A DNA stretch of 35,142 nucleotides from Candidatus Micrarchaeota archaeon (GTDB lineage Archaea; Micrarchaeota; Micrarchaeia; Anstonellales; Anstonellaceae): the NCBI GenBank assembly GCA_026396355.1, contig JAPLWY010000092.1, forward strand, positions 1 to 35,142, read 5' to 3'. How positions within the stretch are numbered: the stretch's first letter is position 1; each line of letters begins with the position of its first letter. Both the position numbers and the translations under genes were made by a program. Below, piece after piece: positions 1 through 35,142 of the stretch. The notes below the pieces were generated by a model. The model ran no database searches, had not been told where the DNA came from, and saw only the letters and a list, made by a program, of their open reading frames with translations.

Positions 1-988
1 CGCGGCTGTCCTTTTTCACGCGCACCTTGTACCTGTACCATGGCCCATATGCAAGATGATATGGGATTATTGGATTAAAAAGCGCGAGCCGCCAAAGCGC
101 AATCCATGCTTTTCCCGCTGCCCCATATTCCGCGGGCAGCCTATCCAGCGCCTCTTTCACCTTGCCAATCTCGGATGCGTAGATTTTGGGGTTCATGTAA
201 ATCCTGATTTTGAGGAAAAGGAAAGGCAGCACAAGCAGGAAGCTTCTTTTGAAGCGCGCATAGTCGCCCGGTTTCACCATGCCGTTTTCGCAGCACGCCT
301 TTAGCAGGATGAAATAATGGTTCAAATATACGTCTGCAAGCCTGGATGGGAAAAGCGCGCCTTGCCTGCCAAAGTCCATTTCAAAGCCGAGGTTTTCCAT
401 TGTTTTCGCGTTCTGCATGAAATAAAGCAGGATTGGCAAATGGATGAACAGCCTTCCCATGTACGCTTCCACCTTTTTCCCATGGAACTTGAGGAACATG
501 CCCAAAAACTTCCTGTTCATGATAAGCGTGGACATATAGGACGAGTAATAGCCTGCCACCCCTGCGGGCGAGAAGGCGTGGCGGTAAAGCCCGGCAGGAG
601 TTTTCACTCCCTTCACCGGCCTTATGCACACCCCATCCGCATCTGTGCTTTCCAAAAGCGCCATCATGGCGGAGAAAGCCTCCTTTGTGAAGGATATTTC
701 ATCAGATGCCGCATGGAAGAACCTGCCGGTTGCAAGCTTCATGGACTGCAGCCCGTTCCTGTCATACCCAGTGTTTTTCCCCCAGCGGTGGTAGCGTATA
801 TTGAGTTTGCCCTTATAGCTGTCCACAACTCTCCTGGTCGCCAAATCCTCATTGTTGTCGGATATGCAAAGCTCGAACTTATCCTTCAAGCCCGTCTCCT
901 TTGCAATGCTGTCAAACATCGCAAGAAACCGCGCCACCTCATCAGGGCGGCGGTATGTCGGAATGCACGCGGAGTAGATGATTGCCAT
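1..988 (-). CDS. Family-2 glycosyltransferase (GT-A fold), 3' end cut by window edge
   Basis: Absent from the ORF track because no stop is reached. Reverse-strand ATG at 988..986 opens a frame that I hand-translated without stops to base 2 (329 codons: MAIIYSACIPTYRRPDEVARFLAMFDSIAKETGLKDKFELCISDNNEDLATRRVVDSYKGKLNIRYHRWGKNTGYDRN...). The N-terminal layout is classic GT2. The + strand ORFs 56..304 and 317..1039 are its antisense shadows. Confidence 0.75.
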   Translation of the reverse strand, partial: MAIIYSACIPTYRRPDEVARFLAMFDSIAKETGLKDKFELCISDNNEDLATRRVVDSYKGKLNIRYHRWGKNTGYDRNGLQSMKLATGRFFHAASDEISFTKEAFSAMMALLESTDADGVCIRPVKGVKTPAGLYRHAFSPAGVAGYYSSYMSTLIMNRKFLGMFLKFHGKKVEAYMGRLFIHLPILLYFMQNAKTMENLGFEMDFGRQGALFPSRLADVYLNHYFILLKACCENGMVKPGDYARFKRSFLLVLPFLFLKIRIYMNPKIYASEIGKVKEALDRLPAEYGAAGKAWIALWRLALFNPIIPYHLAYGPWYRYKVRVKKDSR

Positions 989-1082
989 GGTGCAGCTCTG
1001 TTGGGTTTTCTAACGGCAGTGATAAGACGCCCAATATAAATTAATAAGGTTTTAGGGCATTCCTTATCTCATTGGAATTCAG

Positions 1083-1275
1083 CATCGGCCGAGCCGGTGT
1101 CCGATGCATTTTGCAAGGCAAAATGCACCCAATTCTGGAAAATTTCCCGGGAAATTTTTCATTGTGCTGTGGATTCCGCTGGATTCACGGTGCGGGCAAA
1201 TTTATCGGAATTCTGCCCTTATGGCGCAAATCTGATGATTTGCACTGCTGAAAAAGTCTGCCCAAAGGCTTTTTC
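1083..1275. repeat. Series of inverted repeats in the GT2/GT4 divergent intergenic region
   Basis: CATCGG-12nt-CCGATG at 1083-1106. TGCATTTTGC-aag-GCAAAATGCA at 1105-1127 (10-bp arms). A perfect 20-bp palindrome AAAATTTCCCGGGAAATTTT at 1139-1158. GCAAATC-tgat-GATTTGC at 1226-1243. GAAAAAG-12nt-CTTTTTC at 1250-1275. Confidence 0.7.
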
Positions 1276-1303
1276 ATCCCGTATTTGAAGGAGGAAAATT
1301 TGC

Positions 1304-2392
1304 ATGGCTTTTGGCAAAAGGCGGTTTCCTGCAAAGAAGTCCGGCTCTCCCAGCGTGAGCTTCATATATGCGGGCAAGCTTGGCAGCGGCCTTGAAGCCA
1401 CGCTTACCCTTTACGAAGCGGCGAAACGCGAAGGATTCAGCTGCAGGCTGGTCCTCTCAACTGACAACTCCCGCCGCGCCCTTGTGGAACGGATTTACCC
1501 GGAGGCAAAGTTCATCAACTTCCTTTCCCCTGCCGAAGTTTTGGCCGAGGCGCGCGTCCTCTCAGGGAACATCGCCTTCTTCACCATGATTTCACCCAAG
1601 ATGTTCCCCCTCTTTTTCGCTGCGCGCGCAAAGAGGATATTCTACTTCCACGCATCCTATGACCGCGCATTCAATCCCCCTGGCGCCAGTTCCATATTTT
1701 CCGACAAATATTTCGACATTCTGCATTCGCTTGCCATAAGAAACTCGGACCTGGTGGTGGCAACACAACATCCCCTTGCCTGGCAAGTGAAAGTGCGCTT
1801 TGGCAAGGAGGCAGCCAGCCTTCTCCACCCGCCATTCTCCGTCCTGCGGAAGGGAATGTTCGACGAGTCAAAAAAGGTCGCGCTGCCTTTTTCACCGGGC
1901 GGCTATTTCCTTGATTTTGGGGGGCTTGACCGCCCCTATAAAGGCACTGATGTTCTTCTCAAGGCAGTGGACGGCACCCATCTTCCAACCGTGCTTGCGG
2001 GCAAGGCAAAGCTTCCCCCCCATGGAAAAAACGTCTTTCACATGTGCGGATGGCTTTCTGACGGGGAAATGCACTTCCTTGTGAAAAATGCAAAGTGCGT
2101 GGTGCTGCCCTATCTCTCAGCCTCGCAGTTTTCGGGCTGCATGGCGCTTGCATTTCACTTTGGCGTGCCGGTGGTTGCGCCTTTCTGCCCGGCATTCGAA
2201 GGCTGGATAGAGGAAGGCAAAACCGGCTGGTTCTTCCCGCAGGGAGACTGGCGCGGCTTGCGCGCCAAGATGGAATCGGTTGCCTCGGGCAAGGCGAAAT
2301 TCTCCAAATCCGCAATCGCGGGCAAGGAAAAGGAGATGGAATCCAAATCCCGCGCTGAGATTCGAAAGATTCTCGCACGCTTCATGCCCTAG
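1304..2392 (+). CDS. Family-4 (GT-B, group 1) glycosyltransferase
   Basis: 362-aa ORF preceded by GGAGG. The C-terminal half (GWLSDGEMHFLVKNAKCVVLPYLSASQFSGCMALAFHFGVPVVAP...EGWIEEGKTGWFF) matches the GT4 nucleotide-sugar binding region. Confidence 0.75.
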   Translation: MAFGKRRFPAKKSGSPSVSFIYAGKLGSGLEATLTLYEAAKREGFSCRLVLSTDNSRRALVERIYPEAKFINFLSPAEVLAEARVLSGNIAFFTMISPKMFPLFFAARAKRIFYFHASYDRAFNPPGASSIFSDKYFDILHSLAIRNSDLVVATQHPLAWQVKVRFGKEAASLLHPPFSVLRKGMFDESKKVALPFSPGGYFLDFGGLDRPYKGTDVLLKAVDGTHLPTVLAGKAKLPPHGKNVFHMCGWLSDGEMHFLVKNAKCVVLPYLSASQFSGCMALAFHFGVPVVAPFCPAFEGWIEEGKTGWFFPQGDWRGLRAKMESVASGKAKFSKSAIAGKEKEMESKSRAEIRKILARFMP

Positions 2393-2397
2393 CCATT

Positions 2398-3714
2398 TCA
2401 GCTTCGCCTGCTTTTCAAAAAATCGTGGAAGCACTCTGCAACATAACCGCGCATTTCATCAGTCAGGCCTGGGTAGACCCCTATCCAGAAAGTGCCGTTC
2501 ATTATGGTATCTGAATTTTCAAGCGAGCCCATCTTCTCGAACTTCCTGCTGCGATAGGCGGGCTGCCTCACCAGGTTGCCTCCAAACAGCATGCGCGTCT
2601 CAATGTTTTTCGACTCAAGATGGGCCACGATGTCGTTTTTGGAAAAGCCGGCGTCCTTTTTCACTGTGAGCGGGAAGCCAAACGGCGAAGGCTCGGCATT
2701 CGGGAGCTTTTTCGGCAGCACAAACGCCCATTCATAATCCTTCATCTGCCCAAGGTAAAATGCAAAATTCCCCTTCCTTTTTTCCACAAAGGCAGGCAGC
2801 TTTTTCAGCTGTGCGCAGCCCACCGCGGCCTGCATGTCGGTCACCTTAAGGTTGTAGCCTACATTCGAGTAGATGTACTTGTGGTCATAGCCATAGGGCA
2901 AGTCCCCCATTTTCCACTTGAAGCGCTTGCCGCAGGTGTCGCTCCTGCCTGCAGGGCACCAGCAGTCGCGGCCCCAGTCCCTGAAGGACTCTGCCAGCTT
3001 CTTGTGAACCGGCGAGGATGACATCACTGCTCCGCCCTCGCCCATGGTGATGTGATGGGCGGGATAAAAGCTCACAGTTGCCAATTCCCCGAACACGCCG
3101 ACAGGCTTGCCTGCGATTCTGGAGCCCACAGCATCGCAGCAGTCCTCTATCAGGTACATGCCGTGCTTTTTGGCAATGGCTGAAACAGCCGGGGCGTCAA
3201 ACGGGTTGCCCAGCGTGTGCGCAATCATTATGGCCTGCGCCCCTTTTTCCGCAGCCTCGGCAATCGAATCTGCGCTTGGGTTGTAAGTGCCAACCTCGGC
3301 GTCAACAAAAACCGGCAGCATCCCATTCTGGAAAATCGGATTTAGCGTGGTGGGGAAGCCCGTGGCGCAGGTGATCACCTTGTCGCCAGGCTTGAGCTTC
3401 TTTCCACCCAAAAAATCAGAAGTAAGGGCGGACAGCGCCACCAGGTTTGCAGACGAGCCGGAGTTCACAAGCGAGCAGTGCTTTGTGCCAAAAACAGCGG
3501 CGAACTCCTGTTCGAACCTTTCAGCATACCTTCCGGCAGTGAGCCAAAAGTCAAGCGAGGAATCCACCAGGGCAACGATTTCCTCCTCGTCATACACCCT
3601 GCCGGCATAATGCACCCTTGTTTTGCCCGGCACGAATTTTTCCTGCCTTGCGGACTCGTGGAACCTGGCGACCTTCTCCAAAATCTCCTTGCGAAGCTTG
3701 TCCTGTTCCATCAA
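2398..3714 (-). CDS. rfbH: CDP-6-deoxy-D-xylo-4-hexulose-3-dehydrase (E1; RfbH/DdhC type, DegT family)
   Basis: 438 aa, the typical RfbH length. Contains VNSGSSANLVALSALTS and SFYPAHHITMGEGG, where His replaces the PLP-Lys of DegT aminotransferases. That substitution is the E1 hallmark. Confidence 0.88.
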   Translation of the reverse strand: MMEQDKLRKEILEKVARFHESARQEKFVPGKTRVHYAGRVYDEEEIVALVDSSLDFWLTAGRYAERFEQEFAAVFGTKHCSLVNSGSSANLVALSALTSDFLGGKKLKPGDKVITCATGFPTTLNPIFQNGMLPVFVDAEVGTYNPSADSIAEAAEKGAQAIMIAHTLGNPFDAPAVSAIAKKHGMYLIEDCCDAVGSRIAGKPVGVFGELATVSFYPAHHITMGEGGAVMSSSPVHKKLAESFRDWGRDCWCPAGRSDTCGKRFKWKMGDLPYGYDHKYIYSNVGYNLKVTDMQAAVGCAQLKKLPAFVEKRKGNFAFYLGQMKDYEWAFVLPKKLPNAEPSPFGFPLTVKKDAGFSKNDIVAHLESKNIETRMLFGGNLVRQPAYRSRKFEKMGSLENSDTIMNGTFWIGVYPGLTDEMRGYVAECFHDFLKSRRS

Positions 3715-3717
3715 GAA

Positions 3718-4710
3718 TCAGCCAATCCGCTTTTTTCCAAAATAAGCCAAGTACCAGTCAATGGTCTCAGCAAGGCCTTCCTCAATGCCATACTTTGCCT
3801 TCCAGCCCAGCACCTCGCGCGCCTTTTTGGCCGACAGGTGCTGGTTGCGTATCTCCCCGCTTGCGCTGTTCTGCACTTTGGGCGCAATCGATTTTTTCAT
3901 GAGCTTGGAAATGAGCGAGACCATCTCAAGCGTGGTCATCTGCGCCTCGTTTGAGAAGTTGAACGCCTCTCCGCAAAGCGCTGGCTTGTACTTTTCGGCA
4001 AGCGTGAGATAAGCCGACACCGCGTCTTTGACGTAAATATAGTCCCGCACGTATTTTCCATCCGTCCTGATGACTGGCGCCTCATTCTTGCAAAGCGACT
4101 GTATGGTGCCTGGCACTATCCTGTTGAAGTTCAGGTCGCCTCCGCCGAAAAAGTTGCCGCAGCGCGAAATCGCAACAGGCAGCGAATAGGTCGCGGCATA
4201 AGACTGCGAAATCAGGTCAACGCAGCTTTTTGAAACATCATACGGATGCCTTCCCTGGAGCGGCGTATCCTCGGTGTAGGGCAGCACCTTCTGGTCCCCG
4301 TACGCCTTGTCCGACGATGCCACAATGATCTGCTCCACTGCCTTTCCATGCGTGCGGCACGCCTCCAGGAGATTCCAGGTTCCCTCGATATTCGCCCTGA
4401 AGGTGTGCAGCGGCGAGCGATTGGCAGTCTGGACAATGGTCTGCGCGCCAAGGTGGAATATGGTGGCCGGCTCGTACTCGTTTATCACCCTTTCAATAGC
4501 GTTCCTGTCCTCAAGTTCTCCTGCAGCCACTGTGACTTTTTTATCAAACCCTTCCGAAAAGAAACGCGAGTCGGGCACGCGGTCGCGCACCAGGCAGACC
4601 GGCTGCGCGCCCTGCGAAAGCAGCTCCTCCACCAGCCACGAGCCGACCAGGCCGCTGGCGCCGGTAAGCAGCACCTGCCTGCCATTCCAAAACGATGATG
4701 TTTTTGCCAT
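3718..4710 (-). CDS. rfbG: CDP-glucose 4,6-dehydratase (SDR family)
   Basis: MAKTSSFWNGRQVLLTGASGLVGSWL matches the RfbG N-terminus (xxFWxGKxVxVTGxTGFKGSWL). YDVSK is the YxxxK catalytic motif. I prefer the ATG at 4710 (GTGAT upstream) over the track start 4749, which would overlap rfbF. Confidence 0.82.
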   Translation of the reverse strand: MAKTSSFWNGRQVLLTGASGLVGSWLVEELLSQGAQPVCLVRDRVPDSRFFSEGFDKKVTVAAGELEDRNAIERVINEYEPATIFHLGAQTIVQTANRSPLHTFRANIEGTWNLLEACRTHGKAVEQIIVASSDKAYGDQKVLPYTEDTPLQGRHPYDVSKSCVDLISQSYAATYSLPVAISRCGNFFGGGDLNFNRIVPGTIQSLCKNEAPVIRTDGKYVRDYIYVKDAVSAYLTLAEKYKPALCGEAFNFSNEAQMTTLEMVSLISKLMKKSIAPKVQNSASGEIRNQHLSAKKAREVLGWKAKYGIEEGLAETIDWYLAYFGKKRIG

Positions 4711-4730
4711 ATTAATCACGCCTGCGCAAG

Positions 4731-5510
4731 CTACTTCCAGACTTTCCATGGGCGCTTGCCCTCATCCCACATGCCATTGAGCTCAAGATAGTCCTTGTAG
4801 GTGTCCATCGCGTGCCAAAATCCCTCATGCTTGTACATTGCAAGCTGTTTTTCCTTCACAAGCCGTTCCATGGGCTTTGTCTCAAGCGCGCAATTTTCAT
4901 CAATATCAAGATAATCGAACACATCCTTCTTGAAAACATAAAAGCCGCCGTTCACATAGTCATAAAGCACCGGCTTTTCCACAAAGGTCTCCACCAGCCC
5001 GTCCGTTCCTGGCTTTATGAGCCCTAGCTTGGAATGGGGGTGCACTGCGGTGAGCGTGCCTATCGTTTTCATTTTTCTGTGGAATTTCAGCTCATCCTCG
5101 ATGTTGGAGTCGATCAGCCCGTCCCCGTAAGTCAGGAAAAAATCATCCGTGCCGATGTACTTCTCAATTCTCTTTATCCGCGAGCCGGTGTTCGACTTCA
5201 GCCCGGTGTCCGCAAACGTTATTGTCCAGTCTTCAAAGTCCTTTGTCTTGTGTATCACGTCCCGCGCGCGGTCCGAGGTCTTTATTGTCACATCGTTGTG
5301 CATCATCTCATGCGTCATGAAAAACTGCTTTATCGAGTCTCCCTTGTAGCCCAGGCAAAGCACGAACTCGTTGTAGCCATAGTGCGAATACGTTTTCATG
5401 ATGTACCAAAGTATGGGCAGCCCGCCAATTGTCACCATGGGCTTTGGCTTGTATTCCGTTTCCTCGCGGAGGCGCGTTCCTTCCCCCCCGCACAAAATGA
5501 CCACTTTCAC
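4731..5510 (-). CDS. rfbF: Glucose-1-phosphate cytidylyltransferase
   Basis: (M)KVVILCGGEGTRLREETEYKPKPMVTIGGLPILWYIMKTYSHYGYNEFVLCLGYKG is near-colinear with RfbF/DdhA. About 259 aa. Start is GTG 5510 or TTG 5513. Confidence 0.88.
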   Translation of the reverse strand: MKVVILCGGEGTRLREETEYKPKPMVTIGGLPILWYIMKTYSHYGYNEFVLCLGYKGDSIKQFFMTHEMMHNDVTIKTSDRARDVIHKTKDFEDWTITFADTGLKSNTGSRIKRIEKYIGTDDFFLTYGDGLIDSNIEDELKFHRKMKTIGTLTAVHPHSKLGLIKPGTDGLVETFVEKPVLYDYVNGGFYVFKKDVFDYLDIDENCALETKPMERLVKEKQLAMYKHEGFWHAMDTYKDYLELNGMWDEGKRPWKVWK

Positions 5511-5655
5511 CAAAATCCCCCCGTACCCATGTTTTGCCCATGCTTTTTATTATACTTGCTCCCATTGCACACCAACTCTGTTCCCAACCACATGTATTTT
5601 AATTCATATTCATAGAATTTCATTCGCGCCCCCTATTTCGGGAACTGCGCGCATC

Positions 5656-6555
5656 ATGAGTGGGAAAATGGAAAAAGTGAAAGTGGCCATACTTGGCACA
5701 GGCAACATCGGCACCGATCTCCTAGTCAAGGTGATGCGCTCCAGCCATCTCGAATGCTCTCTTTTTGCAGGCAGGAGCAAGGACTCGCAAGGGATTGCGA
5801 GGGCGCGGGAAATGGGCATAAGCACAAGCACGGACTCTGTGGACGCGATACTTCGCGATCCAGGCTGCTGCGACATAGTTTTCGATTCCACCAATGCCGA
5901 GTCCCACCTGAAACATGCACTAGTGCTTGGCAAGCTGGGAAAATTCATGCTCGACCTCACTCCCTCAAAACTCGGTTTCATGTGCGTGCCCATTCTCAAC
6001 CTCAAGGAGTCGCTTTCCCACCAGGATATAAATCTCATAACCTGCGGAGGGCAGTCTTCCATCCCTTTTGCGCATGCCCTGATGGTATCCTGCCCGAAAA
6101 CAGAATACATCGAGCTTGCTTCAAGCATAGCCTCAAAGTCCGCCGGCCCAAGCACGCGCATAAACATAGATGAATATGTGCTGGCGACAAGGAAGGGCAT
6201 AGAGCATTTTACTGGCGTTAAGCGTGCAAAGGCAATGCTCAACCTTAATCCCGCGGAGCCCCCAATCAACATGCACAATACGCTTTATATGGAGACGAAA
6301 GACGAGCCTGACATCGGCACAATCCGGAAAAACGTCCTTGCTGTGGTGGAACAGATGAAGCGCTATACTCCGGGCGTGCACATTGTCGCCGGGCCGGTTT
6401 ATGAGGAAGGCAGGGTCACCCTGATAACCAGCGTGATCGGCGCCGGGGATTTCCTTCCGAAGTACGCGGGCAACCTGGACATAATGACTTGCGCAGCGGT
6501 TGCGGTCGCGGAAGAATACGCAAAAAGGACGGATGGCAAAGGTGCAAAACCATGA
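5656..6555 (+). CDS. dmpF: Acetaldehyde dehydrogenase (acetylating), DmpF/MhpF family
   Basis: MSGKMEKVKVAILGTGNIGTDLLVKVMRS (NAD fold) and the catalytic-Cys motif NLITCGGQSSIP. The track ORF start 5398 is an upstream extension across the divergent promoter. ATG 5656 (or 5668) fits the family N-terminus. Confidence 0.85.
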   Translation: MSGKMEKVKVAILGTGNIGTDLLVKVMRSSHLECSLFAGRSKDSQGIARAREMGISTSTDSVDAILRDPGCCDIVFDSTNAESHLKHALVLGKLGKFMLDLTPSKLGFMCVPILNLKESLSHQDINLITCGGQSSIPFAHALMVSCPKTEYIELASSIASKSAGPSTRINIDEYVLATRKGIEHFTGVKRAKAMLNLNPAEPPINMHNTLYMETKDEPDIGTIRKNVLAVVEQMKRYTPGVHIVAGPVYEEGRVTLITSVIGAGDFLPKYAGNLDIMTCAAVAVAEEYAKRTDGKGAKP

Positions 6556-7571
6556 AAGAGATACTCATAATCGATTCCACCCTGCGCGACGGCTCGCACG
6601 CGATGCGCCACCACTTCACTGCTGAAAATGTCCGTTCATATGCAGCTGCAGCAGAATCAGCCGGAGTGAAGGTGCTGGTGGTGGGGCACGGCAACGGGCT
6701 TGGCGCATCCTCCCTCCAAATAGGCAAGAGCCTGCTTTCCGACATGGAATATGTGTCGATTGCCATGAAAGAGCTGAAGAACACAAAGCTCGGGGTTCTC
6801 ACCGTCCCCGGGTTTGGCACGGTAAAAGATGACTTGGAGCCTGCAATCAAGGCTGGCGCGGAAGTGGTTTTCGTGACCTGCCACTGCACTGAGGCCGACA
6901 CCACGCAAAAGCACATCGAATACGTTTCATCAATCGGGAAAGAGGCGATAGGCGTGCTAATGATGACGCACATGCTCTCCCCCGAGGGGCTCCTGGAGCA
7001 GGCGCAAAAGATGCAAGGCTACGGGGCAAGCGGCATACTGCTCATGGACTCTGCCGGCGCTTCGCTCCCGCACGATGTCACTGCGAAAGTCTCGGCGCTG
7101 AAAAAAGGCCTCAATGTGAAAGTCGGCTTCCATGCGCACAACAACCTGGGCATGGCGGTTGCAAACGCCCTCGCTGCAGTTGAAGCCGGCGCCGCATTCA
7201 TAGACACCACCATGCGCGGGTACGGCGCAGGGGCGGGCAACTGCCCGATGGAAATCATAACCGCGGTGCTGCACAAGTCAGGCTACGCGACCGGCATGGA
7301 TGAATTCGCGCTCATGGGCATAAGCGACGGCATAGTGGCAAAGTTCATGAAAAAGCCGATTGAAATAGACGGCGTGCGGCTGGCAAGCGGGCTTGCAGGG
7401 GTTTTCTCCGGCTTCTGCCCGATTGCGGAGCGCGCAGGCGCGCGATTCGGCGTGGACCCGAAAGAGATACTCATGGAGCTTGGACGGCGCAAGATCGTGG
7501 CGGGGCAGGAGGATTACATAACCGAGGTCGCAATCGAGCTTGCCAAAAGAAAAAAAGAGACCAAGAAGTGA
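6552..7571 (+). CDS. dmpG: 4-hydroxy-2-oxovalerate aldolase, DmpG/MhpE family
   Basis: MKEILIIDSTLRDGSHAMRH and GFHAHNNLGMAVANALAAVEAGAAFIDTTMRGYGAGAGNCPME match the DmpG metal and pyruvate site motifs. Its start overlaps the dmpF stop (ATGA at 6552-6555). Confidence 0.85.
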   Translation: MKEILIIDSTLRDGSHAMRHHFTAENVRSYAAAAESAGVKVLVVGHGNGLGASSLQIGKSLLSDMEYVSIAMKELKNTKLGVLTVPGFGTVKDDLEPAIKAGAEVVFVTCHCTEADTTQKHIEYVSSIGKEAIGVLMMTHMLSPEGLLEQAQKMQGYGASGILLMDSAGASLPHDVTAKVSALKKGLNVKVGFHAHNNLGMAVANALAAVEAGAAFIDTTMRGYGAGAGNCPMEIITAVLHKSGYATGMDEFALMGISDGIVAKFMKKPIEIDGVRLASGLAGVFSGFCPIAERAGARFGVDPKEILMELGRRKIVAGQEDYITEVAIELAKRKKETKK

Positions 7572-7587
7572 TTGTTTGGGTGAGCCT

Positions 7588-9276
7588 ATGCACAGCGGAA
7601 AAATCAGGGTGGCTGATTACATATCCGGCTTCGTTGCAGGCAAGGGCATTTCAAAGATTTTCATGGTCGTCGGCGGGCTGAGCATGCATCTTGCGGATGC
7701 GTTTGCCAATGAAAAAAGGATGGGGTATGTCTCCATGCACCATGAGCAGGCGTGCGTGATGGCTGCTGAAGGATATGCAAGGGAAACCAGGACAGTGGGC
7801 GTGGCCTGCGTGACAGGCGGGCCTGGCGCGGTGAACACGGTCACCGGCGTGGTGAGCGCGCATTTCGATTCCTCCCCTGTCATAGTGTTTGCAGGGCAGA
7901 CAAAAGTCGAAGTCATCAAGGCAGAGGGCGTGCGGCAGTTCGGAGTGCAGGGTTTCGAGACCCTTCCGATATTCAAGCCGATAACCAAATACGCCGTTCT
8001 TATCGAAGACCCCGAAAAAGTGAAGTATTATCTTGAAAAGGCATATCATCTTTGCACCAGCGGGCACCCAGGGGTGGTGTGGATCGAGGTGCCCCTTGAT
8101 GTTCAAGGTGCGCTTATAGACCCTGGCAAGCTTGCCGGCTACGACCCCTCATCGGAAGAAAAGCCCATTCCGCACGATGAAGTGGCGCGCGCCGCGCAAA
8201 ATGCGGTTGCGCTCATCAAGGAATCCAAGCGGCCATTGCTTTTGATCGGCAACGGAGTGCGGCTCTCAAAATCAGAGGAAACCGCGGTCAAGGCCGCAGA
8301 AGCGCTCGGGCTTCCGATCATCACCTCCAGGAATGCCATTGACGCCATCGGCTCGGATCATCCGCTATTCATAGGGCGCCCTGGGACATACGGGACAAGG
8401 CCTGCCAATTTCGCAGCGCAGACCTGCGACCTGCTGCTCATAGTCGGCTGCAGGCTCAGCATGTCGCTTACCGGCTACAACTACTCTGATTTCGCCAAGG
8501 ATGCAAAAAAAATAATGGTGGACATCGACTGCTACGAGCTTAACAAGCCAAGCACTGCGAATTTCGGCATCAAAGTCGTTGCCGATGCCGGCGTTTTTCT
8601 CCAGGAGCTTTTGGCCGCTGCGGAAAAGGGCGGCATCAAAAGGAAAGACGCGTGGATTGCGCGCTGCCAGTCCTGGAAGGCAAGATACCCTGCCGTCCTC
8701 CCGGAATATTCTGAGGACAAGGATGGCATAAACTCATATTATTTCACAGGCAGGCTTTCCGAGCACATGGGGCCGCAGGATACTCTTGTGGTGGACACAA
8801 GTTCATGCTTCCATGTGGTGGCCCAGGCATTCCGCGTGAAAAAGGGCCAAAAATACATAACCACAGGAGGGCTTTCACCGATGGGATTCATGCTGCCTGC
8901 GGCAATAGGCGTTGCAAGCGTGAAAAAAAACGGGCGCACGGTCGGAATAGTGGGGGATGGCAGCCTGCAGATGAACATCCAGGAACTGCAGACAATCGTG
9001 CATTATAAGCTGCCGCTGAAGCTCTTTGTCTGGAACAACAACGGCTATCTGCTGATCAGGCACACGCAGAACAATTTCCAGGATGGCAGGCTGGTTGGCG
9101 AGGGGCCAAAAAGCGGGCTTTCCTGCCCTGACACGAAAAAGATAGCCGAGGCCTACGGCATCCCGTTCATGCGTGTTTCAAGGATAGCCGATCTTGACTT
9201 GGCAATCGAGAAGACCCTGCAGCATGACGGGCCGATGATCTGCGAAATAATCACCCCGGAAAACCAGCTTGTGTGA
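7588..9276 (+). CDS. ThDP-dependent acetolactate-synthase-like enzyme (YerE-like candidate); C-terminal tail displaced into another frame
   Basis: MHSGKIRVADYISGFVAGKGISKIFMVVGG begins the ThDP pyrimidine-binding domain. The ThDP motif is VGDGSLQMNIQELQT...WNNNGY. A further tail (..SKPFADMFPFLGKEAYLKETNVENPD*) is readable in another frame at 9279..9359. ATG 7588 is chosen over the TTG at 7540, which overlaps dmpG. Confidence 0.8.
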   Translation: MHSGKIRVADYISGFVAGKGISKIFMVVGGLSMHLADAFANEKRMGYVSMHHEQACVMAAEGYARETRTVGVACVTGGPGAVNTVTGVVSAHFDSSPVIVFAGQTKVEVIKAEGVRQFGVQGFETLPIFKPITKYAVLIEDPEKVKYYLEKAYHLCTSGHPGVVWIEVPLDVQGALIDPGKLAGYDPSSEEKPIPHDEVARAAQNAVALIKESKRPLLLIGNGVRLSKSEETAVKAAEALGLPIITSRNAIDAIGSDHPLFIGRPGTYGTRPANFAAQTCDLLLIVGCRLSMSLTGYNYSDFAKDAKKIMVDIDCYELNKPSTANFGIKVVADAGVFLQELLAAAEKGGIKRKDAWIARCQSWKARYPAVLPEYSEDKDGINSYYFTGRLSEHMGPQDTLVVDTSSCFHVVAQAFRVKKGQKYITTGGLSPMGFMLPAAIGVASVKKNGRTVGIVGDGSLQMNIQELQTIVHYKLPLKLFVWNNNGYLLIRHTQNNFQDGRLVGEGPKSGLSCPDTKKIAEAYGIPFMRVSRIADLDLAIEKTLQHDGPMICEIITPENQLV

Positions 9277-9360
9277 TTTCAAAGCCGTTTGCCGACATGT
9301 TCCCTTTCCTTGGCAAAGAGGCATACCTGAAGGAAACAAACGTGGAAAATCCGGATTGAC

Positions 9361-10131
9361 ATGGCAAAAAAAATCCTCCTCACTGGCGGCGCCGGATTCA
9401 TTGGCAGGAATATTTCAGAGCAGCTGGGGGCGTCATACGAAATATCCTGCCCTGCGCGGGCAGAGCTTGACCTTCTTGATGCCGATGCGGTTCGGCGCTA
9501 CTTGAAAGGCAACGGATTCGATGCTGTCCTGCACGCAGCCAACATCGGCGGCACCAGGAAGACTGCCGGCATGGCAGGGGTGGCGGAGTCCAACCTCAAA
9601 TGCTTCATGAACATCGCGCAATGCTCTTCTTATTTCGGGAAAATGATCCAGCTTGGCTCCGGCGCGGAATATGACAAGAGCCGCCCCCTTGTGCGCGTGC
9701 GCGAGGAGGAATTCGGCAAGCGCGCGCCGCAGGACGAATACGGGCGCTACAAGTACGAATGCTCGAAATACATCGAGCAGGCAAGCAACATCACCTGCCT
9801 GCGCATATTCGGGTGCTTCGGGAAATACGAGGACTACGAGATCCGCTTCATCTCAAACGCAATCTGCAAGTCGATTTTCGGCCTGCCGATAACAATCGCC
9901 AACAAGAACGCAGTCTTCAGCTATCTCTATATTGATGATTTTGTGCGCATAGTGGAGCATTTCATCGGGCATGATGGCGCGCACAAGTTCTACAACGCCG
10001 TGCCTGATGAAACAGCCGACCTTGTCACAATCGCAGGCAAGGTGAAGGAAATCTCAGGGAGCAGCCTGCCTGTTGCCGTGAAAAATCAAGGCATGGGGAA
10101 CGCATACACCGGCGACTACTCTCGCCTCTAA
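9361..10131 (+). CDS. NAD(P)-dependent sugar epimerase/reductase (extended SDR), interrupted by in-frame TAA
   Basis: MAKKILLTGGAGFIGRNI is a Rossmann motif, and YECSK is YxxxK. After the TAA at 10129-10131 the same frame continues with SELPNFKFTSLDKGIRSLHSWYIANKEKI..., a typical SDR C-terminus, up to the TGA at 10249-10251. Confidence 0.75.
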   Translation: MAKKILLTGGAGFIGRNISEQLGASYEISCPARAELDLLDADAVRRYLKGNGFDAVLHAANIGGTRKTAGMAGVAESNLKCFMNIAQCSSYFGKMIQLGSGAEYDKSRPLVRVREEEFGKRAPQDEYGRYKYECSKYIEQASNITCLRIFGCFGKYEDYEIRFISNAICKSIFGLPITIANKNAVFSYLYIDDFVRIVEHFIGHDGAHKFYNAVPDETADLVTIAGKVKEISGSSLPVAVKNQGMGNAYTGDYSRL

Positions 10132-10250
10132 TCAGAACTTCCCAATTTTAAGTTCACCAGCCTTGACAAAGGGATAAGAAGCCTGCATTCCTGGTATATT
10201 GCGAACAAGGAAAAAATCGAATATGGAAAGATAGCGTCTGACCGCTACTG

Positions 10251-11444
10251 ATGTGCTTGGCTATGGCATTGCAACTCTCCGACCGGATGGCGAGCGTTTC
10301 CTACGAGATACGCGACATAATCGCGCGCGCAAAGAAAGTCGAGGCAGGCGGCAGGAAAATCCACTATTTCAACATCGGCGACCCGAACAGTTTCGGCTTC
10401 GCGCCTCCGCAGCACGTGACAGATGCAGTAATGGCGGCACTTTCGGACAAGAAATACAGCGCATACTGCCCCTCAAAAGGCGACCCGCAGCTCTGCGACG
10501 CAATCGGGAAAATCGAGGGATTGGGCGGGGAGGACGTGACAATACATTCCGGCCTGTCCGAGGGAATAGAGTTTCTCATGTCTGCGCTGGTGAACCCCGG
10601 CGAGCACGTTCTCCTTCCTTCGCCTTCGTATCCCCTTTACATCACCAAGCTGCGCATCCTCGGAGGAGGCGAGAATTATTACCCGTGCGACTCCGAGTTT
10701 GTGCCAGACATCGACGCGATGCGCGCCAGGATAAACGGAAAGACGCGGGCAATCGCAGTGATAAACCCCAACAATCCGACTGGGGCAAGCTACCCTCGCA
10801 AAATACTAAAGGGCGTCGCAGACCTCGCAGCCGAATTCAAGCTGCCTATAATAGCCGACGAAATCTACGACAGGCTCACCCTGGACGAAGGGCACGCGGT
10901 CAACATGCGCGATGTTGCCTCCCCTGACCAGCTGCTCGTCTCTGGCAATGGCATTTCCAAGAATTTCATCTACCCTGGCGCGCGCGTGGGCTACCTTGCA
11001 TTCCACGGGGAAGGGATCGGGAAGCTGCGCGATGCCATTGTAAAGCTTTGCAACCAGCGCCTGTCAATCAATTGGGAAATGCAGCGCGGCGCCCTGGCGG
11101 CATTCACCTTGCCTGAAAGCCACCTGGGCGAGTTTAGGGCGGCTCTCCGCCTCAGGCGCGACATTGTCCACAAGCGGCTCAACGAAATTCCAGGGATTTC
11201 CTGCGTCAAGCCCAAGGCTGCATTCTATTCGTTCCCCAAGGTGGAGGCGGCATCATTCAAGGACGACCGGGAATTCACCTATAGTCTCCTGGAAGAAACA
11301 GGCGTATTGGTCGTGCCAGGGTCGAATTTCTCGCCAATTCTTGGGGAGAAGCACTTCAGGCTGGTTTTTCTTGCCCAGCCATCCGAGCTTGAGGAGGCGA
11401 TGTCCAAGCTTGATGGTTTCATGAGAAAGAAGCCCAAATCCTGA
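10251..11444 (+). CDS. Alanine aminotransferase-type class I PLP aminotransferase
   Basis: SYEIRDIIARAKKVEAGGRKIHYFNIGDP, INPNNPTGA and SGNGISKNFIYPGARVGY (PLP Lys) are colinear with archaeal AlaAT as I recall it. The start could also be ATG 10263 or 10287. Confidence 0.82.
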   Translation: MCLAMALQLSDRMASVSYEIRDIIARAKKVEAGGRKIHYFNIGDPNSFGFAPPQHVTDAVMAALSDKKYSAYCPSKGDPQLCDAIGKIEGLGGEDVTIHSGLSEGIEFLMSALVNPGEHVLLPSPSYPLYITKLRILGGGENYYPCDSEFVPDIDAMRARINGKTRAIAVINPNNPTGASYPRKILKGVADLAAEFKLPIIADEIYDRLTLDEGHAVNMRDVASPDQLLVSGNGISKNFIYPGARVGYLAFHGEGIGKLRDAIVKLCNQRLSINWEMQRGALAAFTLPESHLGEFRAALRLRRDIVHKRLNEIPGISCVKPKAAFYSFPKVEAASFKDDREFTYSLLEETGVLVVPGSNFSPILGEKHFRLVFLAQPSELEEAMSKLDGFMRKKPKS

Positions 11445-11524
11445 TTTTAGGATCTGAAAAAAACAATGGCAGCCGGATTCGCCGCCTCCAGCAATTATTA
11501 ACCCTAGCTTCAAATATCCTCCCC

Positions 11525-13177
11525 ATGGCAGAAGAGGACGCGGCAACACACTCCCACGAAGTGGCACGGGGCAGTTTCTGGGGGCTTTTTGGCACGATTG
11601 CGCTCAAGATAGTCTCATTCGCATATGCAATCTACGTTGCGCGCGCATTCTCGCAGGAGAATGTGGGGCTATTCTACCTTTCCCTATCTGTGATATCATT
11701 GATCGGCTTCTGGCGCAACCTTGGATTGCCCTCAGCCCTCCAGCGCTACGTGCCATATTTCGAGGCAAAAAACCAGGGGGGCAAGATAATATCGCTTCTC
11801 AAGATAAGTTTTGTTGCAAACGCGCTTCTTGGCGTGATGCTATTCATCATGATCTTCGTTCTTGCAGACCCTATCGGCGCAATCTACAAAAGCCCGGGGC
11901 TGTCGGACGGGCTGCGCCTGCTTGCGGCATACGTGCTTTTTGAAAACCTATACAGCGTATCGCTCAGCTTCCTTCAGGGAAGGCGGGACATCAAGTCCTA
12001 CCAGTTCCTGAACAATGTGCAAAACGTTGCGAAATTGGCGCTCACCGTCATTCTCTTCAGCTTTTTCGGCGCCACGCTTTTCACCCTGTCGGCAGCATTC
12101 ATACTCGCGTATGCGGCGGTATTCTTGCTGAGCATTCCAATGCTGCTGCGCAAGGCATCCGACGTTCCTTCATCAGGGGAGGCGATGAGCGCGTCAGAGG
12201 TCCTGCACGACATCATCCCGTTCGGAATCACGCTTACCATCGTCCAGAGTTTCTGGATACTGATTTCCTCGACAGACCGTGCGCTTCTCGGATATTTTGG
12301 CAATCCTGCAACATCTGTGGAAACGGTCGCAATTTATTCAATAGCGTCGCAGCTCGCGCTTACCATCATGGTATTCCCAAGCGCGGTGGGCAGCATTTTC
12401 CTTCCGGTCATTTCCCGCCTTGTAGGGAAGGGGGATCGCAGTGCCATGCTCAAAGTCATCCAGACTTCCCAGCGCTGGATACTTTTCATCACCATCCCGG
12501 TCGCGCTTGCCACCATGGCTTTTGCAGGCGAGATGCTCTCGGTTTTCTACGGGGGTTCCTACCGCTCAGGCGCAAATGCAATGTCGATATTCATTCTCGG
12601 CCTGCTTTTCTCAACATTAACCTACCCGATCTCGCTTGCGCTTGCGGGCATGCGCCTGGTCCGCCTTGAGCTTTATGTTGCAATCGCATGCGCAGTGGTC
12701 AACCTTGCACTGAACGTATTTCTCATTCCATTTTTTGGCATGGAGGGCGCGTCAGCGGCATCCGCAGCGGCATTCCTTATCTCAGCATGGATGTTCGAGC
12801 GCTATGGCAGGCAATACCTTTCCTACCGCACGCCGAGCGGCATTTACAAGCTGTTTGCGGCCGGTGCAGTCGCGTTTGCCGCGATACTTCTCCTAAAACC
12901 CCTTGCCGGCATCATAGTTTCACTTGTGCCGCCAGTCGGATCAGGCGAGTTTGCGATTTACTCCGCAAAATTCGTCTACTTGGCTGCGCTTGGCGTGATG
13001 GGGGGCATCGGGCTTGTAATATTCGGCGCGGTGGCGCTTTTATTGCGCACTTTCAAGCACGAGGACATAAGCTTGATGCGCTCTGCTGCGAAAAAGACGC
13101 CTCTCCCTCAAAAAATTATCCTGTTTGCTGAAAAAATCGCCCTTTTGGGAGTTGAAAGCGGGAAAAGAGCAGCTTAG
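11525..13177 (+). CDS. Polysaccharide/oligosaccharide flippase (MOP/Wzx, AglR-like)
   Basis: 550-aa protein that is almost entirely hydrophobic helices, with the usual Wzx architecture. It sits inside the glycan operon. Confidence 0.7.
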   Translation: MAEEDAATHSHEVARGSFWGLFGTIALKIVSFAYAIYVARAFSQENVGLFYLSLSVISLIGFWRNLGLPSALQRYVPYFEAKNQGGKIISLLKISFVANALLGVMLFIMIFVLADPIGAIYKSPGLSDGLRLLAAYVLFENLYSVSLSFLQGRRDIKSYQFLNNVQNVAKLALTVILFSFFGATLFTLSAAFILAYAAVFLLSIPMLLRKASDVPSSGEAMSASEVLHDIIPFGITLTIVQSFWILISSTDRALLGYFGNPATSVETVAIYSIASQLALTIMVFPSAVGSIFLPVISRLVGKGDRSAMLKVIQTSQRWILFITIPVALATMAFAGEMLSVFYGGSYRSGANAMSIFILGLLFSTLTYPISLALAGMRLVRLELYVAIACAVVNLALNVFLIPFFGMEGASAASAAAFLISAWMFERYGRQYLSYRTPSGIYKLFAAGAVAFAAILLLKPLAGIIVSLVPPVGSGEFAIYSAKFVYLAALGVMGGIGLVIFGAVALLLRTFKHEDISLMRSAAKKTPLPQKIILFAEKIALLGVESGKRAA

Positions 13178-13185
13178 GTGCGTTT

Positions 13186-14550
13186 ATGGCATTATTCGGG
13201 ACCAATGGCGTGCGCGGAAAGCTCGATTCCCTTTCCCCGCAGCTTGCATACGATCTTGCAGGCGCATTTTCCGGCTGGTGCAAGCCTGGCAGCATCATGC
13301 TTTCGCGCGACATGCGGCTCACCTCCCCAATGTTCCATTCTGCGGCAATGGCAGGCATACTCGCCTCTGGGCGGGACTGCGTCGATATCGGGCTTGCCTC
13401 CTCTCCGGTTTCGGAGTTCATGCTTGCAAAAAGGAAATGCGCCGGGCTGATAATAATTACAGCTTCCCACAACCCTCCAGAATGGAATGCGCTCAAGTTT
13501 GTGGATGGCGAGGGCAGGGCGCTTTCGCGCGAGCGCGGGCAAGCTATTGAAAAGGCAGTGCTTGATGGCAGCTGGGCGCGCGCAGGCTGGGATTCTGCCG
13601 GCAAATGCGAAGCTGTGCGGGAAGCGGCCGCAATCCACTCATCATCAGCGCTGAAATTCCTGGATGCCCTGAAAATACAAAAGCAAAAGCTGCGCGTTGT
13701 CCTTGACTTTGGCAATGGCACCTCTGCGCTCTCGCAGGGGCTTTTCGAATCGCTTGGCTGCGAAGTTATTGCGCTCAATGAAAAAATAGACGGCAGGTTC
13801 CCCGGCAGGCCATCCGAGCCGTCCGAGGCGAATGTGCAGGGGCTTTGCAAGGCGGTGCGCGGGAATTCCGCAGACTTTGGAGTGGCGTGGGACGGGGACT
13901 CTGACCGCGTAGTGTTTGTAGACGAGCGCGGGCAATGGATAGTGGGCGACAAAGGGTTTGCAGTCTCCGCGCTTTCCGCCTGCAAAAAAGCAGGGAAAAG
14001 AAAGAAAAAATTCGTGGTGACCACAGTTGCCACCAGCAGGTGCGTTGAGGAAGCATGCGCCAAAGAGGGCGCAAAGACAATTTACACCAAGGTTGGCGCG
14101 CCCTATATTTCTGAAGAGATGGTGCGGCTTGGGACAAGTGCGGTTTCCGGCGGCGAGGAGGTTGGCGGGATAATCTGGCCAGAATTCTCGCTTGCAAAGG
14201 ACGGGATATTTTCTGCCGCGAAAATAGCCGAGCTGGTGTGCGGCCAAAAGCTGTCCAGCCTGGTTTCCGAGCTTCCGACTTACTGCAATTCCAAAACAAA
14301 AGTGGCAGTCGATGGCGAGGCTGCCAAGAAGGCAGGGCTACAGGCCGCGCTTGCGGCTGCAAAAGAAAGCAAGGGGAAAATCACCACGATTGACGGCGTG
14401 CGCGCTGACTTTGAAGACGGCTGGGCGATAGTGCGCGCATCAGGCACCGAGAACTACATGCGCATATTTGCCGAAGGCAAGACGCAGAAGCGGGCAGACG
14501 CGCTTATGAAGGAATTTAAGGATGCTGCCGAACAAACAGTGCAGGTTTGA
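13186..14550 (+). CDS. glmM: Phosphoglucosamine mutase / phosphohexomutase
   Basis: LFGTNGVRG, the active-site ITASHNPPEWNALKF and the metal loop GVAWDGDSDR. Confidence 0.85.
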   Translation: MALFGTNGVRGKLDSLSPQLAYDLAGAFSGWCKPGSIMLSRDMRLTSPMFHSAAMAGILASGRDCVDIGLASSPVSEFMLAKRKCAGLIIITASHNPPEWNALKFVDGEGRALSRERGQAIEKAVLDGSWARAGWDSAGKCEAVREAAAIHSSSALKFLDALKIQKQKLRVVLDFGNGTSALSQGLFESLGCEVIALNEKIDGRFPGRPSEPSEANVQGLCKAVRGNSADFGVAWDGDSDRVVFVDERGQWIVGDKGFAVSALSACKKAGKRKKKFVVTTVATSRCVEEACAKEGAKTIYTKVGAPYISEEMVRLGTSAVSGGEEVGGIIWPEFSLAKDGIFSAAKIAELVCGQKLSSLVSELPTYCNSKTKVAVDGEAAKKAGLQAALAAAKESKGKITTIDGVRADFEDGWAIVRASGTENYMRIFAEGKTQKRADALMKEFKDAAEQTVQV

Positions 14551-14556
14551 TTCTGT

Positions 14557-15679
14557 ATGAAAATAATCCACGCATTCGGGAGCCGCGCCTGCGCCATCAA
14601 GATGGCGCCCCTCATCAAGGAAGGGGCGAAAAGGGGGCATAAGAATATCGTGGTCTGGAGCGGCCAGCACTACGACGACAATTTGTACCGGGACCTGTTC
14701 GACGACCTTGAAATCCCGCGCCCTGATTATGACATAGAAGCAAAGGGGAGCGCATGCGAAATCGGCGCCAAGATACTTGTTGATTTTGAGAAAATCTGCA
14801 AGAAGGAGCAGGCAGACATTGTTCTCACCCATGGGGACACCTTCACTGCGATGTTCTTTTCGCAGGCAGCCGCGCTCTCGCTTACCCCGGTCGGGCATGT
14901 TGAAGCCGGTTTGCGCACATATTCCTGGGAGCCCTATCCCGAGCAGATCTGCACCAAAGCTTCGGATGCCTGCTCGGCTTTGTTCTTTGCCGCAACGGAC
15001 AAGAATGCTAGTGACCTGCTGTCCGAGCACGTGCCTGCGGACAGGCTATTCACCGTCGGCAACAGCATAGTCGACGCCGCGCTGCAGCACGCCGAGCTTG
15101 CAAGGAAAAAGAGCGACGCCTTGGCGCGGTTCGGCATCAAAAAGCCCCTTGTCTTCTGGTCCTGCCACAGGAAGGAAAACATGCTGTCAGTGTCCCGCAT
15201 GCGCGGCATATTCGAAAGCCTTCTTGAAATGACTGATGCGAATTTCTTCTGCTCTGTCCTTCCCTCCACTCAGCTCATTGCCGAAAAAAGCGGCTATATC
15301 GATAAGATCAGAAAAGCAAAGCACATAATCTGGGAGCCCTGCCTTCCAAAATACACCGATGCCCTGCGCCTGATGCTTGAGGCTGACCTGGTCCTTACCG
15401 ATTCCGGAGGCATGCAGGAAGAGTGCGCTGCGCTACATATCCCCTGCCTTGACCGACCGCCCTGAAAGCGTCTCTGCCGGAGCCAACAAGTGCGTGGGCT
15501 GCGAGAAGGAAAACATAATGCGCGAGGCGCGCGCGGTCCTGTTCGAAAAGGGCGTGGCGCAAAAGATGCGGTCAGCCGCAAACCCTTATGGGGATGGAAA
15601 AACGTCAGGCAGGATTTTTGACATAATAGAAAAATTCAAGGGAAGAATGGAACGCTGGGAGAATAAGGTGCATGCCTAG
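14557..15679 (+). CDS. wecB: UDP-N-acetylglucosamine 2-epimerase (non-hydrolysing), reading frame broken near 15450
   Basis: The N-terminal 302 aa (..THGDTFTAMFFSQAAALSLTPVGHVEAGLRTY..DSGGMQEECAALHIPCL) stop at 15465. The family C-terminus (TDRPESVSAGANKCVG...ANPYGDGKTSGRIFDII) continues in the +1 frame to 15679. Confidence 0.8.
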
Positions 15680-15700
15680 CGCGTCAGGTGCTGTTCCGGC

Positions 15701-15706
15701 TTTTTT
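15701..15706 (+). terminator. Oligo-T tract after wecB
   Basis: GGCTTTTTTC lies 22 nt past the wecB stop. Archaeal RNAP terminates at oligo-T. Confidence 0.35.
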
Positions 15707-15752
15707 CAATGCTGCATTCCATTTTTAATCATTCTTGCACAATATTATACAT

Positions 15753-16250
15753 ATGTGGCAACACATCGACGAGGTTTTTTCAGGCCAGCGGGCAAAGCTG
15801 AAGGCAGTGTCAACCATGCTCCGTCTTGGCTTGCGCGTGGACAAACAAGGCAGGATTTTTTGCGAATCAATAGAACTAGCGCCGGCAAAATTCGCCCGTG
15901 CAATAGGGGTGGACAGGCGCGTGGTGATTTGCACTGCAAAAGAAATCGCAGCCGACCCAAAATTATCGGAAATATTCTCCCGCCTCATTCCGACTGCCAA
16001 TGTGTCCGGTGCTGCGAAGATTCTTGGGCACGACGTGATTGAAATCGATGCCGACCCCAACACCACCGGGCTGGTTAGCATAATTTCCACCATACTCGCG
16101 CGCAACAAAGTGGGCATCAGGCAGATAATCGCAGACGATCCGGATCTCTATCCAGATCCAAAAATGCACATTGTTGCGGATGGCAGGCTGCCGCGAAAGG
16201 CAATCGAGGAGCTTCGCAACCTGCATCTGCAGGCGATTTCGTTTAAATAA
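15753..16250 (+). CDS. ACT-domain putative regulator of amino-acid metabolism (COG2150-like)
   Basis: MWQHIDEVF...LGLRVDKQGRIFCESIELAPAKFARAIGVDRRVV...VIEIDADPNTTGLVSIISTILARNKVGIRQIIADDPDLYPDPKM resembles the archaeal HTH+ACT family as I recall it. TTTTTAAT lies about 30 nt upstream of ATG 15753, which suggests a leaderless transcript. Confidence 0.55.
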   Translation: MWQHIDEVFSGQRAKLKAVSTMLRLGLRVDKQGRIFCESIELAPAKFARAIGVDRRVVICTAKEIAADPKLSEIFSRLIPTANVSGAAKILGHDVIEIDADPNTTGLVSIISTILARNKVGIRQIIADDPDLYPDPKMHIVADGRLPRKAIEELRNLHLQAISFK

Positions 16251-16278
16251 GTTTATGGTGAGAATACAATGTGGTTCC

Positions 16279-16986
16279 ATGGTAAAAGCAATTGTACTTT
16301 GCGGCGGGAAGGGGACGCGATTGCGCCCATATACTTACAACATCCCAAAGCCAATGCTGCCCTTGGGCAAGCGCCCCATCCTTGAATATGTCCTCAACCG
16401 CCTCAAGATGGCGGGCATTACTGAAATTTACCTCGCCACAGGCTATCTGCACGAGCAGATAGAAGCGCATTTCGGGGACGGCAGCAAATTCGGGCTTAAG
16501 ATTTCCTATTCGGTTGAAACCTCCGAGCTTGGCACCGCTGGCTCCACAATCCCGTTCATGGGCAGGATGGATGACACGTTCGTGGTGATGATGGGCGACC
16601 ATCTCTCCAATCTCGAAATAAAGGATTTGCTGGCATTCCACAAGAAAGGCAAAAGGATTGCCACTATTGCGCTCAATAAAAAGGGCGTGCCTTTGGAATA
16701 CGGGGTTGCAGACCTGAACAAGGACGAGATAGTGCGCTTCCGCGAAAAGCCGATAGTTGAAAACTACGTGAACACAGGCGCGTATGTCTTCGAGCCTGAA
16801 ATATTCGACTTCATAAAGCCAGGCGAGGACTTTGCCAACAACGTATTCCCGCGCCTGATCGAAAAGGGCCAGAAAATCGGAGGGTTTGTCTTCTCGGATT
16901 ACTGGCTTGACATAGGCAGGACGACCGATTACGAGCACATAAACCATTTCATCTCGATAATCGACCTTACCAAGGCAATGAAGTAG
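16279..16986 (+). CDS. Sugar-1-phosphate nucleotidyltransferase
   Basis: MVKAIVLCGGKGTRLRPYTYNIPKPMLPLGKRPILEYVL is the canonical G-x-G-T-R-L NTP-transferase N-terminus. Upstream in-frame codons overlap the previous gene. Confidence 0.85.
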   Translation: MVKAIVLCGGKGTRLRPYTYNIPKPMLPLGKRPILEYVLNRLKMAGITEIYLATGYLHEQIEAHFGDGSKFGLKISYSVETSELGTAGSTIPFMGRMDDTFVVMMGDHLSNLEIKDLLAFHKKGKRIATIALNKKGVPLEYGVADLNKDEIVRFREKPIVENYVNTGAYVFEPEIFDFIKPGEDFANNVFPRLIEKGQKIGGFVFSDYWLDIGRTTDYEHINHFISIIDLTKAMK

Positions 16987-17007
16987 GGCAGAGAAGAACA
17001 GGCTGGA

Positions 17008-17904
17008 TTATTTGCGTTTCCCAACAATTCCGCCTAACCCCCTTGCAAGCGATATCTTCGGCGAAAAGCCCAGAGTCTTTTTGGCGAGCGCTATATCCGC
17101 CACGCTGCGCTTTATGTCTCCTTCGCGCGCAGGCAAAAACTCCGGGTCGGCAGGAACGTCCGCAATATTGCACATCTCTTCCATAAGTTCCAAGAGCGTG
17201 GTCTCGGTTGCGGATGCAATGTTGCAGGGCATGTCCTTTCCCCCGCACTCGATTGCGCGCACGAACGCCTCGCACACGTCGTCCACATGCACAAAATCGC
17301 GGGTCTGGCTGCCATCCCCGTAAATTATCGGGCGCTTGCCATCCCTTATCGCATTTGCGAACTTTGTAATCACGCCGGAATACGGGCTGAGCGGGTTTTG
17401 CCCCGAGCCATAGACATTGAAGAGCCGAAGCGCGGCGTTTTCCATTCCATAAAGCCTGTTGTACAAAAGCACATAGCGCTCTGCCGACAATTTGGATGCT
17501 CCGTAAGGCGAAAGGGGCGCAGTCGGGTGCTCCTCATCCACTGGCAGCCTCACAGGCTCGCCATAAACCGCGGCTGATGAGGCAAAAGCCACCCGTTTCA
17601 CGCCCGCCCTCCTGGCAGTCTCAAGCACATTGAGCGTCCCTGCCGCATTGACTGAAAAATCAGCATAAGGGTCGGATACCGAGGCTGCGACATCAATGAG
17701 TGCAGCAAGATGGACCACTGCTTCGGCGCCATTGAAGAGTTTTTGCAGCCTGCCAGCGTCAAGAACCGAGGCGCGCACAAACTCTCCCCTGATTCCTGAT
17801 TGCGGGGGCACGATGTCCAATATCCTAACCTTGTAGCCGTCCTCTTCCAGTCTTTGGCACAGATGCGTGCCAATAAAGCCCGAGCCGCCGGTTACAACTA
17901 TCAC
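17008..17904 (-). CDS. NAD-dependent nucleotide-sugar 4-epimerase/dehydratase (GalE-like)
   Basis: (M)IVVTGGSGFIGTHLCQRLEEDGYKVRILD and YGASKLSAE (YxxxK). The start is probably GTG 17904 or TTG 17919, since the track start 18036 lies inside aglH. Confidence 0.8.
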   Translation of the reverse strand: MIVVTGGSGFIGTHLCQRLEEDGYKVRILDIVPPQSGIRGEFVRASVLDAGRLQKLFNGAEAVVHLAALIDVAASVSDPYADFSVNAAGTLNVLETARRAGVKRVAFASSAAVYGEPVRLPVDEEHPTAPLSPYGASKLSAERYVLLYNRLYGMENAALRLFNVYGSGQNPLSPYSGVITKFANAIRDGKRPIIYGDGSQTRDFVHVDDVCEAFVRAIECGGKDMPCNIASATETTLLELMEEMCNIADVPADPEFLPAREGDIKRSVADIALAKKTLGFSPKISLARGLGGIVGKRK

Positions 17905-17915
17905 ATCATCACCAA

Positions 17916-18905
17916 TCAAAACAGCCTTCCGTAAAGCAATATGGCAAACAACGCACATAATACTTCCGCAAAAATGAACGCCATCACCAGTTTCTGCTCG
18001 CTTATTCCGCCAGTCAGTTTCATCACAAGCTGGCAAAGCCCGCGCACCTTTCCATCAACCGGTCGCAGCCTGCCTTTGCTGTCAATTTCGCCCCACCACT
18101 TTGTGCTTGGGAAGCGGTTTATCGCCTTGATGAAGAAATCCGCAAGATAGGGCAGCACAAGTATCGCGCCTACCGATTCCATATTCCCGATTATCACCGC
18201 CACCGCCAGCGTGGCGCCGATAAGAAGCGTGCCTATGTCCCCCATGAATATTTTCGCAGGATACCAGTTGCAGCGCAGGAATGCCAGGAGCGCGCCCAGC
18301 ATTGCGGCAGAAAGAAGCGCCATTTCCACTGAGCCGTTGCGAAGCGCAAGGAACAGCGTGGTCGCAAACATCACCGCGCCCATTCCCGCTTCCATTCCAT
18401 TGAAGCCTGCCAGCATATTGGTGAGATTGGCTGCCACTGTGACTCCGAGCGGAATGAGCGCCACTATGTAAAACATCCCAAAATCAACCGCGCCCAAAAA
18501 TGGGACCGTGATTACCGTGCTTCCTGCAGCGGCAAGCGCCACAAGCGGGAGCGCGGCAACCATGGGCAGGACCGTTTTGACGTCTTTTCGCATGTCGAAC
18601 AAGTCGTCAAAAATCCCAACCAGCGAAATTATGGTCATGGTGAGCATTGCCGCCAGAAGCGAGGTGAAGTCAAACTGGTGCTCTGTGAATGTGCGAAGCG
18701 CGATTGCGAGCAAAAGCGAGCCCACAATCCCCATCACTATTACCAGCCCGCCCATCTCTGCAACTTCTGGCTTGTCTGCCTTGTTCACGTCCCTGCCGAC
18801 TATTCCCGCAGCGCGCATCTTCCTTATCACAAACGGAAGCGCAAATGCGGCTATGCAAAAGGAGGAAGCGAGCACTGCTCCGACAAGCACAAGATCATTC
18901 CCCAT
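17916..18905 (-). CDS. aglH: UDP-GlcNAc:dolichyl-phosphate GlcNAc-1-phosphate transferase (MraY/WecA/Alg7 superfamily)
   Basis: Polytopic membrane protein with IFDDLFDMRKDVK and NMLAGFNGMEAG motifs. Its start abuts the stop of the upstream gene (TGAATG). Confidence 0.78.
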   Translation of the reverse strand: MGNDLVLVGAVLASSFCIAAFALPFVIRKMRAAGIVGRDVNKADKPEVAEMGGLVIVMGIVGSLLLAIALRTFTEHQFDFTSLLAAMLTMTIISLVGIFDDLFDMRKDVKTVLPMVAALPLVALAAAGSTVITVPFLGAVDFGMFYIVALIPLGVTVAANLTNMLAGFNGMEAGMGAVMFATTLFLALRNGSVEMALLSAAMLGALLAFLRCNWYPAKIFMGDIGTLLIGATLAVAVIIGNMESVGAILVLPYLADFFIKAINRFPSTKWWGEIDSKGRLRPVDGKVRGLCQLVMKLTGGISEQKLVMAFIFAEVLCALFAILLYGRLF

Positions 18906-20645
18906 TCATTTCACCCTCAGCACAACTGTTTCGCCAAACTCCTTTTCAATTTCCGCCCCGCCGTTTCCGGAGTAAAGCTCCACGAACTTCGGCGGCGCGG
19001 TTCCCTCCTCAAGAACTATCATGCGCCCAGTCACATTATTGCTGCTGGAAAGCATCATCATTTGCGACAGCGGTATGGTGGCATATTGCCTGCCTGCAGA
19101 ATCGATGTATGCGCCGTCGGACAACGCGAAGTTTCCGCTTGAGGTCAGGGGGCGCGAAACAAGGTTGCCCTGCGCCGAGGCGAACACTGCGTACCGATTG
19201 TTTCCAGACGCATATCTGCCTGCGAATGAATAAAGCGCAAACTCGCTGTTTTCCGAAAGCAAGCTTATTACGGACGGCGTCAGGACAATATAGGTGTTGC
19301 TCGGGAAGCTTCCCTTGCCTGAAAGCAGGTATTCCTTTGCCTGTCCAAGCTGGGCAAGTTCGGTTTTTGGAAGATAGAAGCCTGCAGCATCCTGCCTTTC
19401 AAGCAATACTAAGTTGCTTGGCTGTGATGGCTGCTTTGAGGACAGGTACAAAAGCGCGCCGGTCAAATCCTGGCTGGCGTATTTTGTGCTGCTTCCGCCT
19501 GTCCTGACTTGCTCTGCCACTGCCAAAAAGAATGCCAGCGCCACAACGAGCACCATCAGAACAGCGAAAAATGCCTTTCCATGGTACTCATACAGGTGCA
19601 GTATGATTGGCGCAAGGAGCGCACCCAGCGCCGATGCCACTATTGCGGAATAAGAGCTGAAGAAAAGCGAGGCAAGCGCAAAGCAGGTGAAAAAACAGGC
19701 AAAGAATGCCGCGCAAAGCATTGAGGGCTTTTTCATCTTTCCCTCAAGCGCTCTTCCTATTCCCTCTGCAGAAGGCAGGGCGAGAAGAGAGGCGCCTGCA
19801 AGCGGATTAAAGCCGCAAAGCAGAATTCCGCCGGCAAAAAACGCAAGCCAGGCTATTTCAGCTTCCCCAAAGATGAAAAGCGCCACCGGGATCGAGGCGG
19901 CTGCCATAAGGAACGGAATGCTGGAGAATGAGGAGAGCAAGCTTTCAGTTGAAAATGAGCCTATTCCGGCTTGTCCAAGCGTGGCCATTCCTGCCACTGC
20001 TCCAACAATTGCTGCCAAAACCAAGATGGCATAAGGGGCAAGCGCCATCATTTTCTCCCCGTTTTTTTTCACTCTTGCCGCGTACAAAAGCGCAATGAGC
20101 ATAACTGCAATTGCAAACGGGAAATCAAGGCATGCTGCTGCAGCTCCGAGCACAACAGCCAAAAGCGCAAACGGCAACTTTTGCCCATTAGAAAACAGAA
20201 TCAGGCAAAGAAGCATGGCTGCAAAGGCAAGGCAGGCAAGCTGCGCACTTGAAATAACCCCTGGCAGAAATGCCAAGGTGGAAACCGAAAGTGCGAAGAC
20301 GAGCGCAGCTGATGCTGAAACCGCCTTTCCCTTCCCGCTTGAGCGGAATGCAAGGTAAAGAAACGCCGAAACAAGCGCAAGCAAGATTCCAGGCGCCAAA
20401 AGCATGAAGCCGGTGATTGTTTCAGGGCTTGCTGGATTTGCGCCGGCAATTGAGGAATAGACGCCAAGCAGCGCAGAGTGGACTGCAACGTGCGGTGCCA
20501 CGCTTGCGCCTGAAAGCGAGCTGAAAAGCTGCACTGCGAATCCGAATTCAGGCAGCGTGGCTTTTGGCACGAATTGCCCTATGCCAACAGCTACCAGTGC
20601 TAGCATCAAAATCGCATAAACATCCCGTAATCCGAACTTCTCCAT
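18906..20645 (-). CDS. Large polytopic membrane protein with a C-terminal soluble domain of about 170 aa; function unknown (possible glycan polymerase or GT-C-like enzyme)
   Basis: About 400 aa of hydrophobic helices, then a Ser/Gly/Ala-rich soluble tail. It is operonic with aglH. I could find no WWDxG motif. ATG 20645 (MEKFGL) is preferred to GTG 20654. Confidence 0.45.
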   Translation of the reverse strand: MEKFGLRDVYAILMLALVAVGIGQFVPKATLPEFGFAVQLFSSLSGASVAPHVAVHSALLGVYSSIAGANPASPETITGFMLLAPGILLALVSAFLYLAFRSSGKGKAVSASAALVFALSVSTLAFLPGVISSAQLACLAFAAMLLCLILFSNGQKLPFALLAVVLGAAAACLDFPFAIAVMLIALLYAARVKKNGEKMMALAPYAILVLAAIVGAVAGMATLGQAGIGSFSTESLLSSFSSIPFLMAAASIPVALFIFGEAEIAWLAFFAGGILLCGFNPLAGASLLALPSAEGIGRALEGKMKKPSMLCAAFFACFFTCFALASLFFSSYSAIVASALGALLAPIILHLYEYHGKAFFAVLMVLVVALAFFLAVAEQVRTGGSSTKYASQDLTGALLYLSSKQPSQPSNLVLLERQDAAGFYLPKTELAQLGQAKEYLLSGKGSFPSNTYIVLTPSVISLLSENSEFALYSFAGRYASGNNRYAVFASAQGNLVSRPLTSSGNFALSDGAYIDSAGRQYATIPLSQMMMLSSSNNVTGRMIVLEEGTAPPKFVELYSGNGGAEIEKEFGETVVLRVK

Positions 20646-20654
20646 CAAACACAC

Positions 20655-21938
20655 CTATTTTTTCCTGATCTCGTGAAGTATTTCTTCTGCCCTGCTGGCA
20701 GTGGCATTGCGCTCCTCTGCCATTCTCCCTGCGACTTTCTCGATTTCAGCGCCACTTGCGCCAGCGGAAATGGCAAGGTTCTTTGCATGAAGCTCCATGT
20801 GGCCGCGCTGTATTCCCTCTGTGGACAGCGCCTTGAGCGCAGCAAAATTCTGCGCGAGGCCCACTGACGCCATCACACAAGCGAGTTCACGCGCGGTTTT
20901 CACTCCCAGTATTGAAAGCGCCACCTGCGCGGTCGGCAATGTCTTTATTGCCCCGCCGATTGTCCCGACTGCAAGCGGAAGTTCTATCTCCCCTTCCAAA
21001 TCCCCGTTGGGAAGCTTGCGGTACCTTGTGAGCGACCTGTATTTTCCGCCTGCGGCTGCAAACGCGTGCGCGCCGGCCTCAACTGCCCGCCAGTCATTCC
21101 CGGTTGCCACTGCAACCGCATCAATCCCGTTCATTATCCCCTTGTTGTGGGTGCATGCCCGGAAAACATCGGCTTCGGCAAATGCCCAGGCGTCCAGCAC
21201 GCCCTCGATTGCTTCAGCGCCAATTGCCTCTTTTTTCCAAATTGCTTTTGAGCGCGCCATTCTCTTGATTGCAAGATTTGTGAGTATACGAAGCCGCACC
21301 TTTCCGCCTGTCAGCTCCTCCAGTTTCGGTGCAATTCCCTCAAGCACTGTATTTATTGTGTTTGCACCCATTGCATCGCGAACGTCAACCTCGAATTCCG
21401 CAATCACCATTTCTCCCCGCTGCGTGGGAAGCGCGCGCGCTGAAAACCCTCGCAATCCGCCGCCATACCTTGCCATGCCTTCTGCAAACGGCTCGGTGTC
21501 TTTCATGATTTCTGATTTCTTGGCATTCAATTCCTTTGCAGCTTTTTTCGCATCAGCAATATCCACCAGCTGCACTTGCCCAACCATCACAGGCTCGTCA
21601 GCGCCTGCCTCAAACCCATTGCTTTCCCGGCAAAGCTTTGCGCCATTGCTGGCTGCTGCCACCACTGAGGGCTCCTCTATTGCCATTGGCACCAGGACTT
21701 CGCGCCCATTAACTATGAAATTTGTGGCAACTGCAAACGGCAGCCCGTGCATCCCAAGCGCGTTTTCCACCATCCTGTCTGCAATCCCAAACTCAAGCGG
21801 AGAGTCTGACTGCAGAATCTTCGCCTGCTCTTTTTCAAGCGCGCAGGCTTTGGAAATTTTTTCTATTCTCTCCTGCCTGCTAAGCTTGTAGAAGCCTGAA
21901 ATTGCCGAAGTTTTTTTCACATCCATTTTCCCACTCAC
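20655..21938 (-). CDS. hmgA: HMG-CoA reductase, class II-like
   Basis: ENALGMHGLPFAVATNFIVNGREVLVPMAIEEPSVVAAASNGAKL and RDAMGANTINT align with my recollection of the Pseudomonas mevalonii class II enzyme. About 427 aa. The start is GTG 21938 (GTGA overlap with the speB stop) or ATG 21926. Confidence 0.88.
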   Translation of the reverse strand: MSGKMDVKKTSAISGFYKLSRQERIEKISKACALEKEQAKILQSDSPLEFGIADRMVENALGMHGLPFAVATNFIVNGREVLVPMAIEEPSVVAAASNGAKLCRESNGFEAGADEPVMVGQVQLVDIADAKKAAKELNAKKSEIMKDTEPFAEGMARYGGGLRGFSARALPTQRGEMVIAEFEVDVRDAMGANTINTVLEGIAPKLEELTGGKVRLRILTNLAIKRMARSKAIWKKEAIGAEAIEGVLDAWAFAEADVFRACTHNKGIMNGIDAVAVATGNDWRAVEAGAHAFAAAGGKYRSLTRYRKLPNGDLEGEIELPLAVGTIGGAIKTLPTAQVALSILGVKTARELACVMASVGLAQNFAALKALSTEGIQRGHMELHAKNLAISAGASGAEIEKVAGRMAEERNATASRAEEILHEIRKK

Positions 21939-22798
21939 TTCCTGTTGCTTTCTGCAAGGCAGATTATCTTGTAGGCAAGCCTTGCTGCAAGGAAATCAGA
22001 AACATGATTGCCTGGAATCGGGCAAAGCTCGACAACGTCTGCGCCCACCACTGTCTTTTTTGCAAACAGCGCCTCAAGTAGCGCTATGAGCTGGGGGTAG
22101 TGCATGCCGCCCGGCTCAGGAGTGCCCACTGCAGGGCATTCGGATGGGTCGATTGCATCAACATCAATCGTTATGTAAACCTCATCCTTGAGCTTTGCAA
22201 TTATTTCCTCAGGCTTGAAGTTCACTCCGTAGACCGGCAGCTTCAATCGCTTTATCTCGGCTGCCTCCTCTTCCGAATAGCTGCGTATGCCAACAGAAAT
22301 CGCATGGAACTTTTCCCTGCACCGCCTCATCACGCAGGCATGGCCGTGCCGTGTTCCCTCGTATTCGTCGCGCATGTCTGCATGCGCGTCAATGTGCAGA
22401 ACTGAAATTTTATCCGCACTGCCCTCATCCGCAAGCGCGTCAAACGCGCCTATTGAAACAGAATGCTCGCCTCCCAAAAGGAGCGGGAACTTGCCTGCCT
22501 TGAGCGCCTCGGAAACGGCCTCCTTCACATAAGCGCAGTTTTTCTCAGGAGAGCCCCTGTCGCATTCCAGCTCGTCTGCAGTGTAGATTCCGCACTCTGC
22601 AAAATCCTTCCCAAGCGCTATGTCGTAAGTTTCGACCTGGCGCGATGCCTCTATTATTGCGCCTGGCCCGAACCGCATCCCCACTCCGTAGGAGGCAGTG
22701 GAGTCATAAGGGGCGGACAGCACAACGTACTTTGAGCCCTTCTGGCTGTTTGGGACTCCAAGGAATGACCTGGGCAATCCTATATGGAATATGTTCAT
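21935..22798 (-). CDS. speB: Agmatinase (ureohydrolase family)
   Basis: GGEHSVSIG, VLHIDAHADMRD and ITIDVDAIDPSECPAVGTPEPGG are Mn-binding ureohydrolase motifs. Confidence 0.85.
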   Translation of the reverse strand: MNIFHIGLPRSFLGVPNSQKGSKYVVLSAPYDSTASYGVGMRFGPGAIIEASRQVETYDIALGKDFAECGIYTADELECDRGSPEKNCAYVKEAVSEALKAGKFPLLLGGEHSVSIGAFDALADEGSADKISVLHIDAHADMRDEYEGTRHGHACVMRRCREKFHAISVGIRSYSEEEAAEIKRLKLPVYGVNFKPEEIIAKLKDEVYITIDVDAIDPSECPAVGTPEPGGMHYPQLIALLEALFAKKTVVGADVVELCPIPGNHVSDFLAARLAYKIICLAESNRK

Positions 22799-22865
22799 GA
22801 TTTCACCTGCACCGTGTAAAGAAGGGAAAACAGTGCTTTTAAACCTCCCCTTTCAAACAAAGTGC

Positions 22866-23729
22866 GTGGGAAACTTATCCGCATACGCCAGGCTTTTTCG
22901 CATAGAGCATGCGATGATGCTTGCAGTGGCAGTGGTGATTGCCGAGCTTCTGGTCTCAGGCGCGCAGTCTGTGCCCCTTCCTGCGCTTCCGTTGCTGCTG
23001 CTCTCGCTTTGCGTGCCAATATTCATGGAGATGGGCAGCTTTGCCCTCAACGATTACTTTGATGTGAAAGCTGACAAGGAGAACAGGCGAAAGGACAGGC
23101 CGATTGCCTTTGGCGAGATTTCGCCAAAAACCGCGCTTTTCCTTGCAGCGGCCTGCTACATTCTCGGCGTGGCTGCCGCATTCCCGCTTCCTTTGCTTGC
23201 GCTTGAGATAACGGCAGTATTCGCCTTCCTCTCGCTTGCCTACAATTTCAAGCTCAAGGAACTGCCCCTTGTGGGCAATGCCTATATTGCAGCTTCAATG
23301 GCAATTCCCTTCATATTCGGCAATTTCACTGTCTCTTCGCAGCTTTACCTGCCTGCGCTTGCGATCGCCTGCGTGGCATTTGTTGCCGGGCTTGGGCGGG
23401 AAATAATAAAGTCTGCAGAGGATGTTGAGGGTGATGTGAAGCATAGGAATGCGCGCACCCTGCCCGCAGTTCTCGGAGTGAAAAATTCCGCCTATATTGC
23501 AGCAGCCTGCTACATTGCGCTAATCCCGCTTTCCTTCCTTCCGTTTGCCTTGGGGCTGCGCACCAATCTCCTCGCACTTTCGCTGGTTGCCCTTGCCTCG
23601 CTTTCATTTGCAGCAATGGCGATATTGGCTGTGAAAAGCCAGAAAAAGGAAAACCTGACCGCGCTTAGGAAAACCTCGCTCCTTGCGCTTGCAGTCGGGC
23701 TCGCAGGCTATTGCGCCAGCCTGATTTGA
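22866..23729 (+). CDS. UbiA-family prenyltransferase, probable digeranylgeranylglyceryl phosphate synthase
   Basis: [27 protein letters not shown] is the NDxxDxxxD motif, and the second Asp-rich region is [13 protein letters not shown]. There are about 8 TM helices. GTG 22866 gives about 288 aa. The track ATG 22791 would overlap the divergent speB start. Confidence 0.72.
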
Positions 23730-23766
23730 TTATAATATTTCAGCCTTTAATTGCAATGGTGGGAGC

Positions 23767-24620
23767 ATGGACAATTCAATAATTTCTCAAACAGACCTCA
23801 AATTAAAGCAGTTCTCGCGCGGAAAGGTGCGCGACACTTATGAGCTGCCTGACGGCAATCTTCTGATGGTGGCATCAGACAGGCTCTCTGCATTCGACGT
23901 TATTTTCCCTGACGGAATACCGAAAAAAGGAAGAGTGCTCACGCAGCTCTCACTGTTCTGGTTCGAGCGGCTCAAGGGAATTGTGGACAGCCACCTGATT
24001 ACTTCTGAAGTGCCCTCAGGCTTGCCCGATTACCTTGAAGGCAGGTGCATGGTGGTGAAAAAGGCAAAGATAATCCCGCTTGAATGCGTGGTGCGCGGCT
24101 ATCTTGCCGGTTCGGGCTGGAAAGAATACCAGAAAAGCGGCACAGTTTGCGGGATAAAACTGCCTGCTGGCTTGAAAAACGCAAGCAAGCTTCCCACGCC
24201 AATTTTCACTCCCTCCACAAAAGCGGAAAAAGGGAAGGGAAAAAGCTGGTTGGGGCAGAAACATTCGATTCAGTCCGCGCACTTGCACTAAAAATTTACT
24301 CAACAGCAGCAGACTATGCCAAAACGCGCGGCATAATTCTTGCAGACACGAAATTCGAATTCGGCTTTTACAACGGGAAAATAATTCTGGTGGACGAGGC
24401 GCTCACGCCGGATTCTTCGCGCTACTGGCCAGAGGAATCATATAAGGAAGGCATTTCCCCCCCCTCATATGACAAGCAGTTTGTGCGCGACTATGTGGAG
24501 AAACTGGGCTGGAACAAATTGCTCCCAGCGCCTCGCCTTCCTGCTGATATAATAAGCAAGACAACCGGAAAATACGTTGAAGCATACGAGCGGCTGACCG
24601 GGAAAAAATTCCAGTATTAG
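23767..24620 (+). CDS. purC: SAICAR synthetase, frame broken near 24230-24245
   Basis: The N-terminal part [26 protein letters not shown]...[12 protein letters not shown] stops at 24291. The family continuation [42 protein letters not shown]...DSSRYW runs in another frame to 24620. Confidence 0.85.
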
Positions 24621-24628
24621 GTGGTTAT

Positions 24629-25045
24629 ATGGTCGATGTCCTGATAATTGTTGGAAGCGAAACAGACCTGCCCCTTGCCAAAAAGGCAGAGGAAGCGCTC
24701 AATGAATTCGGAGTGGCAAACAAAATCGAAGTCGCTTCAGCTCACCGCACCCCTGACAAGCTGGACAAGCTGGTTTCCTCATCTGACGCAAAAGTGTTCA
24801 TAGGCATTGCCGGCCTGTCTGCCGCGCTTCCAGGCGTGATTGCCTCAAAGACCAAAAAGCCGGTGATTGGCGTTCCAGCAAATGTGAAAATGGACGGGCT
24901 GGACGCGCTTCTCTCCATGATGCAGATGCCCTCTGGCGTGCCGGTTGCCACTGTGGGGATAGACAATGCGAAAAACGCAGCGCACCTTGCAATCAGGATC
25001 CTTGCGCTTTCAGACTCCAAGCTGGCAGCAAGGCTCAAGAAATAG
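24629..25045 (+). CDS. purE: PurE (AIR carboxylase / N5-CAIR mutase family)
   Basis: [27 protein letters not shown] and [25 protein letters not shown]. Confidence 0.85.
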
Positions 25046-25053
25046 GTTTTCAT

Positions 25054-25671
25054 ATGCACTTCCCCGAAATTCTCAGAAAATGCAAGCGCGGGCCCCAGGT
25101 GATACTTCCCAAGGACATAGGCGTAATACTCGCCTTTTCAGGGGTGGGCAAGAATTCGCTTGTGGTGGACGCAGGGGCTGGCTCAGGCTGGCTGGCAATC
25201 TCCCTTGCGAACGTTGCAAAAAAAGTGGTAAGCTATGAATGGCGGGAGGAGTTTGCCGAGCTTGCCGAGAAAAACGCAAAGCGCGCAGGGGTTTCTGAAA
25301 CGCTCACCATAAAGCGCGCAAACGTGCTGGACGGGATTGAGGAAAAGGAAATTGACCTGATTACATTCGATTTGGCAGATTCAGACAAGGCAGTGGCGCA
25401 CGCATTCTCCTCTCTTCGCGCAGGCGGGATGCTGTTTGGCTACATGCCTCACGTGGAGCAGGCGCGCAGGTTTTTCGAGGCTTGCACTGCCGCTGGTTTC
25501 CCAGAATCAGATATTCACATGACTGAGTGCATGATGCGCGACTATCTTGTGCGCGCGGCAGGCGTGCGCCCTGAGAACACCGGGCTTACGCACACCGCAT
25601 ATCTCGTGTTTGCAACCAAGCCAGCGCAGGCAAGGGAAACAGCAAAAAAAGCAGAAAAAAAAGAGGAATAG
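25054..25671 (+). CDS. trmI: SAM-dependent tRNA (adenine-N1)-methyltransferase, TrmI/Gcd14-like
   Basis: RGPQVILPKDIGVILAFSGVGKNSLVVDAGAGSGWLAISLA carries SAM motif I. The overall layout fits TrmI without the N-terminal barrel. Confidence 0.65.
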   Translation: MHFPEILRKCKRGPQVILPKDIGVILAFSGVGKNSLVVDAGAGSGWLAISLANVAKKVVSYEWREEFAELAEKNAKRAGVSETLTIKRANVLDGIEEKEIDLITFDLADSDKAVAHAFSSLRAGGMLFGYMPHVEQARRFFEACTAAGFPESDIHMTECMMRDYLVRAAGVRPENTGLTHTAYLVFATKPAQARETAKKAEKKEE

Positions 25672-25763
25672 GTGTTTTGTAGCAAGGCTGGCGCGCGCCG
25701 CCCGAAGAAAGCCTTAAATTACTGTCGGCTTATATCGCCATCCTCTGAAGCAAGGTGATTCTT

Positions 25764-26226
25764 ATGTCAAAAGTTACAATACCTGCAATCGTGGAAGGCG
25801 GAAAGGCAAACGCAGGCCCGCCCCTGGGCCCGGCACTCGGACCGCTCGGAGTCAACATAGGCGGGATAATCGACGAGATAAACAAGAAGACAAAGGATTT
25901 TGCAGGGCTTAAAATCCCGATCAAGGTAATAGTGGACAAAGCCTCCAAGAAATTCTACAGGCGAGCTTCTCAAAAAAGAGGCTGGCGTGGAAAAAGGCAA
26001 GAAAGGCGGTGCTGACGACCCCAAGGTGGTTGGCAACCTGACATTTGAGCAAGCAGTCAAAGTCGCAAGAATGAAGACTGCCGGTTCCTTGGTGCGCGAC
26101 CTGAAAAACGGAGTGAAAGAAGTGCTTGGCACCTGCGTTTCCCTTGGAATAACCATCGAGGGAAAAGACGGGCGGGCGGTTATTGCCGAGGTCGATGCTG
26201 GCAAGCACGACTCTGCGCTTGCCTAG
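25764..26226 (+). CDS. rpl11: Ribosomal protein uL11, frame broken at about 25956
   Basis: MSKVTIPAIVEGGKANAGPPLGPALGPLGVNIGGIIDEINKKTKDFAGLKIPIKVIVDKASKKF is followed in the next frame by TGELLKKEAGVEKGKKGG..KVVGNLTFEQAVKVARMK...EVLGTCVSLGITIEGKD. GGTGAT lies 6 nt upstream of the ATG. Confidence 0.85.
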
Positions 26227-26231
26227 GCAAC

Positions 26232-26239
26232 TTTATATA
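26232..26239 (+). promoter_or_regulatory. TATA box (TTTATATA) for the surface-protein gene
   Basis: Lies about 31-38 nt upstream of ATG 26270, consistent with an archaeal short-leader promoter. Confidence 0.5.
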
Positions 26240-26269
26240 CTCTTTTTGCTTTTGTACTGCGGTGCAAAA

Positions 26270-27889
26270 ATGCGTGCCGCAGCATTGTTTTTATTGTTCC
26301 TACTTTGCAATTTTTCCTTTGCCGCAGTCGAGTGGAGCTTTTCCTCACCAACACCGCTGGCGCCAGGCATGGCGTTCCTCTCGGACAGCGTAATCTTATC
26401 CTCAACAGGGGGCATGGTGTATGCGCTTTCTGCAAAGGATGGCGCGCTTTCCTGGTCCTATGATGCAGATGAGCAAATCACCACTCCTCCTTGCGCAGTG
26501 GATGCTTCCTCAATAGCATTTGCCACGAAAGGGGGCAAGGTATCTTTCCTGAGTTCAAATGGAAAAGAAATCTATTCTGCGCGCCTTGCGTCAGACCCGC
26601 TTTACATCGCATGCGCGAGCAATAAGGTGTACGTGGCATTTGAAAATAGGCTGACTGCGCTCACTTCCCAAGGAGAAGCGACATGGAATCTTACTTTCAA
26701 GGGGCTGCCAGGCGCGCTTTCAACCTCTGACAAAGTTCTTTATTTCACTGCTGGCGGACAGCTTCACGCAGTCTCGCTGCAAACAGGCGTCAATATTTGG
26801 ACGCAAATGCCTTCAGCCGCAGACTCTTTCTTATCCGCACCAACCGAATCCGGCGACACAGTGTATTTCGGGGCAACTGACAACAATCTTCATGCAATAA
26901 ACCGCTTCACTGGCACTGAGCGCTGGAGCTTTCCGACCGGGGGCTGGGTGATTTCCTCACCTACTGTGCTTGATGATACTATTTACTTTGGCTCATCTGA
27001 CGGCTATCTTTATGCAGTTTCAAATTCAGGGAACCTGCGCTTCAAGTTCAAGGCAGGGCAAGGGGTATGGTCAACCCCGCTTCTCCACGCCTCATCAGGG
27101 CAGTCTACCGTGGTTTTCGGCACGACCGACGGGAAGCCTTACGGGATAGATGCAGCTGACGGAAGCGAAAAATGGTCATTCTCAACAGCAGGAAGGGTGA
27201 ATTCCCCTAGCGAGTATTCTGATTCATTCATATTCACAACCGAGAAAGGAAAGGCATACTCGATTTCAACCTCTCCCATCTGCAGCTTCTCCTCGCCAAA
27301 GGACAGCGAAGTGGTGGGGGACTGGGCACTTGAGATAAGGGGGCGCGCAAGCTCGGACTCCCCAATCTCAAAGGTGGAAGCAAGGGCAAATGGGGGCAGC
27401 TGGGTCCTGGCATCAGGCACCACCAACTGGACTGCCAATATTGACGTTTCCAGCCTTCCTGACGGCAGCATGAAGCTCGAATGCCGCGCAACCGACAGCT
27501 CGGGCAAGTCCGAAAGCGGCGATTTCTCCTCGCTTTCGCTCATCAAGATGCAGGGCGCCCCTCTGCGCACAGTTTCTGTAATCTCTCCGCAGAAAGTCAG
27601 CCCGAACGAGACATTCTCAGTTTTTGTAAAGGACGGCAATGGCGTCGATTTGCGCAGCCTGTCAGTGAGCGTGGGCGATAAAAAGACAACTGAGGACAGC
27701 CCATTCTCCCTTTCGCTTGGGAAAAGCGGGCAGGTCGAGATAACAATTGAGAAAGGAGGCTACCAGAAAACCTCATTTATCGTGGTCGGAGTCGGGGAAA
27801 GCTCGCCGTTCACCATTCCAATTGTGCTGATAGTGGCTGTTGCAGCCATCCTAATCGCGTACAAGCTGTTCTTCACCAAGAAAAAGTAG
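26270..27889 (+). CDS. Secreted PQQ-like beta-propeller repeat protein with Ig-like domains and a C-terminal TM anchor
   Basis: Signal-like N-terminus MRAAALFLLFLLCNFSFAAVEW. Repeated motifs of the type ..VYFG(A/S)xDxxLYA(I/V).. and G..(K/R)WSF are typical of PQQ/BamB-like propellers. C-terminal anchor is PFTIPIVLIVAVAAILIAYKLFFTKKK. Confidence 0.7.
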   Translation: MRAAALFLLFLLCNFSFAAVEWSFSSPTPLAPGMAFLSDSVILSSTGGMVYALSAKDGALSWSYDADEQITTPPCAVDASSIAFATKGGKVSFLSSNGKEIYSARLASDPLYIACASNKVYVAFENRLTALTSQGEATWNLTFKGLPGALSTSDKVLYFTAGGQLHAVSLQTGVNIWTQMPSAADSFLSAPTESGDTVYFGATDNNLHAINRFTGTERWSFPTGGWVISSPTVLDDTIYFGSSDGYLYAVSNSGNLRFKFKAGQGVWSTPLLHASSGQSTVVFGTTDGKPYGIDAADGSEKWSFSTAGRVNSPSEYSDSFIFTTEKGKAYSISTSPICSFSSPKDSEVVGDWALEIRGRASSDSPISKVEARANGGSWVLASGTTNWTANIDVSSLPDGSMKLECRATDSSGKSESGDFSSLSLIKMQGAPLRTVSVISPQKVSPNETFSVFVKDGNGVDLRSLSVSVGDKKTTEDSPFSLSLGKSGQVEITIEKGGYQKTSFIVVGVGESSPFTIPIVLIVAVAAILIAYKLFFTKKK

Positions 27890-27895
27890 CCGTGC

Positions 27896-28453
27896 TTATT
27901 TTCCCCGATACTCCATCATTATCTTGTCACGCCATTTCCCATAGTGCAAATGATACTCCTTCAGGCGCGCCACCTGGACAAAGCCGACTTTGCGGTAAAG
28001 TCTTGCCGCCACCTTATTCCCGTCCGCATGGTCAATCCACATCTTGTGCGGCTTGAATTTCTTCTTCGCAAGCGCAATGCTTTTCCTCAAAAGAAGCTCG
28101 CCAAACCCGAAGCCGCGGAATTTTTTTGACACTGCAAGCCCGAATGACACATTGCCCTCATCGCCTTGCGCTGCTGCTTTCCTTATGTCGCATTTTCCTG
28201 AGACTTTCCCATCTGCAAAGAGGAAAATATTCAGTAGTTTGCCAGAGTCAAGCGCGCGTGCGCTCTCCGCAACATATTTCTTTTCTTCCGCAAGCGTCAC
28301 TTTCTTCCGAAGCGGAAGATACGCGCGCTCCTCTATGAACGGGTTGATGAAATCCATCAGCGCGCGAGCGCCGATTTTCCTCAATCCAGCGCCTGAGCTG
28401 ACAATGCGGATAACATGCTTTGGGGCGCGTTTCTTCGCCTGCATTCCAATCAC
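27896..28453 (-). CDS. GNAT family N-acetyltransferase
   Basis: VSKKFRGFGFGELLLRKSIALAKKK is acetyl-CoA motif A. Its GTG start overlaps the spt5 stop (GTGA). Confidence 0.75.
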   Translation of the reverse strand: MIGMQAKKRAPKHVIRIVSSGAGLRKIGARALMDFINPFIEERAYLPLRKKVTLAEEKKYVAESARALDSGKLLNIFLFADGKVSGKCDIRKAAAQGDEGNVSFGLAVSKKFRGFGFGELLLRKSIALAKKKFKPHKMWIDHADGNKVAARLYRKVGFVQVARLKEYHLHYGKWRDKIMMEYRGK

Positions 28454-28908
28454 GAGGCAATGTCAGCGGCTTTCTGGAACACCTTTATCGTGTTTGCCTT
28501 GATGGTGACCGGGATTGGCACCGCGACCTCGGTGAGTTCCACCGTCACCTCGTCCTTGTTGGTGTCTATCTTTATCACGCGCGCCTTCTCTCCCTTGAAG
28601 GGACCCGAGACGAGCTCTACCACGTCTCCCTTGTGTATCGAAAGAACAGCAGGCTTTGCAGCCTCTATCAGCCCCTCCATCTCGCTAAGCGCCATCGGCT
28701 TTGCCAGAACGCCCTTTATGTGCGGGATTTTCAGCCCGGCTTGGCGCACTGAAACCTCATCCTGCCCTTCAACCACCAAATAGCCCTTGAGATCCTCAAA
28801 ATGAGCAACGGAATATACTGCAAGCTTGTCTTTCCGTATTCTCTTTTGGAGCATGTCCAAAACGACTTTCTCCTGCCCGACGGTTATCCTGTAAACGTAT
28901 ATCACCAA
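28450..28908 (-). CDS. spt5: Transcription elongation factor Spt5 (archaeal NusG)
   Basis: NGN domain (VYRITVGQEKVVLDML...GYLVVEG) plus KOW motif GDVVELVSGPFKGEKARVIKID. GTG start with AAGGTG upstream. Confidence 0.85.
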   Translation of the reverse strand: MVIYVYRITVGQEKVVLDMLQKRIRKDKLAVYSVAHFEDLKGYLVVEGQDEVSVRQAGLKIPHIKGVLAKPMALSEMEGLIEAAKPAVLSIHKGDVVELVSGPFKGEKARVIKIDTNKDEVTVELTEVAVPIPVTIKANTIKVFQKAADIAS

Positions 28909-28919
28909 AACACCTTATC

Positions 28920-29087
28920 CTATTGGCTGATTGCGCCAATTATTACCATTATTATTATGCCGCAAAGGCCGACCAGTATCAGCCCTATCCCGGTTATTTT
29001 CACTATGTGCTCGAATTCCTTGCGCCGCGGCCTGCTCGCCACATTCATAACGCGAATGGATTCGTTTATGAATTTCCTTATTCCCAT
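28920..29087 (-). CDS. secE: Protein translocase subunit SecE / Sec61-gamma (55 aa)
   Basis: Below the ORF-track size cutoff. Hand translation gives MGIRKFINESIRVMNVASRPRRKEFEHIVKITGIGLILVGLCGIIIMVIIGAISQ*. The single C-terminal TM helix, the R-K-P-x-x-x-E-F motif and the position between ftsZ and spt5 match the conserved archaeal arrangement. Confidence 0.7.
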   Translation of the reverse strand: MGIRKFINESIRVMNVASRPRRKEFEHIVKITGIGLILVGLCGIIIMVIIGAISQ

Positions 29088-29098
29088 ATCACACACCT

Positions 29099-30158
29099 TT
29101 AGCCAAGCAAGTCCAAGTCCAGCTCAGTCTCTCCTGATTGCGCGCTTGCGGGCGCTGCCGCCAGCTCAATGTCATACTGCGGGAACTTGGCGCCCGCCAG
29201 GCCTGCAAGCACGGATATGCGAGGTCGGATCAATTCTTTTTGAAACTTCGGAAACAATAAGCTCGGCTTCCCTCAAGGTCATGTCTTCGCCGCCAATCAC
29301 GTTTATGAGCGCGCGGTTGGCAGTTGAAATGTCAACGTCGAGTAGCGGCGAGTTCATGGCAGTGTCGACTGCGATGAGCGCGCGCTGGTCCGGCTTTGCC
29401 TCTACTGACGCTTCGCCCACGCTCACCACAGCGCAGCCTGCGCTGGTTAGTATTGTCCGCAAATCAGCAAAGTCCAAATTCACCAAGCCGGCGCGAGTGA
29501 CCAATTCCGCAATCCCTTTCACCGCGCCAGCAAGCACTTCGTCGCTTACCTTGAATGCGGTGTTGAGCGGAAGGTCAGGAACAATCGAAAGCAGCTTGTC
29601 ATTCGGTATTACGATCACCGTGTCTGCGTGCTTCCGAAGCTTGTCCAGCCCCTCAAGCGCATTCCTCATTCTTATCTTGCCTTCGGATGCGAATGGAAGC
29701 GTGACCACTGCGATTGTGAGCGCGCCAGCGGCCTTTGCCTGCTCTGCAATAATGGGTGCCGAGCCGGTGCCAGTGCCTCCGCCCATTCCGCAGGTGATGA
29801 ATACCATCATCCCGTCGGACAGCGCAGCCTTTATCTCCTCGTCGGATTCTTTTGCCGCTGCCTCGCCAACTGACGGATTTGAGCCTGCGCCCATTCCCCT
29901 GGTGGTTTTCTTGCCCAAAAGTATCTTCTTGTCAGCGCGCATCTTCACCAGATGCTGAACGTCTGTGTTCATTGCGATTAATTTGACTCCTTCTATCTGC
30001 ACTTCGTGCATGCGGCTCATGGTATTGCAGCCCGAGCCTCCTGCGCCCACAACGTATATTTTGGGCTTGCTCTGCTCTATGAATTTGAGAAGTTCCGCGT
30101 CCTCGGGCGAAACGGTTATGCCCTCGGGAATCTGACTTTCAATTTTCGGGTTTGCCAT
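29099..30158 (-). CDS. ftsZ: Cell division GTPase FtsZ, frame broken near 29214
   Basis: VVGAGGSGCNT and the tubulin signature GMGGGTGTGSAP. It is colinear with archaeal FtsZ up to ..SKRIDPTSHI. The track ORF then ends aberrantly at 29172. The family-like tail SVLAGLAGAKFPQYDIEL...ELDLDLLG* is in another frame and ends at 29099. Confidence 0.88.
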
Positions 30159-30272
30159 CTTCTTTCCTCGTGTCCGTCAAAGCTCAGCCAGGGCTTTCCA
30201 TCCCGCGCTCGCTAAGTGTGGTTTTTGCATGCATTCTTGGGCAAGGAAAGTTTATAACTCCGCCGCCCGCGC

Positions 30273-31819
30273 CTAGCCGACGCTGGAAAGCACGGTTTTC
30301 TCAAGCTCGACTACTTCCCAGCCCTCAAGCGCCTTTATGGCAAAGTCAAGGTTTGCCTCTGAATCCGAGTGTATTTCGAAAATCGGCTTGCCCTTTTCTA
30401 TCTTGTCCCCGCGTCCGCAAAGCAAAAGGACTCCTGCGGACTTGTCGTTTGGCGCCCCAGCCGCGCGCGCTATTTTCGATATCATCCGGTTGTCAATGTG
30501 ATACACCCTGCCGGTTGTCTCTGCAACCACGGTGTGGGTGTATTTCGCGGTTGGCAAGTCAGAGACATCCAGCCTTTTTGAGCCGCCCTGAAGCTCCACT
30601 ATTTCCTGAAGCTTTGCAAAAGCCTTGCCAGAGTCTATTATTCTCTCAGCCGCTTTCTTTCCCTCGCCTTTTTTCACCTTGCCTGTTGCTTCCAGTATTT
30701 CGCCTGCAAGCATGCAGGACTTTTCGCGAAGGTTCAAGGGCCCTTCCCTATTGAGAACATCGATGACATCCCACTCGGCTCGCTGCCGTCTGTGACCAGC
30801 ACTTTTATCTTCATGCCGGGCCGCTTTCCGATTGAGATGAATTCCTGCGCAAGTACATCCGCTTCTGCCCGGTTGGCAATCTTGACGCCTTTGCCAATCG
30901 GTATGTCAATCACAACATATTCTGCGCCCACGCTCTTTTTCTTTGCCATTATCGAGGCAAGCATGACGCCTCGCGGGTCAAGCGAGAGAGGGTTTCTGAT
31001 CTTGATGAGCTTGTCATCTGCTGAGGCAAGTTGAAGCGCCCCGCCCCATACCACGCAGCCATGCGATTTTTTCACAATGTCGCGCATTTCCTCGAGCTTT
31101 ATGCTGACTGAACACAAGGTTTCCATTGTGTCTGCCGTCCCTGCGGCAGAAGTTATGGAGCGGCTGGAGGTTTTTGGAATGTAAAGGCCTGCGGCTGCAA
31201 TTATCGGGACGGTTATCATGGTGGTGCGGTTCCCTGCCACTCCGCCAATGCAGTGCTTGTCGCATACCGGCCCCCTGCCAAGCGCAAGGGTTTTTCCGCT
31301 GTCCACAACAGCCTGCGTGAGCCCGACCACTTCGTTCTCGTTCATTCCGCGTATGTAAACCGAAGTTATGAATGAGGCAAGCTCAGGCTCGGACAATCTG
31401 TTCTGCATAAGCTCGGACATTATGGCCGTCATCTCCTCCCTTGAGAGTATTCCCCCGTCCAGCTTCTTTTTTATGTATTCAATCGAGGACGGGCGCTGCA
31501 TATGCAGTATCTCGATATCTGCGCCGTCAGTTATGCCCAGCTCGTCAGTTGCCTCGGAAAAAAGCCCGATCTCGCCTTTCTTGACCAAGTCGGATGACAA
31601 ATCCAGTATTGCGATTGCCTCTGCTTTCTTGTGGCGTAGCACCACGCGGTGGGAAGTGTACAAATCGTTTGCGTGCGCGTCAGCCTCGTTGAGCACCACT
31701 ATCTTGCTGCCTGCGGATATGTCAAAGCAGGTGGCCTTGCAGATGTATTTCTTGTATTTCCACACCTCGTCCTTGGGGTGAAGTTTCCCAGAGCCGGGCA
31801 TCAAGTCTCGCAGGTTCAT
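30273..31819 (-). CDS. deoA: AMP phosphorylase / thymidine-phosphorylase family enzyme, split into two ORFs near 30770
   Basis: The N-terminal ORF (..DKHCIGGVAGNRTTMITVPIIAAAGLYIPKTSSRSITSAAGTADTME..VTDGSEP) and the C-terminal ORF (..REKSCMLAGEILEATG..AGAPNDKSAGVLL..) together are colinear with archaeal AMP phosphorylase. ATG 31819 sits 30 nt downstream of a TTTATAAA box. Confidence 0.85.
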
Positions 31820-31841
31820 GCACTGCTGTTCGGTTGTGAAA

Positions 31842-31849
31842 TTTATAAA
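31842..31849 (-). promoter_or_regulatory. TATA box (TTTATAAA) of deoA, leaderless configuration
   Basis: A perfect consensus-like TATA lies about 23-30 nt upstream of ATG 31819 on the minus strand. Confidence 0.6.
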
Positions 31850-31944
31850 CCATCGCAGGCGCGGCATTTATTTCCCCCGCGCATTTCGTCGGGAAGCGCT
31901 TACGCTAAGGTTTGTTTGTTGAGTGCGCTTGGCGCACTGCTCTC

Positions 31945-31970
31945 AAAATCCTCGCTTACGCTCGGATTTT
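31945..31970 (-). terminator. Hairpin plus U-tract downstream of 5S rRNA
   Basis: The minus-strand RNA reads AAAAUCC-GAGCGUAAGCGA-GGAUUUU, a 7-bp stem with a 12-nt loop followed by Us. It starts 8 nt after the 5S 3' end. Confidence 0.5.
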
Positions 31971-31976
31971 AAGATT

Positions 31977-32094
31977 GTGTCAGCAGCAATGCGCATTCCC
32001 GTGCAGAGCACAGTACAAACAACATCGTAAGAGGGCTTAACTTCCGAGTTCGGAATGGGTTCGGGTGTTTCCCCTCTCCTATGACCGCTGACAG
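31977..32094 (-). rRNA. rrf: 5S ribosomal RNA (stand-alone)
   Basis: The reverse complement reads GUCAGCGGUCAUAGGAGAGGGGAAACACCCGAACCCAUUCCGAACUCGGAAGUUAAGCCCUCUUACGAUG...GUACUGUGCUCUGCACGGGAAUGCGCAUUGCUGCUGAC. It has the conserved CCGAAC..GAAGUUAAGC core, and the 5' GUCAGCGGU pairs with the 3' GCUGCUGAC (helix I). The core 31979..32092 is 114 nt. Confidence 0.85.
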
Positions 32095-32114
32095 GCTGGA
32101 TATTGACCTAACTG

Positions 32115-32121
32115 TTTTTAA
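32115..32121 (-). promoter_or_regulatory. TATA-like element (TTAAAAA) for 5S rRNA
   Basis: Positioned at -23 to -29 relative to the predicted 5S 5' end at 32092. Confidence 0.45.
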
Positions 32122-32130
32122 CCGTTGCGC

Positions 32131-33012
32131 TCAAAGCCCTTCGATTTTTCCGCTTCTGAAATCCATATACCAGCTTCGCGCCGAGCCCTTTCTCACTATC
32201 ATTATGGCTGCCTCGTCGCTAATCTCCTTTTCCGGATTTTTTCTCTTCTTCTCCACGCCAACCCTGATTCCTGCGACTTTTTGCATCGCATCGAAATTGA
32301 CTCCGTGCCTCTCCGCAATAATCCTCATGCAGCCAAGCTTTCCTGCCTTCGCGGCTTTTGTCTCATGCACGCGCAGCACTTCTTTTATCTGCTTGAAAGC
32401 CTCGTGGTTCTTCAGGTTGGGGATTTCATGCTTGGGCTGGTGAGAGTCAAGCATGGCAAGGCTGTTCTCAAGCTTTTGCGCCGGCAGGGCGGACTTCAGG
32501 CCAAATTTCAAAGACCCGGACCGTTCATGAAGCACAATGTAAATGCTGTCCATCCGGCAGTTTCTCAGCCGCCTGTCCTTTATTTCGCCTGCCTTGTTGA
32601 GTTCTGCTATGGTTGCCAGGAGGCGCCCTTCCTCGGAACCGATGCCAGCGAGCGCTATATAGAATTCGCGCATGAACGTCCTTGTTTCGGAGTGCTTGAC
32701 TGCATCCTCAACTGTCTTTGCCCTGATGGGCTTTCGGTCCTTTGGCACGTTTTTCAGGAAGGCAGTTATTTCAGTCTCAACTCCGGTATTCACGCCGTTC
32801 CCGAGTTTCTTTTCAATATCATTCATGACAGCAATCTCTTCATTGTATATCCGAGTATACCTTGGGTGCAGCATCTGGAAGAACAGCCCCGGTCCGCCAT
32901 TCCTGTCCAGCCTGGACCGGATATTGCGGTTGAATTCCTTGACCCTTTCAGGGCTGATGTGGTCAATATGCTTCTTCTCATTTTTCATGATATTGGTTAA
33001 GTTCATATTCAT
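32131..33012 (-). CDS. Hypothetical soluble protein (293 aa), no family recognised
   Basis: Long ORF with protein-like, K/E/R-rich composition (MNMNLTNIMKNEKKHIDHISPERVKEFNRNIRSRLD...). The equally long + strand ORF 32125..33000 is Cys/His/Phe/Leu-rich and codon-aligned antisense, so I treat it as a shadow. Confidence 0.5.
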   Translation of the reverse strand: MNMNLTNIMKNEKKHIDHISPERVKEFNRNIRSRLDRNGGPGLFFQMLHPRYTRIYNEEIAVMNDIEKKLGNGVNTGVETEITAFLKNVPKDRKPIRAKTVEDAVKHSETRTFMREFYIALAGIGSEEGRLLATIAELNKAGEIKDRRLRNCRMDSIYIVLHERSGSLKFGLKSALPAQKLENSLAMLDSHQPKHEIPNLKNHEAFKQIKEVLRVHETKAAKAGKLGCMRIIAERHGVNFDAMQKVAGIRVGVEKKRKNPEKEISDEAAIMIVRKGSARSWYMDFRSGKIEGL

Positions 33013-33150
33013 AAAATCACTCTTAATCGCTTTTACTTCTCCACACTGCCCTAATTTGTGTCAATGTATTTAAAAATGTGTTGCTTATTGCCTGCCAGCG
33101 CGAAAACCCGACTCCAAGAGTTTTAAACCCTAGAAACCAAACACCTAGCT

Positions 33151-34275
33151 ATGCAGGTCGGAATATTCACTGACAGCTACCTTCCCAACACTGATGGCGT
33201 GGTAAGCTCAATCCTCGCATTGCGCAAGGGCCTCTCTGAAAAAGGGCACGGCTCGGTGGTTTTTGCGCCTGATTCTCCTGGCTACAAAGACTTGCCAAGC
33301 GCGCGTGTCAGGCGCTTCCGAGCAGTGGCATTTCCCCCTTATCCGGACTATCGCGGCGCGGTTTTTCCATATTCCATCCCTGCAAGCGTGGCAAGGGAGG
33401 AAAATCTCTCCATAGTGCACTCCAAGGCAATGGCAATGATGGCAGTCGGCGCATACAAATTCGCGCGCCGTTCGCATCTTCCCTCGGTGGCAAGCGTGGA
33501 AACTATGATTCCTGATGGCGTGCATTACATTTTGCCATTCAAGATGGCGCAGGAAACCGGCAAGAAAGCAATCTGGTCCTACCTTGGCTGGCTTTACTCG
33601 AATTTCGATATTGTGACTTCTCCTTCCCGCCACACGCAGAGGGTGCTTTTGGAAAACGGAATAAAAAGCGAAGTAATCCCTTCGCCTGTGGACACTGACA
33701 GGTTCAGGCCAAATTCCCAAGCAGGATTGCGCGTCCGCGAAAAGCTTTGCATCTCAGACAACAAAGTGTTCCTTTCGGTCGGAAGGGTGGCAAAAGAGAA
33801 GAATTATGATTTTTTGATTGAGGTGGCAAAAGAAATGCACGAGCCGACCGCACGGTTCCTCATAGTTGGCAAGGGGCCGTATCTGGAACAGCTTCGGAAA
33901 AACGTGCAGTTGCAAGGAGTGGCGCGCAATTTTGTTTTCTCCGGCTTTGTGGAAGACTCTTCTCTTGTGGATTATTACAATGCGGCCGATGCATTCGTTT
34001 TCCCCTCTCAGTTCGAGACGCAGGGGCTCACCTTGCTTGAGGCATTGTCCTGCGGAAAGCCTGCCTGCGTGCTTAAGGGCACCCCCATGGAGGAGATTGT
34101 GAAGGGGAGCTGCGGGCGGGTGTTTTCCCAGGATGCGCGCAGCTGCGCGAAAAGCATGATGTCCTGCCTGCAAAGCCGCAAGGGCATGGCTGCAAAGGCT
34201 CGGAAAACCGCACTGAAGTATTCCATTCCTGTCTGCACCGGCAGGCTGGTTTCGCTTTACAAAAAGCTAATCTGA
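33151..34275 (+). CDS. Family-4 (GT-B) glycosyltransferase
   Basis: MQVGIFTDSYLPNTDGVVSSILALRKGLSEKGHGSVVFAP is the GT4 N-domain. The C-terminal region is GRVAKEKNYDFLIEV...FVFPSQFETQGLTLLEALSCGKPACV, with an EX7E-type motif. Confidence 0.8.
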   Translation: MQVGIFTDSYLPNTDGVVSSILALRKGLSEKGHGSVVFAPDSPGYKDLPSARVRRFRAVAFPPYPDYRGAVFPYSIPASVAREENLSIVHSKAMAMMAVGAYKFARRSHLPSVASVETMIPDGVHYILPFKMAQETGKKAIWSYLGWLYSNFDIVTSPSRHTQRVLLENGIKSEVIPSPVDTDRFRPNSQAGLRVREKLCISDNKVFLSVGRVAKEKNYDFLIEVAKEMHEPTARFLIVGKGPYLEQLRKNVQLQGVARNFVFSGFVEDSSLVDYYNAADAFVFPSQFETQGLTLLEALSCGKPACVLKGTPMEEIVKGSCGRVFSQDARSCAKSMMSCLQSRKGMAAKARKTALKYSIPVCTGRLVSLYKKLI

Positions 34276-34348
34276 CTCCAAAAAGGCAATCTGATTCTGT
34301 AAAAAGCCGTTTTATCCCATCTCACAATCATCTCGTAACGGAGGAGAG

Positions 34349-34355
34349 TTTATAA
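34349..34355 (+). promoter_or_regulatory. TATA box (TTTATAA) upstream of ORF 34387
   Basis: Lies about 38 nt upstream of ATG 34387. Confidence 0.4.
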
Positions 34356-34386
34356 GCACACTCAGTGAATTAGCCAACGTGAGGCT

Positions 34387-34572
34387 ATGGTAGATACGCG
34401 TTATTTTGCTTATGCTGCCGCGGCGATTGCGCTGACTGGCGCGCTGGGCTCGTTCGCGGGCGGCGGGCTGGGAATCATTGCCGGAATCCTGTGCTTCATT
34501 GGCGCAGTGGCTTCGATTGCAATCTACAGGTGGTGGCATCAATTGCAATCTACAAGTACGGCTATGTCATAA
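34387..34572 (+). CDS. Small two-helix membrane protein (61 aa), or the N-terminal part of the following ORF
   Basis: MVDTRYFAYAAAAIALTGALGSFAGGGLGIIAGILCFIGAVASIAIY is hydrophobic. The stop overlaps the next ATG (TAATG). The final 15 codons follow a 26-nt imperfect duplication (see findings). Confidence 0.4.
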   Translation: MVDTRYFAYAAAAIALTGALGSFAGGGLGIIAGILCFIGAVASIAIYRWWHQLQSTSTAMS

Positions 34573-35142
34573 TGCCAATAGTGCTGCAGCGGAGCAACGT
34601 GGTCCAGATAATGGAGGGCGGATTTGAGATTCCCCCGACAAACGACGTGGTGCTCAAGAACATCAACGGAGTCTATTATGCAAGCAAATACCTGGGCGTG
34701 CGCATATTCGAGTCGGCATCGGAAAAGTCTGCAGAGGAGAATTTCGTCTACTCCGAGTATTTCGAGCGCGCAATCTCGTCGGTGAAGCACGTCACCAAAT
34801 TCGCACTCATGGTCTACATGAAGGATATTTCAGAGCACCGGAGCAGGATAGAGACCAAGCACGCAGAGGCGCAGCTTAGGCTCGCCCGCGAGCGCGACAA
34901 GCCAGACCCGGATGTTCTTAGGCTCGACCGGTATGAAAAGGAAGTCGCCATGTGGGAAAACCAGATAACCAAGCTCACGCGCGGCATCAAGCCAATGGGC
35001 GTGGTGTCCTACGTGATGACGACTGCGGTCGGCGTGAGCAAGGAAGCCGCGATTGCCGCGGTGACCGGGCAGGCAAACGAGCTCCGGGCGACAATCGCAA
35101 ACGCGCTCAATGTCCAAGTCGATTCGCTTAACGGGGAAGAAA
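34572..35142 (+). CDS. Hypothetical protein, 5' part only (open to window end)
   Basis: Absent from the track because it has no stop. Hand-translated frame: MPIVLQRSNVVQIMEGGFEIPPTNDVVLKNINGVYYASKYLGVRIFESASEK...ITKLTRGIKPMGVVSYVMTTAVGVSKEAAIAAVTGQANELRATIANALNVQVDSLNGEE, continuing past 35142. The frame is also open upstream to 34383. Confidence 0.5.
   Translation, partial: MPIVLQRSNVVQIMEGGFEIPPTNDVVLKNINGVYYASKYLGVRIFESASEKSAEENFVYSEYFERAISSVKHVTKFALMVYMKDISEHRSRIETKHAEAQLRLARERDKPDPDVLRLDRYEKEVAMWENQITKLTRGIKPMGVVSYVMTTAVGVSKEAAIAAVTGQANELRATIANALNVQVDSLNGEE

Follow-up and report, generated by a model that had tools for sequence, protein, structure and literature searches.

The locus described here is probably an erwiniose-type cassette for an acyl-branched deoxysugar, carried by a Micrarchaeota-like archaeon of the DPANN group. 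To our knowledge, a complete cassette for a four-carbon-branched 3,6-dideoxy sugar had previously been described in bacteria only; the pathway itself is already known, and it is the archaeal carrier that is new. The likely product is a C4-branched 3,6-dideoxy sugar of the erwiniose type rather than yersiniose, because the gene set matches the erwiniose cluster, whose carboligase ErwE refuses pyruvate and takes (R)-4-hydroxy-2-oxopentanoate, a chemistry established for the Pectobacterium enzyme (PMC9306805). The first-pass annotation had proposed a yersiniose-type sugar. Its general logic (a CDP-activated 3,6-dideoxy-4-ketohexose, a ThDP-dependent branching step and a reductase) is retained, whereas the two-carbon, pyruvate-based reading is probably wrong, since the operon also encodes a BphI/BphJ-like pair, the signature of erwiniose.

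Gene identities, gene order, conservation and clade membership were established by sequence comparison. The window, i.e. the whole stretch analysed (35,142 nucleotides of contig JAPLWY010000092.1), displays the following features, with the basis of each assignment in brackets:

1304..2392, plus strand: GT4-class glycosyltransferase adjoining rfbH (PF13692, PF00534)
2398..3714, minus strand: RfbH/DdhC/E1-type CDP-6-deoxy-4-hexulose 3-dehydrase, with PMP and [2Fe-2S] (NF011936, 3BCX)
3718..4749, minus strand: NDP-hexose 4,6-dehydratase, probably CDP-glucose 4,6-dehydratase (TIGR02622, PDB matches, position)
4731..5513, minus strand: glucose-1-phosphate cytidylyltransferase, RfbF/DdhA-like (TIGR02623, synteny with L001)
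5514..5658: intergenic region between the divergent rfbFGH unit and the branching operon (sequence read)
5659..6555, plus strand: DmpF/BphJ/ErwJ-like acetylating acetaldehyde dehydrogenase (TIGR03215, PF09290, ITCGGQ)
6552..7571, plus strand: DmpG/BphI/ErwI-like class II pyruvate aldolase, a 4-hydroxy-2-oxovalerate aldolase (TIGR03217, PF00682, PF07836)
7588..9276, plus strand: YerE/ErwE-like ThDP-dependent carboligase, truncated copy of 562 aa (three TPP domains, JanthE match, clade)
9273..9359, plus strand: deletion site and out-of-frame remnant of the ThDP C-terminus, ending in ISKPFADMFPFLGKEAYLKETNVENPD and a stop (C-termini of L085-L087 and L001/L003/L004)
9361..10251, plus strand: extended SDR, candidate branch-ketone reductase (YerF/ErwF role), 296 aa when intact (PF01370)
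10251..11444, plus strand: class I/II, alanine-aminotransferase-like aminotransferase (PF00155, NF006230)
11525..13177, plus strand: Wzx/MurJ-superfamily polysaccharide flippase (PF01943, PF13440, PF03023)
17916-18905: AglH-type gene (PF00953)
33151-34275: second GT4-class glycosyltransferase

All three rfb homologues announced by the first-pass annotation were recovered, RfbH above its NCBIfam cutoff (NF011936, 665 bits versus 423) and the other two below theirs. RfbH aligns with Yersinia pseudotuberculosis E1 (3BCX) at 500 bits, and both expectations raised for it were borne out: the E1-specific His-for-Lys motif is there, with SFYPAHHITMGEGG identical and His220 present, and the Fe-S cysteines (Cys193/251/253/261) are all kept. 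The 4,6-dehydratase, for which gene callers place the start at 4710 (330 aa, a call taken from L085), has TIGR02622 as its best model (208 bits, cutoff 278); its top PDB matches, 1RKX and 1WVG, are both CDP-glucose 4,6-dehydratases, and its gene sits between those of the cytidylyltransferase and E1. The cytidylyltransferase falls slightly short of its cutoff (TIGR02623, 285 versus 300 bits) and shares 83% identity with its syntenic counterpart in L001. Given these two sub-cutoff scores, the identity of the nucleotide and of the hexose is uncertain. As for the electron donor of E1, a scan of the full window found no E3-like 2Fe-2S/FNR ORF, in agreement with the first reading. However, none was detected either when the 84 comparison loci and the first 20 kb of the window were scanned together; since E3 is absent from every examined locus, its absence here is not a peculiarity of this archaeon.

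The rightward operon is indeed tightly packed, but the gene list first drawn up for it had missed the two genes at its head, whose products both exceed their NCBIfam equivalog cutoffs. The dehydrogenase (alternative start at 5668) reaches 351 bits with TIGR03215 (cutoff 282), contains PF09290 and carries the catalytic Cys motif ITCGGQ aligned with solved acetaldehyde dehydrogenases; its stop overlaps the start of the aldolase, so that the two genes are tightly coupled. The aldolase reaches 395 bits with TIGR03217 (cutoff 286), contains PF00682 and PF07836, and keeps Arg17, Asp18, His21, His200 and His202 (DmpG numbering). In catabolic DmpG/BphI, a Tyr at DmpG position 291 keeps out the (4R) substrate. 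The window aldolase is a natural Tyr291→Phe variant, and Phe occupies this position in all 10 cluster-linked aldolases examined. In BphI, the corresponding Y290F exchange is the change admitting the (4R) substrate, but making the engineered enzyme (4R)-specific took a further exchange, at Leu87 (PMC3962088); as the window aldolase retains Leu there, (4R) stereochemistry is only suggested.

The ThDP enzyme, starting at 7588 as first described, displays all three TPP domains, the GDGS...NN motif and the HEQ Glu. Compared with amino-acid acetolactate synthases (ALS), as had been advised, it proved to be something else: every ALS equivalog model scores far under its cutoff (best 359 versus 538), and the top PDB match is JanthE (8RPH, 403 bits, versus approx. 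235 bits for AHAS). In a neighbour-joining tree, it falls with aldolase-linked rather than aldolase-less enzymes, in a clade recovered in 98 of 100 bootstrap replicates and marked by a Gly in RQxGxQG, a Glu→Gly exchange adjoining the active site; this position is Glu in all other 71 loci and in the pyruvate-type PpYerE, whereas JanthE, which accepts 4-hydroxy-2-oxovalerate, has Gly. Among the nine loci whose ThDP protein is at least 45% identical to that of the window, six have DmpFG adjoining, L009 has none within 10 kb, and the L011 and L060 sequences are too short to judge. ThDP proteins at or below 43% identity have no adjoining DmpFG. The extended SDR, starting at 9361, was confirmed directly after the ThDP gene (PF01370, GxxGxxG and YxxxK motifs). 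In L001-L004, the gene following the ThDP gene encodes a counterpart with 56-70% identity. In nine bacterial loci, identities of 41-46% were obtained with genes no further than 4 kb from the ThDP gene (in L063, up to 5.6 kb).

The 80 genome loci used for comparison were retrieved with two peptide patterns, of which one is clade-specific; locus frequencies are therefore not unbiased. The DmpF-DmpG-ThDP-SDR operon is found in Micrarchaeota contigs L001-L004 and in L085-L087; the L088 contig ends inside the ThDP gene. Both divergent units are kept together in related archaeal contigs (L001-L003, L085/L087), in the same arrangement around the intergenic region, which is presumably a bidirectional promoter region. 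A 554-kb Methanocellaceae MAG contig (L081) contains DmpF-DmpG-ThDP and rfb genes, with no SDR homologue detected alongside them, and a 6.5-kb contig from a Methanoregulaceae bin (L006) holds a partial set (RfbF, RfbG, ThDP, DmpF and DmpG; no RfbH on the contig). In bacteria, the DmpF-DmpG-ThDP set accompanies rfb genes in Fibrobacteres and Clostridia, a short Endomicrobiellum contig has DmpG-ThDP only, and the cassette is complete in the cultured Lysinibacillus fusiformis and Geomonas limicola. The aldolase and dehydrogenase are thus conserved with the operon across two domains.

On the proposed route, the leftward unit would produce CDP-glucose (RfbF) and then CDP-4-keto-6-deoxyglucose (4,6-dehydratase), from which the E1-type PMP/[2Fe-2S] 3-dehydrase would form CDP-4-keto-3,6-dideoxyglucose; no E3 being present, this enzyme would receive its electrons from housekeeping ferredoxin or flavodoxin. 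From the rightward operon, the DmpF-like enzyme would convert acetyl-CoA into acetaldehyde, which the DmpG-like aldolase would condense with pyruvate into 4-hydroxy-2-oxopentanoate, its Tyr291→Phe exchange being expected to let in the (4R) enantiomer. The ThDP enzyme would then decarboxylate this keto acid and attach the resulting four-carbon acyl-anion equivalent at C-4 of the keto sugar, and the SDR would reduce the branch ketone, giving CDP-3,6-dideoxy-4-C-(1,3-dihydroxybutyl)hexose, an erwiniose-type octose. A surface glycan would finally receive the sugar via the neighbouring glycosyltransferase, the Wzx flippase and AglH-type machinery. What we infer in this scheme is the donor, the stereochemistry, the source of electrons for E1, the glycan that accepts the sugar and that the pathway is active in archaea. 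The GT4 gene adjoining rfbH is, by its position, the candidate transferase for the branched sugar, and the flippase is syntenic with its L001 counterpart (47% identity). Of the glycosylation island first described, AglH, the Wzx-like flippase and GT4 were thereby recovered; GT2 reduces to a single partial ORF, judged by eye, which runs off the window start.

Both the ThDP and the SDR gene are damaged in the window's own sequence, and the pathway is probably intact only in near-identical sister genomes. The ThDP gene has lost 40 nt between 9273 and 9274, a deletion flanked by TGAT microhomology that shifts the frame, so that the ORF ends at 9276; 7588..9359, first read as one protein, is therefore not a single open frame. 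The missing segment encodes IPRVSSEKLPDGR, nearly invariant across the family, and the truncated protein lacks the conserved C-terminal 40 residues, compared with 603 aa in the near-identical contigs; once the frame is restored, the ThDP stop and the start of the SDR gene are 1 nt apart. The SDR itself has a premature TAA at 10129-10131, reaches 10251 only via read-through and loses 39 residues; relative to L085-L087, it shows four clustered non-synonymous changes, namely Lys→stop and three further substitutions. Both disruptions had been overlooked in the first-pass annotation. Three independent contigs, otherwise 99.9-100% identical, have neither the ThDP deletion nor the SDR changes, and both genes are intact there. 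We give an even chance to the view that the source genome holds a decaying or switched-off pseudogene cluster, yielding at most CDP-4-keto-3,6-dideoxyglucose or nothing, or else that these are assembly errors in a functional cluster. A frameshifting deletion at a microhomology and clustered SDR changes, all unique with respect to three sister contigs, speak for this view, as do several other window genes that look split or truncated. Decay is countered by the intact genes that the sister contigs show to be kept in the population; moreover, the essential gene FtsZ also appears truncated, and sequence error is therefore favoured over biology.

Turning to the product, a related but different, undescribed sugar seems unlikely. 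It would arise from another aldehyde (e.g. propionaldehyde from propionyl-CoA), or, in this lineage, from the coupled aminotransferase, which would make a different 2-oxo-acid donor out of an amino acid or aminate the product. The aldolase has Thr/Val at DmpG Leu89/Leu90, and L89A in BphI opens the pocket for longer aldehydes (PMC3962088); ErwE takes several gamma-functionalised 2-oxo acids, transamination being noted as a donor route (PMC9306805). The aminotransferase gene is translationally coupled to that of the SDR, its start overlapping the stop of the latter, and in Ryanbacteria locus L069 another member of this Pfam family is encoded between ThDP and RfbH. However, the aminotransferase (PF00155; NF006230, 381 bits, below the cutoff of 534) is closest to housekeeping alanine aminotransferases and, although present in L086/L087, is missing from L001-L004, whose operon is otherwise alike. 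It is a lineage-specific accessory gene, for which pyruvate supply would be the simplest role.

A yersiniose-type product is quite improbable. Here the ThDP enzyme would attach a two-carbon acetyl branch derived from pyruvate, the SDR would reduce it to hydroxyethyl, and DmpFG would feed or balance pyruvate and acetaldehyde or be unrelated. Such a reading accommodates an enzyme within the broad YerE-like group directly followed by an SDR, and JanthE, its closest solved relative, accepts pyruvate as well. Yet ErwE, the sole characterised enzyme with DmpFG-type partners, does not; the window enzyme lies in the well-supported aldolase-linked clade and has Gly where PpYerE and the 71 loci outside this clade have Glu, and the dehydrogenase and aldolase are translationally coupled inside an operon conserved in archaea and bacteria. 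Finally, it is scarcely credible that the ThDP gene codes for an acetolactate/acetohydroxyacid synthase beside a catabolic DmpFG, with a coincidental rfb neighbourhood: the top NCBIfam names do read acetolactate synthase large subunit, and public annotations often agree, but in 57 of 85 sequences the ThDP gene has an RfbH no more than 10 kb away, the Tyr usual in catabolic DmpG/BphI is missing from the aldolase, and no meta-cleavage partner genes were seen in the neighbourhood.

The erwiniose-type reading can be set against several known systems. The aldolase and dehydrogenase resemble the DmpFG/BphIJ complexes (1NVM; 286 and 220 bits to chains A and B), sharing the catalytic Arg, Asp and His, the metal His, the communication domain and the catalytic Cys; they differ in their proposed biosynthetic role and in the stereo-controlling Tyr291 (BphI Tyr290), replaced by Phe in all cluster-linked copies. 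JanthE of Janthinobacterium sp. HH01 (8RPH/8RPI/8RPJ) has a broad donor range and shares the Gly marker, but displays a CDG ThDP motif instead of the canonical GDGS of the window enzyme. SpnQ-type 3-dehydrases are likewise E1-like [2Fe-2S]/PMP enzymes without a dedicated E3 partner gene, and SpnQ can be served by general reductase pairs of the ferredoxin or flavodoxin kind (PMC8987622); by analogy, general reductases may serve the window 3-dehydrase, even though the latter is a close orthologue of E1 with a CDP sugar as substrate, whereas the SpnQ substrate is a TDP-2,6-dideoxy sugar. With the yersiniose A system of Y. pseudotuberculosis (DdhA-D, YerE, YerF), the locus shares the CDP-4-keto-3,6-dideoxyglucose acceptor route and ThDP branching followed by reduction; YerE, however, uses pyruvate and needs no aldolase. 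The nearest parallel by gene set, rather than by Erw sequence identity, is the erwiniose cluster of P. atrosepticum SCRI1043 (Steitz et al. 2022, PMC9306805), in which ErwE, a YerE-like carboligase, the NAD(P)H reductase ErwF, the BphI-like aldolase ErwI and the BphJ-like dehydrogenase ErwJ are clustered with the genes for CDP-4-keto-3,6-dideoxyglucose. The window differs in having no nearby E3 gene and an extra coupled aminotransferase and, above all, in its setting: an AglH/Wzx glycosylation island in an archaeal host, as opposed to the LPS O-antigen of Pectobacterium.

The rightward operon, which a divergent spacer of 145 nt separates from the minus-strand rfb unit, was described in the first-pass annotation as a tightly packed operon with a ThDP enzyme followed by an SDR. 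Both genes are present, but the annotation made no mention of an acetaldehyde dehydrogenase and an aldolase encoded in the same operon, and these two genes change the interpretation given there. The features concerned are as follows:

2398-3714, minus strand, RfbH/E1 homologue (NCBIfam NF011936, 665 versus a cutoff of 423)
3718-4749, minus strand, 4,6-dehydratase, best matched by the CDP-glucose model and structures, under the curated cutoff
4731-5513, minus strand, glucose-1-phosphate cytidylyltransferase, best matched by the CDP-glucose model, under the NCBIfam cutoff
approx. 5659-6555, plus strand, DmpF-like acetylating acetaldehyde dehydrogenase (TIGR03215, 351 versus a cutoff of 282)
6552-7571, plus strand, DmpG-like 4-hydroxy-2-oxovalerate aldolase (TIGR03217, 395 versus a cutoff of 286)
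from 7588, plus strand, ThDP enzyme (TPP_N/M/C domains)
from 9361, plus strand, extended SDR (GxxGxxG and YxxxK motifs)
10251-11444, plus strand, class I/II aminotransferase
11525-13177, plus strand, Wzx-like flippase

The dehydrogenase and aldolase ORFs overlap, and the ThDP gene begins 16 nt past the aldolase. A gene set of this kind is known from the erwiniose cluster of Pectobacterium atrosepticum, which holds ErwE, ErwF, ErwI and ErwJ together with the genes for CDP-4-keto-3,6-dideoxyglucose (Steitz et al. 2022, PMC9306805). ErwF (WP_011093011) is a reductase, ErwI (WP_011093013) a BphI-like aldolase and ErwJ (WP_011093012) a BphJ-like acetaldehyde dehydrogenase; ErwE (WP_011093010) is a YerE-like ThDP enzyme that refuses pyruvate and couples 4-hydroxy-2-oxopentanoate, preferably the (R) form, to a ketone (PMC9306805). 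Gene content and clade membership support the view that the locus is functionally a cluster of the erwiniose type. The yersiniose-type pathway initially proposed for 2398-10251, a route in which pyruvate is the donor and an aldolase is not required, does not agree with an operon that holds the aldolase-dehydrogenase pair, nor with a ThDP enzyme that belongs to an aldolase-linked clade.

An identity as acetolactate synthase (IlvB/IlvI/IlvG) can be rejected for this ThDP enzyme, as all ALS equivalog scores are far under their curated cutoffs (the best, TIGR00118, gives 359.5 bits versus 538); the comparison with ALS suggested in the first-pass annotation thus places the protein outside the amino-acid enzymes. 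Its best PDB match is the YerE-like JanthE (8RPH, 403 bits), AHAS and PpYerE reaching only approximately 235-243 bits. In a neighbour-joining tree rooted on PpYerE, the aldolase-linked ThDP enzymes form one clade (98/100 bootstrap), which also takes in two contig-end cases and the variant locus L062; the Micrarchaeota subclade of this tree is recovered in 100/100 replicates. The window enzyme falls inside the aldolase-linked clade and apart from the other 71 loci, at none of which a DmpF or DmpG homologue was found. The two groups also differ in the motif RQxGxQ-X, where X is Gly in 11 clade members and Glu in all 71 other loci. The same residue is Gly in JanthE, which takes 4-hydroxy-2-oxovalerate as donor, and Glu in PpYerE, a YerE homologue whose family is described as limited to pyruvate and 2-oxobutyrate. 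It lies two residues past JanthE V121, a substrate or product contact according to docking, and Gly also occupies it in all 120 database proteins closest to the window enzyme. This clade placement and the Glu-to-Gly change shared with JanthE indirectly suggest that the donor of the window enzyme is (R)-4-hydroxy-2-oxopentanoate and not pyruvate. The variant L062 (10001-13654) is a clade member without DmpFG, with Ser at the marker position and a radical-SAM/SPASM-like gene beside rfbF; it may represent a further donor variant.

Gene adjacency was followed among 80 species-representative loci. ThDP proteins at least 45% identical to that of the window have DmpFG adjacent in six of nine cases (Fibrobacteres, a Methanoregulaceae MAG, a 554-kb Methanocellaceae contig, Clostridia, Endomicrobiellum and a short ‘Gammaproteobacteria’ contig). 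The remaining three are a Nitrospinaceae locus (L009) without DmpFG within 10 kb and two loci too short to tell (L011 and L060); ThDP genes at most 43% identical are all without DmpFG. Among the best 120 matches of a protein search seeded from the ‘Gammaproteobacteria’ contig (L007), the few named ones were relatives from Patescibacteria, Roizmanbacteria, Elusimicrobia and Omnitrophota. Pectobacterium lies outside both the 80 genome loci and these 120 matches, and the 80 loci include no Yersinia.

The aldolase retains the catalytic and metal residues Arg17, Asp18, His21, His200 and His202 (DmpG numbering). At DmpG-291 (BphI-290), where the solved aldolases 1NVM and 8IH7 have Tyr, the window copy and all nine other cluster-linked copies have Phe. 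In BphI, the corresponding Y290F change abolished the exclusivity for the (4S) form and admitted (4R)-4-hydroxy-2-oxopentanoate, full stereo-inversion requiring an additional change at Leu87 (PMC3962088). This second site is Leu in the window aldolase and His, Tyr or Phe in several bacterial and methanogen copies. An aldolase of the Phe type would fit the (R) preference of ErwE. A catabolic, meta-cleavage role of DmpFG was rejected, given the gene context and the Tyr-to-Phe change. Among 150 DmpG-family representatives, 24 are of the Phe type, 18 of the canonical Tyr type and 85 fall in a His-type group of approximately 700 aa. These 85 of the 150 nearest representatives at 50% identity (P0154-P0270) are mostly of approximately 600-840 aa, a few being of approximately 330-360 aa; in this large subfamily, Tyr stands in place of His21 and His in place of Tyr291, with a motif F-H-S-S-F.

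In the proposed pathway, the DmpF-like enzyme would convert acetyl-CoA to acetaldehyde, which the aldolase would join to pyruvate to give 4-hydroxy-2-oxopentanoate. The ThDP enzyme would decarboxylate this acid and add the resulting unit to the CDP keto sugar at C-4, and the SDR, whose position after the ThDP gene is conserved in Micrarchaeota, would reduce the side-chain ketone. The expected outcome would be a 3,6-dideoxyhexose bearing, as in erwiniose, a 1,3-dihydroxybutyl branch instead of the hydroxyethyl branch of yersiniose. The aminotransferase, whose start overlaps the SDR stop in the sister contigs of the window lineage, is missing from the four Micrarchaeota contigs with a related operon (L001-L004). 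It resembles alanine aminotransferases, under cutoff, and a gene of its Pfam family stands between the ThDP and RfbH genes of a Ryanbacteria locus. Pyruvate supply would be its simplest role, but it may also make an alternative 2-oxo-acid donor or modify the sugar.

In the leftward unit, RfbH aligns almost without gaps to the Yersinia pseudotuberculosis E1 (3BCX, 500 bits). The His-for-Lys motif reported in the first-pass annotation is indeed in place, as SFYPAHHITMGEGG is identical to the wild-type motif of 3BCX and its first His is His220, a position fixed from the H220K mutant entry 3BB8, which has K at that site. The Fe-S cysteines, for which a check had been proposed, are all conserved (Cys193, 251, 253 and 261), and the four-Cys [2Fe-2S] motif is thus complete. 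With His where related enzymes have the PLP-binding Lys, these four cysteines and an equivalog-level score, the protein has the sequence hallmarks of an E1/DdhC/RfbH 3-dehydrase. RfbH is linked to the ThDP family in 57 of 85 sequences (a count that includes the window and the duplicate contigs L001 and L002), and its gene is carried by 54 of the 84 comparison loci.

As the first-pass annotation had noted, no E3 (an ORF with 2Fe-2S and FNR parts) was found in the window by a Cys-motif scan. This is not, however, a peculiarity of the archaeon: the same scan, used alone, gave no credible match among the 84 comparison loci, so that the absence is general for the cassette and the puzzle is no longer specific to a Micrarchaeota-like carrier. 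Since its cysteines are intact, E1 still needs electrons. SpnQ, an E3-less [2Fe-2S] 3-dehydrase, is served by ferredoxin or flavodoxin reductase pairs of general function (PMC8987622), and by analogy such pairs would be the most likely donors here. One companion family, the most widespread with 56 loci, was considered as E3 and rejected, being a GtrB/DPM1-like GT2 whose C-terminal part has membrane helices (for example L081 7862-8800 and L037 14007-14969). Found in 56 of 85 sequences (L008-L084), it is about as common as RfbH, which hints that the branched sugar might pass first to polyprenyl phosphate. This GT2 is absent from the window, and a different GT2 lies beside rfbH in L001.

The window copy itself may be defective. 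The aldolase of the window recurs without change in four Logan contigs, and three of these, independent of one another (L085-L087), reach through the SDR and match the window at 99.9-100% apart from two exceptions; over the 3.2-kb first segment L086 shows zero mismatches and the others a single shared mismatch at 5569. Relative to these contigs, the window lacks after 9273 a 40-nt segment that has TGAT on both flanks and codes for IPRVSSEKLPDGR, nearly invariant in the ThDP family. The frame annotated as open over 7588..9359 is therefore shifted and stops at 9276, giving 562 aa instead of 603. The SDR gene carries four substitutions within 36 nt (10103, 10117, 10129 and 10138); each changes an adenine (A>C, A>T, A>T and A>C) and is non-synonymous, and one gives TAA in place of a Lys codon at 10129-10131, which costs the protein its final 39 residues. 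The ThDP and SDR genes of the sister contigs encode 603 and 296 aa. An origin of these adenine-only changes in a diversity-generating retroelement was rejected, since 10041-10220 has no second copy anywhere in the window as a template repeat, inspection of its long ORFs by eye, with profile scans covering part of them, showed no reverse transcriptase, and one change creates a stop codon. The two lesions may reflect either real pseudogenisation or assembly error. Several other window genes look split or truncated: a SAICAR synthase spread over two overlapping frames (23767-24620), FtsZ with an aberrant C-terminus (29172-30158), a thymidine/AMP-phosphorylase-like gene, recognised by eye only, split into ORFs of 377 and 154 aa (30273-31867), and a UDP-GlcNAc 2-epimerase ending at 302 aa (14557-15465). 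This suggests that the assembly is error-prone or that the genome is decaying.

The closest ThDP homologues are 57-71% identical; all named ones come from MAGs labelled Micrarchaeia, Micrarchaeota or Parvarchaeota, and most others from metagenome contigs. A Micrarchaeia contig (L001/L002, 78-165 kb) shares synteny with the window that starts at rfbH and takes in Wzx, PGM, a nucleotidyltransferase, an epimerase, an AglH-type GT4 and HMG-CoA reductase, and further archaeal-looking genes of the window were recognised from translations. The source of the window is a Micrarchaeota-like archaeon of the DPANN group. Between the AglH-type gene and HMG-CoA reductase, the minus strand (18906-20654) encodes a 582-aa multi-pass membrane protein without Pfam match, whose 588-aa counterpart in L001, also without Pfam match, has an apparently conserved position; a glycan polymerase or an oligosaccharyltransferase-like protein is a possible identity. 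The DmpF-DmpG-ThDP-SDR operon recurs in four further Micrarchaeota contigs. Co-conservation of the two divergent units, expected from the first-pass annotation, holds in L001-L003, whereas L004 keeps upstream only the RfbH homologue and other nucleotide-sugar genes. There (1-4511), a GHMP kinase and a nucleotidyltransferase-HAD phosphatase fusion occupy the place of rfbF beside the same operon, which suggests that this cassette makes a different activated sugar.

Outside this lineage, the whole cassette is found in cultured Lysinibacillus fusiformis and Geomonas limicola. In L. fusiformis (L090, 3463-19797) it adjoins NeuB/CMP-sugar genes and FlaG/FliD, and the branched sugar may thus decorate flagellin. 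The Methanocellaceae contig (L081, 6093-17790) carries rfbF, rfbG, the ThDP gene, DmpF, DmpG and rfbH in a methanogen MAG, so that its archaeal carriers extend beyond DPANN; several of the contig's genes lie in multiple frames, consistent with long-read errors. Overall, the pathway resembles a seven-gene module, shared widely and probably mobile, of CPR bacteria, Elusimicrobia, Firmicutes, Desulfuromonadota and archaea.

The literature searched yielded no report linking archaea to YerE-like enzymes, 3,6-dideoxyhexoses, or acyl-branched or branched sugars; the chemistry is already known from bacteria and its archaeal occurrence is new. A bacterial pathway defined in 2022 would thereby extend to DPANN archaea and methanogens, with an unusual glycan sugar as its predicted product. 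We regard as rather improbable the broader proposal that DPANN archaea and some methanogens decorate their surface glycans, via a horizontally shared E3-less cassette, with a long-branched octose known only from bacterial lipopolysaccharide, the window lineage being wired to a transaminase such that its sugar or donor supply differs and is chemically new. As sequence markers, Gly instead of Glu in the ThDP enzyme and Phe instead of Tyr in the aldolase could separate long-branch from acetyl-branch pathways and help to predict side-chain stereochemistry, and the cultured carriers now named are organisms in which the sugar could be checked.

As in the erwiniose cluster, the window has a BphI-/BphJ-like pair adjoining a YerE-like ThDP gene. 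As regards the genes for CDP-4-keto-3,6-dideoxy-D-glucose, E1 is clear, the transferase and dehydratase are under cutoffs and E3 is absent. By its position and motifs the SDR, which in the window carries a premature stop, is a candidate for the role of ErwF. Yersiniose-type (YerE/YerF) clusters, on the contrary, use pyruvate as donor without a keto-acid-forming aldolase, and it is from these that the window enzyme is set apart by both its Gly marker and its clade.

Follow-up and report, generated by a model that had tools for sequence, protein, structure and literature searches.

The DmpF/DmpG-like pair encoded by this DPANN (Micrarchaeota-like) archaeon is, by analogy with a characterised bacterial cluster, very probably an ErwJ/ErwI-type biosynthetic module in an erwiniose-type CDP-branched-sugar cassette. 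The window (the whole stretch of DNA analysed, 35,142 nt) contains the complete gene set in one divergent operon pair (bp 2398-10251): a ThDP carboligase, a BphI/BphJ-like pair, a reductase and the genes for a CDP-4-keto-3,6-dideoxyhexose. The original prediction proposed a synthetic direction for the pair, which would provide the ThDP enzyme with 4-hydroxy-2-oxovalerate as the donor of a C4 branch, and it called this an undescribed use of the pair. The synthetic C4-branch role is backed by the biochemistry of ErwE, from the equivalent bacterial cassette, and by comparative surveys. The claim of an undescribed use must be withdrawn because the published erwiniose pathway of Pectobacterium atrosepticum, described in 2022, matches it (Steitz et al., PMC9306805). 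The main new point is the presence of an erwiniose-type cassette in a tiny DPANN archaeon, the pathway use itself having been known since that year.

In the erwiniose cluster of the plant pathogen P. atrosepticum SCRI1043, ErwE is a ThDP carboligase, ErwF a reductase, ErwI a BphI-like protein (43% similar to BphI as reported) and ErwJ a BphJ-like protein (Steitz et al. 2022, PMC9306805). ErwE accepts 4-hydroxy-2-oxopentanoate as the (R) donor and rejects pyruvate and acetaldehyde, a result that served to exclude a post-branching aldol step; its cluster also holds deoxy-keto-sugar genes (PMC9306805; PMC12247030). Orthology of the window proteins to ErwE (WP_011093010), ErwI (WP_011093013) and ErwJ (WP_011093012) is argued from gene content and family membership, not from comparison of the sequences themselves. 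Literature searches on DmpFG with O-antigen returned only catabolic or genome papers, and no papers were found on 4-hydroxy-2-oxovalerate aldolase in Micrarchaeota or on YerE in archaea.

The features of the locus are as follows:

1304-2392, plus strand: GT1-family glycosyltransferase (PF13692, PF00534)
2398-3714, minus strand: rfbH (E1), PMP- and [2Fe-2S]-dependent CDP-6-deoxy-4-hexulose 3-dehydrase (NF011936)
3718-4749, minus strand: rfbG-like NDP-hexose 4,6-dehydratase (TIGR02622; syntenic in relatives)
4731-5513, minus strand: rfbF, glucose-1-phosphate cytidylyltransferase (TIGR02623)
5514-5655: 142-nt divergent rfbF/dmpF intergenic region, with promoters presumed from its sequence only
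5656-6555, plus strand: dmpF/bphJ/erwJ-like acylating acetaldehyde dehydrogenase, 299 aa (TIGR03215, PF09290)
6552-7571, plus strand: dmpG/bphI/erwI-like class II pyruvate aldolase, 339 aa (TIGR03217, HMGL-like, DmpG_comm)
7588-9276, plus strand: YerE/ErwE-like ThDP carboligase, 562 aa as assembled (TPP_enzyme_N, M and C domains)
9277-9359, plus strand: remnant of the C-terminal end of the ThDP enzyme, out of frame (ISKPFADMFPFLGKEAYLKETNVENPD, then a stop), matching the conserved tail of P0001 and P0003
9361-10251, plus strand: YerF/ErwF-like NAD(P)H SDR reductase (PF01370; alignment with related locus L001)
10251-11444, plus strand: class I/II (alanine-aminotransferase-like) aminotransferase (PF00155)
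11525-13177, plus strand: Wzx/MurJ-like flippase (PF01943, PF13440, PF03023; syntenic in L001 and L004)
13186-14550, plus strand: PGM/PMM-family phosphohexomutase, the GlmM of the original prediction (PGM_PMM domains I-IV)

Identity and organization of the dmpF/dmpG pair

Open reading frames for both proteins were found where the pair had been predicted, and both products score above the cut-offs of the corresponding NCBIfam equivalog models. The dmpF product matches TIGR03215, acetaldehyde dehydrogenase (acetylating), with 351 bits (cut-off 282) and contains the Pfam domain PF09290 (AcetDehyd-dimer, E-value: 6.7e-43), a GTGNIG NAD-binding motif of the GxGxxG type and a catalytic cysteine (Cys130) that lies in LITCGGQSSIP (CGGQ motif) and aligns with 7Z3S. 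Orthologues in L001 and L004 are 64-80% identical; a second possible ATG is located at bp 5668, the position to which relatives align. The dmpG product matches TIGR03217, 4-hydroxy-2-oxovalerate aldolase, with 395 bits (cut-off 286), carries HMGL-like (PF00682) and DmpG_comm (PF07836, E-value: 1.2e-24) domains and is 43% identical to DmpG (1NVM_A). Its residues R12, D13, H16, H194 and H196 correspond to the catalytic/metal residues R17, D18, H21, H200 and H202 of DmpG and are invariant across 120 homologues. Judged by these models and residues, both proteins can be classified as genuine DmpF/DmpG-family members. Of the concern that they might represent a different HMGL-like/ALDH subfamily, what holds is that the aldolase falls into a distinct Phe-type subfamily of the true DmpF/DmpG family (see below).

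The coupling that had been reported is evident in the sequence: the ATG of dmpG overlaps the TGA of dmpF (ATGA, bp 6552-6555), and 16 nt separate the dmpG stop codon (bp 7569-7571) from the ATG of the ThDP gene (bp 7588). The divergent region upstream of dmpF holds TTTTTATTATA and TTTTAATTCATATTCATA stretches. RNA scans of the window detected no tRNA, and their sole hit was a 5S rRNA at a distance from dmpFG; by these scans, dmpF has no riboswitch or other RNA element nearby.

Sugar biosynthesis genes and the accessory aminotransferase

The pair had been described as lying between CDP-sugar genes and an SDR, a flippase, GlmM and WecB, with no catabolic neighbours, and Pfam and NCBIfam assignments bear out this description. 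The genes rfbF, rfbG and rfbH are upstream of dmpFG and divergent from it, a WecB-like epimerase is among the genes downstream, and no meta-cleavage or other catabolic genes were found within the 35-kb window. RfbH scores 665 bits with NF011936 (cut-off 423). It has a His in place of the PLP-binding Lys (FYPAHHITMGEGG, AHH site) and a C193-X57-C251-X-C253-X7-C261 motif, the arrangement of the [2Fe-2S] motif of Yersinia pseudotuberculosis E1. Although RfbH carries this Fe-S motif, no E3 (AscD/RfbI-type) reductase was found in the window or in related cassettes. RfbF is 83% identical to its counterpart in L001 and scores slightly below the TIGR02623 cut-off (285 bits; cut-off 300). The top NCBIfam match of the rfbG-like product is TIGR02622, also below cut-off (208 bits; cut-off 278), and this protein is probably a CDP-glucose 4,6-dehydratase. 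The phosphohexomutase (65% identity to that of L001) could supply glucose-1-phosphate, while the position of the GT1-family glycosyltransferase makes it a candidate transferase for the branched sugar.

The aminotransferase scores 381 bits with NF006230, under the cut-off of 534. Its ATG overlaps the ancestral SDR stop codon (TGATG), and a gene 82% identical occupies the same position in L004/L005. It is missing from L001, L003, L166, L167 and nearly all surveyed loci; we rejected it as a core cassette member on this account, and it is an accessory gene outside the conserved cassette. A 2-oxoacid-type aminotransferase translationally coupled to the SDR, with its position kept in L004/L005, would suit a pathway in which this enzyme acts with DmpFG and the ThDP enzyme to form not a sugar branch but a free small molecule, such as 4-hydroxynorvaline from 4-hydroxy-2-oxopentanoate, or an acyloin. 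We regard such a product as extremely doubtful: almost all other cassettes do without the aminotransferase, rfbF/G/H and the SDR accompany dmpFG and the ThDP gene across domains, and the ThDP enzyme falls within a ketone-accepting subclass (see below).

Conservation of the cassette and clustering of the ThDP carboligase

The same cassette was identified in archaea (Micrarchaeia, Micrarchaeota and Bilamarchaeaceae MAGs, and two methanogen MAGs, of Methanoregulaceae and Methanocellaceae) and in bacteria (Lysinibacillus fusiformis, and Fibrobacteres and Clostridia MAGs). A neighbourhood survey, which had been proposed as a check, found the pair kept with the sugar genes in relatives from DPANN, from both methanogen families and from a number of bacterial phyla. 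In the close relatives L004/L005 and L167, DmpFG is accompanied by an HpcH aldolase.

The top PDB match of the ThDP enzyme is JanthE (8rph), a YerE-like enzyme (403 bits over residues 1-560), with acetolactate synthases scoring at most 243 bits; on these matches, it can be assigned to the ketone-accepting YerE-like subclass. A tblastn search of plasmid sequences returned only ordinary acetolactate synthases (≤34% identity). Membership of this subclass would also suit a yersiniose-type C2 branch, for which the ThDP enzyme would take pyruvate or acetaldehyde as its donor while DmpF and DmpG only balance the pools of these two compounds or lengthen the acetyl branch once it is attached. Pyruvate is the donor of YerE, the founding member of the subclass (PMC9306805; PMC12247030), and JanthE, the closest solved structure, takes pyruvate among other donors (PMC12247030). 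Three observations make a C2 branch very improbable. First, in the only characterised cluster that has this gene set, ErwE accepts neither pyruvate nor acetaldehyde. Second, in a ThDP-side survey of 80 genome loci, among the matches listed, dmpFG adjoins the ThDP gene in L003, L006, L007, L009 and L082, and dmpG alone is visible beside it on the short contig L011; the ThDP enzymes of these loci are each at least 45% identical to that of the window. In contrast, dmpFG was found in none of the 67 listed loci in which the ThDP enzyme is 36-43% identical, approximately 45 of which carry rfbH. Third, the dmpFG-linked ThDP enzymes group together, as two neighbouring groups, on a neighbour-joining tree, apart from the 36-43% enzymes, from which they also differ in active-site segments (QG vs QE, VDTGSCFH vs GNGTACV and GYLLI vs GYLSI). 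The window's enzyme groups with them and has 16 group-specific positions in common. There are exceptions to this pattern: L004/L005 carry dmpFG and a ThDP enzyme that is also 45% identical, yet this enzyme clusters apart, and L063, which lacks dmpFG, branches beside one of the dmpFG-linked groups. Management of acetaldehyde and pyruvate pools by the pair, the original alternative, is not favoured over donor synthesis for a C4 branch. The dmpFG-linked ThDP signature may mark donor-chain specificity and could aid biocatalysis groups mining YerE-like carboligases.

Stereo-gate of the aldolase

In BphI, Tyr290 enforces (4S) configuration; Y290F results in a loss of (4S) control, and L87N/W combined with Y290F gives (4R)-specific variants (PMC3962088). 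The dmpG product has Phe285 in place of this stereo-gate tyrosine (DmpG Tyr291). Phe occupies the position in 120/120 closest homologues and in all ThDP-linked aldolases, while Tyr is found in 1NVM, 8IH7, 4LRS and 16/16 context-free loci of the L/L/Y type. A Phe gate fits the (4R) donor used by ErwE. At the BphI-Leu87 position, the dmpG product has Leu, as opposed to the Phe, His or Tyr of most of the subfamily; because this Leu is kept, its enantioselectivity is predicted to be relaxed rather than inverted. The natural Phe/His/Tyr plus Phe combinations of the subfamily resemble the engineered (4R)-specific BphI variants.

An aldolase-side survey of 80 metagenome loci included 25 Phe-type loci with enough flank and 16 Tyr-type loci. 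A YerE-like ThDP gene lies within 6 kb of the aldolase in 22 of the 25 Phe-type loci, and rfb genes are also present in 21 of these 22. The remaining loci (L119, L141 and L158) are Phe-type but lack a ThDP gene despite ample flank. No Tyr-type locus has ThDP or rfb genes alongside (0/16), and the gene contexts of Tyr-type (L/L/Y) and Phe-type aldolases do not overlap in this survey.

These results bear on classical catabolism, in which cleavage of 4-hydroxy-2-oxovalerate ends an aromatic or steroid meta-cleavage pathway. Both proteins do score above cut-off with the equivalog HMMs of the catabolic enzymes. However, genes for a hydratase, a dioxygenase, a hydrolase or any other catabolic enzyme are absent from the 35 kb, the archaeal host has a small genome, and the aldolase lacks the Tyr gate in a family whose Tyr-type and Phe-type contexts are separate. 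Gene context and the missing Tyr effectively refute a catabolic role, and we give it almost no credence. The biosynthetic reading can be expressed as a sequence rule: a DmpG-family aldolase with Phe at the BphI-Tyr290 position is biosynthetic and ThDP-linked. In metabolic reconstructions of small genomes, such genes should therefore not lead automatic pipelines to infer aromatic catabolism or acetaldehyde metabolism. CPR, Omnitrophota and Elusimicrobiota bacteria predominate among the closest homologues, and a homologue search seeded with L008, a contig labelled 'Gammaproteobacteria', returned only Patescibacteria, Omnitrophota and Elusimicrobiota relatives.

Disrupted genes in the window

While dmpF, dmpG and rfbFGH are intact, other genes of the locus are damaged as assembled. 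Compared to L001, the ThDP gene has lost 40 nt, which shifts its reading frame. Its product lacks the conserved C-terminal ~37 residues (relatives are ~600 aa in length), including the nearly invariant P, R, S and G of the IPRVSSEK..DG tail motif, and the stop codon of the out-of-frame remnant ends 1 nt ahead of the SDR start. The SDR gene has an in-frame TAA (bp 10129-10131) where relatives have a Lys codon, and its conserved frame runs past this codon to a TGA at bp 10249-10251; the L001 SDR aligns with the window by tblastn at 65% identity over 292 aa, read through the TAA. The WecB-like gene is frameshifted. Housekeeping genes of this 35-kb stretch are affected as well: FtsZ has 328 aa, compared to 369-373 aa in cluster mates (at least 90% identity), and the genes for AMP phosphorylase, PurC and ribosomal protein L11 are likewise broken.

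Taken at face value, the loss of the ThDP tail residues, the SDR stop and the WecB frameshift would render the cassette inactive in this genome: the ThDP and reductase genes would be pseudogenes, with DmpF and DmpG either relics or making only free 4-hydroxy-2-oxopentanoate. Moreover, it is in this truncated form that the proteins were deposited at NCBI for the 39,548-bp contig. We consider an inactive cassette unlikely, as like lesions in housekeeping genes point to assembly/consensus errors or a defective population variant instead of pathway-specific loss, and both the intact genes and the well-conserved out-of-frame remnants argue in the same direction. Since the damage extends to FtsZ, ribosomal protein L11 and PurC, the ThDP and SDR lesions more probably stem from poor assembly, and pathway-specific pseudogenisation was set aside on the same grounds. 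We also rejected stop-codon reassignment as an explanation for the SDR gene, since its TAA is the only in-frame stop among lesions that otherwise consist of frameshifts or deletions, and since other genes terminate normally. The original prediction mentioned neither the aminotransferase nor the ThDP truncation, SDR truncation and WecB frameshift.

Proposed pathway and comparison with known systems

In the proposed pathway, RfbF, RfbG and RfbH (E1), with an unlinked electron donor, would produce CDP-4-keto-3,6-dideoxy-D-glucose. The DmpF-like enzyme would reduce acetyl-CoA to acetaldehyde with NAD(P)H, and the DmpG-like aldolase would condense acetaldehyde with pyruvate to give 4-hydroxy-2-oxopentanoate, Phe at the BphI-Tyr290 gate permitting the (4R) enantiomer. 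The YerE-like ThDP enzyme would then decarboxylate this 2-oxoacid and attach the C4 unit to the CDP-sugar at its C-4 keto group, after which the SDR would reduce the branch carbonyl. Glycosyltransferases, a GT4-family initiating transferase and the Wzx-like flippase may deliver the sugar into a surface glycan. In an archaeal host, the sugar is presumably destined for a surface glycan or N-glycan of the archaeon and not for an LPS O-antigen.

We infer that the archaeal enzyme set acts as the Erw set does from the observed gene identities, operon structure, cassette conservation, ThDP tree clustering and residue signatures, with donor specificity and reaction order known from ErwE. The erwiniose system shares with the window a DmpF/DmpG-family pair, a YerE-like ThDP enzyme, an NAD(P)H reductase and CDP-4-keto-3,6-dideoxyglucose genes, and the same order of acetaldehyde formation, aldol condensation, C4 branching and reduction has been proposed for it. 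The distance to the catabolic enzymes is also comparable (ErwI to BphI by similarity; the window aldolase to DmpG by identity). The window differs in its host (a DPANN archaeon rather than a gammaproteobacterium), in the extra class-I aminotransferase of its operon, in the Leu kept at the BphI-Leu87 position and in its damaged ThDP and reductase genes.

The YerE/YerF system of yersiniose A (Y. pseudotuberculosis) has the same acceptor sugar, rfbF/G/H-type genes, ThDP subclass and reductase step after branching. However, its C2 branch from pyruvate needs no aldolase or dehydrogenase, whereas the window has a dmpFG module and a ThDP enzyme that groups with dmpFG-linked enzymes and has other residues in the active-site segments. 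DmpFG (Pseudomonas sp. CF600, 1NVM) and BphIJ (Paraburkholderia xenovorans) share with the window pair their fold families, the DmpG communication domain, the catalytic Arg/Asp/His/His/His and dehydrogenase Cys, and adjacent, translationally coupled genes. These enzymes are catabolic (aldol cleavage, then acetaldehyde to acetyl-CoA) and strictly (4S), while the window pair is predicted to run in reverse, has Phe for the stereo-gate Tyr and SSLQIG for SSFNYG, and lies in a glycan-biosynthesis context.

The 'unifying scheme' for long-branched sugars would thus reach from (myco)bacterial LPS to archaea, including DPANN cells, which are host-dependent and have essentially uncharacterised surface glycans. 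A broader proposal is that DPANN and CPR/Omnitrophota/Elusimicrobiota decorate their surfaces with long-branched 3,6-dideoxyhexoses, that the cassette has been swapped across domains as modules (DmpFG alone, DmpFG plus HpcH aldolase, different ThDP enzymes) and that here a relaxed Leu/Phe aldolase and the class-I aminotransferase give a stereoisomeric or aminated branch new to glycans; as a whole, we hold this to be speculative and rather improbable. The clusters for caryophyllose (M. marinum MMAR_2331/2332), gastriose and the C6-branched sugar of R. palustris follow the same scheme: an aldolase makes a hydroxylated 2-oxoacid, and the set is completed by a YerE-like ThDP enzyme together with a reductase. 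They differ in using HpcH/HpaI-family aldolases and longer donors (C6-C7), while the window has only a DmpFG-type module. JanthE has Gly at the QG position (G122 in the window), as do the dmpFG-linked enzymes; it differs in having a CDG rather than a GDG ThDP motif, in being donor-promiscuous and in being without the other dmpFG-linked signature residues.

An archaeal erwiniose-type cassette

The locus that holds the dmpF-like and dmpG-like genes adds a new member, from a DPANN archaeon, to the erwiniose-type branched-sugar cassettes already known. The genes concerned are as follows:

upstream of the dmpF-like gene, divergent: rfbF, an rfbG-like 4,6-dehydratase gene and rfbH (2398-3714, -), from profile matches
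5656-6555 (+): DmpF-family protein (acetaldehyde dehydrogenase), 299 aa, open reading frame; relatives begin aligning at the second ATG, 5668
6552-7571 (+): DmpG-family protein (4-hydroxy-2-oxovalerate aldolase), 339 aa, open reading frame
7588-9276 (+): ThDP enzyme, a YerE/ErwE-like carboligase
9361-10251 (+): SDR, a YerF/ErwF-like reductase
10251-11444 (+): class-I/II aminotransferase, alanine-aminotransferase-like, translationally coupled (TGATG) to the ancestral SDR end

Both members of the pair score above the cut-offs of their NCBIfam equivalogs (TIGR03215, 351 bits versus 282, for the DmpF-family protein; TIGR03217, 395 bits versus 286, for the DmpG-family protein). Pfam places AcetDehyd-dimer in the former and HMGL-like and DmpG_comm in the latter. 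The catalytic Cys of the dehydrogenase (CGGQ motif) and residues R17, D18, H21, H200 and H202 of the aldolase (DmpG numbering) are retained. The dehydrogenase TGA overlaps the aldolase ATG (ATGA), and a spacer of 16 nt follows the aldolase stop, up to the ATG of the acetolactate synthase-like ThDP gene; on this arrangement the reading frames and profile matches agree with the original prediction. Downstream on the same strand are genes for the ThDP enzyme, the SDR, the aminotransferase (absent from that earlier description), a Wzx-like flippase, a PGM/PMM-family mutase, a WecB-like epimerase and a nucleotidyltransferase, while the opposite strand encodes an epimerase, a GT4-family initiating transferase, a 582-aa membrane protein and HMG-CoA reductase. 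The window also carries a UbiA-type prenyltransferase gene, an FtsZ gene and an AMP-phosphorylase-like gene. Domain and profile searches of the 35-kb gene content found no catabolic genes, in keeping with the predicted glycan-gene setting.

The rfbF and rfbG matches fall below their own NCBIfam equivalog cut-offs; RfbH scores 665 bits against a cut-off of 423. In RfbH, His replaces the PLP Lys and an E1-type motif (C193-X57-C251-X-C253-X7-C261) is found. RfbH carries this Fe-S motif, but neither the window nor the related cassettes examined yielded an E3 (AscD/RfbI-type) reductase gene, so that a generic electron donor has to be supposed.

Comparison with the erwiniose pathway

In Pectobacterium atrosepticum SCRI1043, the erwiniose cluster places ErwE, ErwF, ErwI and ErwJ beside CDP-4-keto-3,6-dideoxyglucose genes (Steitz et al., Angew. 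Chem. 2022, PMC9306805). ErwE is a YerE-like ThDP enzyme, ErwF a reductase, ErwI a BphI-like pyruvate aldolase and ErwJ a BphJ-like acetaldehyde dehydrogenase (PMC9306805). With a ketone standing in for the sugar, purified ErwE coupled 4-hydroxy-2-oxopentanoate as well as its C4 and C6 analogues; it consumed the (R)-donor and did not accept pyruvate (PMC9306805). The authors used this donor range to derive a sequence of steps in which ErwJ supplies acetaldehyde, ErwI adds it to pyruvate in an aldol reaction, ErwE introduces the C4 branch and ErwF carries out the reduction (PMC9306805), which a 2025 review restates.

The window and the erwiniose cluster have the same gene content. It had been proposed that the dmpFG pair runs synthetically and feeds the ThDP enzyme for a four-carbon branch, and that this would be an undescribed use of the pair. 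The claim of novelty fails because the main hypothesis was published by Steitz et al. in 2022 (PMC9306805). The mechanism itself, with 4-hydroxy-2-oxopentanoate as donor, has experimental precedent in ErwE; judged by homology to that system and by the context statistics below, this reading is well supported for the window cassette.

Distribution of the cassette

MAGs labelled Micrarchaeia, Micrarchaeota, Parvarchaeota or Bilamarchaeaceae supply the closest homologues of the aldolase (62-90% identity) and of the ThDP enzyme (58-71% identity). Gene order from rfbH through HMG-CoA reductase is shared between the window and one Micrarchaeia contig (L001/L002). Taken with the UbiA-type prenyltransferase, FtsZ and AMP-phosphorylase-like genes, these similarities point to a Micrarchaeota-like DPANN archaeon as host. 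The combination of rfbF/G/H, dmpF, dmpG, ThDP and SDR genes occurs in other DPANN MAGs (L001, L166, L167 and L004/L005), in Methanoregulaceae and Methanocellaceae MAGs (L007 and L082) and in bacteria, namely Lysinibacillus fusiformis and Fibrobacteres and Clostridia MAGs.

Two surveys of 80 loci each addressed this linkage. From the ThDP side (GTDB genomes), dmpFG adjoins the ThDP gene in L003, L006, L007, L009 and L082, and dmpG alone is visible beside it on the short contig L011; the ThDP enzymes of all six share 45% identity or more with that of the window. The L004/L005 loci (ThDP 45% identity) also have dmpFG, with a ThDP enzyme that clusters apart. No dmpFG was found in any of the 67 loci with a ThDP enzyme 36-43% identical to the window's, about 45 of which carry rfbH. 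From the aldolase side (metagenomes), loci were sorted by the residue at the BphI-Tyr290 position, and Phe-type loci were counted where at least 2.5 kb of flank was available on both sides. A YerE-like ThDP gene lies within 6 kb in 22 of 25 Phe-type loci, 21 of these 22 also having rfb genes; among the 16 Tyr-type loci neither was found. The latter have the catabolic configuration, with Leu at BphI-87 (16/16) and BphI-89 (14/16). 'Longest contig' sizes are often equal between the aldolase and ThDP match lists, which suggests further co-located pairs.

The L. fusiformis cassette (L003, JBBCZH010000009.1, 4463-12900) is ordered rfbH-rfbF-rfbG-dmpF-dmpG-ThDP-SDR and lies in a flagellin-glycosylation island; its neighbours are NeuB, CMP-sugar synthetase and MptE-like genes, with FlaG and FliD close by. 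This proximity to flagellar and sugar genes suggests flagellin as the carrier of a C4-branched sugar in this bacterium. Most of the closest homologues of the Phe-type aldolase, and of its ThDP partner, belong to ultra-small or episymbiotic lineages (DPANN archaea, Patescibacteria/CPR, Omnitrophota and Elusimicrobiota), a bias that may stem from transfer between domains in shared habitats or from the make-up of the databases. A 1.8-kb contig labelled 'uncultured Gammaproteobacteria' (L008, CAZSLG010000124.1) may be mis-binned: the nearest relatives of its ThDP enzyme are 84-100% identical, and the two that are named are Patescibacteria MAGs.

Features of the ThDP enzyme and aldolase

The solved structure nearest to the window ThDP enzyme is the YerE-like carboligase JanthE (8RPH, recognised by its CDG motif), at 403 bits, versus at most 243 bits for true acetolactate synthases. 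In a neighbour-joining tree, the dmpFG-linked ThDP enzymes cluster together as two neighbouring groups, beside one of which branches L063, a locus without dmpFG. Sixteen positions, mostly in active-site segments, are common to the linked enzymes and missing from the rest. For example, linked enzymes have RQFGVQG where 69/69 others have RQLGDQE, and TSRLG where others have Trp, Ile, Phe or Met at the Arg position; further pairs are VDTGSCFH versus GNGTACV, TTGGLS versus NSGCAS and GYLLI versus GYLSI. This signature for dmpFG linkage is a modest addition of the present analysis.

The window aldolase aligns with DmpG (1NVM) at 43% identity. Its Phe285 occupies the stereo-gate position (DmpG Tyr291, BphI Tyr290), and Leu83 and Val85 correspond to BphI Leu87 and Leu89. 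The gate residue is Phe in 120/120 closest homologues and in every ThDP-linked copy, and Tyr in three catabolic PDB enzymes. BphI is strictly (4S); in Y290F stereocontrol is lost, and both double variants, L87N/Y290F and L87W/Y290F, are specific for (4R) (PMC3962088). At the Leu87 position, the Phe-type subfamily has Phe in 31 loci, His in 17, Tyr in 9 and Leu in only 3. From these residue combinations, the BphI variants and the (R)-donor of ErwE, Phe-type aldolases appear to rely on the two-residue arrangement also found in the engineered enzymes. The window aldolase and its nearest relatives keep Leu at BphI-87, so relaxed rather than inverted enantioselectivity is predicted for them from sequence. 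Phe-for-Tyr provides a second modest addition, a subfamily marker for biosynthetic DmpG-like aldolases.

Modular exchange and the aminotransferase

By aldolase, L004 is the nearest relative of the window (90% identity), yet its ThDP enzyme is only 45% identical and an HpcH/HpaI aldolase gene is inserted between dmpG and the ThDP gene (L004, 11023-11787; also L005, 8067-8831, L167, 9007-9795, and about 12 of metagenome loci L086-L165). This suggests that donor-forming and donor-using genes are swapped as a module. Only the closest relatives, L004/L005, have the aminotransferase here (82% identity), and it is therefore treated as accessory; candidate roles are pyruvate supply, 2-oxoacid amination or branch amination.

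Interrupted genes

Many genes of the window are interrupted:

9274-9359: ThDP enzyme
10129-10131: SDR
~15440-15679: WecB, frameshifted
23767-24620, 25755-26226, 28900-29250 (-) and 30300-30800 (-): the remaining lesions, in PurC and ribosomal protein L11 (frameshifted) and in FtsZ and AMP phosphorylase (frameshifted, stretches missing)

The ThDP enzyme is 562 aa long versus about 600 aa in relatives. Relative to L001, 40 nt are missing after ...PENQLV, giving an immediate TGA; the deleted stretch encodes residues nearly invariant in relatives, and the conserved C-terminus (ISKPFADMFPFLGKEAY...) can be recognised in a different frame that runs to 1 nt short of the SDR start. In the SDR gene, AAA has become TAA where relatives have Lys; past it the frame is conserved for 38 more codons, ending in the TGATG that overlaps the aminotransferase start. 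The proteins on deposit for the 39,548-bp NCBI contig are these same truncated products, and for the ThDP enzyme, SDR and WecB this would fit decay specific to the pathway. That explanation is nevertheless improbable, as FtsZ (328 aa versus 369-373 aa in full-length cluster mates of at least 90% identity), AMP phosphorylase, PurC and L11 are also broken. Since housekeeping genes are affected, the lesions instead suggest poor assembly or a low-quality consensus, or a defective variant.

Other features

An RNA scan found no tRNA genes in the window and one 5S rRNA gene (31978-32092, -; Rfam RF00001, 79.7 bits). The 582-aa multi-pass membrane protein (18906-20654, -), with a soluble domain at its C-terminus, has no Pfam match. 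Candidate functions are glycan polymerase or an oligosaccharyltransferase-like role; in the Micrarchaeia contig L001 a 34% identical counterpart lies beside the gene for the GT4-family initiating transferase.
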